Assembly: GCA_041659265.1 (NCBI GenBank)
Contig: JBAZYP010000007.1
Coordinates: 9,928 to 73,927, forward strand
Direction: 5' to 3'
From: Candidatus Pacearchaeota archaeon
Lineage (GTDB): Archaea > Nanobdellota > Nanobdellia > Pacearchaeales > GW2011-AR1
Length of the DNA stretch: 64,000 nucleotides
Part shown: piece after piece, positions 1 to 64,000 of the stretch
Numbering within the stretch: position 1 is the first letter of the stretch
How the letters are laid out: every line of letters starts with the position of its first letter
The notes under the pieces: model-generated
Databases searched by the model: none
What the model saw: the letters and a program-made list of their open reading frames with translations, nothing else
Told to the model about the DNA's origin: nothing
Program-made: the position numbers and the translations under genes

Positions 1-737
1 CAAATCTTTTCAGGAGAAATAGAATTAATCAATTCCCCATTTCCATCACCTAAAAAAGATGTTATTAAAAGTTTTTTTAATTCATGATTTTTCAATCTTT
101 CAACTTTTAAATTTAAAGCATGAAGTCTATCCATACAAATTTCAGTCTGAATTTCAATATCTGATTGCTCTTTAATGATTATATAAAAAACTCTATTCAT
201 AATTTTTTTTGTAGAAATAACCTCCTTCAAATGTTCTTTATAGCTATTAAATATTTTAATGAAACTTTTTTCAGTTATTCTGGATTTTAAAGATTCTAAA
301 TAATCATTTAATTCAATACTTTCAGTTTTCATAAGAATTTGAGTTTGAAAATCTAAAGAATTTAAAAATCTTTGAAATGAAAATATTATTGCATCTTTTT
401 CATTTTGTGGCTTGATACTAAAATTTATCGGTTGAACTTTAAGGACAGATACTTTCTTATTATTTGATAAAACTATTAAGTTATTATTTATCTCTTTAAT
501 TCCAAGATACTTTTTTAATTTATAATCGTCTTTTTTTAATATTCTATTCCTTAGGTAAATATGATAATTTTTTATTAAATTTTCAAGATTTAAAAACATA
601 AAACAAATACTAAAACTTGAAGAAACAAATATTAAAGGATATTTTATATAATCATTAGAGATATTTTTTAAAAAGATGATATCTATAAATCCAAATATAA
701 AAGCATAAAGAAGTTGTTTAAAGGTTAAACCAAACAT
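1..737 (-). CDS. Partial CDS whose C-terminal part lies beyond the window edge. Two N-terminal TM helices are followed by a region resembling the N-terminal domain of VirB4/TrbE-type conjugation ATPases (VirB3/PrgI-VirB4-like fusion).
   Basis: Own translation of the reverse strand from ATG 737..735, open to nt 1: MFGLTFKQLLYAFIFGFIDIIFLKN...NLIVLSNNKKVSVLKVQPINFSIKPQNEKDAIIFSFQRFLNSLDFQTQILMKTESIELNDYLESLK... It is missing from the ORF track because it is truncated. It is the last gene of a same-strand operon with pilin-like and VirB6-like genes. The Walker motifs would lie outside the window, so the ATPase call rests on N-terminal pattern and context only. Confidence 0.4.
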   Translation of the reverse strand, partial: MFGLTFKQLLYAFIFGFIDIIFLKNISNDYIKYPLIFVSSSFSICFMFLNLENLIKNYHIYLRNRILKKDDYKLKKYLGIKEINNNLIVLSNNKKVSVLKVQPINFSIKPQNEKDAIIFSFQRFLNSLDFQTQILMKTESIELNDYLESLKSRITEKSFIKIFNSYKEHLKEVISTKKIMNRVFYIIIKEQSDIEIQTEICMDRLHALNLKVERLKNHELKKLLITSFLGDGNGELINSISPEKI

Positions 738-778
738 AATTTTTTCTTTATACTCTAATTGTTGTGGGATTTGATAGC

Positions 779-1660
779 TCATACAAAATATTTTCCAACA
801 GCTAGTGCAATTATTGCTGTTTTTTCTCCAGTTTTAATTGCAGATTTCATTGCTGAAAAAATCATAAAATAAAACATAATAAAATTCACAATTAAAAATG
901 CAGCAATCATGACTAATATCTTAAAATTTTGAAAAATATCTATATCAATTAGCCTAGAACAAACCAGAAGAATAATTGAATCAAAAAATGTTACAAATAT
1001 GCTTATTCCTAAAAAATTTATTATTAATCTACCATAATTATTTACAGGAGGAATAAAATAGAGAAAAATACCTAAAGGTAAAAAGATAATACCTGCTGCA
1101 ACAATAATATATCTAAATGTTAAAAATAAAACAGTGAATATAAGAACAACAACATAACTCAATCCAAAGAAAAACTGCAATCCTATGTTTGTTATGTTAT
1201 CGGCAGTAATAAGGAAAAAATTAGGATCAATTAAGTTAACTATTCCAGCTGTAAGTAAACTATTAAGATCAATTACTACTGAATATAAAAAATATGAAGC
1301 CTGAACTAAAACAATCATGATAAAGATATTTTTAAACCACTCCTTAGCTTTATTTCTTTTTTCTGCATCATAACCTGAAATAATAAAATTAAATCCAGAA
1401 TAAAGCATTAGTAATCCATAAAAAATAGAGATAATATAAATTATAATTGCCCATAAAGAAACAAATAATTCTAATTTAATAGGTTCTGTTAAAAGTGATT
1501 TTGTTAAAGATAACAATGGTTGTATTGGAGCATTTAATATATTAATAAAAAATTCAAATAGTTTTTGAGGGAGGCATGTTGAAATATTCAAAAGACCACA
1601 CTCTTCAGCACTTACTAATGGAATTAAAAACAAAGGTAATCCAAACAATGCCTTTTTCAT
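779..1660 (-). CDS. Polytopic membrane protein (signal peptide plus multiple TM helices); candidate VirB6/TrbL-like channel subunit
   Basis: 293 aa ORF that is hydrophobic throughout. Its start overlaps the upstream gene by 4 nt (ATGA, 1657..1660). It lies between a pilin-like gene and a VirB4-like gene. Confidence 0.45.
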   Translation of the reverse strand: MKKALFGLPLFLIPLVSAEECGLLNISTCLPQKLFEFFINILNAPIQPLLSLTKSLLTEPIKLELFVSLWAIIIYIISIFYGLLMLYSGFNFIISGYDAEKRNKAKEWFKNIFIMIVLVQASYFLYSVVIDLNSLLTAGIVNLIDPNFFLITADNITNIGLQFFFGLSYVVVLIFTVLFLTFRYIIVAAGIIFLPLGIFLYFIPPVNNYGRLIINFLGISIFVTFFDSIILLVCSRLIDIDIFQNFKILVMIAAFLIVNFIMFYFMIFSAMKSAIKTGEKTAIIALAVGKYFV

Positions 1661-3030
1661 ATTATTCCTCCAAAAAACTTTCTTAACCCAGAATAAAGAA
1701 AATAATTTAATATAACAAAAAGAGACAATGAATAAATCAATTTTATTTTAGTTTTATCTTTAACAAAGATTATCTTTTCATAATGATTTATACTATAATC
1801 TGCACTAATTTTATTATTAGAAATGTCAGCAATAAATGTAGTATTATTAGAAATAATCTTAGATTGATTTCCATAACTTAGATTTACTAAAAGATTATCA
1901 GGAGATATTTTAATAGAAATAGTTTCATTAGAACTATAAATAAACTTATCAGTTTGTATTTTTATAGAAACATTAGTAACATTAAGAAAACAGTCTTTTT
2001 CAATTATATTAAAAAAATCATGAGCTTTGATTTTACAATTATTTATATTTTTTATTATAAGATCATTACCACTTCTCTGAATATTATTTGATGAAAGTTG
2101 ATTATTATCTATTGCTTTTAATGTTTGGATATAATATGGTTCCTTTGAATAGTTTATTTCATATGAATATTTATTGAATTTATAATACGAATTGTTAAGA
2201 TTTAAGTAAAAACTATCAGAATAATTAATATTTATTCTGTTTGATTCTTTATAAGAATCAATAATTTTAATGTCTCCAATTAAAGTATTATTATAATATT
2301 TTACATTTAAAGTATCTTGAATTAATATTGAATTTTGTTTTATTTCATTATAATTAAAACTACACCTATTTGAATACTGTCTACACCTTCCTTTTCTGTA
2401 ATATGAACAATATGTTTCCCAATAATAATGATCAATGTTATAACCTACATTCATTAAATAATCAGATTTGATAATTGAATCAGATTCAATTTTTAAATCA
2501 ACTAATTTTCCACTTCCTTGATAATTATTATTTACATAAACCCTGTTTTCAGATTCATTTTTTATTAAAGTATAGATTCTTTTACAATCTCCTAAGTTAG
2601 TATTTGGATAATCAGAAGAATAGTAATTTACAGGAGCATTTATCTTATAATTAAAAGCAGATAACAGTTTTGTTTGATTTGGTACAAATAAATCATTATT
2701 GTACTGAACCGAAGGCATTACAGACAAAATTGAAAGCCATGCATCTTTAACATATTCTCCATTATAATTTTTAACTCCTATCGGAGGATTATCAATCTTG
2801 ATATTAGTATTTCTTTGAAAAATATAATTATGATCTGGAAAGAATTTATTATTATAATCTAAATTAGAAATTAATATTTCTTTCTCTTGTAAGGTTAAAT
2901 TAGAATTCAAAATGCTTAAACAAGTTTGATAGTTTCCTATTGATATTTTATTACAATCTAAAGAAAAAATAAATGGAGTTTGCACTAAAAATATTAGTGC
3001 AAACATCCAAAATAAAAAATACTTTTTCAT
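1657..3030 (-). CDS. Secreted N/Y-rich protein with a C-terminal TM anchor and a Cys cluster; function unknown (T4SS-like operon member)
   Basis: 457 aa ORF. N-terminal signal peptide MKKYFLFWMFALIFLVQTPFIFS, C-terminal hydrophobic helix LIYSLSLFVILNYFLYSGL, and Cys cluster ETYCSYYRKGRCRQYSNRCSF. Tightly packed in the operon. Confidence 0.6.
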   Translation of the reverse strand: MKKYFLFWMFALIFLVQTPFIFSLDCNKISIGNYQTCLSILNSNLTLQEKEILISNLDYNNKFFPDHNYIFQRNTNIKIDNPPIGVKNYNGEYVKDAWLSILSVMPSVQYNNDLFVPNQTKLLSAFNYKINAPVNYYSSDYPNTNLGDCKRIYTLIKNESENRVYVNNNYQGSGKLVDLKIESDSIIKSDYLMNVGYNIDHYYWETYCSYYRKGRCRQYSNRCSFNYNEIKQNSILIQDTLNVKYYNNTLIGDIKIIDSYKESNRININYSDSFYLNLNNSYYKFNKYSYEINYSKEPYYIQTLKAIDNNQLSSNNIQRSGNDLIIKNINNCKIKAHDFFNIIEKDCFLNVTNVSIKIQTDKFIYSSNETISIKISPDNLLVNLSYGNQSKIISNNTTFIADISNNKISADYSINHYEKIIFVKDKTKIKLIYSLSLFVILNYFLYSGLRKFFGGII

Positions 3031-3031
3031 A

Positions 3032-3370
3032 TTAACTCACAATAAAGTTAACAACCAATGGAGCTGCCCAAATTACTATTAGTCCTATGATGACATACAT
3101 AGCCATATTCTTTGCCTGTTCTCTTTTCGATGCATTTCCAGCAGACGCAATAAAAGTTATTCCAGCAAATAGCAAGACTACAACTGCAAGAACTGTGGCA
3201 CCATATTTGACCAAATTATATATCTTCATAACTGGAGAAAGAATTTGATCAAAAGTTGCTTTATCTTCATTAGATGGATCTTGATTAAAATCTACAGCCA
3301 TTACTAGCTGAAATGTCATCACTATCACAAAAAATAATAAACCAAGTAAATACCCGTGTTTTTGTTTCAT
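3032..3370 (-). CDS. VirB2/TrbC-like (conjugative pilin-like) small membrane protein
   Basis: 112 aa. A long signal peptide ends in ..QLVMA/VD. Two hydrophobic helices (ATVLAVVVLLFAGITFIA and MAMYVIIGLIVIWAAPLVVNFI) are separated by the short basic loop SAGNASKREQAKN, which is the classic VirB2/TrbC topology. Operon context supports the call. Confidence 0.5.
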   Translation of the reverse strand: MKQKHGYLLGLLFFVIVMTFQLVMAVDFNQDPSNEDKATFDQILSPVMKIYNLVKYGATVLAVVVLLFAGITFIASAGNASKREQAKNMAMYVIIGLIVIWAAPLVVNFIVS

Positions 3371-3585
3371 TTTTTACCTCCTGTCAAATTTAATTTAAGC
3401 TTCTCTTTCTTGAATTCCTTAATTCTATGAAGATATTTTTTCTTATACTTCCACTTAAAGAATTCAATACAAGAGTTGCAGACCTCTTTTTCATTTTCAA
3501 TCTCTTTGTTACAAATTAAACAATTTTTCATGAAAGTGTCTTGATTAATGCCATATAAAATAACTAGGAGAAAAATTTCAAGCAA
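3367..3585 (-). CDS. Small zinc-ribbon protein (CxxC...CxxC); first gene of the T4SS-like operon
   Basis: The ORF-track start is TTG at 3585. A more likely start is ATG at 3531, giving MKNCLICNKEIENEKEVCNSCIEFF... The C-terminus is basic. Confidence 0.4.
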   Translation of the reverse strand: MLEIFLLVILYGINQDTFMKNCLICNKEIENEKEVCNSCIEFFKWKYKKKYLHRIKEFKKEKLKLNLTGGKK

Positions 3586-3751
3586 TATTCTGCTTGTTTT
3601 TTTGCTTGTTTTTTTTATCCTGTTTTTTATAAATCATTATTTTATATGTTTTTTATGGAATCAAAAATAACTTTTGACATCGGAGAAGAAATTATTCTAA
3701 AACTAAAGGAATTAAACCGCCTATTAGAAAGAGTTGTAAAGGATAAACAAA

Positions 3752-3946
3752 ATGAAGAAAAATTACAAAGTCAATCTGTTAATGGAAACTGATGAAGTAA
3801 AAAGCTTAAAAAAACAAGCTGATGAAATTAATATTAGTTTTTCTGAATTAATAAGACAAAAGCTCAAACCAAATCATCACATAATAAGGACTGAATTAAT
3901 TCTAGATAAAATATTAAATCTATTAGAAAAAAATGGAAACAAATAA
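3752..3946 (+). CDS. Ribbon-helix-helix (CopG/Arc-like) DNA-binding protein; candidate controller of the downstream methyltransferase
   Basis: 64 aa. The pattern YKVNLLMETDEVKSLKKQADEINISFSELIRQKL fits strand-helix-helix. Its 3' end overlaps the methyltransferase start (3933) by 14 nt. Confidence 0.5.
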   Translation: MKKNYKVNLLMETDEVKSLKKQADEINISFSELIRQKLKPNHHIIRTELILDKILNLLEKNGNK

Positions 3947-4595
3947 AATATTAATGGGTGATTGCATTACCCTTATGAAAGAGATTCCTAAGAATAGCGT
4001 CGATCTAATTTTGACCGACCCACCATATGGAGATAATGTGGCTTATGGAACCACTAATAAAAGCATATTAAATAATGAAAATCCATTGATAAACTGCACT
4101 GCTCTTGTAGAATTCTATCGGATATTAAAGAAAAATAGATCTGTATACATCTTCACCAACTGGAAACACTATCCTTTCTTGTCAGAATTTATAATTAGAT
4201 ATACAAAATTCAAGATAAGACACCTAATAATCTGGAAAAAGCATAGCTTTGGTTTAGGTTGGGCTTTCAGGCATCAATATGAAATGATTCTTGTAATTGA
4301 AAAAGGCAAACCCAAATACAATCTGAGGAATTTTTCAGATGTTCAATCAGCATTGCATATCAACCATAATCAACTAACTCATCCTCATGAAAAACCAATT
4401 GATCTCATATCGAAGATAATTGAACATAGTTCTAAAGAAGGAGATCTTATTCTTGATCCTTTTTGTGGAAGTGGAGCAATATGCAAAGCATCCCAGATAA
4501 AGAATAGAAGGTTTATAGGGATTGAATTGGATGAAAGGTATGTTGAGATGGCTAAAGAGAAGATAAATAATATTAATCATATTATTCTAAACTAA
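3933..4595 (+). CDS. DNA methyltransferase, beta-class N6-adenine/N4-cytosine type (N6_N4_Mtase family)
   Basis: The catalytic motif IV, ILTDPPYG, lies near the N-terminus. The AdoMet motif I, DPFCGSGAI, lies near the C-terminus. This circularly permuted order is typical of beta-class enzymes. Confidence 0.85.
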   Translation: METNKILMGDCITLMKEIPKNSVDLILTDPPYGDNVAYGTTNKSILNNENPLINCTALVEFYRILKKNRSVYIFTNWKHYPFLSEFIIRYTKFKIRHLIIWKKHSFGLGWAFRHQYEMILVIEKGKPKYNLRNFSDVQSALHINHNQLTHPHEKPIDLISKIIEHSSKEGDLILDPFCGSGAICKASQIKNRRFIGIELDERYVEMAKEKINNINHIILN

Positions 4596-6027
4596 CTTTG
4601 AGCTTTTTTAAAATTTCTTTAAACTTATTAAAAAACAAATTCATTTCGTTAGTGTTCTTATTTTCCTCGAACCAAAGCTTAATTAAAACAATCCATAAAT
4701 AATTTTTATCTTGACCTAATTCTTCAGATATTTTAGTAAACCATTCATGAAAATCGGAAAGAAGTTTATTATCCTCAAAAGCTTTTTTAACAAATTCGTA
4801 ATCTAATTGAGTATATTTAGAAATCTCCTGAACTTTAGAAAGGGAGAAATTCATAATAAATTTTTCGGGCGGTTCTTCCCAAGGTAATTTTAATGTAAAA
4901 TTATCTATGTCCTCACCCAAATCAGAATCACCATCTAATATTCCAAATGTGTTATTTAATTCTAATTTTTTACATATAATGCCTGCTTGTTTAATATAGG
5001 TATCGCTACCGATCGGATTTATAATTAAATGTTTTAGAATTTTTGGATCTTTTTTTGAAATGATTGTTTCTAATAATGTTTTAGACTTTTGATCTTCAAC
5101 AAGTATTTCAACAAAATCTTTATTAAACGAACCTAAAATATCTTTGGCTAAATATTTGGAACAATTATTAAAACAAGATACATTACCATTAGTATCAGAA
5201 AGAATTAAAATTCTAGAAGGTTCATCGGAATGATCAATGATGGTTGGCGAATGGGTTGTTAAGATAAACTGAATATTTTTTTTAGCAGAATATTTATGTA
5301 ACAACTCCAATATTTTCTTCTGAGCTTCGCAATGAACAAAGTTTTCGAGTTCCTCTATAATCACTATACTATTTGGAGAGACTTCATTTATTTTCCAAAG
5401 AAACTGATTTATATAAAATTCCCCAGATCCCATAGTATAAGAATCGTATATCATCCCATTAGTTAGCTTAATTACATAATATTCATTCTCTATATCATCC
5501 TCATCTATAATTCTTTCAACTGAAGAAATATCTTTATACAAAAGTTCTTTCATGTAATTAAGTAATTCTGGAGGTAGGATAAAACTGTCAAATTGTTTAA
5601 GAGATTCCTTATTATCTTTTATTTCTGTTTCAGAGCTGTTTTTATACCTAGAATACAACTTAGAATTGAAAGTTATATCTACTATCAAAGGCAAAACAAA
5701 TTCTTTTTTTATTATTTGTTTATTATTTACATGTATATATTGTTCTTGATTATTTATAATTTTTATTTCATAACTTTTAACTTCGGATAATATTCCAAAC
5801 TCATAGCTATTATTTTGAAGGCTATAAACCTGTTTTAAAGCATTAACAATTGTTGATTTTCCACTCCCATTGATACCGGTTAAGATAGATACAGGAGATA
5901 AAAAATTAATTAAAGAATTCTTCCAATTAAATAATCCCTTAACTTCGATTGATCTAATGAAATATTCTCCATTATCCCATTTTTTTAGGATAGCTCTCCG
6001 ATAATCTTCATATTCTTTCCAAATCAT
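4582..6027 (-). CDS. ABC/SMC-like ATPase (AAA_15/AAA_21 type) with a Toprim-like (DUF4435/OLD-like) C-terminal region
   Basis: Walker A GINGSGKST, Walker B IVIIEELENFVH, H-loop ILTTHSP. In the C-terminus, EILVEDQKSKTLLE (Toprim Glu-like) and FGILDGDSD (DxD-like). The start lies directly after the stop of the DUF262 gene. Confidence 0.65.
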   Translation of the reverse strand: MIWKEYEDYRRAILKKWDNGEYFIRSIEVKGLFNWKNSLINFLSPVSILTGINGSGKSTIVNALKQVYSLQNNSYEFGILSEVKSYEIKIINNQEQYIHVNNKQIIKKEFVLPLIVDITFNSKLYSRYKNSSETEIKDNKESLKQFDSFILPPELLNYMKELLYKDISSVERIIDEDDIENEYYVIKLTNGMIYDSYTMGSGEFYINQFLWKINEVSPNSIVIIEELENFVHCEAQKKILELLHKYSAKKNIQFILTTHSPTIIDHSDEPSRILILSDTNGNVSCFNNCSKYLAKDILGSFNKDFVEILVEDQKSKTLLETIISKKDPKILKHLIINPIGSDTYIKQAGIICKKLELNNTFGILDGDSDLGEDIDNFTLKLPWEEPPEKFIMNFSLSKVQEISKYTQLDYEFVKKAFEDNKLLSDFHEWFTKISEELGQDKNYLWIVLIKLWFEENKNTNEMNLFFNKFKEILKKLKVSLE

Positions 6028-6028
6028 C

Positions 6029-7063
6029 TTAGCCTCCGATTTTTCCTGTTCTTTGGAATTCTGAATAAAAATTTATTAAAATCTTATGTCTTCCTTTTAA
6101 TGATTGAGGATCCAACCATCCCCCACTAAGGTAAGCATCAAATTCTACAAATTTTGGATGTGGAGCTTTATTCTGATTTAATAATTTTATTTGATTATCT
6201 CTCCATTCTTCAAATAAATTTAAGAAATCCGGGATTTTATTTATATTTAGTTCTTTATTATCAATTTCTCTAATTAACCAATAATACGAGACTATTGTAG
6301 ATTTTGTCAATTTAAAATTAAAACCGGATAATCCTTTATTTAATAGAGTTAAATTTTTTATAAGTCTATTTTTCGAAGAAGAATCTATTTTTTTATTAAA
6401 ATACATCTCTTCTAAAGCTTTAGAACCTGGTTTAAAATCTAATGTTTGATTATGTTCCAAAAAAAAGATTTTATCTAGTATATCTTGATAAGCCATTCTT
6501 CGGTTTTCAAAACCTATTTTACTCGCATTAAAGAGTTCTCTAAATTGGTTAATAATGTCCTTTCTTAAAAAGTTTTTTATTGGTCCATATATACAATTTC
6601 TTTTTTCTGATGCAGTAACTGTTACGCCTTGGTTTAATCTTAAAAATAATTCTGTTGCTTCGTCTCGGTCAACATCTCTTACTTCAAAAACTCTAATAGT
6701 GCATCTTAAAAATCTAGCTTTTAATTTATCTGAAAATTCTGAATATTTTTTCCCATTTATATCATTAAAGTCATCAGTTCCAGGTAAAAAATTTGAATTA
6801 AATTGGAATTTATTATTCATAAAATTAAAAATTGAGTAGAGCCTCTGTTTACCGTCCAAAACCTCAAAGATGTCATTACCTTCAATGTTTACTAAATGGA
6901 TAGGCGGTATATGCCATCCTCTTAAGATTGAATCAATCAATTTTTGTTGTTTTTCTTTATTCCAAACTAAATCTCGTTGAAAATCTGGTTCGAGATCATA
7001 TATTTTACGTTTAATTCTATTGTAAATAGTTTCTATATCTGGGTCTGAACCTATAATTATCAT
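6029..7063 (-). CDS. DUF262 (ParB/Srx-like, GmrS-type) domain protein
   Basis: DFQRDLVWNKEKQQKLIDSIL...HIPPIHLV...EVLDGKQRLYSIFNF matches the QR...DGQQR signature of DUF262. There is no recognisable DUF1524/HNH C-terminal domain. Confidence 0.75.
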   Translation of the reverse strand: MIIIGSDPDIETIYNRIKRKIYDLEPDFQRDLVWNKEKQQKLIDSILRGWHIPPIHLVNIEGNDIFEVLDGKQRLYSIFNFMNNKFQFNSNFLPGTDDFNDINGKKYSEFSDKLKARFLRCTIRVFEVRDVDRDEATELFLRLNQGVTVTASEKRNCIYGPIKNFLRKDIINQFRELFNASKIGFENRRMAYQDILDKIFFLEHNQTLDFKPGSKALEEMYFNKKIDSSSKNRLIKNLTLLNKGLSGFNFKLTKSTIVSYYWLIREIDNKELNINKIPDFLNLFEEWRDNQIKLLNQNKAPHPKFVEFDAYLSGGWLDPQSLKGRHKILINFYSEFQRTGKIGG

Positions 7064-7120
7064 TTTATTCTAATTGGAATATAAATGTTTTTATTTAAAG
7101 ATTCTTATAATAAAGATATA

Positions 7121-8266
7121 TTAAACTTTCATCCCAACCTGATTAACCAATACCAATATCTGTTTCATCTGCAATTCTAAAGTATTAACCCTTTCAATAA
7201 GAACTTCTTTTTCTCGACTTGAAACATCAAGTCTCTTTTCAATTTCAGTTTTAGTAATATCAACAAGCATATCATCTTCATTTATTGTATCTCTCATGCC
7301 AAGCATTTCAGAATAATAATGAATTTTATCAGATTCTTTCCATCCAAACCTAAATTTTAATGCAGATTCACTTTTATATCTTGGAAGCCAATAACAGCAT
7401 GAACAATGCCTGAAATCATACATAGTTAATTCAGAATATTTCTGACCTGCTAAGCTTTTTTCATCACCAAGAACTCGCTTCGCTAAGTGTTTAAGATATT
7501 GATTTGTAACAGGCGGAGAAATATCAAAAAGAAAGTCATCAGATTTTAAATTATTTATCTTAATATATTCTTTTAATAATTCTGAGCATAGCATTAACTT
7601 TATTCTTCTTCCAAAAGTTTTGCTAGTCTCTTCTCTAATGTTTAATTCTTTAAATTCATGGTATAAATCTGAAACTTTCACATTTACTAATTCTGTAGGA
7701 GCCCTTATTCCTGAATCAAATAAAAACATAATTAAAACTTTATAATCAAATTTAGCATTATCGTATAGCTTTCTTACCTGATTTTCAGATAAATAGACCC
7801 ATTCAGGTTTAGTTCCGCTAGAATCTAAATAAACAGTAATATCTGGGATTTCCTTTCCTGCTTTTTTACTTATTTTTTGATACCAATGCCAAAAAGCCTT
7901 AAATGTCTTAGAAAAATCTCTTACTGACTTATAAATGCCTCCATCGATTTTCCTTATAGCACCACTCCTTAAGTCCGAAAAAAATTCAATTAACTGCTCT
8001 TCACTCAATTTGGATATATTGTTTATTTCATATCTTTTTTCAAAACTACTAATTAAAAATTGAAGCTTGCTTCTGGAACTTCTTAATCTAATATAGCTTC
8101 TACCGCCTTTTTTGCTTAATAAAGAAACATTAAATCCTTTTTCCATATCATTAAGATAATGCATTAATAATTCAGAATTTATCTTGCTAATCCCTTTAAT
8201 TCCTGTGGAATTTCTATCTTTCCAGCTATTCCAGGCTTCTTGACTTTTATATGGGTCTTTTTTCAT
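7121..8266 (-). CDS. Tyrosine recombinase / integrase
   Basis: 381 aa. Box I-like LFDSGIRAPTELVNVKVSDL. Box II-like MYDFRHCSCCYWL...FGWKESDKIHYY, with the catalytic Tyr candidate. It lies 90 nt downstream of the tRNA-Cys 3' end on the same strand. Confidence 0.8.
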   Translation of the reverse strand: MKKDPYKSQEAWNSWKDRNSTGIKGISKINSELLMHYLNDMEKGFNVSLLSKKGGRSYIRLRSSRSKLQFLISSFEKRYEINNISKLSEEQLIEFFSDLRSGAIRKIDGGIYKSVRDFSKTFKAFWHWYQKISKKAGKEIPDITVYLDSSGTKPEWVYLSENQVRKLYDNAKFDYKVLIMFLFDSGIRAPTELVNVKVSDLYHEFKELNIREETSKTFGRRIKLMLCSELLKEYIKINNLKSDDFLFDISPPVTNQYLKHLAKRVLGDEKSLAGQKYSELTMYDFRHCSCCYWLPRYKSESALKFRFGWKESDKIHYYSEMLGMRDTINEDDMLVDITKTEIEKRLDVSSREKEVLIERVNTLELQMKQILVLVNQVGMKV

Positions 8267-8355
8267 TTTATATTTCTAACAAGTCCGGATTAAAAACATC
8301 CGGAGTATGTCATACGTATAAAAAGTGTACCCCTAAGGATCACGCAAATATGATA

Positions 8356-8427
8356 AGCACGGGGTGAGAATCGAACTCACGAAAATCCGCTCTGCAGGCG
8401 GACGCAGTACCATTGTGCCACCCGTGC
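8356..8427 (-). tRNA. tRNA-Cys (anticodon GCA)
   Basis: Reverse strand: GCACGGGTGGCACAATGGTACTGCGTCCGCCTGCAGAGCGGATTTTCGTGAGTTCGATTCTCACCCCGTGC plus discriminator U. The cloverleaf folds. The anticodon loop is CUGCAGA, and U73 is typical for Cys. Confidence 0.9.
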
Positions 8428-8512
8428 ATGTGAAGGTTTGTAAAAACAATCCCAAATATCTTAAAAACAAGGACTTTTTAAAGGTTAATATCCCTAATTA
8501 TATTCTATAAAT

Positions 8513-9004
8513 ATGGAGTCTCCAAAAATAGATGACCTTGATTATGAAAGATATTTCATAAATATTGAAGATTTAACAGAAATTTTAAGAGATTTATCAA
8601 GAAATTATTGTAAAGATAATTGTCCTATTTCAGGCATTATAAAATGTTGCGGATATGATCATCATAAACATTCTCTTCCTGAAACTATATTAAACAATCA
8701 AGAATCTGAAGCTATATCAAAGGGCTGGATTTTTCATAATGAAGAAGATAGGTGCAGATATCATTCAGATAGCGGATGTAGTTTAACAAAAACAATATCT
8801 CCAATTTGCATTGGTTACTTTTGTTCAGATTTAACAAATTATTTAACCAATAATTCCAAGGATAAAGAATTAATGAACGAATTTCTAGAATCAATTGGAA
8901 TTGTTAGAATGAGTTCTAGATTTGATTATCAATTTAATAGAATTAATTATTATCTAGAAGATACTATCCAATTAGGAAGAAAAATCTTAGAGAATTCTAA
9001 ATAA
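8513..9004 (+). CDS. Cys-rich protein, possibly a YkgJ/CxxCxxCC-type zinc/iron-chelating domain protein
   Basis: 163 aa with the Cys patterns NYCKDNCPISGIIKCCGYD and DRCRYHSDSGCSL...SPICIGYFC. Confidence 0.4.
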   Translation: MESPKIDDLDYERYFINIEDLTEILRDLSRNYCKDNCPISGIIKCCGYDHHKHSLPETILNNQESEAISKGWIFHNEEDRCRYHSDSGCSLTKTISPICIGYFCSDLTNYLTNNSKDKELMNEFLESIGIVRMSSRFDYQFNRINYYLEDTIQLGRKILENSK

Positions 9005-9084
9005 CTACTGCGATTATTAATAATTATTTATCAATACTTAGCTAAGATTAATAAACGACAGTACTTCTATAATAAAAAGATCAA

Positions 9085-9897
9085 ATGAAAAATAAATCCC
9101 ATAATATAATTGAAGTTAAAAATCTTACAAAGAAATTTAAAAATTTAGTTGCTGTAAATAACATCTCTTTTGAAGTAAAAAAAGGAGAAATATTAGCTTT
9201 TTTAGGCCCAAATGGAGCAGGTAAAACAACAACAATAAAAATGTTAACAACCCTTCTTAAACCGACTTCAGGAAATATTCATATTAATAATTTTGATATA
9301 TCTGATACTGATGAAATAAGAAAATCTTTTGGAATTGTTTTCCAAGACCCAAGTTTAGATAATGAACTTTCAGCATATGAAAATCTAGAATTTCATGGAA
9401 TTATGTATGATGTTCCTAAAGAATTAAGAAGAGAGCGAATAGATTATCTTTTAAAATTTGTAGGTTTATTTGATAGAAAAAATGATTTTGTAAAAACCTT
9501 TTCAGGTGGAATGAAAAGAAGATTAGAAATAGCTAGAGGTTTAATCCATCATCCTAAAATATTATTTCTTGATGAACCAACATTAGGTTTAGATCCTCAA
9601 ACAAGAAACCATTTATGGGACTATGTTAAAAAACTTAACAAAGAAGAAGGAATGACTGTTTTACTAACAACTCATTACATGGAAGAAGCTGATAAAATTT
9701 CAGATAGAATTGCAATAATCGACAACGGAAAAATAATTGCAAATGGAACTTCAAAAGAATTAATGAAAAATACAAAAACTGATTCTTTGGAAAAAGCATT
9801 TCTAAAACTTACAGGTGATAAAATAAGAGAAGAACCAGGTGGAGCTAAAGATAGAGCAAAATACCAAAATAGAATGTGGGGCGGTGGAGGAAGATGA
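9085..9897 (+). CDS. ABC transporter ATP-binding protein (ABC-2 / DrrA-like subfamily)
   Basis: Walker A GPNGAGKTT, signature FSGGMKRRL, Walker B ILFLDEPTLGLD, H-loop LLTTHYMEEA. Confidence 0.9.
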   Translation: MKNKSHNIIEVKNLTKKFKNLVAVNNISFEVKKGEILAFLGPNGAGKTTTIKMLTTLLKPTSGNIHINNFDISDTDEIRKSFGIVFQDPSLDNELSAYENLEFHGIMYDVPKELRRERIDYLLKFVGLFDRKNDFVKTFSGGMKRRLEIARGLIHHPKILFLDEPTLGLDPQTRNHLWDYVKKLNKEEGMTVLLTTHYMEEADKISDRIAIIDNGKIIANGTSKELMKNTKTDSLEKAFLKLTGDKIREEPGGAKDRAKYQNRMWGGGGR

Positions 9898-9997
9898 AAA
9901 TAATATTTTTATCCAATTCAATTAATAATATAAAATATAAAGGAGATAGTTCAAAACTCGTTTCTAAAAAGCGAGATAAATAGAACTTTTTAATTTT

Positions 9998-10741
9998 ATG
10001 AGAGCAATTTACATAATGTGGTTAAGACAATTGAAAAGATATTGGCGTTCAAAAGGTAGAATGATAGGTGCATTAGGTCAACCAATTTTGTTCTTTATTG
10101 CATTAGGTTTTGGATTTGGTCCAATATATGCACAAGCTAATGGTTCTAATTACATTGAATTTTTAGCTCCAGGAATAATTGCTATGACAATTTTATTTAC
10201 CTCCATGTTTACAGGTTTAGAAGTAATTTGGGATCGTCAATTCGGATTTTTAAAAGAAACCTTGGTAGCTCCAGTAAAAAGGAGGGATATAATGATAGGT
10301 AAGACCTTAGGCGGAGCTACAGTAGCAATAATTCAAGGTTTAATTGTATTTATTATAACATTAATTGCAGGCTTTCAACCAAATTGGACTATGTTTCCAT
10401 TAGCATTATTATTTATGTTTCTAATTGCAGCAGGTTTTACAGCACTAGGAGTTTCAATTGCATCAAGATTAGAAGATATGCAAGCTTTTCCAATTATAAT
10501 GAACTTCATGATAATGCCAATATTCTTCCTTTCAGGAGCTTTATTTCCATTAGATAATCTGCCTAAAGCATTAGATATAATTACCAAATTCAATCCCCTT
10601 ACTTATGGTGTAGATGGAGTTAGAGGGGCTTTAACAAATACCGGTCATATGAATATTTTATTAGATTTAGGAGTCATAACTTCAGTTATGATAATATTAA
10701 TTGCAATAGGCACATATATGTTCTCAAAAACCGAAGCATAA
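9998..10741 (+). CDS. ABC-2 type transporter permease
   Basis: 247 aa with six predicted TM segments. The N-terminus, MRAIYIMWLRQLKRYWRSKGR, is typical of ABC-2 permeases. It follows the ATPase gene. Confidence 0.8.
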   Translation: MRAIYIMWLRQLKRYWRSKGRMIGALGQPILFFIALGFGFGPIYAQANGSNYIEFLAPGIIAMTILFTSMFTGLEVIWDRQFGFLKETLVAPVKRRDIMIGKTLGGATVAIIQGLIVFIITLIAGFQPNWTMFPLALLFMFLIAAGFTALGVSIASRLEDMQAFPIIMNFMIMPIFFLSGALFPLDNLPKALDIITKFNPLTYGVDGVRGALTNTGHMNILLDLGVITSVMIILIAIGTYMFSKTEA

Positions 10742-10810
10742 AAATATTATGTTAAATTACAAGGGGATTTTTTTAAGAATTTATAGCAATATATAACGCT
10801 TCAAAGAAAA

Positions 10811-11152
10811 TTAATTATCTTTAAAACGTAATTCATCTAATAATTCTCCAAGTGCCCTTTTTAGAGCATAAGTTCTAACTTCTTCAGAACTAATCTCCCT
10901 AAAATATAGTTGATAATTTTGAGTAGATTGATATTGTAAGCAATTTTTTTCAATTTGAAGTTCTCCAAGTATGGCACTTTCTCCACCAACATCCATAGAG
11001 ATTATATAACTATCCAACCCTGATTTTTTTTGAAAAGTAAGCCTATTTCCATTATCATATTTAATTATTGGAAAACCATCGACTAATTTCATTACACCAA
11101 GTTCAGAATTTCTATCTTCGGGTTCTGTTGATATTACTAAATATGTTTCCAT
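10811..11152 (-). CDS. Hypothetical soluble protein
   Basis: 113 aa ORF with no overlapping competitor and no recognisable motif. Confidence 0.5.
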   Translation of the reverse strand: METYLVISTEPEDRNSELGVMKLVDGFPIIKYDNGNRLTFQKKSGLDSYIISMDVGGESAILGELQIEKNCLQYQSTQNYQLYFREISSEEVRTYALKRALGELLDELRFKDN

Positions 11153-11209
11153 TTTAATTATTTTATCAAGAACTCTTTTATCTTATAAGATTCAATCGAT
11201 TAGTTACAA

Positions 11210-11313
11210 CGCCCGGGACAGGACTTGAACCTGCGACCTACTGCTTTCCCCTAAATATCTTTATTGTCTATTATTAGAAGGCAGTCGCTCTATCCAAACT
11301 GAGCTACCCAGGC
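11210..11313 (-). tRNA. tRNA-Arg (anticodon TCT) with a 29-nt intron at the canonical 37/38 position
   Basis: Reverse strand: GCCTGGGTAGCTCAGTTTGGATAGAGCGACTGCCTTCTA [intron, 11246..11274] AGCAGTAGGTCGCAGGTTCAAGTCCTGTCCCGGGCG. The acceptor, D, anticodon (ACTGC/GCAGT) and T stems all pair once the intron is removed. Confidence 0.85.
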
Positions 11314-11409
11314 ATTTCTAAATTTGAATCGATTATTACATTTATAAAATTATCTAATAGTCCCCTAAATTAAAAAACTTCTTTTATAACTATTCTTTTA
11401 TGAATATAT

Positions 11410-12081
11410 CTACTTTCTTTTAGATTTAGAACTCTTATTAACTGTCTTAACTTTATCAATCCGACTATCTAAACTATCTTTATCCTTATTTCTAAATATA
11501 AAAAATATTCCAATTGCAATAAAAATTAAGAATATTACATAACCAATTATTTTGTTTCTTGGATTTTCCAATATAGTATTTCCAGTAGCAAAAGATTCCC
11601 CAAGAACTATAGACTGGCTTACCATTTTCTTTGTGTCTGCTGACATTGCCATATTTAATTTATATACGCCAGCAGGTCTACCTTTTAAGTTTAAATTTAT
11701 ACTCCGAAGATTCTCTTTCTTTTCTTTATTTATAGGAAAAGTATCAACTATTCTTCTTATTTCTACTTTATTAGGGTCCGTTATCCAAAATTCAACTGAA
11801 GTTGAACTTCCAAAATAATCACTACTATCAAAAATATAATTAATAGTTAATAATCTTGAACTTTCTTTTATCGATTTAACTTGAAGATTATTTAATCCAT
11901 TTGAAAATTCATTCGTTAACAATATATTATTACTTGATAAAGACTTATTAGGTTCATAAGAAGAACTTCCTGTTCCAATAACTCTTCCAGAGATTCCGCC
12001 ATTATAAATAATAAAAATTCCAAATATTGAAAACATAATTAATAACGAACCGATTATTTTTGATATTTTTTCTGTTTTCAT
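11410..12081 (-). CDS. Surface protein with an N-terminal signal/anchor and the shared C-terminal sandwich-plus-TM anchor module
   Basis: 223 aa. The C-terminal region VEFWITDPNKVEIRRIVDTF...GVYKLNMAMS...SIVLGESFATGNTILENPRNKIIGYVIFLIFIAIGIFFIF is homologous to the C-terminus of the 1509 aa protein encoded just upstream. Confidence 0.65.
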   Translation of the reverse strand: MKTEKISKIIGSLLIMFSIFGIFIIYNGGISGRVIGTGSSSYEPNKSLSSNNILLTNEFSNGLNNLQVKSIKESSRLLTINYIFDSSDYFGSSTSVEFWITDPNKVEIRRIVDTFPINKEKKENLRSINLNLKGRPAGVYKLNMAMSADTKKMVSQSIVLGESFATGNTILENPRNKIIGYVIFLIFIAIGIFFIFRNKDKDSLDSRIDKVKTVNKSSKSKRK

Positions 12082-12122
12082 CTTTTTTATATATCTATTA
12101 AACTGCTAATCCTATTTAAATT

Positions 12123-15100
12123 TTACATTGGAGCCTTAGTTTCATTTGAAAAAATTTCTTCCTTCATCTTTATATGAGGCGGAGATTTTTTTAATGGAAG
12201 TTGACTATTTAACATTTTTAAATCTTCATCAGGTTTTGACTTCCTATTTGATAGAAATACAAAAAATATTCCTGATAAAACTATTACAATAAAAACAATA
12301 TATATGAACTTCTTATTTTCTGGATTCTCAAATACAGCCATTCCAGTGGTTGTTGGTTTACCTAAAACAACTGACTGTCTAACATAATCCTCTTTATTTG
12401 AAGATAATGCAAAATACAAATAATAAACTCCAATAATATTTTCTGGAATCTCCATATTTATTATTCGTTCGTTTTCTCCAATAGACTCTATCTTAAATTT
12501 ATCTTCTATTCTTTTTATCTCAATTTTATCTTTATCAATTAACCAAATATTAACTGAAATATCTTTAGAGATATCAGAACTATTTAGGGTATAAGATATT
12601 GCCAAATTTCCTTTTTGATGTTCAACTTCTTTTATTTTAATAGATTCAAGTCCCTTAGGAATACTTACAGTAAGATTCTGGCCAGATCTTACTTCATTGC
12701 ATACAATTTCAATACTTCCTTTATATTCTCCAGAAATTGTTTCTTCAGGAATATTTATATCAAAAATAAAATTAATATTTTCACCAGGAGATAATCCAAT
12801 TAATTGTTTTGAATATATCCAAGAATTAATCTCTCCATTAACTACAAGTTTGCATTTATTTAAAAAAACATTACCCGAATTTTTAGCTAAAACAAAGAGA
12901 GTTTTTTTATCACCAGTTCTTGCAATTATATTATTAATCTTACTTATCTCTAATTTAACGATATTAGTCAAATTAACCTTTTGAACAAGTATTCCTCCCC
13001 CTCCTCCGCCAGAAGAACTTCCTCCAGTAGAAGGAGAATTAGTTGTTGAAGAAGTTGTTACATTAAAATAAGTTTTAACAATTCTTAAATTTTCACTTGT
13101 GTCTTCTGCAAACAAATTTAAAACATATTCAGAATCACTTGGAACATTAAAAGTTGTTGATGAGCAATCACTCAAAAGAACATTTTCAAGTCCTGAAACA
13201 GTTCCTCCAGTTGATTTATAGGTTACATTAAACCAACAAGTTAATTCATCATTGCTATCAACATTATCACTTGCACTAAATTGTAATGGTATTCCTGTCT
13301 TATAACTTTTAACTCCAACAGGTTCATTTATGGTTAAGCTTGGTGAAACTGTATCACTTAATATTGTAATATTATTTATAATAAATCTGTTGATATTATT
13401 AGCTGAATCATTTGAATAAATGCTGATATTATAATTTCCTTCAGTTCGGCTTGTTTCCATATAATTCTCTCCATTCAAACAATTTTGAATACTAATATTG
13501 GTTATGCCATTATCAAAACTATAAAAGCAGCCATCTAGATTAATTTCATCAACTGAAAAATTTATTATTACAGAGATATTTTTATAAAAGATCATATTAT
13601 CATTTAAAGAAAGATTACTAATAACAGGTAATGTTGTATCAATCTTTACAGTTCGATTATTAAATGCAAAACTTTGATAATTTCCAGCATAGCATTTTAC
13701 ATTCCATTTATAACTGCCATCGGATAAAGTCATATTGAATAAATTTATTCCTCCACTAGAATTTACAAAACTCATATTGGTTTTAACAATATTAAAGCTT
13801 CCATTATAATCCATATATAGACTGCAATTCCTTATTGAAGATAAACTATTTATAGAATAATTAAAATAATTAAAATTATTTTTACTCCAGAAATTCTCCA
13901 CAGGACTGATTAAATCAATTGCAAGTATTGTAGAAATAGAAAAACTTCTGTTCATATTAATTAAATTTCCAAAACTATCATTTGCAAAAAAATTAATTTG
14001 ATGATTTCCATCATAAGTATTAAATGAGGAATTCATGCATCCAGCTAAATTAATTTTAATTCCATTATCCAATTGATAATAACAAGAATCAATCCCACTA
14101 AAATCACTAATACTATAATTTAAACCTATGCTATTATTTTCTCCATAAGTTTTAGATTCAGGAGAATAAATATTAACAACAGGCGGAGTTATATCATTTA
14201 CATTAACAAAATAACTTTCAATTGAATAAGTATAGTTTTCAGTTTCTAAATATCTTGCAGTAATATTATAATTTCCAGGTTGTGAAAAACTAGTTAGATT
14301 ATAATATGAAGAATTTCCATTAGAATAAATATTGCCATTAACTAAAATCTGGATATTACTTTCAAAACCAGTCGATGTTGAATTAATAGCAAATATCTCT
14401 CCTTCATTTATTGTAAGATTATCTCGAATATTATTTAAATAAAGTCTTAGATTTGAATTTGCTTTAGTAACATTAATATAAACCCTAACTCCGCTAGAAT
14501 TCATAATATAATTAGTATCTCCACTTGAATTAATAAAATATTCATAATAACCTGCAGCCAATGTCTTATTTAATGAATTTTCGCTACTTACTTCCAATCC
14601 ATTTCTAAATAAATTTATTTCACCACTTTCAGAATTTCCACTAACATTAACTTGTCTAAGATATTCAGAAGTAATATTCTGATAAATATTATCTACAAAT
14701 AATCTAACAGAATTTGATATTTTATTAACTATTAAAGTCTTATTTATACTTCCAGCAGAATAATTTTCTCCACCACTAGTATTATAAAAATAATTATAAA
14801 TTCCAGCATTTAAACTAACGATATTTGGATTTGAAACAAGAATTCCATCTCTATATAGTTCATAAATAAGATCAGAATCTCCAATATTGTTTTCAATTGT
14901 TGATGTACTTGTTTGAACACCATAATTTACAATTGAAGAAGGAGTTATTGTAATATTCATAGTTAAATTAGGATTAGCTTTATTTATATTAGCAAATAAA
15001 ACAAGATCACTAATACTATCTGTATAATTCTCATTTCCACTAGAATTAACCCTATATTCGTAATTTCCAGCACCTAATAATAAATTTTGATTATTTATTG

Positions 15101-16652
15101 AACTTATATCATTACTATCCCTAAATAAGTTTATGCTTCCACCATTAGTTTTAGCAGATGCATTAAGATTCTGTTGATAAATTAAAGAAACATTATTTGC
15201 CTGGTTATTTAATAGAAGAGTTAATGTTGGAGCAATCTTATTTACAGTTAGAGTTTTAATATAACTTCCAGAACTATAATTAGAACATCCTGAAGTAGAA
15301 TAATTAAATATTGTTTCCCCTCCCCTATAAATAGTATTTGATTTATCCATTGTATAAATACAATCAGAATCACCAGAATTAGTTTCACCACCAATATAAT
15401 CTGAAATAACTCCATAATTAATAAGACTTGTTCCGGTAATAGTCATATTATTTGCAGGACTAATTTTATTTATAACAAAACTGCTTACATTTTCTGAATA
15501 ACTGTAATTCTGAGTACCTAAAAGACTGCAATTAAAAACATGTGTTCCAGCTCCAAGAACTAATGGTAAACCAGAACTTATTATATTTCCATTTAGTCTT
15601 AAAACAGCACTTCCTATTCCGGAAATTACTGAACAATTTGGAATTATTGAATTAGTATAATCTTGTGGAGAGATTTTATCAAAAAATAAAGAAGTTTGAG
15701 AATTTGATTTGCTTATAACATAACTTCTATTCTGGCTTCTATTATAATTTCCATTACTATCATTACCATACCAAAAATATTCATAAGTTCCAGTTGCTAA
15801 ATTACTCTTATTAAAAATAAAAATATTTGATATATTAATAATTAAATTTCTAGAAAGATTATTTCCATTAAATACAGCCCCCATATAATTTATATTTGAT
15901 TCAGTTATAGTGATATTAAAATAATAATCTTGCCCATATTGATAATTACTTCCGTTTATTGGATATTCATTATAGTCAGAAAAACCAGGAGGATTTGAAT
16001 CAATTATAATTCCTGAAATAGTTAGATTATCAATTCTGCAATATTCAGAAATAGCTCCTGCAGTACATTCAAACTTTATTTTAAAATTAGAATTATTATT
16101 AGCTGAACTTGTTAAATTAAACTGTTTTTCAACATATGACGCATCATTTGCAGAATTTGATCTTTCAATTTCATGCCATGTTGAACCATCAAACCATTCA
16201 ACACTAAACCAATCAACAGTGTCTAATCCAATTAACTTTCTATAATATCTTACAGAAATATTAGTATAACTATTAGTTGAATATATCTTTTCCATTACTG
16301 CGGCAGGTTCAGTTGAACCTGGAGCGTTTACTTGAATATGATAACTTCCAGAATAAGGATCAAGTGTAGAAGCACCCCAGTTAACTCCATTATTATTAGA
16401 TAAAGTCCAAGATGAAATACTTCCAGATTCAAATCCCTCGCTATGTATATTATCAGCCAAAATTCCCCCAATCATCATTATCATAAAAAATCCAAATAAA
16501 AATAGAGAGATATTTTTCTTTCCATTTTTCATTATATCTCTTATAACAAGTTCAATCTTCTTTGAAAGCATTATTGCATTTTCTTCACAATATTTTTGAA
16601 AATCAGAATAAGTCTTACTATCTATACTTAAAGTAACCTTCTTTTTTCCCAT
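12123..16652 (-). CDS. Giant (1509 aa) N-glycosylation-sequon-rich surface protein. It has an RHH-like N-terminal 40 aa, one TM helix, a jelly-roll-like domain, tandem Ig-like repeats, a poly-Gly linker and a C-terminal anchor module.
   Basis: Uninterrupted ORF with an ATG at 16652. N-terminus: KKVTLSIDSKTYSDFQKYCEENAIMLSKKIELVIRDIM, then the TM helix ISLFLFGFFMIMMIGGILA. It also has repeated ..AG.Y.Y....G..NY.. units and a C-terminal TM helix FIYIVFIVIVLSGIFFVF. Confidence 0.85.
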   Translation of the reverse strand: MGKKKVTLSIDSKTYSDFQKYCEENAIMLSKKIELVIRDIMKNGKKNISLFLFGFFMIMMIGGILADNIHSEGFESGSISSWTLSNNNGVNWGASTLDPYSGSYHIQVNAPGSTEPAAVMEKIYSTNSYTNISVRYYRKLIGLDTVDWFSVEWFDGSTWHEIERSNSANDASYVEKQFNLTSSANNNSNFKIKFECTAGAISEYCRIDNLTISGIIIDSNPPGFSDYNEYPINGSNYQYGQDYYFNITITESNINYMGAVFNGNNLSRNLIINISNIFIFNKSNLATGTYEYFWYGNDSNGNYNRSQNRSYVISKSNSQTSLFFDKISPQDYTNSIIPNCSVISGIGSAVLRLNGNIISSGLPLVLGAGTHVFNCSLLGTQNYSYSENVSSFVINKISPANNMTITGTSLINYGVISDYIGGETNSGDSDCIYTMDKSNTIYRGGETIFNYSTSGCSNYSSGSYIKTLTVNKIAPTLTLLLNNQANNVSLIYQQNLNASAKTNGGSINLFRDSNDISSINNQNLLLGAGNYEYRVNSSGNENYTDSISDLVLFANINKANPNLTMNITITPSSIVNYGVQTSTSTIENNIGDSDLIYELYRDGILVSNPNIVSLNAGIYNYFYNTSGGENYSAGSINKTLIVNKISNSVRLFVDNIYQNITSEYLRQVNVSGNSESGEINLFRNGLEVSSENSLNKTLAAGYYEYFINSSGDTNYIMNSSGVRVYINVTKANSNLRLYLNNIRDNLTINEGEIFAINSTSTGFESNIQILVNGNIYSNGNSSYYNLTSFSQPGNYNITARYLETENYTYSIESYFVNVNDITPPVVNIYSPESKTYGENNSIGLNYSISDFSGIDSCYYQLDNGIKINLAGCMNSSFNTYDGNHQINFFANDSFGNLINMNRSFSISTILAIDLISPVENFWSKNNFNYFNYSINSLSSIRNCSLYMDYNGSFNIVKTNMSFVNSSGGINLFNMTLSDGSYKWNVKCYAGNYQSFAFNNRTVKIDTTLPVISNLSLNDNMIFYKNISVIINFSVDEINLDGCFYSFDNGITNISIQNCLNGENYMETSRTEGNYNISIYSNDSANNINRFIINNITILSDTVSPSLTINEPVGVKSYKTGIPLQFSASDNVDSNDELTCWFNVTYKSTGGTVSGLENVLLSDCSSTTFNVPSDSEYVLNLFAEDTSENLRIVKTYFNVTTSSTTNSPSTGGSSSGGGGGGILVQKVNLTNIVKLEISKINNIIARTGDKKTLFVLAKNSGNVFLNKCKLVVNGEINSWIYSKQLIGLSPGENINFIFDINIPEETISGEYKGSIEIVCNEVRSGQNLTVSIPKGLESIKIKEVEHQKGNLAISYTLNSSDISKDISVNIWLIDKDKIEIKRIEDKFKIESIGENERIINMEIPENIIGVYYLYFALSSNKEDYVRQSVVLGKPTTTGMAVFENPENKKFIYIVFIVIVLSGIFFVFLSNRKSKPDEDLKMLNSQLPLKKSPPHIKMKEEIFSNETKAPM

Positions 16653-16690
16653 AAAAAACTTATGTTTTTTTCATTTATAAATCTATTTCT

Positions 16691-16730
16691 ATGTATTTCT
16701 TTAGAAATATATGTATTTCTTTAGAAATAT
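16691..16730. promoter_or_regulatory. Perfect 20-bp tandem direct repeat (2 copies plus a degenerate half copy at 16681..16690), each containing the inverted repeat ATTTCT-nn-AGAAAT; candidate operator upstream of the 1509 aa gene
   Basis: atgtatttctttagaaatat occurs at 16691..16710 and 16711..16730. The repeats lie 39-78 nt upstream of the ATG (16652), just upstream of the TATA-like ATTTATAAAT at 16673..16682. Confidence 0.5.
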
Positions 16731-16787
16731 ATTATGATATAGATTTTTTTTCTATAATAATAAAGAAAAAAAGAAAAAAAGAAAAAA

Positions 16788-18188
16788 TTAATTAGAAGTC
16801 AATTTTATATTATCAACCCTGCAGAATTCCGAAGTAGCTCCGGCAGTACATTCAAATCTAATCCTAAAATTAGGATTATTATTTGCACTTGATGGAAGAC
16901 TAAACTCTTTAGATAAATAACTAGCGTCATTAGCTGAACTTGATCCAGTCTGTTCTAATACAAACCAGGTTGTTCCATCATACCACTTAACCTTAAATTC
17001 ATCAGCAATATCCAGTCCAATAAGCCTTCTATAATAACTTAATTTAAGATTACTAAATCCGCTTGTAGATACCGCCTTTTCTATACTTGATGCAGGTTCT
17101 GTAGTGGACATAGGTTTAACTTCAGCTGAATAACTTCCTTGATAAGGATTCGTTGTAGTTAAAGACCAATAATTAGCTGCACTAACTTTTGTTAATATCC
17201 AAGAACTAAACCCATTTTCAAAATCTTCAAAAAAGATTTCTCCAAGATTGCCTATTGGACAATCAACAATGCAATTATTACTATCTTCTCCCTGTTCACA
17301 AACTAAATTTCCACATACAGGTGGATTAGGTAAACTAGGTACAATAAAATTAGTACTTGCAACATTATTTATAGAATTTGCAAACCAAATATAATTCCTA
17401 ACCCTTTGTTCACTTGATAAACCAGTTATACCATCATTTTCAAATGCTTCAGCATGAACACTCATTAAAAGCAAGTTATCTGATTTAATTGCAGCAGGAA
17501 GTTCTCCAGATAGTTCACTAAAACTCATAAGTTTCTCTCCAATTATAGTATTAGGAGTATCTTTATATCCTCTTGTTGGCCCTCCGTAATAAACCATATT
17601 TTCACCATTGCTTAAAGTAGTAACTTTATATGGAGTATTAGAATCATAATCAGCAATCTCTAATATAGATCCTTCAACAGTTGGATATTTGCCTAGTAAA
17701 TCTCCCCAATCATAATAACTACCTTGCCAGTAATAATCAGATGCAGCATAATAAAATCCTGCACATATTCCGACATAAGCTTTACCGCTATTAATATAAT
17801 TATTTATATTGGTTTTTCCTTCTGTACTAAGACTTCTCTGTTGATAATATGCATTCCCACCTGGTTGAATATAGATTTTTAAATTAGGATAATTTGCAAG
17901 ATTACAATTTTTTACATCAGAACTTTTAAGCTCTTGATATATAATATTAGAATCTTGTAATTTCCACCAATCTAAAAAATGAATTATCCATGATCTGGAT
18001 AAATCACCAACTCCTCCGAATCCAGTCTCACCATAAAATACAACATTTGTATTGGAATTTATTGGGCAAGTTGGAACACTTGGAGGTTTAGCTAAAACAA
18101 AAACCATAGTTGATGCAATTACTAAACAAATATAAAAAACAAAAATATATTTTTTAATTTCATAAATTTTTTTATCCCCTCCTTTCAA
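16788..18188 (-). CDS. Secreted protein with a class-I glutamine amidotransferase-like (BPL_N-like) domain and a C-terminal jelly-roll-like domain shared with the 1509 aa protein
   Basis: N-terminal TM/signal. LKIYIQPGGNAYYQQ...SGKAYVGICAGFYYAA resembles the GATase1/BPL_N nucleophile-elbow region. The C-terminal ~145 aa align with residues ~70-215 of the neighbouring giant protein. Confidence 0.55.
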   Translation of the reverse strand: MKGGDKKIYEIKKYIFVFYICLVIASTMVFVLAKPPSVPTCPINSNTNVVFYGETGFGGVGDLSRSWIIHFLDWWKLQDSNIIYQELKSSDVKNCNLANYPNLKIYIQPGGNAYYQQRSLSTEGKTNINNYINSGKAYVGICAGFYYAASDYYWQGSYYDWGDLLGKYPTVEGSILEIADYDSNTPYKVTTLSNGENMVYYGGPTRGYKDTPNTIIGEKLMSFSELSGELPAAIKSDNLLLMSVHAEAFENDGITGLSSEQRVRNYIWFANSINNVASTNFIVPSLPNPPVCGNLVCEQGEDSNNCIVDCPIGNLGEIFFEDFENGFSSWILTKVSAANYWSLTTTNPYQGSYSAEVKPMSTTEPASSIEKAVSTSGFSNLKLSYYRRLIGLDIADEFKVKWYDGTTWFVLEQTGSSSANDASYLSKEFSLPSSANNNPNFRIRFECTAGATSEFCRVDNIKLTSN

Positions 18189-18246
18189 ACAATATAATTA
18201 AACAAAAAAACTATTATTTAAGTATTATTACATTAAAACTATTCTA

Positions 18247-18963
18247 TTAACTTTTTTTATAAAATTTCATACTAAATACAATCAACGAGACTATCAATAA
18301 TGTCATTAAAAATAAACTAACTAATGGATATCTTTTAAAAAATCCGCCTTCTTGAACATTTTCAAATCCAATCACATTTCCAGTTAAACTAACACCATTA
18401 AAAACAAGATTATCACTACCGCTTCCATCATCTATCTTAACAGTATGTTCTCCAGGAGGTCCAGTAAGTCTTATTTTCTTAATCTGACCTATATCAAGAT
18501 AAACCCTTATAGCTTCAGAATAATCATCAATTTTTAAAATTATATCCTTATCATAAATTACATTGCCAATATTCCTAATTATAAGATATTCTCCTTCTAG
18601 ATTAATATCTAATTTCTTTAATTCATCTATATTAAATATCTCCCTGATATTATAATCATAATAACTCAAGCTTACTTCATAAGAACCTGATTCAAATACC
18701 CCTCTTTCAGGTAAATTTTCTATTTCTAAACCAGATAGAATCTTACCGCTAGCAATATCTTGAGAATATAAATCCCGAATTATATAACTTAATTCACCTT
18801 CTAATTGATTATTCCCATCATCATATAACACGGCCCTAAATTTTATTTTTTCTGGAGTTGCCTCTTTTATCTGTATCTCCAGCTTCTCAGCAAAAACAAA
18901 ATTTATAGTAAACAGTATAAATATAGCTAGTGTAACAATTATTATCCCTTTTTTCATATTCAT
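18247..18963 (-). CDS. Small surface protein (signal peptide, beta-rich body, C-terminal TM anchor)
   Basis: 238 aa with signal peptide MNMKKGIIIVTLAIFILFTINFVFA and C-terminal helix YPLVSLFLMTLLIVSLIVF. Confidence 0.6.
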   Translation of the reverse strand: MNMKKGIIIVTLAIFILFTINFVFAEKLEIQIKEATPEKIKFRAVLYDDGNNQLEGELSYIIRDLYSQDIASGKILSGLEIENLPERGVFESGSYEVSLSYYDYNIREIFNIDELKKLDINLEGEYLIIRNIGNVIYDKDIILKIDDYSEAIRVYLDIGQIKKIRLTGPPGEHTVKIDDGSGSDNLVFNGVSLTGNVIGFENVQEGGFFKRYPLVSLFLMTLLIVSLIVFSMKFYKKS

Positions 18964-19070
18964 ATCAAGAATTGATTATTTTTAAAAGTTCCTAAATGAA
19001 TTTTCAAGTTTGAATATTCAGGTTTATATTTTTCAATAATATATTTAAACTATATCATTCAATTATTATA

Positions 19071-19982
19071 ATGGCAAATAATATTCATATAACTTTTTTA
19101 GGTACTTCAAGTGCAGTTCCAACAGAAACAAGAAATCATTCATCAATTCTAATTAACTATCAAGAAGAAAATATTTTAATAGATTGTGGAGAAGGAACTC
19201 AAAGGCAATTAAGAATAAAAAAATTAAATCCAGGAAAAATTACAAGAATTTTAATAACTCATCTTCATGGAGATCATATTTATGGGTTACCAGGATTATT
19301 CCAAACATTATCAATAAATAACTATAAAAAAGTATTATATATCTATGGTCCAAAAGGAACTAAAAAATTAATTGAAAATATTTTTAATATTTTCATACAT
19401 GGTGAAAGAATTAAAGTAGAAGTTAAAGAAGTAAATGGAAAGTTTTTTGAAAATGAGGATTTCATTCTTCAATCATATCCTTTAGAACATGATACCCCTT
19501 GTAATGGATATATTTTTTTAGAAAAAAACAAATTAAGAATAAATAAAGATAAATTAAAAAAATTAAATCTTCCAAATTCACCTGAGATAAAAAAACTTAT
19601 TGAAGGGAAAAACATTAAGATTGATAAAAAATTGATTAAATATAAGGAATTGACATTTAAAGAAAAAGGAAGAAAAATTAGTTTTATTTTTGATACAAGA
19701 TTATGTCCAAATATGAAAAAATTAGCTAAAGATTCAAACCTATCAATTATAGAATCAACATTTTTAGAAGATTCTTCAAAAGGTGCAGCTTTAGCTAAAG
19801 AATATGGGCACCTTACTGCTAAACAAGCAGCAACAATAGCTAAAAAAGAAAATGTTAAAGAATTAATTCTAACCCATCTCTCACAAAGATATGAACATAA
19901 AGAAAAAGTTATACTTGATGAAGCAAAAAAAGTTTTTAATAACACCAAATTAGCTCATGACTTAATGACTGTAAAAATTTAA
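19071..19982 (+). CDS. rnz: Ribonuclease Z (tRNA 3' endonuclease, metallo-beta-lactamase fold)
   Basis: FLGTSSAVPTETRNHSSILI...IDCGEGTQRQL...ILITHLHGDHIYGLPGL and a C-terminal ELILTHLSQRY. Confidence 0.9.
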   Translation: MANNIHITFLGTSSAVPTETRNHSSILINYQEENILIDCGEGTQRQLRIKKLNPGKITRILITHLHGDHIYGLPGLFQTLSINNYKKVLYIYGPKGTKKLIENIFNIFIHGERIKVEVKEVNGKFFENEDFILQSYPLEHDTPCNGYIFLEKNKLRINKDKLKKLNLPNSPEIKKLIEGKNIKIDKKLIKYKELTFKEKGRKISFIFDTRLCPNMKKLAKDSNLSIIESTFLEDSSKGAALAKEYGHLTAKQAATIAKKENVKELILTHLSQRYEHKEKVILDEAKKVFNNTKLAHDLMTVKI

Positions 19983-20148
19983 AAAAATTCTTTTTTATAT
20001 TTTGTAAAAATTAATAAAATTTTCTAGCATTTTTTAGATTAAAAAAATAATAAAACCTATAAAAAATAAAAAGTTTAAACTAGCTTAGAAAATTTCTAAG
20101 AACTTTGCGACCCAGCTATAAACAAATTAGATCAAAGCTCAATTCTGA

Positions 20149-20391
20149 TTATTTAGCCATACTAGCAGGAGAAATAAAGATAATTGTGTCCCCTCTCAAA
20201 AAGGTAAGTCCGACACTTCTTTTATTCTCGTTGTCTACAATCTCTTTAGCATTATCTAACACAATATTAATGTGTATGTCAAATGCTAATAGAGTTCCAA
20301 CCATCTGCTTGTTGTTTTTAAGCTGAACTAACACTTCTTTTCCTTTAGCGTTGTTCAACACATCAAGTGGCCTATCAATTCCATTAACCAT
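20149..20391 (-). CDS. Archaeal Sm-like (LSm/SmAP) protein
   Basis: 80 aa. Sm1/Sm2 pattern: PLDVLNNAKGKEVLVQLKNNKQMVGTLLAFDIHINIVLDNA...LFLRGDTIIFISP. Confidence 0.9.
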   Translation of the reverse strand: MVNGIDRPLDVLNNAKGKEVLVQLKNNKQMVGTLLAFDIHINIVLDNAKEIVDNENKRSVGLTFLRGDTIIFISPASMAK

Positions 20392-20604
20392 AAAAATTCA
20401 CTAATTTAAAGGTATTTAAACATTTCTATTAAAACAAGTTTATCTCTCGTAGATATATTATTTTTATAAAATATTTAATGTTTTTATAGAATTATATGAT
20501 TAAATTCAACCAAATAAATTTTAAAGATTTATAAATAAAAAATATTTTTTTTCGCTTTAATCAAATTTTATGACCTAAATTGATTATCTAAAAATTCCGA
20601 AAAC

Positions 20605-20612
20605 TTTAAATA
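20605..20612 (+). promoter_or_regulatory. TATA-box-like element (TTTAAATA) preceded by a purine-rich BRE-like GAAAAC, upstream of rps8e
   Basis: The element is centred about 25 nt upstream of the ATG at 20634, consistent with a leaderless mRNA. The same word AAAACTTTAAATA recurs upstream of rpl44e. AT-rich background makes this call weak. Confidence 0.35.
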
Positions 20613-20633
20613 TGAACTTTACAAAGAATTTTT

Positions 20634-20999
20634 ATGGGATACGGAAGAAAAATATCAGGCGGAAAATATAAAATTTTAAGAAAGACAAAAAAGTTTGAAC
20701 TAGTTGGAATAGCAAGAAAAGTTAAACTTGGAAAAACAAAACAAAAAGTTGTTAGAGGCCAAGGTGGAAACAAAAAAAATATTCTTTTAACTGGAGAATT
20801 TGCTAATGTTTATAATCCATCAACTAAAAAATCTAAAAAAGCAAAAATAAAAAATGTTCTTGAAACTCCTTCAAATAGATTCTGGGCAAGACAAAATATT
20901 CTTATTAAAAGCGCGGTTATTGAGACTGATATTGGTAAGGCTAAAATAACTAACAGACCTTCTCAAGAAGGAACTATTAATGCAATTTTAATAGAATAA
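20634..20999 (+). CDS. rps8e: 30S ribosomal protein S8e
   Basis: 121 aa. The N-terminus is MGYGRKISGGKYKILRKTKKFELVG and the composition is basic, typical of eS8. Confidence 0.85.
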   Translation: MGYGRKISGGKYKILRKTKKFELVGIARKVKLGKTKQKVVRGQGGNKKNILLTGEFANVYNPSTKKSKKAKIKNVLETPSNRFWARQNILIKSAVIETDIGKAKITNRPSQEGTINAILIE

Positions 21000-21126
21000 T
21001 CCTTCAAATTTTAACTATATGTTACCCTCGATTAGAGCTAAATCTGGATAGAAAGCTTTATAAATACAGTTCACCCTCTATTTATAAATATTACTAAACC
21101 TTTATAAAAGGTTTTATTGTTAAAAA

Positions 21127-22071
21127 ATGTCAAGCGTAAGAAGATGTCCTGAATGTGGTAGTATAAGTCTTAATTGGGATGAACAAAGAGGGGAAGTTTA
21201 TTGCAACGAATGCGGTACTGTTGTTGAAGAAAAAATGGTTGATTCATCACAAGAACTTCAAGGCAGTTTTGATTCTGGTGATAAAAAAGGTCGAGGTGGA
21301 GCCCCATTATCGATGCAAAAATTCGATAAAGGTCTTACAACTAATGTAGGAGAGATTTCTGATATCTATCGTTTAGACACCGGTTCAACTAGGAAATTCT
21401 TAAGATTAAAAAAATGGCAAGAAAGAGTTTCAACTTCAATTGAAAGAAATTTAAGACTTGCTATGACTGAATTAAGAAGAGTTGCTTCCTTCCTTAATCT
21501 TCCAGAAGTTGTTAAAGATGAAGCTTCAAGAATATATCAATTTGTCCTGCAAAGAGGCCTTGTTAGAGGCAGATCAATGGAATCGGTTATAGCGGCATGT
21601 ATTTACGCAGCTTGCAGAAGTTATGATATCCCAAGAACCTTAGATGAAATCTCAGCAGCATCAGATGTTGAAAGAAAAGAAATTGGAAGAACATATAGAT
21701 TTATTATAAGAAAATTAGGAATTAAAGTAACTCCTTCTTCTCCAAAAGATTACATCCATAGATTTGCTTCAGTTTTGAAATTATCACCAAAAACACAAAA
21801 CGAAGCATTAAAAATTCTTAAAAGAGCAGAAGGTTCAGAACTTACTTCAGGAAGAGGTCCAGCAGGAATAGCTGCAGCAGGTCTTTATGTTGCTGCATTA
21901 TTAAACAATGAAAAAAAGACCCAAAGAGAAGTTGCTGATGTTGCAGGTATAACCGAAGTAACTATAAGAAACAGATATAAGGAACTTCTTGATAAATTAG
22001 GTCTTGAGGATAAATTAAAAGTAAAAGAAACTGAAGCTAAAGAAAACAAGAAAAAAGAAAAAGAAGAATAA
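21127..22071 (+). CDS. tfb: Transcription initiation factor IIB (TFB)
   Basis: N-terminal zinc ribbon CPECGS...YCNECG, followed by two cyclin-like repeats (RGRSMESVIAACIYAACR and GRGPAGIAAAGLYVAA). Confidence 0.95.
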   Translation: MSSVRRCPECGSISLNWDEQRGEVYCNECGTVVEEKMVDSSQELQGSFDSGDKKGRGGAPLSMQKFDKGLTTNVGEISDIYRLDTGSTRKFLRLKKWQERVSTSIERNLRLAMTELRRVASFLNLPEVVKDEASRIYQFVLQRGLVRGRSMESVIAACIYAACRSYDIPRTLDEISAASDVERKEIGRTYRFIIRKLGIKVTPSSPKDYIHRFASVLKLSPKTQNEALKILKRAEGSELTSGRGPAGIAAAGLYVAALLNNEKKTQREVADVAGITEVTIRNRYKELLDKLGLEDKLKVKETEAKENKKKEKEE

Positions 22072-22121
22072 TTTAGTTTATTTTTAAAAAATCTTTTTTA
22101 TCTCTTCATTAGCGACTTTTT

Positions 22122-22736
22122 TTATTTTACCCATTTATTTCTAACTAAAAAATCCTTTACTTTTACAGAAATTTTATGATGTCCATTCTTATCCGGATGT
22201 AATCCATCAGAAAGATCTCTTAATTCCAAACTATCAAAAATAGAAAGATAATGAATATCTTCAGCTTTTGTTACATGCCTTAGTCTTTCATCATATTCAA
22301 TAATATTCTTGTTTTTAAAATAAATATTTTTTTTCCAAGTTAAAGGCATTGTTCTTTCTTCATCAACTTTTTTTAATCCAACAAATACGATTTTATCAGT
22401 AAATTCTTTAGCTTTTTTTATTAATTCTTCAATATTTAACTCATATTCATCTATTTCAACCCTATTATTTCCTTCCCTATCTACATAAGAAGAATCATTA
22501 TCCCCTATTGCAAAAATAATAATATCAGGATTTCTAGAATAACAATCATTTGTAAATCTTTCAATTAATTCTCTTGTAGTTTCCCCAATTATTCCAAAAT
22601 TATATACAATAACATTATTTTCTTTTTCTAAAGATAATCTTAATCTATTAACCCATCCACCTTTTTCATTATCTCCCTTCCCATAAGCAGTACTTGCTCC
22701 AAATACACAAATTGTTTTTGCCATAAAATATTTCAC
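22122..22736 (-). CDS. SGNH/GDSL-family hydrolase
   Basis: Block I CVFGASTAYG, block III IIIFAIGDNDS and block V DGLHPDKNGH. Confidence 0.8.
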   Translation of the reverse strand: MKYFMAKTICVFGASTAYGKGDNEKGGWVNRLRLSLEKENNVIVYNFGIIGETTRELIERFTNDCYSRNPDIIIFAIGDNDSSYVDREGNNRVEIDEYELNIEELIKKAKEFTDKIVFVGLKKVDEERTMPLTWKKNIYFKNKNIIEYDERLRHVTKAEDIHYLSIFDSLELRDLSDGLHPDKNGHHKISVKVKDFLVRNKWVK

Positions 22737-22886
22737 CCTAATTCATGTATTATTAAATTACAATTTAGTTATAATATAATGCGATTGAAGAGGATTTTGA
22801 ACACTTCAACTCTTCTTAGAGTTGGAGTCGCCGGGGATTATATCTCCGAGCGCTTTCAAATCATCTTCTCATTTTTATTTAATATG

Positions 22887-22968
22887 ATGCGGGGAAGAGG
22901 ATTTGAACCTCTGCAGCACTAAGCATCACGGCCTAAACGTGACCCGTTTGACCGCTCCGGCATCCCCG
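22887..22968 (-). tRNA. tRNA-Leu (anticodon TAG), long variable arm
   Basis: Reverse strand: GCGGGGATGCCGGAGCGGTCAAACGGGTCACGTTTAGGCCGTGATGCTTAGTGCTGCAGAGGTTCAAATCCTCTTCCCCGCA. The anticodon loop is UUUAGGC and the discriminator is A. Confidence 0.9.
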
Positions 22969-23106
22969 CAATAAAAATCTTAAAATTCGTTCCTATAAAA
23001 AACTTCTCTTTTTGCAAAATGAATCTTAATTGCCATATAAAGTTACTTTAATTAAGTAGTAACAAAATAGTAAAGTTTAAATATAAAATAAGATTATAAA
23101 TAATGA

Positions 23107-23619
23107 ATGATTAAAACAATTGAAATCATGCCTGTAAGAAAAAAATTTATAATAGAAGAAGAACCTTTAGAATTGCAAGATCCTAAAAAAATTTCTGAGT
23201 TAATAAAAAAAGTTTTTGGAAATGAATTAAGAAAAGAATTCTTCTATGAAGGAGATAAAAATATTCATTTCTATTCTCATGAATCCAAATATAGGGGAAT
23301 TGTTATTGTTATGCCAAATATCAAAGATATTGCAACTTATCTAGATATAATCGCTGTAGATTGCGAATATAAAGGAAAAGGTCTTGGTAAGGATTTATTT
23401 GAATCAATTATAAATATACAAGAAAATCCTAAATTATTTTGGAGATCTAGAGTAGATAGACTTGCTAATGACTGGTATAAACGAAAATCTGATGAATACA
23501 AAGAATATTCAACAGATAATAAGACTAATTATAATCTTTATACAATAGGATTATCCAATAATGAAAAAGAAAAAGCTTTAGAGTTTGTTAAAAAAAGGCA
23601 ATCTAATTTTATAGAATAA
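23107..23619 (+). CDS. GNAT-family N-acetyltransferase (putative)
   Basis: Motif A-like IIAVDCEYKGKGLGKDLFESII, with a size (170 aa) typical of the family. Confidence 0.55.
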   Translation: MIKTIEIMPVRKKFIIEEEPLELQDPKKISELIKKVFGNELRKEFFYEGDKNIHFYSHESKYRGIVIVMPNIKDIATYLDIIAVDCEYKGKGLGKDLFESIINIQENPKLFWRSRVDRLANDWYKRKSDEYKEYSTDNKTNYNLYTIGLSNNEKEKALEFVKKRQSNFIE

Positions 23620-23967
23620 TTATTTCTTCTTTCTAACTTTTATCCTGCCTTGATTGGATAAATGCATCTTATGTTCTACTTCATTCATAAGTTTGGTTAA
23701 AGCCTTATGAACTGAATCATGTAAATCATATTCATCAGTATTAGATTCAAAACTATGACCCGGAACTATTAATCTTACTCCGACAGCATATCTTTTAACA
23801 GTGCCTTCCTTATAAAAACACTTTAAATGAACATCAAAAGAAGTTATATTTTCAAAATGTCTTTCAAGTTTAGATTTATATTCCTTTGTCAATCTTTCAA
23901 TTATCCCTCTTTCATACTCATCAAGGCTTTCAACCCCTTTTCCACATGATATTTTTATATTTTCCAT
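23620..23967 (-). CDS. HPF/RaiA-like (S30AE family) ribosome-associated protein, putative
   Basis: 115 aa. The secondary-structure-like pattern IKISCGKG...FDVHLKC...VGVRLIVPGHSFESNTDEYDLHDSVHKALTKLMNEVEHKMH parallels bacterial HPF (..ASAEGQDMYAAIDGLIDKLARQLTKHK). Confidence 0.4.
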   Translation of the reverse strand: MENIKISCGKGVESLDEYERGIIERLTKEYKSKLERHFENITSFDVHLKCFYKEGTVKRYAVGVRLIVPGHSFESNTDEYDLHDSVHKALTKLMNEVEHKMHLSNQGRIKVRKKK

Positions 23968-24080
23968 CTTTTATATCTAAAATAATAATCACTATTATTT
24001 AAATTTTCCTCACTACTTTATAATCCTATTATATTTTTGCAGTAGTTAATCTATTTTTTTTTCAAAAATAATTTTTTTAA

Positions 24081-27000
24081 TTAAACTTTTTGACTTTCAG
24101 TATGCATTTTATTTAATACTTGAAAGATTTTATTTGATAGAGTTTTATCTCCTTCAATTAAATTATTTTTTATACTAACAAGATCCTGACTTCCTCTTTC
24201 TATAACAATTTCATCCCCATTGCCAGTATTTTCAACTAATTTTCTTATACCTTCAACATAACCCACTTTAGAATCAAAACTATCATCATTTGAAACCCAC
24301 CGATTAGTTCTAGAATCAAACCTATATATTCTAGTACTTGATAAAGAACCAAAAAAATTCTTAAAATTTAATCTTATTTTAACATCTTTCTTTAATATCT
24401 CATCACTATAAGTTATCACTTCTTCCACAGGCTCATTTTCAGATACTGGATTTTCTATAGAAGGTTCTGCATTAATGCCGGTTTCTTCAAAATTATCTCC
24501 AATAATTTCATTTGCAGTATTTGTTTCAGCTAATAAATTACTTGAATAAGTTAATATATCTCCATTATTATTAGTTTTTGAAATAAGACTTTCTGCTACT
24601 TTCCTATATAAATTAGCTAGCAAATATTGTCCCCTAGCTCTATGAAGATTATTAGATCCAATATTAACTAATCTTGTTAAACTATTTGCTATAGGATTTA
24701 TTTTACCTTCAATTGTAATTTTATCATCTGTAGACAATATAAAAAGACTTTTCAAATCCTGTTCAGCTTGATTAGCTATATTTATGCTTTCAATATCTCC
24801 AAGATAATCTTCTTCACCTAACATTTTTAGATTTATATTTCCAAGAGTATTCTCTTCAATTTGTTCATTTTTAATTACATTCTTTGCTGAATCTGTGTCT
24901 AACCAGCATTTTATTGTTCTATCATCACAATATCCAACTTCTTTCCATTTATCATAAACCGATTTAGTAGGATCATACTCTCCATTAGATAATACTTGTT
25001 TTCCAGGATTTTCACTTGAACATACTCTTATTATTCCACTATTATACAATTCAGGATTAATTGCATCTTCGACCCCGCTTTGAAGATTTGGTTGAGCTAA
25101 ACTATATACAGAAGGACTTCCAGCAACACATTCTTTTTCACTTTTAATTCCAGTTTTTAATTGCTCCTCTGCATAAGAATCACTCATACTATTCAATAAA
25201 TAAGAAGTAGAAACTTTTCCAAATCCACATTCATCTTTTCCATTAACACTTATGCATAATTGTTTAAAACCAAATGGAGCAGTAAAATCTCTAGCTTCAT
25301 CAGCTTGCCCTCCTCTTGAAACATATCCTCTTGCAACTACATATGAACCCATTGTATTAACATAATCTAATTTTGGAGAGTCTTTCAAATAAACTACATA
25401 TGTACTTCCCATATCTTTTCCAGCATAAATATGATAATAAACTTTATAATGAGAAGTTGGAGGAATTGTTGCAGTTGTCATTACATCTTCACTAAACCAA
25501 GCAGTATATTGTACAGGACTATCAGGTTCTATTAATCTTGAAAAGAAATCATTTCCACCAGGTACATTAAATGAAACAAATGATTTGCATATATCAGTTC
25601 CAACATCTTCACTAGTTCTTCCACTAAATGCTTTCATGGAGTTTATTGCATAAGTATCAGTAAAATAACTAACAGCTTTCTGGGTATTATCCCACGCCCC
25701 CTTAACAGTAAGATATTCTCCTCCACCTCTAACCCCTTGATTATACATGCTTTCAAAAACTCTTGGTATTATTACATTTAAGAATGGTGCAGCTTGTTTC
25801 CAAAAAAATTCACATAAATAAATACTTTTAATCTCATCGCATACTCCAACATTTCTTCCAGTAATTAGACTTTCATTCAAACATTGCACAGTTGAATTTA
25901 AAATACTAATATAACTTTCAATTCCTGCATGAACTCCTGTAAGGCATATAGGAATCATTACACCTTCTTTTAAATTAGGTAAACATAATGATAAACTTCC
26001 TAAAACACCTGATTGAATTACATCATCAACCCGATATTGTCCACCTAGATCACATCTGGATGCAGGACATATTACAGGGTCACATACATTAAACATAATA
26101 TTACAATCTTGTGGACTCATGAAATCTGTGCATTTTCCTTCACTGCCACCAAAAGTTGTTCCAGAAGAAAAAGTTTTACCATTAATTGTAATCCTTTCTT
26201 TTCCATATTGTTTAGAAGCATCCTGTATTGCTTGTTGTGCCCTAGATATTAATATTCTAGATTCAGCTGGTGTCATTCCAGGAAAACCAGGGTCAGCTCC
26301 TGTATCTACATTATAATATCTGCAAATATCATCTGCACTTTTCTTGAATTCAATTAAACCATTTTCACCAACATTGCAAATATAAAAATTAACCACTCTT
26401 CCAGATTCATCATAAGGTTTTCCAAATCCAGATAATATATAAGTTAATTCAACATACCATCCTTCATTTATATCAAAAGGAACTTCAGAAGGAAGTCCTT
26501 TATATGGTGCTCTATCAAAATACTTAATCATTAATCTTGTTGGATCCTGCATAGGATTATGATATGATTTTTGATTTAATTCTTTAACCCTATCTAAACC
26601 AGATAGACTCAAATATTCTTGAACAGATTTTAAAGCATCCCCAGTTACAGGAGTTCCATCTACACTAAAAACTTTTAATGTTCCATTTTGAACATTAGGA
26701 GTATAACTTCCAGGTGCCCCGCTAACTTCCCTCATTTCAACAATAACTTCCCTTCCACCAATTCCACCTAATGCAACAAAATCAGTATTACCAAAAGTTT
26801 TTCTAAATGGAATAAATACTCTAATAATATTTGCTCCTTCATTAAAATTCTTATAAACAGAATGCGTAGAATCACTTTTTAATATTGATTTTACTTCTCC
26901 AAGCGTATAAGAATCTCCTACCGGAGTTAAAGTCCTAATATCAAGATTATATTTCTTAGCATCATTTTCAGCTTTTAATCTTGCTTGATTAGTTTCATAA

Positions 27001-28322
27001 TAATTTTTAGCGCTTAATGCAGATGCACCAAGTTCCTTATTTGCAATACCATTTAAAACATCACTTCCACCAGCTTCTCTTATTTGATACATGGTATAAA
27101 TATCTCTTCTTTGTTCATGAGTTAATCCTTCATAGCTGCATAATCCATTAGGTCCATTAAAACTAACATTTGATTTTGAACTATCCGGTAAATTAATTGT
27201 TCCCTGCGCACTTTTGCAAAACTCATCAAACTTAACCTTAAATTTTTCTTCAACTTCTTTTGAATCAGTTTGTCCAGTGAAATCTAAAAAATCAGTTTGC
27301 TTAATTCCAACTTCATTTTGTATCTCCTGCATTATCCTATTAGTCTCTTGAACCTTATCAGAATAAATTTTAACATCATCTTGGATTTCTTTATTTTTTG
27401 ATAACAGACATTGTTGAAGACTATAAAATTTCTTTTCATTAACAAGTCTTTCACATATATCATTCCAACCGCCAGATGCAGTCATTATTGAATTTCTTGC
27501 TATAGATTCTCCAGTCATTCCATCTAAATAATTTTTTACAGTTAAAACAGCTGAAGTTGCAAAACAAGCAGCTTTCATTGCCTTAATTACCTTGCCTAAT
27601 TTATTATTTATATCACTCCATTGTTTCATTGCATTGGCAAGATTTTTCATCATCTCTTTAGTTCTTTCAGGGCTTAATTGAATTGCTCTTTTTTCTATTC
27701 CGACCTTGAATCTAAAACTTGACTGCGCTCTTGTTCCAAATGTTTTTGGTTTAATTATTAATTTAGCTTGCTTATTTAGATTAATTTTCATTAATTTTAC
27801 ATTCATTCCATCTAAAGAAATTTGTCTATTTTCAGGATTAATTCCAACTCGTTCAGTTCTAGAAGGAGCCTGCGTTCCATTAATTGATCTATCATACTTT
27901 ATCATAACATATTCATCTTCTATCTGAACTAATTCAATAGTTTTGGATTCATTTACAAAATCATATTTTCTTGTATCCTTGATTCCCATATTTTCCTCTT
28001 TTCCATTTATCAAGAATATAGCATTAGCATCATTTTTTGTTGGTTTTTTAAAATTTAAAACTTCTATTGTAAATTGCTCATTATTTAGAACAATGCTATT
28101 TCTAGATTTAGTTGTATCATACCTATTTAAGAAAGTTTTTTCATTTCGTACAACATAAGAATTCTTAGATTCAGGATATTTGCTTATAATTAAATCATAT
28201 AATTCTTGTGCTTTTGCATTCATTCCAAAATTTCTAGATAATCTTGCAGCCTCATATAATCCATAAGCAGCATAAGGATCTTCTTCCTCTATTCTTTTTT
28301 CATTAGGATATAATGATGCCAA
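24081..28322 (-). CDS. Large (at least 1413 aa) protein with a TPR-like N-terminal segment and a central Cys-rich region. It has no signal peptide of its own, and its frame stays open upstream to 28610.
   Basis: The ORF-track start is TTG at 28322. The same frame has no stop for 96 further codons, up to a TGA at 28611..28613. Cys-rich core: GKCTDFMSPQDCNIMFNVCDPVICPASRCDLGG... It is the third gene of the operon. Confidence 0.8.
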   Translation of the reverse strand: MASLYPNEKRIEEEDPYAAYGLYEAARLSRNFGMNAKAQELYDLIISKYPESKNSYVVRNEKTFLNRYDTTKSRNSIVLNNEQFTIEVLNFKKPTKNDANAIFLINGKEENMGIKDTRKYDFVNESKTIELVQIEDEYVMIKYDRSINGTQAPSRTERVGINPENRQISLDGMNVKLMKINLNKQAKLIIKPKTFGTRAQSSFRFKVGIEKRAIQLSPERTKEMMKNLANAMKQWSDINNKLGKVIKAMKAACFATSAVLTVKNYLDGMTGESIARNSIMTASGGWNDICERLVNEKKFYSLQQCLLSKNKEIQDDVKIYSDKVQETNRIMQEIQNEVGIKQTDFLDFTGQTDSKEVEEKFKVKFDEFCKSAQGTINLPDSSKSNVSFNGPNGLCSYEGLTHEQRRDIYTMYQIREAGGSDVLNGIANKELGASALSAKNYYETNQARLKAENDAKKYNLDIRTLTPVGDSYTLGEVKSILKSDSTHSVYKNFNEGANIIRVFIPFRKTFGNTDFVALGGIGGREVIVEMREVSGAPGSYTPNVQNGTLKVFSVDGTPVTGDALKSVQEYLSLSGLDRVKELNQKSYHNPMQDPTRLMIKYFDRAPYKGLPSEVPFDINEGWYVELTYILSGFGKPYDESGRVVNFYICNVGENGLIEFKKSADDICRYYNVDTGADPGFPGMTPAESRILISRAQQAIQDASKQYGKERITINGKTFSSGTTFGGSEGKCTDFMSPQDCNIMFNVCDPVICPASRCDLGGQYRVDDVIQSGVLGSLSLCLPNLKEGVMIPICLTGVHAGIESYISILNSTVQCLNESLITGRNVGVCDEIKSIYLCEFFWKQAAPFLNVIIPRVFESMYNQGVRGGGEYLTVKGAWDNTQKAVSYFTDTYAINSMKAFSGRTSEDVGTDICKSFVSFNVPGGNDFFSRLIEPDSPVQYTAWFSEDVMTTATIPPTSHYKVYYHIYAGKDMGSTYVVYLKDSPKLDYVNTMGSYVVARGYVSRGGQADEARDFTAPFGFKQLCISVNGKDECGFGKVSTSYLLNSMSDSYAEEQLKTGIKSEKECVAGSPSVYSLAQPNLQSGVEDAINPELYNSGIIRVCSSENPGKQVLSNGEYDPTKSVYDKWKEVGYCDDRTIKCWLDTDSAKNVIKNEQIEENTLGNINLKMLGEEDYLGDIESINIANQAEQDLKSLFILSTDDKITIEGKINPIANSLTRLVNIGSNNLHRARGQYLLANLYRKVAESLISKTNNNGDILTYSSNLLAETNTANEIIGDNFEETGINAEPSIENPVSENEPVEEVITYSDEILKKDVKIRLNFKNFFGSLSSTRIYRFDSRTNRWVSNDDSFDSKVGYVEGIRKLVENTGNGDEIVIERGSQDLVSIKNNLIEGDKTLSNKIFQVLNKMHTESQKV

Positions 28323-28570
28323 ATCTTCATAATTTGTTATAGACTTTTGATAATAATCCTGTGCAAGTTGATTGCTAACACTATTATCATCGTAATTCCA
28401 ATCTTTATCTATAGCTACAAGAACTTCTTCTAAAGTTATTCCAAAAGCACCTGAATTTTCTTCTAAAACTTGAACTTCAACTTTTTGATTTATTTCTGCT
28501 GTTGAAATTCCTGGAAGAATTCTTGCATAAGATTCTATTACTCTTTTTTTAATTATTTCTTTTAATTTAT

Positions 28571-30064
28571 TTAAATCATCATTCTTTGTTCTACATTTGC
28601 TACTATTGTCTCATAAACTTGCTTATCATCAAATTCATATTTACTTATAGAAAATTCATCTCTAACAACTACTGCATATCTTTTATTATTAATATCTTGG
28701 GATAAATAAGCAAGATAAATATTCCTATCATCTATTTTTTCACCCATCATTACTTCCGTAGATAAATCCCCAAGCTTAAATCGAGCTTTACCAGGATTTA
28801 ATATTAAATTAAAATTTCCTTCTTTGGTTGGACAACTTACAGAAACTTTTCCTCCACTGCCTAAAATTGTTAAATCAACTATCCTGCATTTATCATTAAG
28901 AATTCTATCCCCTTTGGAAACCCATATTTGTTCATCATTAACTTGCAATAAAGCACTTTCAACTGGAACACTTAACTTTTCTAATTGGACATTTAAACCT
29001 GCACCGCAATAATAACCATTTAAATAAATATCTTTTGAAGTTTCTCCAGTTTTTAATGTTATTAATTCTGCCTTAGTATTAATATCCTGATAAATAGAAA
29101 TTACAGCACTATCTTGAGTTATTGATTCTGCCCTGATATATCCTTTTCCATTCCAAAAAGAATAATCCTTATATTCTCTTGCCCAAGTTTCATCATTCAT
29201 TTGAGACATATAAAAATTTGTCATTCCGATTCCAAATGCTCCTTCACTATCATAATCTATTGTTGCAGTAATATTTCCATCAATAAATTCAGGCATATCT
29301 TTTTCAATAGGTTGTCTTGATAAAACAATAACCATATATCCAAGATCAGGATTAACTGGAGAACTTATTAAACTTCTTTCAGCTACATTTCTACTATTCT
29401 GCAATGCTACTCTAGCTGGAAAATAACTTATTCCAGAAACCCCTTTTGGATATTGACCACTAAAATGTATACTTCTAACTCTTGTTACATCTATTAAAGG
29501 ATTATATTGCATTGACATTAATTTGCAAAAAACAGGTACATTCTGTTCTTCTAAAAGATCAGACCTAACAACAGCAGGAGAACAACTTCCAGGAACAATC
29601 TGAACTAATATATCTTGTCTTGCTCTGCAATCATCCATATTAAAATCAGGCCAAAAAACTCCTGGACTCGTATATGAACTATAACTTCCATAATTAGGAT
29701 CGCTATATTGTCCATTATAAGCTCCACCATATCCGCCTGAAAAAGAATTATATCCACTTGAATAACCATTACCATTATAAAAATTTCCTGAATATGAATT
29801 TCCTCCACTAAAAGAACCTGCACTATTTCCAGAAGAATAAGTATTTGAATAACCATTGCTTCCATAATTTGTACCTTCATAAGTTTGACCACTAAATGAA
29901 TTTGTAGCACTATTAGAATTATAATTAGTAGAATAATCATTTCCGCCAGTAAATGTCTGAGATAATATTAAAACAATTGATAAATTAAAAAACATTATAA
30001 AGAATATTCCAAATATGCTAATCTTGCTATTTATCTTATAGAAATTATTAGTTTTATTCTTCAT
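28571..30064 (-). CDS. Membrane-anchored protein with a G/S/N/Y low-complexity region followed by a globular domain
   Basis: 497 aa. N-terminal TM helix ISIFGIFFIMFFNLSIVLIL, then about 100 aa of (G/S/N/Y)-only repeats. There is a 4-nt ATGA overlap with the upstream gene. Confidence 0.8.
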   Translation of the reverse strand: MKNKTNNFYKINSKISIFGIFFIMFFNLSIVLILSQTFTGGNDYSTNYNSNSATNSFSGQTYEGTNYGSNGYSNTYSSGNSAGSFSGGNSYSGNFYNGNGYSSGYNSFSGGYGGAYNGQYSDPNYGSYSSYTSPGVFWPDFNMDDCRARQDILVQIVPGSCSPAVVRSDLLEEQNVPVFCKLMSMQYNPLIDVTRVRSIHFSGQYPKGVSGISYFPARVALQNSRNVAERSLISSPVNPDLGYMVIVLSRQPIEKDMPEFIDGNITATIDYDSEGAFGIGMTNFYMSQMNDETWAREYKDYSFWNGKGYIRAESITQDSAVISIYQDINTKAELITLKTGETSKDIYLNGYYCGAGLNVQLEKLSVPVESALLQVNDEQIWVSKGDRILNDKCRIVDLTILGSGGKVSVSCPTKEGNFNLILNPGKARFKLGDLSTEVMMGEKIDDRNIYLAYLSQDINNKRYAVVVRDEFSISKYEFDDKQVYETIVANVEQRMMI

Positions 30065-31992
30065 TCAAAACTTATTGATAATATAGTGTTTTCAACACTA
30101 TTGAAATTTAATTGAATATCTTCAACCTTATTAGGAATTCCAAAAGTCTGTGGAATAATATTTAATATCTTTGAATTTTTTAATTCAGATTCAGAAATAT
30201 AATAATTAGATTTTCCTCCACCAGATACTGCTGAACTTACTATTTGCTCAGGTATTTCCAGATTAAAGCATTTTTGTTCACTCATTCCAAATGCACCAAG
30301 TATTCCTTCTTTAGGAACATCAACGCACTTATGTTCATTAGTCCCTTCAAGACTTATGCTGGAATTAGAATATACATAAGCTTTTATTTCATATTGTCCC
30401 TCGCTAATTTCAATTTCTTTTTGTTCAGGATAAGAAATTGAAAAAGATTCTTTATCTTTAGTAAAAGTTATCAATGAATAATCTTCGCTTCCTAGATTTT
30501 GAAGATTTATATTTAATTTATACTTTTTCTGCATTACAATTTGAATATTATCCTCATTTAAACTTGTTACCATATATTTCTCAGTTTTATATCCGGGACT
30601 GCTAGCAACTATAAATCCATTAACACACTGAGGGAAATTTGCAATAAGTACAGAATCACTAGAATTTCTAGACATCACAGTCTTTCCAATATTGCAACTT
30701 GTTGCTAAACATTTGAAATCAATATTTGCATTTACCGGTTCAAGATCATTATTATAAGTATAAACAGTCATCTTTTTTGTTTTATATTTGCATAATTCAG
30801 GAACAGAGTCAGGCATTGCACTTCCATTCAAAGGTTCTCGAGGTTTATTTTTATTTATAGATACAACAACTGGAAACTGAAACAATTCATCTTCATAATA
30901 AACTTGTACAAGAACTGGATAAGCTAAGTCATAAACAAAATGATATGCAACATAACAAAATCCTAGCATACCCATTCCTTCCTGATTTCCAACAGGTTCA
31001 GCCATCATTAACCCTTCTTCAGAGGGATATACTTCAAATTTCATAGGCCAATTTCTAGAATACATAAAATTAACATTACTATCTACTTTTTCATCAATAT
31101 CAACAATAAAATATTTATTATCCTCTTTTGAAAGTTCATAATAATTTCCACTTACTTTTGTAAATGGAACATTAGCTTCAAGTGCACCAATCAAATCTTG
31201 CCTAACATCTTCTTTTTTCCAAATCTTAGGACTGCATCCAATTTCATTTCCATCTACAGGAGCATATAATCTTAATGTATCAACTGCATAATTTTCTAAA
31301 AACATTCCTTCTTTTTGCTTTTTATAAATTTTCATTGCAGTCTTATAAAATTTTCCAAGATTTGTTTTTATGCTCCTAGAATGACTTGTACTAGACCAAC
31401 TTTCACTTTCATCACTGCTAATTGTTATAGGTTGTTTAACTTCTAAAGAAATTGTATTATCATTTATTTTTGTTTCAACAGATTCTGCTCTTCCAAGAAC
31501 AATTGAAAATCCTTCTTCTTGAAAATTAGAAAAATCACAATTAGGTATTCTTTTTGATAAAAAGAAATTCAATTGAGCTTCCATATTAGCTTTTGTTGGA
31601 ACTTGTTCCTTAACTAGGCCATTTCCAGATATATAATACCAATAAGGTACTCCCTCGCCAAAAAAATTCAATTGAGAAGAAAATGGCATATATTGCGAAC
31701 CTGGAGAAAATTCAGGTAAATCAATATATCCTCCAGAATGACCTAATAATTGAGAACCAATTCTTGCTTCTTCATCAATGCAAGATAAATAATATTCATA
31801 AACCGGTTTATATTTTTCAGGAACACTTGACCCAATATAACCTATCTGAAATGCGAAAAATAATGCAATTGCAGCAACTATAACAATGCCAATAATAATA
31901 AAGATTGTCAATTGTCCACGTTTTGAACTTATAAAATAATTTTTATTTTTTTCCATTACTTTTTTATATATTTTTACCTCTAAATAAAACAA
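30061..31992 (-). CDS. Large secreted protein with a type IV pilin-like (class III) signal peptide
   Basis: The ORF-track start is TTG at 31992; the likely start is ATG at 31956, giving MEKNKNYFISSKRG/QLTIFIIIGIVIVAAIALFFAF. This is a basic N-region, then RG-QL fitting the archaeal prepilin pattern [KR][GA][ALIFQMVED][ILMVTAS], then a 20+ aa hydrophobic helix. Confidence 0.7.
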   Translation of the reverse strand: MFYLEVKIYKKVMEKNKNYFISSKRGQLTIFIIIGIVIVAAIALFFAFQIGYIGSSVPEKYKPVYEYYLSCIDEEARIGSQLLGHSGGYIDLPEFSPGSQYMPFSSQLNFFGEGVPYWYYISGNGLVKEQVPTKANMEAQLNFFLSKRIPNCDFSNFQEEGFSIVLGRAESVETKINDNTISLEVKQPITISSDESESWSSTSHSRSIKTNLGKFYKTAMKIYKKQKEGMFLENYAVDTLRLYAPVDGNEIGCSPKIWKKEDVRQDLIGALEANVPFTKVSGNYYELSKEDNKYFIVDIDEKVDSNVNFMYSRNWPMKFEVYPSEEGLMMAEPVGNQEGMGMLGFCYVAYHFVYDLAYPVLVQVYYEDELFQFPVVVSINKNKPREPLNGSAMPDSVPELCKYKTKKMTVYTYNNDLEPVNANIDFKCLATSCNIGKTVMSRNSSDSVLIANFPQCVNGFIVASSPGYKTEKYMVTSLNEDNIQIVMQKKYKLNINLQNLGSEDYSLITFTKDKESFSISYPEQKEIEISEGQYEIKAYVYSNSSISLEGTNEHKCVDVPKEGILGAFGMSEQKCFNLEIPEQIVSSAVSGGGKSNYYISESELKNSKILNIIPQTFGIPNKVEDIQLNFNSVENTILSISFE

Positions 31993-32189
31993 TAAAATTC
32001 CTCATTTTTTAATATATAAAATAGCAAAACATCCTATATAAATATTATTAAAAAATATTTTTTTTCTTACAAATTTAAACATGGTCTTAACCAAGAAAAA
32101 TTGATTTGACATAGATATTATTGTAAATATCAACAATAACCATGTAAAATCAATTTAAAAGAACTTGGGATTTAGCCCAAGTTTAGATA

Positions 32190-32260
32190 TGGTCCCACCA
32201 AGAATTGAACTTGGGACTATTCCACGTCAAGGAATCGTTTTGCCACTGAACTATGGGACC
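32190..32260 (-). tRNA. tRNA-Val (anticodon GAC)
   Basis: Reverse strand: GGTCCCATAGTTCAGTGGCAAAACGATTCCTTGACGTGGAATAGTCCCAAGTTCAATTCTTGGTGGGACCA. The acceptor GGTCCCA/TGGGACC pairs perfectly, and the anticodon loop is UUGACGU. Confidence 0.9.
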
Positions 32261-32473
32261 AATATAGATTCTCTTTTCAAAAGAATTCTTGCTATTTTAA
32301 ATTTATCGTTATAGATGCTCTATCCAGAGTTTATATTTATAATTTAGTTTACAACTTTTTTTCCAAGATTTACTATTTAGAAAAAAAGCATTCTTCGTAC
32401 ATTTAGTACGAAACTGGCCAAAGTTCATTAAAATTTGGACAAAGCAGTTATAGAAAAGTATTTTAAATTTTAT

Positions 32474-33382
32474 TTAGGGAGTTTCTACGATTAATCTTCT
32501 TTTTCTTCTTCTTCTTTTGTGACTTCCTAGATATAAATATGCAGCAATAACTCCAAATAAAAATGCAAATAATCCCATAACATCCACACTAGGTGCGCCA
32601 ACGACTCCACCAGTAGGTGTAGCAAAGATTAAAAATATTAATATAAGACTACCAATTCCAAGTATTGCCATTGCATAAGACTCTAGGTTTCTTGATTTTC
32701 TTCTTTCATCAGGATTAATTAAATCATTTTTAACTGCCTTTAATGAATGTAAATTTAACATCGGATGCCTTCCAATATATTGTTCTCCTCTCTTAATTTT
32801 TTCATCAGCTTCAATTTTTGCTGCTTCCAATCTTTTTTCTGAAGATTCTATTCTTCTTTTTGCAGTTTGATAAATTTTTCTAGCAAGTTCATAATCCCCA
32901 ATTTTTTCAGCCCCAATTATAGCCATATTATAAATTTCTATTGCATCTTTTAATATTAATCTAGTATCTTGACCAACGCCTCTTCTTCTTGAATAATATT
33001 GTCTATTATCATTTCTTGGATCTTTTTCCCTATCAGGATGAGTATTTCTATCATGATTTACATCTGCTGCTTCCCTAATTAATTGATCAGCAAAACCTTT
33101 ATCTCTAATAATATCTCCTCGCGGAGTCTCATATGTAGAATAATCTGTTTTTAAACTTCCTTGTCTTCTTTCTTTATAACCTGCAGCAGGAAAATAAGCT
33201 CCTCCTCTTTCTTTATCTGCTTGCTCTCGTGCCATTTCAGTTCCTAACCTATAATTCTCTCTAACACTCTTTCCTCGATTAAAATAATAATAATTATCTA
33301 GATTTCTCTTATGATTAGTTTTTTCTCTAGCCATTCTTCCTCTTTTTATATTTTTTATATTAAATACATCATAAATAAGCAA
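32474..33382 (-). CDS. Charged R/E/K-rich protein with a C-terminal double TM segment; function unknown
   Basis: The ORF-track start is TTG at 33382; the likely start is ATG at 33334 (MAREKTNH...). C-terminal helices are AMAILGIGSLILIFLIFA and LFAFLFGVIAAYLYL, followed by a poly-Arg tail. Confidence 0.6.
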   Translation of the reverse strand: MLIYDVFNIKNIKRGRMAREKTNHKRNLDNYYYFNRGKSVRENYRLGTEMAREQADKERGGAYFPAAGYKERRQGSLKTDYSTYETPRGDIIRDKGFADQLIREAADVNHDRNTHPDREKDPRNDNRQYYSRRRGVGQDTRLILKDAIEIYNMAIIGAEKIGDYELARKIYQTAKRRIESSEKRLEAAKIEADEKIKRGEQYIGRHPMLNLHSLKAVKNDLINPDERRKSRNLESYAMAILGIGSLILIFLIFATPTGGVVGAPSVDVMGLFAFLFGVIAAYLYLGSHKRRRRKRRLIVETP

Positions 33383-33516
33383 TTCAAATTTTTAAATGTT
33401 TAGTTTAAATTATTTTTATTTTCATCCTTTTGCTTTTCTATTTTCTTTAACCAAGTTTAAATGAATAAATAATTTTAATTTGAAATTCATTTTCAAATTA
33501 AAGCTATCTTATCTAA

Positions 33517-33831
33517 CTAAAGTGAATTTTTCTTGTTCACTTTAGTTATTTTCCCCCTTTTGCTTATTTTTCCTCCCTTAACTTGCCCCCAATTACCCCC
33601 AATATATTCAACTTTAAAATAATCAGATTTTACTTTAGCAATAAAACAAAGATTTTCAAAAAAACTTTTTGGAATTAATCTTCGTTCAGTATAATAATTC
33701 TTTAAGGTAGAATAAGAAATATCAAATCCATACTGCAATATGCCCCTTAAAGAAATACAATTAAGTTTTTCTATAACTAAATCAAAAAATCTTCTTTGAT
33801 TTCCCTTAGAAAATACTACTCTTTCTTCCAT
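33517..33831 (-). CDS. Hypothetical small basic protein
   Basis: 104 aa ORF with a basic C-terminus, NWGQVKGGKISKRGKITKVNKK. No secure family assignment. Confidence 0.45.
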   Translation of the reverse strand: MEERVVFSKGNQRRFFDLVIEKLNCISLRGILQYGFDISYSTLKNYYTERRLIPKSFFENLCFIAKVKSDYFKVEYIGGNWGQVKGGKISKRGKITKVNKKNSL

Positions 33832-33891
33832 AGAATCAGATAATAAAGCAGGTATTTAAAAATAACTGCGACACCATATATAAGAAAAACT

Positions 33892-33899
33892 TTAAATAC
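33892..33899 (+). promoter_or_regulatory. TATA-box-like element (TTTAAATA) with an upstream GAAAAAC, upstream of rpl44e
   Basis: Same AAAACTTTAAATA word as upstream of rps8e, about 50 nt upstream of the ATG at 33948. Confidence 0.3.
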
Positions 33900-33947
33900 C
33901 CTAATTTTCATATCTTTCTGTTTAAAACCAATTAGTTTATTATAAAA

Positions 33948-34256
33948 ATGAAAATACCAAAGGCAACCAAAAGATTTTGTCCTTATTGCAAGAAAAAGAC
34001 TGAGCAAAAAGTTGACCTAGTTTCAACTGGTTTTAAAAGAGGAACTTTAGCAAGAGGATCATTATCAAGAGTAAAATTAAGAGGAAAAAATAGGGGCATG
34101 GGTAATCATGGAAAATATTCAAGAAAAGCTATTAAAGCCTGGAAACGTAAGACAAAAACAACAATGAGAAGAGTTATTATATATTCGTGCAAAATATGCA
34201 AAAAATCAAAATTATCAAAGAAATCGAGAAGAGTTTCAAAGATAATGGTAGAATAA
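33948..34256 (+). CDS. rpl44e: 50S ribosomal protein L44e (eL42)
   Basis: 102 aa. Zinc-ribbon Cys pairs are CPYCKKKT and CKICKK. The sequence is highly basic with a GKYSRK-type core. Confidence 0.85.
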   Translation: MKIPKATKRFCPYCKKKTEQKVDLVSTGFKRGTLARGSLSRVKLRGKNRGMGNHGKYSRKAIKAWKRKTKTTMRRVIIYSCKICKKSKLSKKSRRVSKIMVE

Positions 34257-34257
34257 G

Positions 34258-35079
34258 ATGGCTAAAAAAACAACAAAAGTATTAACAAAAAGAAAGAAAT
34301 TTATTGATGTAGACGTTCCTTTAATAAGAACAAAAGTTCCAATAATCGGCACTACAAATAAAGACCTAGTTAATAGAACAATTAAAGTTGATTTAACAAG
34401 ACAACTTAAAGGAAAAAGCGTTGAAGCTGTTTTCAAAATTTCATTAATAGATGATAAAGCAGTAGCTAATCCAATTGTAATAAAATTAATGCCTTATTTT
34501 ATCAGAAGAATGATTAGAAAAAGAATAAGTTATGTTGAAGATTCTTTCCAGATTCCAAGTCAAGAAAGTATGTTAATTTTAAAACCATTTTTAATAACAA
34601 GAAAAAAAGTTTCAAGAGTAGTAAGAAAAACTTTAAGAAATAAGACTAAAAACTGGTTAGAAGACTTTGTTTCAAGAAGAACTGATGAAGAAATATTTTC
34701 AGAATTACTTTCCAATAAACTGCAAAAATCTCTTTCATTAACACTTAAAAAAACTTATCCATTATCATTATGCGAGATAAGAACAATTCAAATAGTTAGA
34801 AAATTAAATCCAGAAGAAGTTCCAAAAATAACAGAGAAAAAAGAAGTTGTTATAGAAAAAGGTTTAGACCAAATGGGCGAGATTGAAGATTTAATGGTAA
34901 AAAGAGCTGAAAAAGAAATTAAAGAAACTCAAGATAAAGCAACAGATATTGAATCACAAATAGATGAAGTTCAAGAAGAAAAGGTTACTGAAGAGAAAAA
35001 GGAAAAACCTAAAAGAACAAGAAAGAAAAAAGAAGAAAATACTGAAGCAATTTCTGAAGAAAAGCAAGTTTCAGAATAA
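34258..35079 (+). CDS. rps3ae: 30S ribosomal protein S3Ae (eS1) with a K/E-rich C-terminal extension
   Basis: N-terminus: MAKKTTKVLTKRKKFIDVDVPLIRTKVPIIGTT...NRTIKVDLTRQLKGKSVEAVFKI...YFIRRMIRKRISYVED. It starts 1 nt after the L44e stop. The last ~80 aa are a charged tail. Confidence 0.7.
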   Translation: MAKKTTKVLTKRKKFIDVDVPLIRTKVPIIGTTNKDLVNRTIKVDLTRQLKGKSVEAVFKISLIDDKAVANPIVIKLMPYFIRRMIRKRISYVEDSFQIPSQESMLILKPFLITRKKVSRVVRKTLRNKTKNWLEDFVSRRTDEEIFSELLSNKLQKSLSLTLKKTYPLSLCEIRTIQIVRKLNPEEVPKITEKKEVVIEKGLDQMGEIEDLMVKRAEKEIKETQDKATDIESQIDEVQEEKVTEEKKEKPKRTRKKKEENTEAISEEKQVSE

Positions 35080-35334
35080 AATTTTATTTTTTTCATATTT
35101 TTAAAACTTTTAATGAATAATTATAAAAAACTTATCAATTATTTCTAAATTATAACTTTGTCCAAAGTTATATAATTTTATTATTTTAGATATATATTTT
35201 CGTCTTATTTTTACTTATTTCTCCTCAAATAAAGGGAGAAAAAGTATAAAATAAGTGGATTAACATATTGCATTTATCCATTCTGGAAATCACATAAATT
35301 ATAGTGCCCTTTCAAAAATTCTAGTTTATTAGTT

Positions 35335-36354
35335 CTATGTTCCAGTTGCCGTTGTTGCACCAAATACAATATTTCCTTGACATGAACCCGCTACTCCAAT
35401 AGGAACAAATATTCTCCAATAAGTTGCATTAACCGCTTCATTATAATTATCATTCCGCCTATATTCCAAATCAAATTTCTTAACAACAGGACTTCCAGAA
35501 AGATTAGTATAATAAGTATTAAATTGTGAATAAGGTATTGCTCCGCCTGTACTCATTGTTAAATTATATCCTTCATATTCAACCGATATATTCTTTGTAG
35601 CTCCCTGAGTGCAATTCATTGCTAGATTATCTCCAACATATCTTGCATATCCATAAAGACTAAGATTAACTTTTGTATTTCCAACATTAGTTACATTAGA
35701 GTAATTCTCTCCAGATACATAAGTGGAATTAACTGTTCCATAACTCATATCATCAGGTAACCCTATTGCTAATAATGAATTCAAATTAACTCTGCTACTA
35801 TTTGTTGCATTCCAATTTGTTGAATCTACAGCAACAAGTGTACAATTCCAAACTCCAGGATCAGCATAAAACCAAGTATCAAATGTACAATTTCCTAATG
35901 CCATATAATCATCATCAGGTACACCATAAAAATTTCCAGCATAACTCCTTACAATACTGCAACTTGCATTAGTATAATGAAGATTATTATCATCACTTCC
36001 ATTAGATTCTGATGTTGAATTATGGAACCAATATGCACTTACATTAGTTATATCTGTATCATTATTATAATCTCTTAATAATCCAGTACAAGTTAATCTT
36101 GAAGTTGAATTCGGATTTAAAATAAAATTACTAGCTCCTGAATTAATATCAACTACTATTACTTCAGGATAAACATTACCAACATCTAACCGGGTTATAA
36201 CAGTTACATTAGTTCCAACTCCACCCAGTACGGGTTTAACAAATAAAGATAATATTATGAATATAACAAAAAGTTCTAAAAATATAAATGAAATATAGAA
36301 AAATCTAAGTTTAGTCCTAATTTCATCATCACTGGAGAATTTTATTTTTTTCAT
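35335..36354 (-). CDS. Secreted/anchored N-sequon-rich beta protein; function unknown (third gene of the small secreted-protein cluster)
   Basis: 339 aa with the N-terminal TM helix FFYISFIFLELFVIFIILSLFV, several Cys, and the C-terminus YWRIFVPIGVAGSCQGNIVFGATTATGT. Confidence 0.65.
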   Translation of the reverse strand: MKKIKFSSDDEIRTKLRFFYISFIFLELFVIFIILSLFVKPVLGGVGTNVTVITRLDVGNVYPEVIVVDINSGASNFILNPNSTSRLTCTGLLRDYNNDTDITNVSAYWFHNSTSESNGSDDNNLHYTNASCSIVRSYAGNFYGVPDDDYMALGNCTFDTWFYADPGVWNCTLVAVDSTNWNATNSSRVNLNSLLAIGLPDDMSYGTVNSTYVSGENYSNVTNVGNTKVNLSLYGYARYVGDNLAMNCTQGATKNISVEYEGYNLTMSTGGAIPYSQFNTYYTNLSGSPVVKKFDLEYRRNDNYNEAVNATYWRIFVPIGVAGSCQGNIVFGATTATGT

Positions 36355-36362
36355 GATTTTAT

Positions 36363-37124
36363 TTATGTTCCTATTTCAATGTATAGATAATATGCAGTAG
36401 CTCCAGTAAATCCAGGATCTCCTCTTTCAGGAACAATCATCTGGAAATCATAATTAGTATCATCATAACCACCAAGATTATTTTCTAAAATTGTAGCATA
36501 AACAATATTATAACCATCATATAATGCCATTTCTTCAAAATCAGAATCTTGTGTATTATTTCCAATATAGGTATTCAATGTTGGACATCTATTTGCTGCA
36601 ATTTGCCTATTACCAACATAAAATGAACTATGAGTTGCACCATTAGTAATATTAAATGTAGAAGTAAGATTATCATTTGCACTAGTATGAGATAATGCGC
36701 TATTTTCAGCCTCTAATGTAGTTGCATTTGAACAATTAATTTGTGACCAGGTTACAAATGATGAATTTCTTGTAGCATAAATTCTTCCAGTAGTAGTTGA
36801 AAAAGTCCAATCATAAATTTGTGCTCCACTTGCATCTGCTAATGTAAATGAACCTAGAACATTTCCTACAAAAGCTTTCCATCTTGGATTTTGAATTGTT
36901 GCAGTAATATTAATATTAGCAATATATCCTCCAGAAATATTTATTACTTGTGCAGATGTTGTTGCTTTAGTTTCATTGCTTATTATAGTAATAGAACCAG
37001 GTCCCTCAGGATCTGCTGCATATACATTTTTAGCAAAAAAAACAATCATAGCAATACTTAAAAAAATTATAGCTATAACTAAACAAATCTCTTTTAATCC
37101 TCTATTTTTCCCTCTTTTATTCAT
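36363..37124 (-). CDS. Secreted protein, paralog of 37233..38039
   Basis: 253 aa. The signal peptide has an ..NVYA/AD cleavage-like site. Blocks shared with the paralog: GNV.G...LAD, Y.W, A.RN.S..W, two conserved Cys, FEE, ILE.N, DF.M.V.E.G, and C-terminal YYLYIEI. Confidence 0.7.
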   Translation of the reverse strand: MNKRGKNRGLKEICLVIAIIFLSIAMIVFFAKNVYAADPEGPGSITIISNETKATTSAQVINISGGYIANINITATIQNPRWKAFVGNVLGSFTLADASGAQIYDWTFSTTTGRIYATRNSSFVTWSQINCSNATTLEAENSALSHTSANDNLTSTFNITNGATHSSFYVGNRQIAANRCPTLNTYIGNNTQDSDFEEMALYDGYNIVYATILENNLGGYDDTNYDFQMIVPERGDPGFTGATAYYLYIEIGT

Positions 37125-37232
37125 ATTTTTCTTTGTATTTCTACGTTTCTTATATTTTTATTTATTTCTGTCGAATTTAACCTTTCGATTAGGTTTTTTC
37201 TAGGATAGTTTTTAAATTATAAAAAACAAAAA

Positions 37233-38039
37233 TTACTCTATCTCTAGATAAAAGTAGTATGTTGTCGATACAATATCTACTCCATGTCCATCCTCAAGTA
37301 CCATCATCTCGAAATCATGATGTTCATTATCAAACCCTAATGGATCATTTTTTTCTAAGATTGCTGTAAAGATTACAGATCTTGTCTCAGGATCCCACAT
37401 CAAGACTTCTTCAAATAGATTATCAACATTATCCCCAGTACTATTATATATTTGTGTACTTGGACATTCTCCACTATCAAATCTATGATTTGCTACATAG
37501 AACAGATCATGATTATTATTTTCAAAAAATGTTTCATTGACTCCATCTGGATCGTCTTGAGCTATATTATACATCGATTCAAGGGTAGTATAGTTCAATC
37601 CATACTGACTTACATTACCTGGTAAGGATAAATCTCCTGCAGCATAACTTTCATCAGCAGTAAAATTAAAACATTGCATATAATTCCATGATATAGAATC
37701 ATTTCTAGATGCAAAAACTTCTCCATCTGGATCCATCAAGCTCCAATTATACATTACATTATCATCAGCATCTGCTAATTGTATTGTACCTGATACATTA
37801 CCATAATAACCTTGCCAAGTTTGAGTTGTTGAATAACCGAATAAAACTAATTCAGTTACATTTCCTGCAAAAGCATTATGCAATTGAGGTGCATCTCTTG
37901 GTGCAGTTTCATTTCGTAAATCAGTTATTTGAGCTCCTTGAGGCCTTACAGCCATTACATTTCCAATAGAGAATAAAGTCACTATTACTATTACTGTTAA
38001 TGATAGAATAACTAAACTACTAAAATATTTATTACTCAT
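37233..38039 (-). CDS. Secreted protein, paralog of 36363..37124
   Basis: 268 aa. The signal peptide has a ..NVMA/V cleavage-like site. It shares the same conserved blocks as the paralog, with C-terminal YYFYLEIE. Confidence 0.7.
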   Translation of the reverse strand: MSNKYFSSLVILSLTVIVIVTLFSIGNVMAVRPQGAQITDLRNETAPRDAPQLHNAFAGNVTELVLFGYSTTQTWQGYYGNVSGTIQLADADDNVMYNWSLMDPDGEVFASRNDSISWNYMQCFNFTADESYAAGDLSLPGNVSQYGLNYTTLESMYNIAQDDPDGVNETFFENNNHDLFYVANHRFDSGECPSTQIYNSTGDNVDNLFEEVLMWDPETRSVIFTAILEKNDPLGFDNEHHDFEMMVLEDGHGVDIVSTTYYFYLEIE

Positions 38040-38125
38040 TATTTTCCTCTTTTTTTACCTCCTTTCAATATATATTAAGTGAAAGTTATAATAATACATA
38101 TTTTTTAATATATAAAGGTTTCTAT

Positions 38126-38174
38126 TTTTTCAAAAATGAAAAACCTTTTTCAAATATAATTAACATTTTTCAAA
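38126..38174. promoter_or_regulatory. Three copies of TTTTTCAAA spaced exactly 20 bp apart in the divergent promoter region between the secreted-paralog genes and the HTH-PAS regulator gene
   Basis: Copies at 38126..38134, 38146..38154 and 38166..38174. The first is part of the palindrome TTTTTCA-aaaa-TGAAAAA. Confidence 0.45.
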
Positions 38175-38239
38175 TTTAAAAACATTTATAAACCTAAATC
38201 ATATTACTAATAATGGATAAAGGGGAATAGTGAGAAAGA

Positions 38240-39136
38240 ATGGAAATTCTAAAAGAAATTTTTGATAAAAAAATAGTAAGTATACTCGAAGTTTTTGTTA
38301 ATGAACCAAATAGAACTTTTACTATTAGTGAAATCTCTAAACTTGCTGAAGTTAATATAACTGCAACTTTCAGAATAATAAGAAAACTAGTTACAAAAAG
38401 ATTTATAAAAATAAAATTTATTGGAAAAATGAAATTCTACCAGCTTGAAAAAAACGATAATATCTCCCAATTATTAAATTTTTTAGATAAAAATTCAAAA
38501 CCCTTGGAATCTTTTGTTGAAGAAAGTTCAAAAATTGAAAATGTTGAAATTATTATCTTAGATAATAAAACAAAAGAAAGTGCAAAATTCTTTTTTATAG
38601 GAGAAGAAATAAATAATGAAAAAATAAAAAAAATTTCAGATAAAATTAAAGATAAATTTGATATTAACATAGATTTTGTTATACTAAATAAAGTGCAATA
38701 TGAATCATTAAAAAATTTTGGAAATTATTCCTTAGAAAAAAATATTATCTGGGAAAAAGATAATAATAAACTTCTTATTTCAAAAAAAGAAAAATCAATA
38801 CCAGATGAAATCTATCCGGCGATATTTACAATAGATAAAGATGGTATGTATATATCTATGAATAAAAATGCTGCAAAAAGGATAGGTGGAAAACCAGAAG
38901 ATTTTATAGGTAAAAAATTAATTGATGTTTTTCCTAAAGAAATAGTTAAAAAACAAATGGACTATATTTCAACTCTTATTAAAACCGGAAAAATTATTAA
39001 AACAATTGATGAAATTCCTTTAGGAAATAATAAAATTCATCTTCTTGAAACAACCTTAAAACCCATTAAAAATAGTGAAGGCAAAATTGAAGCAATTTTA
39101 GGTATTTCGCATGATATTTCTGAAGAATATAATTAA
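38240..39136 (+). CDS. Winged-HTH plus PAS domain transcriptional regulator (putative)
   Basis: N-terminus: FTISEISKLAEVNITATFRIIRKLVTKRFIKIKFIGKMKFYQL (wHTH-like). C-terminal PAS: AIFTIDKDGMYISMNKNAAKRIGGKPEDFIGKKLIDVFP...GKIEAILGISHDISE. Confidence 0.65.
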   Translation: MEILKEIFDKKIVSILEVFVNEPNRTFTISEISKLAEVNITATFRIIRKLVTKRFIKIKFIGKMKFYQLEKNDNISQLLNFLDKNSKPLESFVEESSKIENVEIIILDNKTKESAKFFFIGEEINNEKIKKISDKIKDKFDINIDFVILNKVQYESLKNFGNYSLEKNIIWEKDNNKLLISKKEKSIPDEIYPAIFTIDKDGMYISMNKNAAKRIGGKPEDFIGKKLIDVFPKEIVKKQMDYISTLIKTGKIIKTIDEIPLGNNKIHLLETTLKPIKNSEGKIEAILGISHDISEEYN

Positions 39137-39195
39137 TATTTAAATAAAATTTTCTTGATTATAAATTAAAAATAATCCATTAAATTATTATAATT

Positions 39196-42100
39196 TTAAG
39201 CTAATTCAATATAGAATGCAACTGAACGAGTATCAGTGGTTTTTAATTCTCTTAATTTTGCAGGGATTCTCATCTCATAATCATATATTCCATATTTTCC
39301 AGCCTTATTTCTATTTATTTTGGTTACAAATACTAAATCTTCTTTATCAGTTCTATCAAATTGCAAATTACCACTATCTTTTGAACTATCCCATAATATT
39401 CCAGTAATAAAATTAGTTGTATTTGTAGAATTTACAATTGGCACATCAGAAATAGTTTTTCCAAAGATTTGAAAATTTGTTATATTTTTTGGTATAGAAT
39501 TAACTGTATATGTTTCATTTATTGAATCAACAAAAGTGCTCATATTAAACAAAATATCTAAGTCAATAAAATCATTTGTTGCATTACTTCCATTTGTAGC
39601 TTTCCATATTGCAGTTAATGAAGGCCAATCTATAATTGATTCATAATCACTAACAAAAAGATTCCCGTTATTAAACATATCAGCATTCCATTTAACAACT
39701 TCAGAACTACTATTATCAGCTAACCTAAATATGCTATTATCAAGTACATTTCCATAGATTATCTCCCAAGCACCAACAGTTATTATTTTGCTAGCATTAT
39801 TATTTGTTTCATTGATCTCTCTATAAAATCCATTTGTAGCAATTGGAGGATCTACTTCAACAACTATTAGATTTGTGCCTAGATTAGCATTCCAGGTTAC
39901 ATTAGTTATATTCATACCATATGCAGATATAGAAATATTTTGATCATTTCCAATCTGTACTCCACCAGAACTAGGGTCTCCATTATAAAATCTAACAACT
40001 ACATTATCTATCCCAATATTTCCAAGATTGTATATAGTTGCATTTATAGTAATCAAATCATTTTCAGAAGGATTAGGATTGCTAAATCCAATATCAGAAC
40101 TATTTATAGAAAAATCAGGTTTACTTAAATTAAAATTCCAAGTTAAGCTTATATTAAAATTTGATATTATATCATGATCCCAGCATGAAACATTCCAATA
40201 ATGTTTTCCAATAGATAAACCACTTACATTTTCCTCATATAATTCACCACTTAAAACAGGAATATTTGTTTTATTATTTATTCCATCAATAGTTAAATTG
40301 CAAGTTAAATTGCTATCAAACCTATCACTAGCATTCCATCTAAAACTAACTTGATTAGGACTATATAGGCTAGAATCATTTAAAGGATAAATTAGAGCAA
40401 TGGTTGGAGGACTATAATCAATTGTAAAATTTGTATAATTTGGAGTATAAATATTATAATCAATATCTATGCATTCAACAGTCCAATTATGCCTGCCTTC
40501 AGACATTCCTATTACACTAAAATTATTTTGATAATTTGGATTAATTGAACCTTGTGTAGAATTATATACCCCATCTATAAAAATACTGCAATTCAAGAAT
40601 CCCATAGGGTCCATTGGAGTATAACTAAAATTAAATGAAGTTTTATTTGTTCTATAATTATTTATTGGGAAATCTAAAGTTACATTTGGTGGAGCAATAA
40701 TGCTAAAGTTTCTAATTTGAGAATAATTTATATTTCTAGCTTCATCAGAACATATTAATGACCATGAATGATTTCCATCTCTTAATAATGCATAATGAGA
40801 ATAATTTAAAGCACTTGTCAAATTTCCTCTAAATTCAAAACTTCCATCAACTGTTAAATTGCAATCAATTTCACTATCCAAATTATCACTGATGTTATAG
40901 TTAAAACTTACATTATTAGTAATAATTAATTCAAACTGATATGGAGAATACATTTCTATTAGAGGAGGAATTGTATCAATATAGAAATTTCTAACAATAT
41001 CAGTTGCATTTAATCCCCTGACATCAGTTATATTAACAGTCCAATTATAAAATCCATCAGATAGACCATTAACAGAAAAATTATTTTCTTGATTCACTAT
41101 AACCGGAGTATTATTACTTTTATTAAAAATATCATTAATAAAAAGATAAGACCTACTTATACCTTCATCATCCTGAGGCAAATAACTTAAATTAAAATTA
41201 GTGGAATTAAACCAATAATTATTTGCTGGCCAAGTTAAATTTACATAAGGTTCAATTATTTTTGTAAAATTAAATATACTGCTACCTGCACTATTTCCAG
41301 CATCATCACTGCAATTCACATACCAAGTATGATTACCTTCAGATATTCCTGAAACTGTCCAAGTAGTTATAGTACCATTTGTTGCATTTATATTATAAGC
41401 TCTAAGAGTAGAATCAACACTCAAATTACATGTTAAAAGACTATCAACAATATCAACAACACTAAAATTAAAAGTTATATTTGCTGCATGTACTTCACCA
41501 CTAGGTTGTAATAGAGTGATATTAGGAGGAAAATTATCTAAATAAAATATTCTTGTTTCTGATAATCCATTAATATTAAAATAATCACTACAATTTATAT
41601 ACCATGTATGAAGTCCATCTGATAGTCCGGCTATATCAAAATTATTATTATTTCCAATAAATATCTCAGAACTATTTGATTGATTAAATACATTATCAAC
41701 ATAAAGTCTGCATGAACTTATTCCAGTATTATCATAAGGAATATATGATAAAGTAACTGAACTACCTGTAAATGAAGAAGCATTTGGAGTTGTTAAATTT
41801 ATTATTGGAGGTTCAGCAATTGTAAAATTCCATGTTGAACTATTGCTTTCATGTAATGCATCATCAAAACAAGTTACATTCCAAAATTTTAATCCATCAG
41901 TTAAATTTTCAATTGGTCTGTTTGTTAATATTCCTGAATTTGCACTAAATCCAGAATCAACAATTTCTCCACCCATAATAATACTGCAATTTAATTGATT
42001 ATCTATACTATCATTAACACTAAAATTAAAATTAAATGAACTTTTATTATAGATTCCGCCATCTATAGGAGAATCTAAACTAATATTTGGACTAAACAAA

Positions 42101-45100
42101 TCAATAATTAAACTTCTTTGAGGACTTGCTTGTCCAGTTAAATTTCCATCACTACAATTAACAGTCCAATTATAAAATCCTTCATTCATATTAAATTTAA
42201 ATAAATCATTAGATTCTCCATTTGCTACAGCACTTTGATTAAATATATCTGCAATATTATTTAATAATAAGAAACATCCGCCAGCAACTTCAATATTATC
42301 TGTAACATTATATGTAAAAGTTAAATTACCATCATCATCAATTGTAGATTGATTTGGACTAACTAAATAAACTTCAGGAGGAGTGTCTGAAACATTAAAA
42401 TAAAATAAAGAAGTTGAATATTTTCTCATAGATTCATCAGTACAAGTTACATTCCAATAATATTCACCAGGACTTAACCCACTATAACTAACATTAGTTG
42501 CATTTCCATTTCCTGCAGATATAATTGCCGGAGCAATAAGTAAATCATTTAAATAAATACTACAACTTAAAACACTATCAAGATTATCTGTTGCATTAAA
42601 ACTAAAATTGATTCTATTTAAATTATAAGAATAATATGCAGGAGGATAAATAATACTTATATTTGGATCAATTAAATCAATATAAAAAAGCCTGCTACTA
42701 TCAGTACCAGTATTATTCGCTATATCTTTTGCTTCAACAGTCCAATTATATACTCCATTACTGAAATTAACTGTATATGTATGATAATCGCCATTAATAA
42801 GTTCAGTCTGGTTAGTGTCATTAATTACTCCATTAATAATTAAACTAGTATTTTTCAAATCTAAATTAGGATCACTCACATTATAGATTAAATCAACTGG
42901 AGTATAATTAAACCAAGTATTATGAGTAGGAGTAATCAATCTAACTATTGGACTTAATCCTACTTGAACAATTAACATTAAAGAATTATTTGCAAAAATT
43001 GTCCTATAACTGCTATTAACAATTATTGGATAATTACCTAAAGAAGGAGGAGCAGTAAAATTATAATTATAATATCCATTCTCATCGGTTACTACTGCTG
43101 TAAAATTTATTTTAATATCACTTACATAAGGTTTTATTGTACTATCAACAGCACCAAGTTCAACCTTATATTGTAAAAATCTTCCAATAATCCCTTCAAA
43201 ATTTTCTCCTTTATTAATTTCTATCCAAGAACCCCATGTCAAATTATCATTAGAAGTTCTAACATAAAAAGTAGCTCCAGTGCATTCACTTGAACTAAAA
43301 CTAGCTCTTAATATCGGCCTTTCAGATTGAGTTATATAATCACTACTCCTTATACTAACCCCATTACTTGCTAAAGGATGTATTACCACTCCATAATTAT
43401 TTATTGTATGATTATTCCATCTTCTAATAACATTACTAACATCAAAAGTTTTTGCTCCAGTTGTAGAAGTATCAATTGTACTCTCTAAATTTATTGATCT
43501 AGAAGGAGATCCAGCACAACCTAATGAACCCCAAGATATTCCTGTAAGTCTATCATCATATGTTGAATCTAATTCAGTCCAATTTTCAAGAATTTCATAA
43601 ACATTAGGACTATCTCCAGATACATAAACTTGTAAAGTTATATTAGCTTGACTAATGGTGGAATTATAAGGGATTTTTCCTCCCCCATAACCAAAAATTT
43701 CATCAAATTTTAATAAACTTCTTAATACACTTGGAGATGTATCTAACATAAGTTCAGAACTACTTCCAAAATTATTAGATGATGATCCACTGGATATATA
43801 ATTATCAATTGTTGATGAATAAGAATTTACATCTCCATCTTGAAAAGAAACGGTTCTAGTACAAGATGTTCCTTTAAACTGCCAATCAATACTAGTCCAT
43901 TTAACTATGGCTCCAGCATCAAAAATCTTTGAATAATTTCCACTAGAGTTCCCACTTGCTAAAGTTAAATTTTCTCCATCATTAACTATATTATAATAAC
44001 TTCCTTTATCAAATTCAATTGAACTATCCTCACTAAAATTCAAAAAATTATTATAAGACCCATTAGCAGTTACATTGCTAAAAAGATAAACTCTTCCATT
44101 AACCCAAAGATTAAAAGGATGATTTGGTAAATAAGTCCCATTTGTAAAATTCAAATAACCTGAAATAAAAACACTTTCATTTGCATAAACTGTCAGAGGA
44201 TCCATCTCTAAACTAATATTCATTTCTAAAATACTAAAATTATTATCATATTCAGAAACAAATCCAGCACTATCATTTGCATAAATAGTATAATAATAAA
44301 ATGCATTCCAGCTATGATCTGTAGGAATTATTCCTATCCATAATATTCCTCCAAGATAAGTTAGTGTGGATCTTAATTTTTGACTTCCACCTTTAATAGT
44401 ATTCCAAACTACCATCCAAACCCTATCAAGATTATTATCACTTACATTTACTCTTACTGAAAGATTTTGTCCTTCTTGCAAAGGATAACTATCATTAACA
44501 ATTATATCTTCAATATCTGTCTGATTGATAAAAGTAATTAATGGTGCAGCACTATCAATTCCAAATGTAACACTAGCAGAACCTACAGAACCTTCACTAT
44601 CATTTGCATATACAAACCAAGTATTATTTCCTTCAATAGATATAAGGCCCGTAATATTCACTCCGCATGTAATACTAGTATTTGTTTCTCCCATATTTAG
44701 ACTATACCAACAACTATCTAATGGAGTAGATGAACCTGATATTGTATAATTCATGGAATTAACAAGTGAACTATAAGTAGTATTTAATGGATAAACAATC
44801 CTAACAGAAGGCGGTGCTTTCCAGCTAATATTCATATCAAGTAAATAGATGATATTATCACTTGAATTTGTATTAAAAAATACCCTATATAAAAGATTAT
44901 ATCCTTGAGTAAATCCAGTTAAAATTCCCCCCCTATTTACACTATACCACGTGCTTCCACCATTTACACTGATATTTACACTAATATTATTATTTTGATT
45001 AGTTCCAAATTCATTCCAAGTTATATTTGAAATTGCTTTAATAGGATCAGTTGTATTAATTGGATATGATGTAAAATTTGCAAATAAAGGAATATAATAA

Positions 45101-48100
45101 AAATCAAAATTATCATATCTTGTATTAGCATGTGCATTTTCATAGATTCCTATTCCCCCATCTTTCCAAGTACTATCAATTGCGCTCAATACTGCAACCC
45201 CATTTAAATAACAAGTTATATTTCCATTTTTTACACTTACTGAATAATTATTCCATTGATTCTGTACATAATTTGTTGTTGTTGTAACAAGATTAGTTGC
45301 AACTCCTCCTTGAACTCTTACAATTGCATTATCTGTTGTCTGAAGTCTAAAACTGCATCTATAATAATCAGTAGCATTTCTATATCTAAAAAGAATTCCA
45401 GTCCAATCATCATCAGGATCATATCCAGTTACACTTATATTATAATCATAATTTGTAGATACATTAAAAGGAAGATAAACTGCAAATGCCTCATTATTAC
45501 TCGTCTGTAATAATTCATAACTATTTATGCTCCAAGTTCCTGTTCCAAAAAATCTCCAATTGTTTGTAGTTTCAAACGAATCTAATAAATTAAAAGTTTT
45601 ATCGCTAGTAAAACTAACATTTCCAATACTCCAATTTAAATTATTATTAAAATAATATAAAGAGGAATTATCATTAAAGCTATCATAATAATTCCTATTC
45701 ATATTAATAATAAAACTAGTTCGATTAGAACTCAAATTTCCAACACTATTATTTGCAAAAACACTTACATTAAAATTCCCTTCTTTTAAATAAAGGAATT
45801 TAGTTATAGTTCCAGAGCAATATGAACATAATGAAATATTAGCTCCATTATTAATATTATACCATAAATTCGAGGCACTATCATTTAATGTAATATTTAA
45901 AGTAGGAGTTACATCAGCTAAAGTTGTTCCAGATAGAGGAGAATTAATAACAATTTGTGGCGGAGGTGTAATAACATTACTCCAAGTTATATTCATATCT
46001 AATAAAGAAATTGTTCTTGATGGAGTAAAAGAATTATAAATAACTCTATACAAAAGACTTCTTCCAGATTGCATATTTGTTATATCTCCTCCATTTGAAA
46101 TATTATACCAAATATTTCCATTATTAGGACTAATCTGAACAGAGATTGTATTATTTTCATCACTTCCAGATTCAAGCCAACTAACATTCTTTATTTGAGT
46201 AATAGTTGCTGTTGTATTGATTGGATAAGCAGTAAAATTTGCAGTTGTACCTCTTGAAAAATCAACTACATACCAGGGAATATCTAAAATTTCTCCAGTT
46301 ACCTCTCTTCTTAAATTAAGATTAGTGGAATTTGTTAAATTTGCTCTAGCCCACATTATTCCAATGTTATCATTTGCAGTATAATTACTAGAACCTGCTT
46401 TCTGATTTCCAGGTAAAATTACTAAGGATTTAGAGAGATCAATATTTCTTAATGGAATATCTAATGTATTTTGAGGTCCATTAAAATGAGCAACTCCAGA
46501 TTGTACTAATTCACCCCCATTAAATTCAACTGCATACCAAGAAACATATAACGTTCCAGTAGCTACTTTTCTTTGGAAAAATATATTAGATGAATCGGTT
46601 AGATTTACAATTAAACCGCCATTGCCCGCAGTTGTATCTCCTGAACTAGCAAATGTAGCTATAACAAAAGTTTTATTTAAATCAACAGGCATATCTAAAG
46701 GGATAGTATCATTAACTCCAGTTAAACTAAATACTCCATTTTGCACATTAGCCCCACTATATTCAATAGCTTGCCAAGCAACAACATCATTAGGATTAGC
46801 TGCAAAATAAGTTTCAAGTGAATTTGATTCAGTTATTGTTACTCTGCAATTATCAGTAGTTCCATAAGTGGCACCATCATCCATCCAACTAGCTAATGGA
46901 AATGAATTAGCTAAATCTAATGCAGGATTAATTGCGGTATTAATTGTTCCAGCATTCTGTAAAAAAGTTCCTCTCCGGACTCTAACTCCAGAATAAAATT
47001 CAGCTATATACCATTCAATATACACAGGATTATTTTCAGTTGCATCAGTACTTGATTGAAAATGTATTGTTGTAGAATTAGTTATATTTCCATAAACTAA
47101 AAAATCACCAGGATCTACTTCATTAGATGAATAACTAAATGTTAAAAAAGAAGAACTAATATTTATTTCAGCAGGTATTAATTCATCAACTGATAAAGCT
47201 CCTGTTGGTATAAATGTAGAACCTTTATAGACTTTTTTTATTTCAGCTTGCGAAGGATTTGTATAATTAACACTTCCTATCGACCATTCAACATCATTTA
47301 ATGTTATTAAAGAAGAATTATCGCTAAAACTATCATAATAATTATAATTCATATCAATTATATAATTGGATATTGCTTTGCTTTGCTCATTAAGATTATT
47401 AGATGCATAGACCCTTACATTTTGTCCTCCTTCAGCTAAATATAAAAATTTTGTAAATGTTCCAGAACAAGAAGTGCAAATTGTTGTATTAGTTGAACCA
47501 TTATTAACACTATACCATAAAGTATTTGCATTTCCATTAATACTTACATTTAAGATAGGAGTTACATCGGCTATAGTAGTTCCTTGTAATGGATAATTTA
47601 TGGTTATATTAGGTGGAGGAGAGGTAGTATTTGTCCAACTAATATTCATGTCGCTTAAAGAAATAGTATTACTTGAATTTGTTGTAAATGTTACACGATA
47701 AACTAAACTATTTCCACTTGTTATATTTATTATTCCCTGCCCTTTAATAACAGGACTATAATGAATTCCATAATCAGCACTAATTTCAACTGAAATTAGA
47801 TTATTCGCATCAGTTCCAGATTCATTCCAATCAACATTTAGAATTTCAGCAATGGATGAAGTAGTATTAATTGGATAGGAAACAAAATTTCCACTTGTTG
47901 TTGTTCCAAATTCAATTACATACCACGAAATATCCGCATCAGATGTTGTTAATGCTCGTTCTAATCTTAAATTTGTAGTATTAGTAATAACTCCTGTTAC
48001 CCACATAGTTCCAGGATTATCGCTTGTCGTAAAACTGCTTTCTCCCCCTCTTTGATTGCCTGATATCATTACAATTGTCCTGTTCATATTTACTGAACTT

Positions 48101-51100
48101 ATGGGAATATTTTTTTCACTATCTCCGCTATTAAAATGAGCTACCCCAGATCTAACCGACTCTCCTGCAGTAAATTCAACAACATACCAAGATACATGAA
48201 GATTATGTGTATTAATCGCTCTTCTTTCAATATTTATTGCAGTAGAATTAACAAAATTAATTAAAACTCCTCCATTATCTGCTTCAAGAATTCCTACTCC
48301 GGTATTTGTTGCAGCCCAAGTGCCTATTACAAAAGATTTTGTTGTATCAACACTTCGATTTAATCCTATAACTTGAGAAGTTCCAGTCATTGTAAAACTT
48401 CCATTTTGTACATCAGCTCCAGAATAATCAATAACTTGCCAAGCAAGAATATCTGCAGGATTTCCAACAGCATAAGTTTCTAATCTATCTGGTCCAATTA
48501 GTCTAGCCCTAGTTATATCATCAGTCCCATAAACAGTACCATCATTCATCATACTTATTAATGGAAATGAATTACCAATAGTTACAGGTTGAATAGTAGT
48601 ATTAGTACTTACTGCCTGAGTTATCGTACCTCTTTGTACATTAACTTCATCATTAAATTCAGCAACATACCACTCTATATAAATAAAAGTATTTTCAGTC
48701 TGACCAGAACTGGATTCAAAATGAATTGTTGTTGAATTTGTTAAATTTCCATAAACTAAAAAATCACCAGGATCAGCATCATTAACTCTATAATTAAAAA
48801 CTAAAAATGAATGATTTAAAGATATTGGAGTTATCTCAATATCTGTCTGATATGATCCTGAACTTATTACAGCTGAACCATGCTGAATATTTTGAGCAAG
48901 TTCAGATAACGCTCTTCCAGTATAACTTACATTACCAATACCCCAATTAACATTTTCAAGAGTTATTAATGATGAATTATCATTAAAATCATCATAATAA
49001 TTAAAATTCATATTTACAGAAAAATTAGTTGTATTTCTAGATATGTTATTAGCATTATTGGTAGAAAAAACATCTACTTTAAAATTACCTTCTTTAAGAT
49101 AAAGGAATTTAGTAATAGTTCCAGAGCAATAAGTGCAAATTGTTACATTAGTTAAACCATTATTTGTGGTATAATAAAGATCTTTAGCTGTTGTATTAAT
49201 TGTCACATTTAAAGTAGGTGTTACATCGGCTAGGGTCAATCCATTTACAGGATTATTTATAATAACTTGTGGTGGCGGAGTAGCTTCACTTGTCCAGCTA
49301 ATATTAATATCAAATAAAGATAAATTACTTAACCCATTAGATGAAAAAAATGCCCTGTAAACAAGACTAGTTCCACCATTCATAAATGGAATTCCTTCTC
49401 CATTTGTAGCATTATTCCAACTTAAACCACCATCAGCACTAACATAAATTGAAAGACTATTATTTTGATTAACACCTGTTCCAGTCCAACTTACATTAGA
49501 AATTTCAAAAATAGTTGAACTAGTATTAGCATAATAAGAAGTAAAATTTCCTGATACAGTTTTAAGAGGACTTTCAGTTGGACCCACTCCTGTTGGAGTA
49601 TAAAGATTATCAGTAGTTAATAAGATTTTATCAATAACAAAACCATCTTCTCTCATCCAAAAATTAATTGTCTGATTTTTTCCAGCACCAATATATAAAG
49701 TTGCTACTTGAGGATCTAATGTATCCCTATGCCAAGAATAAGTTCCAGCAGCAAAATTCGCAATTCTATCTGCACTAGTATAAGCAGTATTATTTATTCC
49801 AGCATGAATTGAATCATCATTTCCTGAAATTGCATATCCTCTAACCCAAACATAATAAGTTCCAGATGTAGCAAAATCTGCTTTAAATTGAACTTCAGGA
49901 CTAGTTGTTGTATAACCTGCATTATTATTTGTCCCAGTATTTGGTAATGCTTGAAGAGCTCCAGTTCCAGAATATCCTGAATAAGTATTTGTAAAATTCC
50001 ATGATTTTGCTCCACGTATAATTATTTTAGAATAATTTTCAGCTTCAATTACAATCATTCCAGAACTTTCAACAAATACTTTTTCATTTGATGCTAAAGG
50101 TTCTCCATAAAAACTTATATTTCCATAACTCCAATTAACACTAAATAACGAACCAAGTGAAGAATTATCATTATAACTATCACTAAAATGTTTATTCATA
50201 TTTATTGTAAAATTAGAAATATTTAATCCAATATTTCCTACAGGTGAATCATTTCCATAAACTCTTAATAAAAAATTTCCTTCATTTAAAAACAAAAATC
50301 TTGTATAATTTCCAGGAGTGCAATTATTACAAATAGTAGTATTTACTCCTCCATTAAGACTATACCATAACTTTGATACATTTTCATATATAGCAATACT
50401 GAAGTTAGGAGTAACATCATTTGTAATATTCCAAGGAGAATTAATCCTTAATAATGGAGGTATAGAATCGATAATAAATGTTGTTAAATTTTGATTTGTA
50501 TCATCATTTCTGATATTATCTGAATTATTACATTTAATAAAATAAGTATATATCCCATCTGAAAGATTCATAATAGTTGTATGATTTCTTGTTCCTTGGC
50601 CACCTGTAAAATCAATTCCGCTTCCAAAAGTAAAATTACTATTAGTAGAATACTGGCAAGAACCAATCTGATCGGTTATTGCAGTTAAATTAAATGGATT
50701 AGTAGTATAACTATTATTTCTTGGATTAATTATATTTATAGATGTTGGTGGATAAGCCCCAACAATAAGATAATTGCTTGTTACATTTAATCCATCTATA
50801 TATCCATCATTTGGAGTTGCTATGCAATACCATCTCTGGTTCTGCATTAACTCTTGACTAACTATGACATTACTCTTATTCATATAAATTGATTTTATTT
50901 GTTGAAGAGATAAAGTTGAATTAAATATTCTTAATTCATCAAGATAACTATTCATATACCCATTAGCTACATTAATCCTATTTGTCCTTAAATTTCCATG
51001 ACCAATTAAATCAAGATTAAAATCTCCAGTTCCAATTAATCTTCCATTTTCATAAAATTTTAAATTCTGACTTGCAAGATTTTTATTATAAGATATAGCC

Positions 51101-53775
51101 AAATGAATCCATTGAGGAGTTGTTGTTGTATTTATTGGAACTGTAAATGTAAATGCATCTGAATTAAATCTTACTCTCCATTGTGAAGTATCCACCTGAT
51201 CTGTTCCAATTTCAAATGCATAAGTAGATGCCCCGCTTGAATGAGATAAATATCTTTCAAAAGTAGTTTTATCAGTTTTTCTTAACCATAAACTTATAGT
51301 AAAATTATTTGTTAAAGCTAGTGTTGGTGAATTACCAAAATCTATTGATTTATTTGTTCCATCAAACCAATATGCTCCTTTTCTATCATAACCTCCAGTC
51401 AAATTAAATAAAACTCCATTAATTACTCTTCCATTATTTTTAAATGGAGAATAATCTTTTGTAAATGTAGAATTAGAACCTCCTTCAAAAGGAGCTACCA
51501 ATAATTCATAAGAACTGCCGTTTTTATTCCAAGTAATTATATTATTTACATTATCACCATCATCATCCAAAGAAGTTATTACTTTGCAAGTTAAATTCTC
51601 TTCAGTAGTATTCATCCCATATGTTGAATTAAGATTTAAATTTGTTATAACAGGAACTCTATTAATAGTATAAGTTATATTCAAATAAGGAGACCTGCTA
51701 TAATTAGTTGAATATTCTTTAGATGCAAAATAATCAGGATTAACATTACTAGCGGTTTCGGCAGTTGCTTTAAATACAAATGAAGCATTTTTATATCCAG
51801 AATTATATTCTTTCTTTATAATCTCTGTAACATTCCAACATTTCCAACCAGCTGTTGTTGAAGTTATATTTTGAGTTGTAGATAAATTACATAGAGTACT
51901 TGCAGTAAAACCAGTTCCACATGGCTGATTATTCCAAGTTATATTTTGTAAATAGCTTCCAGTTCCAGTAACTCCATTAACACTTCCTTCACTCCAATTA
52001 TGAATATAAACATGATGAACTTCAGCAGTTGTTGTAGTATCATCAGTATGTAAATACATACAAAGATAACTTTCATTGATTGTAGCTCCAGTTGGTACTG
52101 AAGTAATATTAAACATTATATATGTTCTAGCTCTTCTATCTGCATGCCTTCTTACCCATAAATCAGGAGATGTTCCATAATTAAAATCTTCATAACCCGC
52201 TCTATCATAAACCCAAGAATCACCAATTATATTTCCCTGAGTCCTATTTATTTTACTTACATTAATGCTAGGATCAACTACATAATCAAAATCTATATCT
52301 CCATTTAATATTTTTAAATCAAAAGTATCTTGAATTCCAGAAAGATTATTCAATAAAATCCTATACCAATTTTCATTACTAATTATACCAAAATCTGCTA
52401 ATTTTTGATTACTATCTTTTTCATAAACTTCAATAATTGGATTTGAATTATTATTTTTAGCATAAATTGTTATATCATTTATTGAAGATAAATTCCTTTC
52501 AAAAGTAACTCTTAAAAAATTACTTTCAGGAATTGTTTTATAAATTCCATCTTTTTCTTTGACATAAGAATAAACTTCTTCAATTAAATCCTTTGTTAAA
52601 TTAAGATGTTCGGCTTTAATTATATAAATAATATCAAAAGTCTGTTCTGATAAATGAGGTACAATCCATTCAATAACATCAATGAATCCATCATTATTAT
52701 TATCATGAGTTTCAAAATCTAAATATCTCCCTTCTTCTTTCCAAAAAATCCTTATATCTCCTTTATTTTTTATTTTCCTTTCAATTTCAGTATAAGCTGT
52801 TACATTTTCATATTTTACATCATCTTGTGAAGAAATAATTACTTCTTTTCCAGATTTTGATAAACTCTTCTCAATTTTTTTAGGCCCTTCAGTAAAATAA
52901 ACTAGTTCAATTTCTCCTTGAATAGATTCAACAGTTATAGATTTAGATTTCTTTCTTGAAAATAAATTTAATAATAAATCAAGATAAGAACTTTCAGTTT
53001 CAATGTAATCGATCTTTTGACTCTGATTATTATTTATCTTATATAAAGTTATATTCTTGCTGCCGTAAGGAACATCGATCTTTACTTTCTTAGTTTCTTT
53101 ATCAAAATTTAATTTTTCAAAATGTCTAACTGATTTTCCAACAATTATTTTTTCTTTTTCATTAATATTATCCGGAATTATTTCTTCATCAAAGTATTCT
53201 GTCTTATTTAAAACATCAAATTCATAATGGAATTTTTTCCCTCCAATTAAAATTTCAACAATAAATTTTCCAATTTCATCTAAAATAAAAATGGCATTGT
53301 CATTACTTCCTTTCCTAGTATAATTTTTTGTTGGCGTAAATACTTTAATTTCATAATCAACTTTACCAATTAAATTTATTCTTAATTCTTCACCAATAAA
53401 ATATTCTTGAGATATACTAAAAATATTAGTTTTATCATCTTGATTAATTTCAGTTTTAATTACTTCAAAAAAATATTTTGTTTTTTGCCCGCCCCTTGTT
53501 AATTCTATTGTATAATTTCCGATTTCTTCAGGATTAAATGTAAATGCATCATTACTTCCAACTCTAACAAAAGAAACAGTAGGAGTTATTATTTTTGCAT
53601 CATATTCCCCTTTACCGATAAAACTAATTCTAACTTCTTCACCCAACTTATATTGATTTCTTGTTAAAACATCTGCATCAGTTGTTTTTGGTAAAACAAT
53701 AATAAGAAACAAAGCAATAATTAAAAATACAATTAAGCCTGCTCCACCTATTTTTATCATACTCTTCTTATTCAT
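39196..53775 (-). CDS. Giant (4859 aa) surface protein. It has an N-terminal TM anchor, two DNRLRE-like domains, a LamG/ConA-like domain, four ~400-550 aa super-repeats, about ten tandem ~95 aa Ig-like repeats and a CARDB-like domain.
   Basis: A single uninterrupted 14.6 kb ORF. LamG-like: KGAYWFDGTNKSIDFG...LDELRIFNSTLS (about 50885..51440). DNRLRE-like: RTYIMFNITSVPTGATINESYL...ITWNNQP (about 51700..52250) and LRSLLKFDEIFGY... (about 43330..43800). CARDB-like: DLITINATIYNLGNIGIDNVVVRFYNGD...EINETNN (about 39790..40130). Confidence 0.9.
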   Translation of the reverse strand: MNKKSMIKIGGAGLIVFLIIALFLIIVLPKTTDADVLTRNQYKLGEEVRISFIGKGEYDAKIITPTVSFVRVGSNDAFTFNPEEIGNYTIELTRGGQKTKYFFEVIKTEINQDDKTNIFSISQEYFIGEELRINLIGKVDYEIKVFTPTKNYTRKGSNDNAIFILDEIGKFIVEILIGGKKFHYEFDVLNKTEYFDEEIIPDNINEKEKIIVGKSVRHFEKLNFDKETKKVKIDVPYGSKNITLYKINNNQSQKIDYIETESSYLDLLLNLFSRKKSKSITVESIQGEIELVYFTEGPKKIEKSLSKSGKEVIISSQDDVKYENVTAYTEIERKIKNKGDIRIFWKEEGRYLDFETHDNNNDGFIDVIEWIVPHLSEQTFDIIYIIKAEHLNLTKDLIEEVYSYVKEKDGIYKTIPESNFLRVTFERNLSSINDITIYAKNNNSNPIIEVYEKDSNQKLADFGIISNENWYRILLNNLSGIQDTFDLKILNGDIDFDYVVDPSINVSKINRTQGNIIGDSWVYDRAGYEDFNYGTSPDLWVRRHADRRARTYIMFNITSVPTGATINESYLCMYLHTDDTTTTAEVHHVYIHNWSEGSVNGVTGTGSYLQNITWNNQPCGTGFTASTLCNLSTTQNITSTTAGWKCWNVTEIIKKEYNSGYKNASFVFKATAETASNVNPDYFASKEYSTNYSRSPYLNITYTINRVPVITNLNLNSTYGMNTTEENLTCKVITSLDDDGDNVNNIITWNKNGSSYELLVAPFEGGSNSTFTKDYSPFKNNGRVINGVLFNLTGGYDRKGAYWFDGTNKSIDFGNSPTLALTNNFTISLWLRKTDKTTFERYLSHSSGASTYAFEIGTDQVDTSQWRVRFNSDAFTFTVPINTTTTPQWIHLAISYNKNLASQNLKFYENGRLIGTGDFNLDLIGHGNLRTNRINVANGYMNSYLDELRIFNSTLSLQQIKSIYMNKSNVIVSQELMQNQRWYCIATPNDGYIDGLNVTSNYLIVGAYPPTSINIINPRNNSYTTNPFNLTAITDQIGSCQYSTNSNFTFGSGIDFTGGQGTRNHTTIMNLSDGIYTYFIKCNNSDNIRNDDTNQNLTTFIIDSIPPLLRINSPWNITNDVTPNFSIAIYENVSKLWYSLNGGVNTTICNNCTPGNYTRFLFLNEGNFLLRVYGNDSPVGNIGLNISNFTINMNKHFSDSYNDNSSLGSLFSVNWSYGNISFYGEPLASNEKVFVESSGMIVIEAENYSKIIIRGAKSWNFTNTYSGYSGTGALQALPNTGTNNNAGYTTTSPEVQFKADFATSGTYYVWVRGYAISGNDDSIHAGINNTAYTSADRIANFAAGTYSWHRDTLDPQVATLYIGAGKNQTINFWMREDGFVIDKILLTTDNLYTPTGVGPTESPLKTVSGNFTSYYANTSSTIFEISNVSWTGTGVNQNNSLSIYVSADGGLSWNNATNGEGIPFMNGGTSLVYRAFFSSNGLSNLSLFDINISWTSEATPPPQVIINNPVNGLTLADVTPTLNVTINTTAKDLYYTTNNGLTNVTICTYCSGTITKFLYLKEGNFKVDVFSTNNANNISRNTTNFSVNMNFNYYDDFNDNSSLITLENVNWGIGNVSYTGRALSELAQNIQHGSAVISSGSYQTDIEITPISLNHSFLVFNYRVNDADPGDFLVYGNLTNSTTIHFESSSGQTENTFIYIEWYVAEFNDEVNVQRGTITQAVSTNTTIQPVTIGNSFPLISMMNDGTVYGTDDITRARLIGPDRLETYAVGNPADILAWQVIDYSGADVQNGSFTMTGTSQVIGLNRSVDTTKSFVIGTWAATNTGVGILEADNGGVLINFVNSTAINIERRAINTHNLHVSWYVVEFTAGESVRSGVAHFNSGDSEKNIPISSVNMNRTIVMISGNQRGGESSFTTSDNPGTMWVTGVITNTTNLRLERALTTSDADISWYVIEFGTTTSGNFVSYPINTTSSIAEILNVDWNESGTDANNLISVEISADYGIHYSPVIKGQGIINITSGNSLVYRVTFTTNSSNTISLSDMNISWTNTTSPPPNITINYPLQGTTIADVTPILNVSINGNANTLWYSVNNGSTNTTICTSCSGTFTKFLYLAEGGQNVRVYASNNLNEQSKAISNYIIDMNYNYYDSFSDNSSLITLNDVEWSIGSVNYTNPSQAEIKKVYKGSTFIPTGALSVDELIPAEINISSSFLTFSYSSNEVDPGDFLVYGNITNSTTIHFQSSTDATENNPVYIEWYIAEFYSGVRVRRGTFLQNAGTINTAINPALDLANSFPLASWMDDGATYGTTDNCRVTITESNSLETYFAANPNDVVAWQAIEYSGANVQNGVFSLTGVNDTIPLDMPVDLNKTFVIATFASSGDTTAGNGGLIVNLTDSSNIFFQRKVATGTLYVSWYAVEFNGGELVQSGVAHFNGPQNTLDIPLRNIDLSKSLVILPGNQKAGSSNYTANDNIGIMWARANLTNSTNLNLRREVTGEILDIPWYVVDFSRGTTANFTAYPINTTATITQIKNVSWLESGSDENNTISVQISPNNGNIWYNISNGGDITNMQSGRSLLYRVIYNSFTPSRTISLLDMNITWSNVITPPPQIVINSPLSGTTLADVTPTLNITLNDSASNLWYNINNGANISLCSYCSGTITKFLYLKEGNFNVSVFANNSVGNLSSNRTSFIINMNRNYYDSFNDNSSLYYFNNNLNWSIGNVSFTSDKTFNLLDSFETTNNWRFFGTGTWSINSYELLQTSNNEAFAVYLPFNVSTNYDYNISVTGYDPDDDWTGILFRYRNATDYYRCSFRLQTTDNAIVRVQGGVATNLVTTTTNYVQNQWNNYSVSVKNGNITCYLNGVAVLSAIDSTWKDGGIGIYENAHANTRYDNFDFYYIPLFANFTSYPINTTDPIKAISNITWNEFGTNQNNNISVNISVNGGSTWYSVNRGGILTGFTQGYNLLYRVFFNTNSSDNIIYLLDMNISWKAPPSVRIVYPLNTTYSSLVNSMNYTISGSSTPLDSCWYSLNMGETNTSITCGVNITGLISIEGNNTWFVYANDSEGSVGSASVTFGIDSAAPLITFINQTDIEDIIVNDSYPLQEGQNLSVRVNVSDNNLDRVWMVVWNTIKGGSQKLRSTLTYLGGILWIGIIPTDHSWNAFYYYTIYANDSAGFVSEYDNNFSILEMNISLEMDPLTVYANESVFISGYLNFTNGTYLPNHPFNLWVNGRVYLFSNVTANGSYNNFLNFSEDSSIEFDKGSYYNIVNDGENLTLASGNSSGNYSKIFDAGAIVKWTSIDWQFKGTSCTRTVSFQDGDVNSYSSTIDNYISSGSSSNNFGSSSELMLDTSPSVLRSLLKFDEIFGYGGGKIPYNSTISQANITLQVYVSGDSPNVYEILENWTELDSTYDDRLTGISWGSLGCAGSPSRSINLESTIDTSTTGAKTFDVSNVIRRWNNHTINNYGVVIHPLASNGVSIRSSDYITQSERPILRASFSSSECTGATFYVRTSNDNLTWGSWIEINKGENFEGIIGRFLQYKVELGAVDSTIKPYVSDIKINFTAVVTDENGYYNYNFTAPPSLGNYPIIVNSSYRTIFANNSLMLIVQVGLSPIVRLITPTHNTWFNYTPVDLIYNVSDPNLDLKNTSLIINGVINDTNQTELINGDYHTYTVNFSNGVYNWTVEAKDIANNTGTDSSRLFYIDLIDPNISIIYPPAYYSYNLNRINFSFNATDNLDSVLSCSIYLNDLLIAPAIISAGNGNATNVSYSGLSPGEYYWNVTCTDESMRKYSTSLFYFNVSDTPPEVYLVSPNQSTIDDDGNLTFTYNVTDNIEVAGGCFLLLNNIADIFNQSAVANGESNDLFKFNMNEGFYNWTVNCSDGNLTGQASPQRSLIIDLFSPNISLDSPIDGGIYNKSSFNFNFSVNDSIDNQLNCSIIMGGEIVDSGFSANSGILTNRPIENLTDGLKFWNVTCFDDALHESNSSTWNFTIAEPPIINLTTPNASSFTGSSVTLSYIPYDNTGISSCRLYVDNVFNQSNSSEIFIGNNNNFDIAGLSDGLHTWYINCSDYFNINGLSETRIFYLDNFPPNITLLQPSGEVHAANITFNFSVVDIVDSLLTCNLSVDSTLRAYNINATNGTITTWTVSGISEGNHTWYVNCSDDAGNSAGSSIFNFTKIIEPYVNLTWPANNYWFNSTNFNLSYLPQDDEGISRSYLFINDIFNKSNNTPVIVNQENNFSVNGLSDGFYNWTVNITDVRGLNATDIVRNFYIDTIPPLIEMYSPYQFELIITNNVSFNYNISDNLDSEIDCNLTVDGSFEFRGNLTSALNYSHYALLRDGNHSWSLICSDEARNINYSQIRNFSIIAPPNVTLDFPINNYRTNKTSFNFSYTPMDPMGFLNCSIFIDGVYNSTQGSINPNYQNNFSVIGMSEGRHNWTVECIDIDYNIYTPNYTNFTIDYSPPTIALIYPLNDSSLYSPNQVSFRWNASDRFDSNLTCNLTIDGINNKTNIPVLSGELYEENVSGLSIGKHYWNVSCWDHDIISNFNISLTWNFNLSKPDFSINSSDIGFSNPNPSENDLITINATIYNLGNIGIDNVVVRFYNGDPSSGGVQIGNDQNISISAYGMNITNVTWNANLGTNLIVVEVDPPIATNGFYREINETNNNASKIITVGAWEIIYGNVLDNSIFRLADNSSSEVVKWNADMFNNGNLFVSDYESIIDWPSLTAIWKATNGSNATNDFIDLDILFNMSTFVDSINETYTVNSIPKNITNFQIFGKTISDVPIVNSTNTTNFITGILWDSSKDSGNLQFDRTDKEDLVFVTKINRNKAGKYGIYDYEMRIPAKLRELKTTDTRSVAFYIELA
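40140..43000 (-). repeat. About ten tandem ~285-nt (about 95 aa) Ig-like coding repeats inside the giant gene
   Basis: Repeat starts such as PPEVYLVSPN, FSPNISLDSP, PPIINLTTPN, FPPNITLLQP, PYVNLTWP, PPLIEMYSP, PPNVTLDFP and PPTIALIYP. Each unit carries an (H/Y).W.V.C.D motif. Confidence 0.75.
44830..50465 (-). repeat. Four tandem coding super-repeats inside the giant gene, with boundaries near 50465, 49275, 47625, 45970 and 44830
   Basis: The junction motif ..(L/F)D(M/I)NI(S/T)W(T/S/K)..PP.. recurs, followed by ..ADVTPTLN..., ..C..C.G...KFLYL.EG.. and ..NYYD.F.DNSSL.. The two full copies are about 1650 nt each. Confidence 0.8.
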
Positions 53776-53813
53776 AATAAATCACGTTTTATTAAATTTA
53801 AGAAAGAACTTTC

Positions 53814-54020
53814 CTATCTTTCTTTTTCTCCTTTTTTTCTTAAAGAGTTTGATTTTTCAATAATTCCTTTATTTTCATTTACGATATTATTTCCATTAGA
53901 AAGATTTTTTATTGCATGTTCAACAACATGACTTCTATTCCTAAATTCTCCAGAATCAATTAGACCATCTATAAGTGATATAGTTTCTTTATCAAATGTA
54001 AAACTTGCCCTCTCTTTCAA
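53814..54020 (-). CDS. Ribbon-helix-helix (CopG/NikR-like) DNA-binding protein, directly upstream of the giant gene
   Basis: 68 aa with a TTG start. ASFTFDKETISLIDGLIDSGEFRNRSHVVEHAIKNL fits the RHH strand-helix-helix consensus. It ends 38 nt before the giant gene's ATG. Confidence 0.6.
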   Translation of the reverse strand: MKERASFTFDKETISLIDGLIDSGEFRNRSHVVEHAIKNLSNGNNIVNENKGIIEKSNSLRKKGEKER

Positions 54021-54080
54021 TTTGTTATCCTCTTAATCTTTAATCCCTATATTAATCTTTTGATTTTATTTCTTAAACTC

Positions 54081-54253
54081 ATAAATTTTGAATTGACTTC
54101 AAAATTTATAGCAAACTTATCTTGCTTAGATTTAAAAAATCTAAACAATTGCCTAATATTAAATGTATAATATCTATATATTAGAAAAAGACCTATTTAA
54201 ATATTACGAAATATTATTTAGTATTATTTAGTATTACGAAATAATACTAAATA
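54081..54253. promoter_or_regulatory. Three perfect palindromes in the region upstream of the RHH + giant gene pair
   Basis: ATAAATTTTGAA-ttgac-TTCAAAATTTAT (54081..54109), TTAGATTT-aaa-AAATCTAA (54126..54144) and TATTTAGTATTA-cgaaa-TAATACTAAATA (54225..54253). There are also direct repeats tatttagtat x2 and attacgaaata x2. Confidence 0.4.
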
Positions 54254-54259
54254 ATCAAA

Positions 54260-54769
54260 TTAAACATTATATTTTTTATCTTCACCTAATCTGGATAGAA
54301 GTTCATTAATCTCTTTTTTCAATTCAATATTATTTAGTTCACGGTTTAATGCATATTTATTAATAATTTCTAATTCTTTTTTTTGATGCGCCATTTCCTC
54401 TTCAAATTGTTTTCTTTGAGTTATATCCCGGATAAACGCAATTGCACCAATAAACAATTGAGAATCAAATATAGGATATTGTCTTGAAGAAAAAAATCTT
54501 TTATTACCATTTATTATGATTTCATAATCATATGTAGCACTTTCCCCTAGTTGATTTTTTTCATAAGAATCATTAAATAAATTATTCATAAATTCCGGCA
54601 TAATTTCAGAATATATTTTACCTAAAAAATATTCAGGAGAAAAAAGTAATAGATCTTGCATAGATTTAGAAATATGACAAAAAATAAATCTTTTATTATT
54701 ATCAAAAACAAAAATAAGTTCCTCACAATATTTTAATAAATCTCCATTTAAAATATTTTTAATATCCAT
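54260..54769 (-). CDS. Single-PAS-domain protein with a conserved C-terminal coiled-coil motif; no output domain
   Basis: 169 aa. PAS core with ..GAIAFIRDITQRKQFEEE. The C-terminal motif ALNRELNNIELKKEINELLSRLGEDKKYNV is shared with the 1039 aa PAS protein. Confidence 0.7.
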   Translation of the reverse strand: MDIKNILNGDLLKYCEELIFVFDNNKRFIFCHISKSMQDLLLFSPEYFLGKIYSEIMPEFMNNLFNDSYEKNQLGESATYDYEIIINGNKRFFSSRQYPIFDSQLFIGAIAFIRDITQRKQFEEEMAHQKKELEIINKYALNRELNNIELKKEINELLSRLGEDKKYNV

Positions 54770-54823
54770 AATATAGAATTAAAAAGACACCTCGACTATA
54801 AAAATTTTATTATTCTAAAATAA

Positions 54824-57800
54824 TTATTTTTGTTTAAGTCTAATCTTTAGTTCATAAAAATGTAATAATATGGATAAAATCCCCGTTAGTATCAATGATA
54901 AAAATCCAATATAAAATAATTTTCCTTGAATCAAATTAGCGACCCCTTCACCAATCCCTTTTTTAATAATAAATGTTTCTTGAGCTTCAGCAGGTTCAGT
55001 CTGTCCTAAATAATCCAATTTTACAAAGATTTTATATTCTCCTTCGTTTAATTTTGAAGTATCAAATTCTTTAATAAATTCAGTCTGAGTTTCAACAGGA
55101 ACTATTTCTTCCTCTTCAATATAGAGATTATCATTCATATCAGTTATTTTATAATAAAGATTGGCATTTACTTTTCCAGGTAAAGCTACATTAATTAAAC
55201 CAATTACTCCAGATATTTTTTTTCCTATATTTATCTCTTTCTTTAATAATCTTAAAGAAATATCAAATAAAGTTACTTTTTTTGGTTTAATTTTTTTTGG
55301 AGGTATTATCGAATTGGTATTATTTACTATTTCATTTTTTTTAGATGGAATAGACAAAATTTCCTGATTTCCACTCCCCCCATAAGAAATAATATTTTCT
55401 TCAGATATATCCATTTGATAAAAAACCTCTTTATTTCCACTAAGATTAATTATAAAATTAGCAGATTCATTCATAAAATTTATTTCAATGGAATAATTAG
55501 ATAAATAATTTATAGTTTCCGAATTTTCCATTATATACTCGCTTGCAATAAAATAAATTCTGCCATCATTATCCGTAGTTTTTAAGGAGATTAGATTGCC
55601 TTCATTATCTTTCAAACTTACATTAGCATTTGGAATTGGAATTCCTGAAGTATTATTTAAATAAACATTAATATAAAATGAATAATTTAAAAATGCATTG
55701 CTGGTACTGTCCCAAAAAATATTTTCTATTGAAGTATTAATAAAATTCCATACGCCATTATCAATACTATCAGATACATAAAAACCATATTGGGAATAAT
55801 TTCCAATATTCGAATCTTTTATAATAAAATTATTATTTGATCCAGTTACAAATATAGAATAAGCAGATTCTTCTATAATTTCAAAAATTAATTTTTCAAA
55901 AATAGAATTTGCGTTGGATAAATAAAAATTTATACCTTTTGAATCATTACCACTAATATAAATCCTTTCTCCATAAAAATAATTTGTACTTCCAAGGCAA
56001 GATGATAAATAAATTCCATTTGCATTATTTCCCCTCTGAGTTATATTATTTTCAGAAAAATTATTATTTATAGAATTTTCAATTACTAATAGGCTAGAAT
56101 AATCTACATCTGAAAATAAATTATTTGTTTGAAAAAAGTTATAACTAGAATCTGTATTAATATATAATCCATAAGGAGTTTCATTAAATATAAAAATTGA
56201 ATTATTTAAAATATTTGAATAATAGATCTCAGAAGTATAAACACATTTGCCATCAAGAGAATAACAACTTATATTATTATTAGTAAAATTAACATAAGAG
56301 GAAGCAGATAATGAAGCCCCATATGATTGAAACCCTATGCTTGTAATAGAATTTGAATCAAGTTTTGTATAATCAGATTCTGAAGTTAAATAAATAGAAT
56401 AAGAATTAGGATGAAAAATAAAGAAATAATTTCCAGAAATATTTGATTCTGTTAAATATTCTAAATAAAATCCATAAGAACTATCATTATTAGAATAAAA
56501 ACTATTATTCACTACTGAAAAATTTGATCCTATTGAAACATATAATCCAGTATTATCTAATCCAAAATTAGTTAGATTATTATTTATAATATTTCCGTTT
56601 AAAGAATCTACTAAATAAATAGAATCAAGATAAGCAATTATATTATTATCTCTTATGGTAAAATTTTGAACTTGATTAAAGCAGATACCACTAGAATCTC
56701 CTCCAGAAATAAATATCGAGTTATTAATAAAATTATTTCCAAAAGAATTTTGCATAAGAATTGAACAAGTTGCCGAATCAAAATTATTTAAATTTAATTG
56801 ATTAGATTCAAAATTAGAATTATTAGTATAATTTACAATATAAAGATCATATGAATCCAATCCATAAGAAGTAATATTATTTTCAGTTAAATTAATAAAG
56901 TTTGAAGAATCTATATAAATTAAATAACTATAATTTCCAAAAGATAAAATTTGATTTTCATTCATATCAATAAGTTCGGATGATTGAATAAGTATTGGAA
57001 AAGAACTATTCCCTGAAGCATTAAAAAAATTGTTAGTTATATATGAATTTGTTATAGAATTTAAATAACCTCCATAATTATTTGTTGCATAAGTTGTTAT
57101 ATTATTATTGCTTAAATTTATCTCGGTATAATCTGCAAAAAATCCATAAGAATCTTCAGAATAAACCTTGATATCATTATTTAAAACAAGATTATTTATC
57201 CCTCCCTCTATATAAAGATTATAGCTGCTAGTTCCTGAAATATTTAAAGTATTATTTATTATTTGAGAATTAGATGAATCTGATAAAAATATATTACGTG
57301 TAGGAGTTATATCATCATTAGCCTCATAAATAATGCAATTAAGTATTCTTGTATTTGAATAACTAGAATAAATTCCATAACCAGGAGATTCCAAAGAATG
57401 CCCGATCTTATGATTATTACAATCTAAAGTTATATTATCTGCAGAAATAGTAAAACAAGTTTCAGTAGATTCAAAATCCCTGTCTAAAACATAAATCCCA
57501 TTTATAGTATTTAAGTCACCACATTCAGAAATATCAGGATCAATTTTAGCTTGAGTTTCGCCCTCACTAATTAAAAAATCAAAGCTATTAGAATCATATT
57601 TAGGTATTTCAAATCTAACAAGGATTGCCAAAGGTTTTTCCACTTCATTTGATTCATCAAACATTTTTACAACAAGACCGCTTATAAAACTAGATTTTAA
57701 TTCGCCATCTCCTTCACTTTCACCATATCCATTTCCTTCATCAGTTCCTATTCCTTCACCTTCACTCTCAATTTCATCTTCACTATCTTTATTACCCTCT

Positions 57801-58858
57801 TTTTCATTAATAACCTTATTTCCTTCATTATTAATTTCTTCAACATTCTCTTTTTCAGTTGATTTAATATTATCCTCCTTTCCATTAATACCCTCTTTTA
57901 AATTAGAATTCTCTTCACTTGATTCGTCAATTATTTCATCTTCATTTAAAATTTCATTAGATCCAGAACTATCTTCCTCTTCATTTAAAATTTCATTATA
58001 TTCAGAAATATTTTTATCATCTATAGATAAATTACTAATTTCATCAGAATCATCATAATCATTATTAGTGTTATTTTCTTCAATATTTTGATTATGAGAT
58101 TCATTTAAACTTTCAAAGGTTAGATTTCCTTCATTATATTGATTAGTCTCAACAATTTCTTCAGATTTATTATAATCTTTTTCTTTAATCAAATCTTCTT
58201 TAAGTTCTAAATTTTTTAATTCTACAAAATTATAAAAACTCCTTTTTTTAATTTTATTATTAATAATTTCTAATTTATTTCTTTTAACATCGCGAATATT
58301 ATTACCTTCGCTTTTTAAAATATTCTTTCTAAAAATTTTATTATCTTCATTAATAGAGAATAATTCTTTTTCTTGATTTAATAATCCCTTTATTTTTTCT
58401 TCACTGATTTCTATATCTTGCAAATTTTCATAAGTTAAGGTATAATCCTTTGAATATAATATTTCAATATCTTTAACATCATCAGGCTTTTCAAATTTAA
58501 GCTGAATATTTGGATTTTTTAATTCTAATTCATTCTTTCCTGTTAAATCAATTTGAAATATGGCTTCACAAACTTTCCAACCATCATCATTTTCAGGATT
58601 TTTCCAATGACAATTTATTTTTGGTTCAGTAGAGATAATAACCCCTGATGAATTTGAAAATTTGTATCCATTTAAATTAACTTCACTACCTTCACTTATC
58701 TCAGGCATTTCTATCTCACTTTTAGCAGATAAAATATCTTCAGTATTTTTTATTGAAAATAAAGTCAAATTTGGAACAGAAGAAATAAAAAATAATAAGA
58801 AAAAAATAAGAAAAAAACTCGTTATAAAAAATATTATTTTTTTTCTAGCTTCAGTCAT
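54824..58858 (-). CDS. Large (1344 aa) surface protein with an N-terminal TM helix, an acidic low-complexity region, a long right-handed parallel beta-helix (PbH1/NosD-like) repeat array and a C-terminal anchor module
   Basis: Repeating ..N.I.....GI.L..S..N.I.NN.I.. units run over about 600 aa. An E/D/N/S-rich stretch covers about residues 225-400. The C-terminal TM helix is LFYIGFLSLILTGILSILL. Confidence 0.85.
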   Translation of the reverse strand: MTEARKKIIFFITSFFLIFFLLFFISSVPNLTLFSIKNTEDILSAKSEIEMPEISEGSEVNLNGYKFSNSSGVIISTEPKINCHWKNPENDDGWKVCEAIFQIDLTGKNELELKNPNIQLKFEKPDDVKDIEILYSKDYTLTYENLQDIEISEEKIKGLLNQEKELFSINEDNKIFRKNILKSEGNNIRDVKRNKLEIINNKIKKRSFYNFVELKNLELKEDLIKEKDYNKSEEIVETNQYNEGNLTFESLNESHNQNIEENNTNNDYDDSDEISNLSIDDKNISEYNEILNEEEDSSGSNEILNEDEIIDESSEENSNLKEGINGKEDNIKSTEKENVEEINNEGNKVINEKEGNKDSEDEIESEGEGIGTDEGNGYGESEGDGELKSSFISGLVVKMFDESNEVEKPLAILVRFEIPKYDSNSFDFLISEGETQAKIDPDISECGDLNTINGIYVLDRDFESTETCFTISADNITLDCNNHKIGHSLESPGYGIYSSYSNTRILNCIIYEANDDITPTRNIFLSDSSNSQIINNTLNISGTSSYNLYIEGGINNLVLNNDIKVYSEDSYGFFADYTEINLSNNNITTYATNNYGGYLNSITNSYITNNFFNASGNSSFPILIQSSELIDMNENQILSFGNYSYLIYIDSSNFINLTENNITSYGLDSYDLYIVNYTNNSNFESNQLNLNNFDSATCSILMQNSFGNNFINNSIFISGGDSSGICFNQVQNFTIRDNNIIAYLDSIYLVDSLNGNIINNNLTNFGLDNTGLYVSIGSNFSVVNNSFYSNNDSSYGFYLEYLTESNISGNYFFIFHPNSYSIYLTSESDYTKLDSNSITSIGFQSYGASLSASSYVNFTNNNISCYSLDGKCVYTSEIYYSNILNNSIFIFNETPYGLYINTDSSYNFFQTNNLFSDVDYSSLLVIENSINNNFSENNITQRGNNANGIYLSSCLGSTNYFYGERIYISGNDSKGINFYLSNANSIFEKLIFEIIEESAYSIFVTGSNNNFIIKDSNIGNYSQYGFYVSDSIDNGVWNFINTSIENIFWDSTSNAFLNYSFYINVYLNNTSGIPIPNANVSLKDNEGNLISLKTTDNDGRIYFIASEYIMENSETINYLSNYSIEINFMNESANFIINLSGNKEVFYQMDISEENIISYGGSGNQEILSIPSKKNEIVNNTNSIIPPKKIKPKKVTLFDISLRLLKKEINIGKKISGVIGLINVALPGKVNANLYYKITDMNDNLYIEEEEIVPVETQTEFIKEFDTSKLNEGEYKIFVKLDYLGQTEPAEAQETFIIKKGIGEGVANLIQGKLFYIGFLSLILTGILSILLHFYELKIRLKQK

Positions 58859-59064
58859 TATATATTTTTCATAGGCAAATCAACTGGCTGATATAGTTTT
58901 GCCATTCCAACCTTCCTTACAATCACTTTTTCTCCACCCTCTAATCTAGCTAAAATTATTCTTACAGCACCCCGGGATAATCCACTCTCATTAACTATTT
59001 CAGTAATAGTTAATCCTCCATTATTTGTTCTATTTAATATATCTAAAATTAATTTATCATCCAT
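58858..59064 (-). CDS. Small winged-helix DNA-binding protein, translationally coupled to the 1344 aa gene
   Basis: 68 aa. LTITEIVNESGLSRGAVRIILARLEGGEKVIVRKVGMAKLY looks like HTH plus wing. The TAATG stop/start overlap is at 58858, and AGGAG lies upstream of its ATG. Confidence 0.6.
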   Translation of the reverse strand: MDDKLILDILNRTNNGGLTITEIVNESGLSRGAVRIILARLEGGEKVIVRKVGMAKLYQPVDLPMKNI

Positions 59065-59088
59065 AATTAACTCCTTTATTCATTAAAA

Positions 59089-59970
59089 TTACTTTGAGTC
59101 ATTTTTCTCATTTTTTTTTGTAAAAAAATTTATTAAAAAATAGAATAAAATGACAAAAAATACAAAAAGAACTATGCTAATTAATCCTGAATAAGAAGAT
59201 TTACCAATGATTTCAAAACTCTTTTCAGATATTGCGGTCTGATTTTTACCATAATAAATTGATGAAGTTATTTTATACTCTCCAGGTTCTAACCTTAAAA
59301 AATCAAAATTTTTTATTATTGAATCTTCTGTATAAACTACCTTATCATCAACACCAGTATAAACCTCACTTCCACTGGAATTAATTATAGAATAAACAAT
59401 ATTAATTCTTGATGGCCCCTCACCAAAATTAACAAATCTTATATATATTGTTAAATCTTTTGATTCAACAATTTTTTCTTCAGATAGTCCAACCTCAATA
59501 TCAAATAATTCCTTATAATTTGTTTCACCATTAAAATTTTCAGAATATTCTTTTAAATAGATAATTGCTTTATCATTATCAAAATTAATATAATTTATTA
59601 CAATATCCAGTTTACCATCCTTATTTAAATCAATAATTTTTGTTTCATTAAGTTTCAAACTACTTTTTTCATTATTAAATAAATAATAATCAATATTTTC
59701 AGAAGTTATTTTTTCTAAAATTAAAAAATATTTTTTATCGCCTATTAAAATCCTAAACGCCTCGTTATTACTATAACTTGAAGTATATCCCTTTGATAAT
59801 ACATTTGGACTGATTTCATTTATTTTTTTAATATTATCAAATATTGGATCTTTTTCTTCATCTATAGTTGAAGTTATTGTATCGCTAGTTGGAAAAGCAG
59901 AGATATTTGCTAAATATAATAAGATCATAATTCCTAAAAATCCAATTTTCAACCTAGTTAACTCTTGCAT
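59089..59970 (-). CDS. Surface protein with a signal peptide, a Ca-binding-like DLNKDGKLD loop and the shared C-terminal anchor module
   Basis: 293 aa. The C-terminal region ...RLEPGEYKITSSIYYGKNQTAISEKSFEIIGK...LISIVLFVFFVILFYFLINFF resembles the C-termini of the 1344, 1509 and 223 aa proteins. Confidence 0.65.
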   Translation of the reverse strand: MQELTRLKIGFLGIMILLYLANISAFPTSDTITSTIDEEKDPIFDNIKKINEISPNVLSKGYTSSYSNNEAFRILIGDKKYFLILEKITSENIDYYLFNNEKSSLKLNETKIIDLNKDGKLDIVINYINFDNDKAIIYLKEYSENFNGETNYKELFDIEVGLSEEKIVESKDLTIYIRFVNFGEGPSRINIVYSIINSSGSEVYTGVDDKVVYTEDSIIKNFDFLRLEPGEYKITSSIYYGKNQTAISEKSFEIIGKSSYSGLISIVLFVFFVILFYFLINFFTKKNEKNDSK

Positions 59971-59984
59971 ATCTTAATCCCCTT

Positions 59985-60036
59985 TTAACAATATTGTTAA
60001 CAACATCTAAAACAATATCATTAACATTATTGATCT
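59985..60036. promoter_or_regulatory. Perfect 16-bp palindrome TTAACAATATTGTTAA plus two degenerate copies in the divergent region between the surface-protein operon and the Lrp/AsnC gene
   Basis: 59985..60000 is perfect. 60009..60024 (AAAACAATATCATTAA) and 60021..60036 (TTAACATTATTGATCT) each match 12 of 16 positions. The first lies 15-30 nt upstream of the ATG at 59970. Confidence 0.4.
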
Positions 60037-60177
60037 TCAAACAAATATTTTTAAGGATATAAAGCTAAGGTTTATAAATTAAAATATATTAAATATATTA
60101 GTTGAATAAATAAACTCAGATTATTTAAACTATAAAAAATTATTATAATAATGTTTTATTTATAAACAAAAAAGAGA

Positions 60178-60744
60178 ATGAAAATTACAAAAAATGAAAA
60201 AAAGATATTAAAATTACTCCTATTAGATGCAAAAATCTCAGATATTGCTCTAGCCAAGGAATTAAAAATATCAAGTCAAGCTGTAGGAAAAATAAGAAAA
60301 AAATTAGAATCAACTATTATTGAATCTTATTCTATAAATCTAAACTATTCTAAATTAGGGATAAATCTTTTTGCAATAACACATTCAAAACTGACTCCAG
60401 AAGGACTTGATAAAGGAGAATTAGAAATTGAAGAAAAGCTTCTTGAAGAACCCAATATTATCCAAATTAATCGACTTCCAAGTGGAAATTCTACCCATAT
60501 TATACTATATGGATTTAAAGATATGGTTGAACTTGATGATTTCTTTCATTCACCTAAGAAAAAACATGAACTCCATAAATATATTGAAACTAAAGATATT
60601 TTTACATTTTCAAATCATAGTTTAATAAAGAATAATCCAAGACAATTATTTGAAAAAGTTATAGAAGAAACGAGTTGCGAAAATATTGAAACAACTTCTT
60701 ATTTTAAAGAATTAGAAAATTTCAAGAAAAAAATTAAAGAATAA
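60178..60744 (+). CDS. Lrp/AsnC-family transcriptional regulator
   Basis: N-terminal HTH_AsnC pattern NEKKILKLLLLDAKISDIALAKELKISSQAVGKIRKKLE..II, followed by an alpha/beta effector-like domain. Confidence 0.75.
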   Translation: MKITKNEKKILKLLLLDAKISDIALAKELKISSQAVGKIRKKLESTIIESYSINLNYSKLGINLFAITHSKLTPEGLDKGELEIEEKLLEEPNIIQINRLPSGNSTHIILYGFKDMVELDDFFHSPKKKHELHKYIETKDIFTFSNHSLIKNNPRQLFEKVIEETSCENIETTSYFKELENFKKKIKE

Positions 60745-60750
60745 AAATAA

Positions 60751-63700
60751 ATGGAAGAAATTGACTATAAGGCAATAATAGATAGTACTTATGACTGCGA
60801 AATAGTTAGAGATAAAAATTTGAATCTAATTTATGTTTCTCCTTCATTTGAAAGAATTTTTGGTTATAAAAATATTGATTATCTATCTGGAAAAATAAAA
60901 ACAGAAACAATTATTTATAAAGAAGATATAGATAAAATAAATAAATATTTCGAATTATTAAAAAAATTTGGAACTATAGAAGATTCTGAAATAAGAGGAA
61001 TTACAAAAGATAATAAAATTATTTGGTTATCCTTATCCTGTCAACCAATAAAAGATTCAAAAGAAAATAATATTGGAATGCGTTGTAGTTTAAGAGAAAT
61101 TACAAAAAGAAAAATTAATGAAGAAAATTTAAAAATTTCATTAGAAAAATTAGCTTTATCTCAAAAAGCAAGTAATTCAGGAGCATGGGATTGGGATATG
61201 ATTTCAAATAAATTATCTTGGACAGATGAATTTTATAACCTTTTTGGAATTAATAGAAAAGACTATCCGGAAAGTTTTGAAACATGGAAAAATCTGCTTC
61301 ACCCAGAGGATAAAGAAAGAACTATTAAGATATTAAATGAATCAATAATTAATAAAACCCACTTAAAAAATTATTATAGGATAATAAAACCCAATAAAGA
61401 AATTATCTGGATAGAAGCCTTAGGAAATACCTATTATAAAGATAATAAAGCGATTAGAATGTCTGGAATCTGTATTGATATAACAGAAAAAAAAAATATT
61501 GAAGAAAAATTAAAAGAATCTGAAGAAAGATTTAAAATACTTTCAGAATCTTCAATTAACGGCATATATCTTACTGATCCAAAAGGAGATTGTATCTATG
61601 CTAACCCTGCTTGGTTAGAAATGGCTGGAATTAAATTTAATGAAGCGCTAGGGAAAGGTTGGATAAACGCTCTGCATCCAGAAGATAAAAAGACAATAAG
61701 TGAAAATTGGTATAAAACAGTTGAATCAAATGGTAAATGGGCGTTTGAATATAGATTTATTACACCCTCAGGAAAAATTCATTGGATTTATGGTAGAGCT
61801 AAAGCAATATTTGATTTGAATAATCAATTAATTGGTTTTATTGGTAATAATACAGACATAACTGAAAAAAAAAGAATAGAATTAGAATTAAAGGAAGAAA
61901 AAGAAAAATTTAAAAAAATATTTGAAACAAGCCCATTAGTTCTAGGTTTATCAACAATTGAGGATGGAAAATATATAGAGGTTAATGAAAAATTTTTAGA
62001 AGTATTTGATTTAAAAAAAGAAGAAGTTATTGGTAAAACATCTAAAGAACTTAATATCTTCTCAAATTACGAGGATAGAAATAAGATTATCGAAAGTTTA
62101 AAAGAAAAGAATATAGAAAAAGGTATAGAAATAAAAATAAATACAAAAAAAGGACCTGTTCTTTATCAATTCTATATTTCAAAAACCTTTTATCAAGAAA
62201 AAGAACATTTATTGGTAATTGGTCAAGATATTAATGATAAAAAAGAATTTGAAACTAAAATAAAAGAATCTGAAAATTTTCTAAATCAGATTATTGAAAA
62301 TTTGCCTTTAATGATATTTGTTAAAGATGCTAAAGAGTTAAGATTTGAAATTTTAAATAAGAAAGGTGAAGAGATATTTGGACAAAAAAGTGAAAATATA
62401 ATTGGAAAAAATGATTATGATTTTTTTCCTAAAGATCAGGCTGAATTTTTCATAAAAAAAGATATGGAAACGATTAATAGTAAAAATTTAATAGATATTC
62501 CAGAAGAACCGATTAAATCACCAATGGGTGAAAGAATTCTACATACAAAAAAAATTCCTTTATTTGATGAAAATAATGTTCCAAACCACCTTCTAGGAAT
62601 TTCCGAAGATATAACTGAAAAAATAAATTTAAATAAACAGATAATAGAGAGTGAACAAAAATTTAAATCTTTATATTATTCTATGAATGAGGGGGTGGCT
62701 TTGCATGAATTAGTCTTTGATGATAAAAATAACCCTATTGATTATATTATCCTTGATGTAAATCCCAAATTTGAAGAAATTACAAATATTAAAAGAGAAG
62801 ATATAATAAATAAAAAAAGTATTGAAATTTATAAAACAAAAGAACCTCCTTATTTTAATGTCTATAAAGATGTTTCATTAAATGGAAAATCAACTAATTT
62901 TGAAAGCTATTTTGAACCTATGAAAAAACATTTCTCGATTTCAGCTTTTTCTCCATCTAAAAATAAATTTGCAACAATATTTACAGATATAACTGAAAAA
63001 ATTGAAAAAGAAAAAAGATATCTTGAACTTTTTAATAATATTAATGATGCAGTCTTTATTCACGATCTAGATGGTTATTTTTTAGAAGCAAACGAAGTAT
63101 CAATAAAAAGATTAGGTTATTCAAAAGAAGAATTATTAAAAATGAATCTAAAAAATATAGATTTACCAATTTTCCAAGAAAAAATAAAAGAAAGAGTTAA
63201 TAATCTTGTTAATAATGGATCCAACATATTTGAATCAGTACATGTTACAAAATCCGGAAAAGAAATTCCAGTAGAAATTAATACAAAAATTATAGATTAT
63301 CTAGGAAAAAAAGCCATTTTAAGTATTTCAAGAGACATATCAGAAAGAAAAAAGAATGAAGATATCTTAAAAAAAAGTTCTCAAGAATGGGAAACTACAT
63401 TTAATTCAATGCAAGACCTTATTTCCATACATGATAAAGATTATAGAATAATTAAAGTGAATAAGGCATTTGCAGATGCATTTAATCTTAAACCAGAAGA
63501 GATAATTGGAATGAAATGTTATGAACTGGTTCATTCTAAAACCAGTCCTCTTCCTTTTTGCCCACATAAAAAAGCTATGGAAGAGGGTTCCCCTCAAAAA
63601 TTAGAATATTATGATGAACATCTAAAATTATATCTTGAAGTTGGAACAAATCCCATTTATAATGAAAATAAGGAATTTATTGGTACAGTTCATGTTGTTA

Positions 63701-63870
63701 GAAATATTTCAGAAAGAAAAAATATTGAAAAAGAAATTATTATGAAAAGTCAAGAACTTGAAAAATTTAATCAATTTGCAGTTGGAAGAGAAATGAAAAT
63801 GATTGAATTAAAAAAAGAGATTAATAATTTATTAAATAAATTAAATGAAAAACCAAAATACGAAGTATAA
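60751..63870 (+). CDS. Multi-PAS (eight PAS/PAC units) sensor protein without a recognisable kinase or other output domain
   Basis: Eight PAC-end motifs were read directly: REITKRK, IDITEKK, TDITEKK, QDINDKK, EDITEKI, TDITEKI, RDISERK and RNISERK. It ends with AVGREMKMIELKKEINNLLNKLNEKPKYEV. No HisKA H-box or HATPase N/G boxes were seen. Confidence 0.85.
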   Translation: MEEIDYKAIIDSTYDCEIVRDKNLNLIYVSPSFERIFGYKNIDYLSGKIKTETIIYKEDIDKINKYFELLKKFGTIEDSEIRGITKDNKIIWLSLSCQPIKDSKENNIGMRCSLREITKRKINEENLKISLEKLALSQKASNSGAWDWDMISNKLSWTDEFYNLFGINRKDYPESFETWKNLLHPEDKERTIKILNESIINKTHLKNYYRIIKPNKEIIWIEALGNTYYKDNKAIRMSGICIDITEKKNIEEKLKESEERFKILSESSINGIYLTDPKGDCIYANPAWLEMAGIKFNEALGKGWINALHPEDKKTISENWYKTVESNGKWAFEYRFITPSGKIHWIYGRAKAIFDLNNQLIGFIGNNTDITEKKRIELELKEEKEKFKKIFETSPLVLGLSTIEDGKYIEVNEKFLEVFDLKKEEVIGKTSKELNIFSNYEDRNKIIESLKEKNIEKGIEIKINTKKGPVLYQFYISKTFYQEKEHLLVIGQDINDKKEFETKIKESENFLNQIIENLPLMIFVKDAKELRFEILNKKGEEIFGQKSENIIGKNDYDFFPKDQAEFFIKKDMETINSKNLIDIPEEPIKSPMGERILHTKKIPLFDENNVPNHLLGISEDITEKINLNKQIIESEQKFKSLYYSMNEGVALHELVFDDKNNPIDYIILDVNPKFEEITNIKREDIINKKSIEIYKTKEPPYFNVYKDVSLNGKSTNFESYFEPMKKHFSISAFSPSKNKFATIFTDITEKIEKEKRYLELFNNINDAVFIHDLDGYFLEANEVSIKRLGYSKEELLKMNLKNIDLPIFQEKIKERVNNLVNNGSNIFESVHVTKSGKEIPVEINTKIIDYLGKKAILSISRDISERKKNEDILKKSSQEWETTFNSMQDLISIHDKDYRIIKVNKAFADAFNLKPEEIIGMKCYELVHSKTSPLPFCPHKKAMEEGSPQKLEYYDEHLKLYLEVGTNPIYNENKEFIGTVHVVRNISERKNIEKEIIMKSQELEKFNQFAVGREMKMIELKKEINNLLNKLNEKPKYEV

Positions 63871-63872
63871 AA

Positions 63873-64000
63873 ATGAAATTAAAATATAAAATTTTAAGTG
63901 GAATTGTTATAATATTAATAATAAGTATCTTATCCATTATATTCCTAATGACATATAATCAACTAAGTTTTAAAAAATATCTCGGAGAACAATCAATAAA
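63873..64000 (+). CDS. Partial CDS running off the window; the N-terminus has a TM helix
   Basis: ATG at 63873, giving MKLKYKILSGIVIILIISILSIIFLMTYNQLSFKKYLGEQSI..., open to the window end and 2 nt after the PAS gene stop. Confidence 0.4.
   Translation, partial: MKLKYKILSGIVIILIISILSIIFLMTYNQLSFKKYLGEQSI

What the first reader, a model, noticed from the sequence alone, without database searches (positions are those of the whole stretch)
53814..59064. Every giant surface-protein gene is preceded by a tiny DNA-binding gene
Three independent cases occur in one window. (1) A 68 aa RHH gene (53814..54020) ends 38 nt before the 4859 aa gene. (2) A 68 aa winged-helix gene (58858..59064) overlaps the start of the 1344 aa gene in a TAATG junction. 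(3) An RHH-like module is fused in frame to the 1509 aa gene (16533..16652). The repetition, with two different DNA-binding folds and one fusion, argues for a functional rule. This could be dedicated autoregulation or on/off control of each costly giant gene. It could also be a tethering or chaperoning role during co-transcriptional, co-translational membrane insertion of very long transcripts. I am not aware of this being described as a system.
Basis: inference. Interest (0 to 1): 0.7.

Follow-up and report, generated by a model that had tools for sequence, protein, structure and literature searches.

The report
Tiny DNA-binders lead giant surface genes
In this small-genome archaeon and its relatives, genes for giant cell-surface proteins are usually headed by, or fused to, a tiny DNA-binding protein whose predicted binding sites sit on the shared promoter, which suggests built-in self-limiting control of very costly genes.

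Summary
The window comes from a 27% GC DPANN archaeon of the Woesearchaeota/Pacearchaeota group. All three giant genes with a signal peptide or membrane anchor (4859, 1344 and 1509 aa) carry a roughly 45-68 aa DNA-binding module at their head.

Each case is conserved in other species:
- **RHH-A:** the tight subfamily overlaps the start of orthologous giants of 1400 to over 4350 aa.
- **Mini-wHTH:** every hit in 1.7 Mb of related DNA precedes a 1167-1966 aa surface protein, or a fusion leading to one.
- **RHH-B:** this module exists as a free 44-60 aa gene, mostly overlapping a secreted-protein gene in an ATGA junction. It also exists fused in front of a cleavable-looking signal peptide on 950-1650 aa proteins.

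Each family has its own repeated motif array at the TATA box of its own promoter.

Genes of at least 1000 aa carry such a module in 38 of 53 cases, against 97 of 1046 shorter genes. The sample was collected through the regulators, so it is biased. The rule is not universal.

The best reading is dedicated, co-translated autorepressors. I found no prior description in the literature I searched.

The parts
53814..54020 (-). RHH-A gene, 68 aa, TTG start. A ParD/CdrS-like ribbon-helix-helix protein and leader gene of the giant-gene operon.
   Evidence: ORF confirmed. It has 22 homologues whose first 40 residues are almost invariant, several with a precomputed Pfam RHH_1 hit or named Arc/MetJ-type RHH by JGI. 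Weak matches to ParD and CdrS.
54192..54250 (-). Predicted RHH-A operator array. Four repeats of about 11 nt of type (G)TAATAyT. The last one overlaps the TATA-like box (GTAATATTTAAATAGG).
   Evidence: Sequence read. The same array with the last unit on the TATA box is present in 11 orthologous loci. GTAWTAYT occurs 1-5 times per promoter (both strands, mean 3.9), and at least twice in 11 of 12 promoters against 4 of 1033 control upstream regions.
39196..53775 (-). Giant surface protein, 4859 aa. Has an N-terminal signal or anchor, laminin-G, Big_13, CARDB and GH115_C-like domains, and 5.3 sequons per 100 aa.
   Evidence: Orthologues (N-terminus MNKKSMAKIGAIG..LGEKIK..KIITPS) always follow an RHH-A subfamily gene.
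58858..59064 (-). Mini-wHTH gene, 68 aa. Overlaps the ATG of the 1344 aa gene in a TAATG junction.
   Evidence: Pfam HTH_24 above cut-off. Homologues in L015, L020, L026, L030, L034, L094 and L172-L175 all sit directly upstream of giants.
54824..58858 (-). Surface protein, 1344 aa. Has an N-terminal anchor, beta-helix repeats and a C-terminal membrane helix.
59089..59970 (-). 293 aa membrane protein. First gene of the wHTH operon in this organism. Absent from the L015 and L020 operons.
59985..60065 (-). Promoter of the wHTH operon. Contains a TATA-like GCTTTATATCC followed by ATGTTAATGATATTGTT and TTGTTAACAATATTGTT repeats between TATA and ATG.
   Evidence: ATATTG repeats lie at the same place in L015 and L020. 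Palindrome GCrTTAAyGC occurs 2-3 times in L172, L173 and L175. The motif was defined after the fact on 6 promoters.
16518..16652 (-). RHH-B module (residues 1-45), fused in frame to the 1509 aa protein.
   Evidence: Conserved at about 70% identity in 28 of 51 homologues whose ectodomains are 24-62% identical over their best local alignments. It also exists as a free 44-60 aa protein. Weak profile matches to the RHH proteins SvtR, ParG and RepB.
16455..16517 (-). Signal-peptide-like segment (KNISLFLFGFFMIMMIGGILA) with a small residue at -1 and an aliphatic residue at -3.
   Evidence: By inspection of the junctions printed, all 28 fused homologues have A or S at -1. Orthologous ectodomains without the module start with an ordinary signal peptide that ends at the same position. 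The protein also has a C-terminal membrane helix.
12123..16454 (-). Ectodomain, C-terminal membrane helix and tail of the 1509 aa surface protein.
16672..16730 (-). Predicted RHH-B operators. Two copies of TATTTCTAAAGAAATA plus a third half-site abut the BRE/TATA (GATTTATAAA), which lies about 22-28 nt before the ATG.
   Evidence: Three or more half-sites TAYHTMYW are present in the 130 nt upstream of 55 of 68 module genes, against 89 of 1033 controls. The median TATA position is -31.
54260..54769 (-). 169 aa PAS protein between the two operons. Part of the conserved island; role unknown.

Best explanation
Three unrelated families of very small DNA-binding proteins act as dedicated, promoter-proximal autoregulators of operons that encode giant secreted or anchored surface proteins in Woesearchaeota/Pacearchaeota-type DPANN archaea. 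The families are RHH-A, RHH-B and a mini winged-helix protein.

The small gene is made first from the same transcript. It overlaps the giant gene (ATGA, TAATG or -8 junctions), or it is fused in frame ahead of the giant's signal peptide. Regulator and giant protein are therefore expected in roughly fixed proportion (inferred from the gene overlaps and fusions).

The regulator then binds an array of family-specific repeats that abuts or overlaps the BRE/TATA (RHH-A, RHH-B) or lies between TATA and the start codon (wHTH). This should limit further initiation, most likely by excluding TBP/TFB or RNA polymerase.

Shown here:
- gene order, overlaps and fusions;
- conservation across species;
- enrichment in front of giants;
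- family-specific promoter repeats.

Inferred:
- DNA binding;
- repression rather than activation;
- the purpose. The likely purpose is to keep a 4-15 kb gene from monopolising polymerases, ribosomes and the Sec machinery of a very small cell, or to give sharp on/off control of host-contact proteins.
For: **Conserved pairs**
- The RHH-A subfamily precedes giants of 2316, 2319, over 4350, over 2471, over 1996, 2348, over 1605, over 3334 and over 1406 aa, with overlaps of -4 to -29 nt.
- In 1.7 Mb of related DNA, every mini-wHTH hit (14 distinct hit sequences in 14 loci) precedes one of two things. Ten precede a 1167-1966 aa signal-bearing protein directly. The others precede a nuclease-like-plus-RHH-B ORF.
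- Of the RHH-B loci, 72 hold complete ORFs. About 50 are free genes of 44-100 aa and 18 are fused proteins of 950-1650 aa.
- Free RHH-B genes are followed, mostly by a 4-nt overlap, by signal-bearing proteins in 24 of 41 cases. The background is 24% (odds ratio 4.5, p = 4e-6).

**Interchange at one position**
The same ectodomain family is found with a fused RHH-B, with a split RHH-B, or with a mini-wHTH.

**Enrichment**
38 of 53 genes of 1000 aa or more have a module, against 97 of 1046 genes of 100-999 aa (Fisher odds ratio 25).

**Operators**
Searches show the motifs. Each family carries its own motif and not the others'.

**Fold**
- wHTH is above the Pfam cut-off.
- RHH-A homologues carry precomputed RHH_1 hits.
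- RHH-B shows weak matches to SvtR (E = 0.015), ParG, RepB, RelB and CcdA.
- Natural tandem duplicates of RHH-B model as beta-alpha-alpha twice.

**Precedent**
The RHH protein SvtR represses its own gene and a tail-fibre gene. RHH proteins spread from upstream sites onto BRE/TATA (PMC5569661).
Against: - No binding, transcript or protein data exist.
- The RHH fold of RHH-B is not established. The single-module model is one long helix, the tandem model has pLDDT 60, and Foldseek found nothing significant. All sequence matches are below curated cut-offs.
- The enrichment sample was gathered through the regulators themselves and contains orthologues, so the p-value overstates independence.
- Among giants not used for retrieval, only about 8 of 14 signal-bearing ones have a module.
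- RHH-B sites lie mostly upstream of TATA, a position that in archaea can also mean activation.
- In the window the RHH-A gene is 38 nt from the giant gene, and a TATA-like stretch lies in that gap. An internal promoter is therefore possible.
Confidence: 0.6

Rival explanations
1. Secretion-coupled feedback (a special form of the main reading, for the fused genes). RHH-B is the N-terminal part of an unusually long cleavable signal peptide. Signal peptidase releases the ectodomain and leaves an RHH-plus-helix stub in the membrane. The stub's later release or decay reports how much giant protein has been exported and resets the promoter.
For: By inspection of the junctions printed, all 28 fused homologues have A or S at -1 right before the conserved start of the ectodomain. 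Orthologues without the module have a plain signal peptide ending at the same point. The window protein has a separate C-terminal membrane helix, the usual type I layout after cleavage. The promoter places the transcript start just before the module's ATG, so the module is translated. A viral precedent exists: the 98-residue signal peptide of MMTV Rem acts in the nucleus after cleavage (PMC5371415).
Against: Cleavage is predicted only by eye. No signal-peptide predictor or proteomics was available. No release protease was identified. Split forms work without any membrane step, so the fusion may be a tolerated variant without extra function.
Confidence: 0.2
2. The small proteins are not transcription factors. 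They are export or assembly helpers that hold the N-terminus of a very long nascent chain, time its targeting, or tether gene, ribosome and membrane together. This is the reader's second idea, comparable in role to the extended signal peptide region of bacterial autotransporters.
For: RHH-B is fused directly to signal peptides. The link is to secreted proteins rather than to large size alone. The RHH-B fold was not confirmed.
Against: The wHTH clearly matches DNA-binding families. Each family has its own conserved repeat array on its own promoter. The wider RHH-A family and some free RHH-B genes head operons for cytoplasmic proteins such as ATPases and AlbA_2-like proteins. Natural tandem duplicates fit a dimeric RHH.
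Confidence: 0.1
3. The fused proteins are ToxR/CadC-like one-component sensors. An uncleaved membrane helix links a cytoplasmic DNA-binding domain to a huge extracellular sensor of host contact.
For: The order is the same: N-terminal DNA-binding module, one hydrophobic helix, then a large outside domain. In cells this small, membrane-bound factors can reach the DNA. CadC does so in E. coli (PMC6320335, abstract listed).
Against: A signal-peptidase-type site is present in all fused members. Plain signal peptides occupy the same position in orthologues. Split versions have no physical link between module and ectodomain. A separate C-terminal anchor is present.
Confidence: 0.07
4. Coincidence. 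Small RHH and HTH genes are very common in archaeal genomes, so three of them next to giants in one window means nothing.
For: A fourth small RHH-like gene heads a methylase. Most members of the wider RHH-A family head ordinary genes.
Against: The pairs are conserved in many species and families substitute at the same position. 28% of module-led genes are 1000 aa or more, against 1.6% of other genes. All mini-wHTH hits are linked to giants.
Confidence: 0.03

Closest known systems
SvtR of Sulfolobus rudivirus SIRV1, and the RHH repressors CopG, Arc and MetJ in general
   Same: All are RHH proteins of about 45-56 aa. They repress their own promoter, and SvtR also represses the gene of a large structural (tail-fibre) protein. 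They bind repeated sites and spread toward BRE/TATA (PMC5569661). SvtR is the best solved-structure match of the RHH-B profile (E = 0.015).
   Different: The similarity is below any significance cut-off. The modules here are cellular, not viral. They are co-translated with their target or fused to it, and they recur in front of many paralogous giant surface genes.
CdrS-ftsZ2 operon of Halobacteria
   Same: A small RHH gene lies immediately upstream of, and is co-transcribed with, the gene it is functionally tied to (PMC7439475, listed). CdrS is the best NCBIfam match of RHH-A.
   Different: The match scores 19.8 bits against a cut-off of 100. The downstream partner here is a giant surface protein, not a tubulin homologue. 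No operator array overlapping the TATA box was compared for CdrS.
Type II toxin-antitoxin operons with an RHH antitoxin (ParD, RelB, CcdA)
   Same: A small RHH gene comes first, overlaps the next gene, and autorepresses through operator repeats. RHH-A aligns weakly with ParD, and single RHH-B members align weakly with RelB and CcdA.
   Different: The downstream gene is a 1000-4859 aa secreted protein, not a roughly 100 aa toxin. The small protein has no toxin-binding tail.
ToxR/CadC/TcpP membrane-bound one-component regulators
   Same: The domain order of the fused form is the same: DNA-binding domain, one membrane helix, then an outside domain.
   Different: The DNA-binding fold differs (RHH-like, not OmpR-type winged helix). 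The helix looks like a cleavable signal peptide. The outside part is a giant adhesin-like protein. Split versions exist.
MMTV Rem/Env signal peptide (98 residues, p14)
   Same: A long signal peptide whose N-terminal extension has a regulatory role of its own after signal peptidase cleavage (PMC5371415).
   Different: It is eukaryotic and viral. Extraction uses p97. None of this was tested here.

Membership tests
Ribbon-helix-helix (MetJ/Arc/CopG) superfamily: RHH-A (53814..54020) | Profile match to an RHH family above its curated threshold | tested here: inconclusive
   The window protein itself matches only ParD_antitoxin at E = 0.073, 13.9 bits against a cut-off of 21. Six close homologues carry a precomputed PF01402 RHH_1 hit, and JGI names five others Arc/MetJ-type RHH. 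The profile against PDB finds ParD1 at E = 0.078 and NikR at 0.73.
Ribbon-helix-helix superfamily: RHH-A and RHH-B | Repeated operator sites (tandem or inverted) in the regulated, usually own, promoter | tested here: met
   RHH-A: 3-6 TAWTAYT units in 12 of 12 promoters, against 1% of controls with 3 or more. RHH-B: 3 or more half-sites in 55 of 68 promoters, against 8.6% of controls. The motifs are family-specific. Binding itself was not shown.
Ribbon-helix-helix superfamily: RHH-B (16518..16652) | Beta-strand, helix, helix topology of about 45 residues forming an intertwined dimer | tested here: inconclusive
   The single-module model has an extended segment at 1-11 and one helix at 12-44, pLDDT 80. 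The natural tandem duplicate models as E5-11, H14-26, H28-42, then E63-69 and a helix, but pLDDT is 60. Foldseek found no hit below E = 0.1. Sequence evidence: DUF6364 in 25 of 26 members (best 5e-5), RepB-RCR_reg in 11 of 26, SvtR at E = 0.015, ParG at E = 0.42. There is no profile relation to RHH-A.
Ribbon-helix-helix superfamily | Sequence-specific DNA binding through the two-stranded sheet | not testable with these tools
   This needs EMSA, footprinting or a complex structure. In RHH-B the alternating strand residues K5, T7 and S9, and S30 at the start of the second predicted helix, are invariant.
Winged helix-turn-helix (HTH_24/MarR-like): 58858..59064 | Profile match above the curated threshold | tested here: met
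   HTH_24 at 26.7 bits against a cut-off of 21.9, and HTH_IclR at 24.1 against 22. Homologues in L173 and L175 have weak or faint precomputed MarR_2, HTH_IclR and HTH_23 hits.
Type II toxin-antitoxin module | A small toxin gene of a known family immediately downstream of the RHH gene | tested here: not met
   The downstream genes are giant secreted proteins with Ig-like, laminin-G and beta-helix domains.
ToxR-like membrane-bound transcription regulators | OmpR-type winged-helix domain, a permanent single membrane anchor, and a periplasmic sensor | tested here: not met
   No OmpR-type match was found. The hydrophobic segment ends in a signal-peptidase-type site and equals a plain signal peptide in orthologues. 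Whether cleavage happens could not be tested.
Sec-type cleavable signal peptide (fused RHH-B proteins) | A positive n-region, a hydrophobic h-region of about 15-20 residues, small residues at -1 and -3, and cleavage by signal peptidase I | tested here: inconclusive
   The sequence features are present in all 28 fused homologues by inspection and by homology to plain signal peptides. No predictor or cleavage data were available. The n-region is about 45 residues longer than usual.

The most novel reading that the evidence does not exclude
RHH-B is a transcription factor built into the N-terminal extension of a cleavable Sec signal peptide. Each export event would leave one membrane-held RHH stub. 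The nascent RHH, and later the stub, would feed back on the promoter of its own gene. Because the DNA-contact residues and the operator half-site are the same across more than 60 loci, it might also act on all paralogous giant surface genes in the cell. That would give the cell a shared, export-coupled budget, or a mutual-exclusion switch, for giant surface proteins. To my knowledge and in the searches run here, no cellular signal peptide has been reported to carry a DNA-binding regulator.
Probability: 0.2. Interest if true: 0.88.

Novelty: new variant of a known kind. Interest (0 to 1): 0.72.

Why it matters
Giant surface proteins are thought to mediate attachment of DPANN archaea to their hosts, yet nothing is known about how they are controlled (giant SPEARE-type proteins are discussed in PMC11001535).

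This work gives a concrete, testable regulatory unit. It comprises three families of 45-70 residue regulators, their predicted operators, and their target genes, all conserved across many uncultured species.

It also shows convergent recruitment. Unrelated DNA-binding folds occupy the same slot in front of homologous giant genes. This argues that very long secreted-protein genes have a particular need for promoter-proximal, co-translated control.

The fusion of a DNA-binding-like module ahead of a signal peptide is an architecture I could not find described. The operator motifs could be used to find the regulon in metagenomes. The small proteins should be easy to make for binding assays even though the organisms are uncultured.

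Tried and rejected
- **Word-based homologue search with the wHTH** found only itself. Homologues appeared only when I looked upstream of other giants.
- **An HMM of the RHH-A family** hits nothing else in the window. The 1509 aa N-terminus is therefore a different family. Profile-profile comparison of the two RHH families found no relation.
- **Structure of RHH-B:** the monomer model gave one long helix. The tandem natural duplicate gave the expected topology at low confidence. Foldseek against PDB was uninformative.
- **A strict regular expression for the RHH-B palindrome** (TTCYHDRGAA) caught only 25% of promoters. A half-site description was needed.
- **A spaced pattern for RHH-A repeats** found no match in the window because the spacing was written wrongly. 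The direct read and unit counts were used instead.
- **The nuclease-like domain** next to some modules has no Pfam or PDB match.
- **Literature searches.** Five searches for a prior description of small regulators in front of giant archaeal genes, or of RHH-signal-peptide fusions, found none. Two further searches looked up the precedents. The archaeal dark-matter review does not mention it.
- **Readings considered and rejected:** the toxin-antitoxin reading, the ToxR-like reading and the chance reading. See the rival explanations.
Full report
**What the window is.** The window has 27% G+C. It encodes TFB, ribosomal proteins S3Ae and S8e-type, an Lsm protein and an intron-containing tRNA. The closest genomic relatives of its proteins are metagenome-assembled Woesearchaeota, Pacearchaeota and Nanoarchaeota. 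It is therefore a DPANN archaeon. The same contig is present in public assemblies (Logan SRR18595301, ENA ERZ27249449).

**Check of the observation.** All three cases are real.
- The 68 aa ORF 53814..54020 (-) has a TTG start with GAGG 8 nt upstream. It ends 38 nt before the 4859 aa ORF 39196..53775.
- The 68 aa ORF 58858..59064 (-) matches HTH_24 above Pfam's cut-off. It shares a TAATG junction with the 1344 aa ORF. It is the second gene of its operon, 24 nt behind a 293 aa membrane-protein gene.
- The 1509 aa ORF 12123..16652 starts with a 45-residue module followed by a hydrophobic segment.

These three are the only ORFs of 1000 aa or more with an N-terminal signal or anchor, and they have 3-5 sequons per 100 aa. 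The 1413 aa and 1039 aa ORFs have no signal or anchor, and neither has a tiny DNA-binding gene in front. The 1413 aa ORF has 0.4 sequons per 100 aa. A fourth small RHH-like gene (3752..3946) heads a DNA methylase.

**Case 1, RHH-A.** The protein has 22 homologues whose first 40 residues are nearly invariant (MKERASFTFDKET..FRNRSH.VE.A.K). On every contig long enough to judge, this tight subfamily overlaps the start of a giant gene by 4-29 nt. The giants are 2316, 2319, over 4350, over 2471, over 1996, 2348, over 1605, over 3334 and over 1406 aa. Their N-termini are orthologous to the window's 4859 aa protein.

A scan of one genome per species found relatives in 136 genomes, almost all DPANN. 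The wider family (MKQKLSITLDE..FRNKSHVVEYAVKKLL) also overlaps its downstream gene. Those partners are mostly ordinary: a roughly 290 aa membrane protein, a roughly 455 aa ATPase, and 590-800 aa secreted proteins. RHH-A is thus a general operon-leader family, and one orthologous branch of it is dedicated to a giant gene.

Upstream of all 12 giant-linked members lie three to six (G)TAATAyT-type units with a period of about 11 nt. The last unit lies on the TATA box (GTAATATTTATAAAG). In the window this is 54192..54250.

**Case 3, RHH-B.** Of 51 homologues of the 1509 aa protein, 28 carry the same N-terminal module (KKKVTLSI[DE]SKxYxDFQKYCEENAIMLSKKIE). The module is about 70% identical among them, while their ectodomains are 24-62% identical to the window's over the best local alignments and belong to several different types.

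After the module come lysines, a hydrophobic stretch, and then A or S at -1 in all 28, directly before the conserved start of the ectodomain (my reading of the junctions printed). Homologues without the module begin with an ordinary signal peptide that ends at the same place. The window protein also has a C-terminal membrane helix.

A metagenome scan found 196 loci encoding the module. Among 72 complete ORFs, lengths are bimodal. About 50 are free genes of 44-100 aa, and 18 are fused proteins of 950-1650 aa. A profile search of 1.84 billion representatives found 420 clusters. In the large proteins the match is always at the N-terminus.

Free modules are followed, mostly by an ATGA overlap, by proteins with a signal peptide in 24 of 41 cases, against 24% for other genes (p = 4e-6). 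These include proteins of 1121, 1148, 1260, 1721, 2098 and over 2666 aa. The same ectodomain type occurs both fused and split.

In the 130 nt upstream of module genes, 55 of 68 have three or more half-sites of type TAyhTmyw, often paired as TATACTTCTATAGAAGTATA. Only 89 of 1033 control genes do. The arrays abut a BRE/TATA at about -31. The window's copies are at 16694..16727.

**Case 2, mini-wHTH.** The word-based search found no relatives. Looking upstream of other giants revealed them. L015 has a 78 aa protein before a 1223 aa gene, and L020 has a 66 aa protein before an 1167 aa gene. Both are syntenic with the window, next to the RHH-A and giant pair.

Three homologues of the case-3 ectodomain lack RHH-B: P0037, P0047 and P0051. 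Each has a 65-68 aa gene overlapping its start by 4 nt. These genes align with the window's wHTH and with a further branch found before giants of 1426-1643 aa.

A profile of this family finds 14 distinct hit sequences in the 1.7 Mb collected. Ten directly precede a 1167-1966 aa signal-bearing protein. The others precede an ORF with a nuclease-like domain plus RHH-B. These loci were not collected through the wHTH, except L172-L175.

Between TATA and start codon these promoters carry two or three copies of GCrTTAAyGC, or ATATTG-type repeats. The window's are at 59985..60030. This motif rests on six promoters and was defined after the fact.

**Enrichment.** I took 1194 non-redundant ORFs of 100 aa or more with at least 250 nt of upstream sequence. 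One of the four small-family profiles lies upstream or fused for 38 of 53 genes of 1000 aa or more. The figure for shorter complete genes is 97 of 1046 (odds ratio 25). Seen from the regulator side, 28% of module-led genes are giants against 1.6% of the rest.

The sample was retrieved through RHH-A and RHH-B and contains orthologues. The direction from giant to module is therefore inflated. Among signal-bearing giants that were bystanders in the loci, about 8 of 14 have a module. L016, L109, L058 and L090 do not.

**Fold.**
- The wHTH assignment is solid.
- RHH-A is supported by precomputed RHH_1 hits in homologues and weak ParD, NikR and CdrS similarity.
- RHH-B is only probable. All its matches are below cut-offs: DUF6364 in 25 of 26 members, RepB-RCR_reg in 11, and SvtR (E = 0.015) and ParG as the best small solved structures.
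- Natural single-chain tandem duplicates of RHH-B exist. They model as strand-helix-helix twice, but at pLDDT 60.
- The monomer model and Foldseek were uninformative.
- The alternating strand residues K5, T7 and S9, and S30 at the start of the second predicted helix, are invariant. This is what an RHH DNA-reading strand would look like, but that is an inference.

**Mechanism.** The best-supported reading is dedicated autoregulation. The small gene is translated first from the same message. Its product then occupies repeats at or next to the core promoter.

Site positions favour repression. RHH-A sites lie on the TATA box, RHH-B sites abut BRE/TATA, and wHTH sites lie between TATA and the start codon. 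RHH proteins of archaeal viruses behave this way, including repression of a tail-fibre gene by SvtR (PMC5569661). Activation by the upstream RHH-B sites cannot be excluded.

Why giants in particular is inference. A promoter-proximal repressor is complete within seconds, while a 4-15 kb gene takes minutes to express. It can therefore cap the number of polymerases and ribosomes committed to one gene in a very small cell, or give sharp on/off control of host-contact proteins.

The fusion suggests an extra layer. If the signal peptide is cleaved, each export leaves an RHH stub in the membrane, which could couple repression to export. A long regulatory signal peptide is known from MMTV Rem (PMC5371415). 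This layer is untested, and I give it about 0.2.

**Comparison and novelty.** Small RHH or wHTH autorepressors at the head of operons are well known. Examples are CopG, RHH antitoxins, SvtR and CdrS-ftsZ2.

Four things appear to be new:
- the systematic link to giant secreted proteins in one archaeal lineage;
- the interchange of three unrelated small families at one position;
- the fused form placed ahead of a signal peptide;
- the family-specific operator motifs.

Five searches aimed at finding a prior description, and one review, gave none. I class it as a new variant of a known kind.

Noticed in passing
window 3752..8427: A 64 aa RHH-like gene (NikA-like/DUF6364) overlaps the start of an N6/N4 DNA methylase (3933..4595). 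Next to it are an AAA_21 ATPase (4582..6027), a GmrSD_N/DUF262 protein (6029..7063), an unassigned 381 aa ORF, and tRNA-Cys (8356..8427). This looks like a small restriction or defence island beside a tRNA gene.
   Followed up: partly
window 11210..11313 (-): A tRNA with an intron-sized insertion is found by Rfam (55.6 bits) but missed by ARAGORN.
   Followed up: no
P0076 and P0077 (representative proteins); L094 7707..; L153; L029; L022: Two extra architectures of the RHH-B module exist. One is a natural tandem duplicate in a single chain (103 and 108 aa). The other is a roughly 95-residue domain with a PD-(D/E)xK-like motif (CPDF[IV]M..E[VI]xVELE). That domain is either its own ORF between the small regulator and the giant gene, or it is fused N-terminally to RHH-B, the signal peptide and the giant. 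It has no Pfam or PDB match.
   Followed up: partly
window 35335..39136 and 59971..63870; L015 783..19758; L003; L007; L020: The whole island is syntenic across species. The order is: an Lrp-like 188 aa gene plus a large multi-PAS protein; mini-wHTH plus a roughly 1200 aa protein; RHH-A plus the giant; a regulator of 170-300 aa on the opposite strand (HTH-PAS in the window); and then two or three genes of about 245-340 aa, which in the window encode signal-bearing proteins without family matches.
   Followed up: partly
window 24081..28322 (-): A 1413 aa ORF with a TTG start, no signal peptide, no Pfam match and only 0.4 sequons per 100 aa. It lies behind two membrane-protein genes (497 and 643 aa). 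It is a large, probably cytoplasmic protein of unknown function, and the exception to the 'giant gene' pattern.
   Followed up: no
window 53776..53813: The 38-nt gap between RHH-A and the giant gene holds a short inverted repeat (GAAAGTTCTTTC) and a TATA-like TTTAATAAAA about 20 nt before the ATG. Orthologues have overlapping genes instead. This organism may therefore have gained an internal promoter or an attenuator.
   Followed up: no
window 16788..18188 (-); L172 1353..2690; L175 1050..2663: A BPL_N-like (glutamine-amidotransferase-like) gene of 445-537 aa is conserved immediately upstream of the small regulator and giant gene unit in three species, whichever regulator type is used.
   Followed up: no
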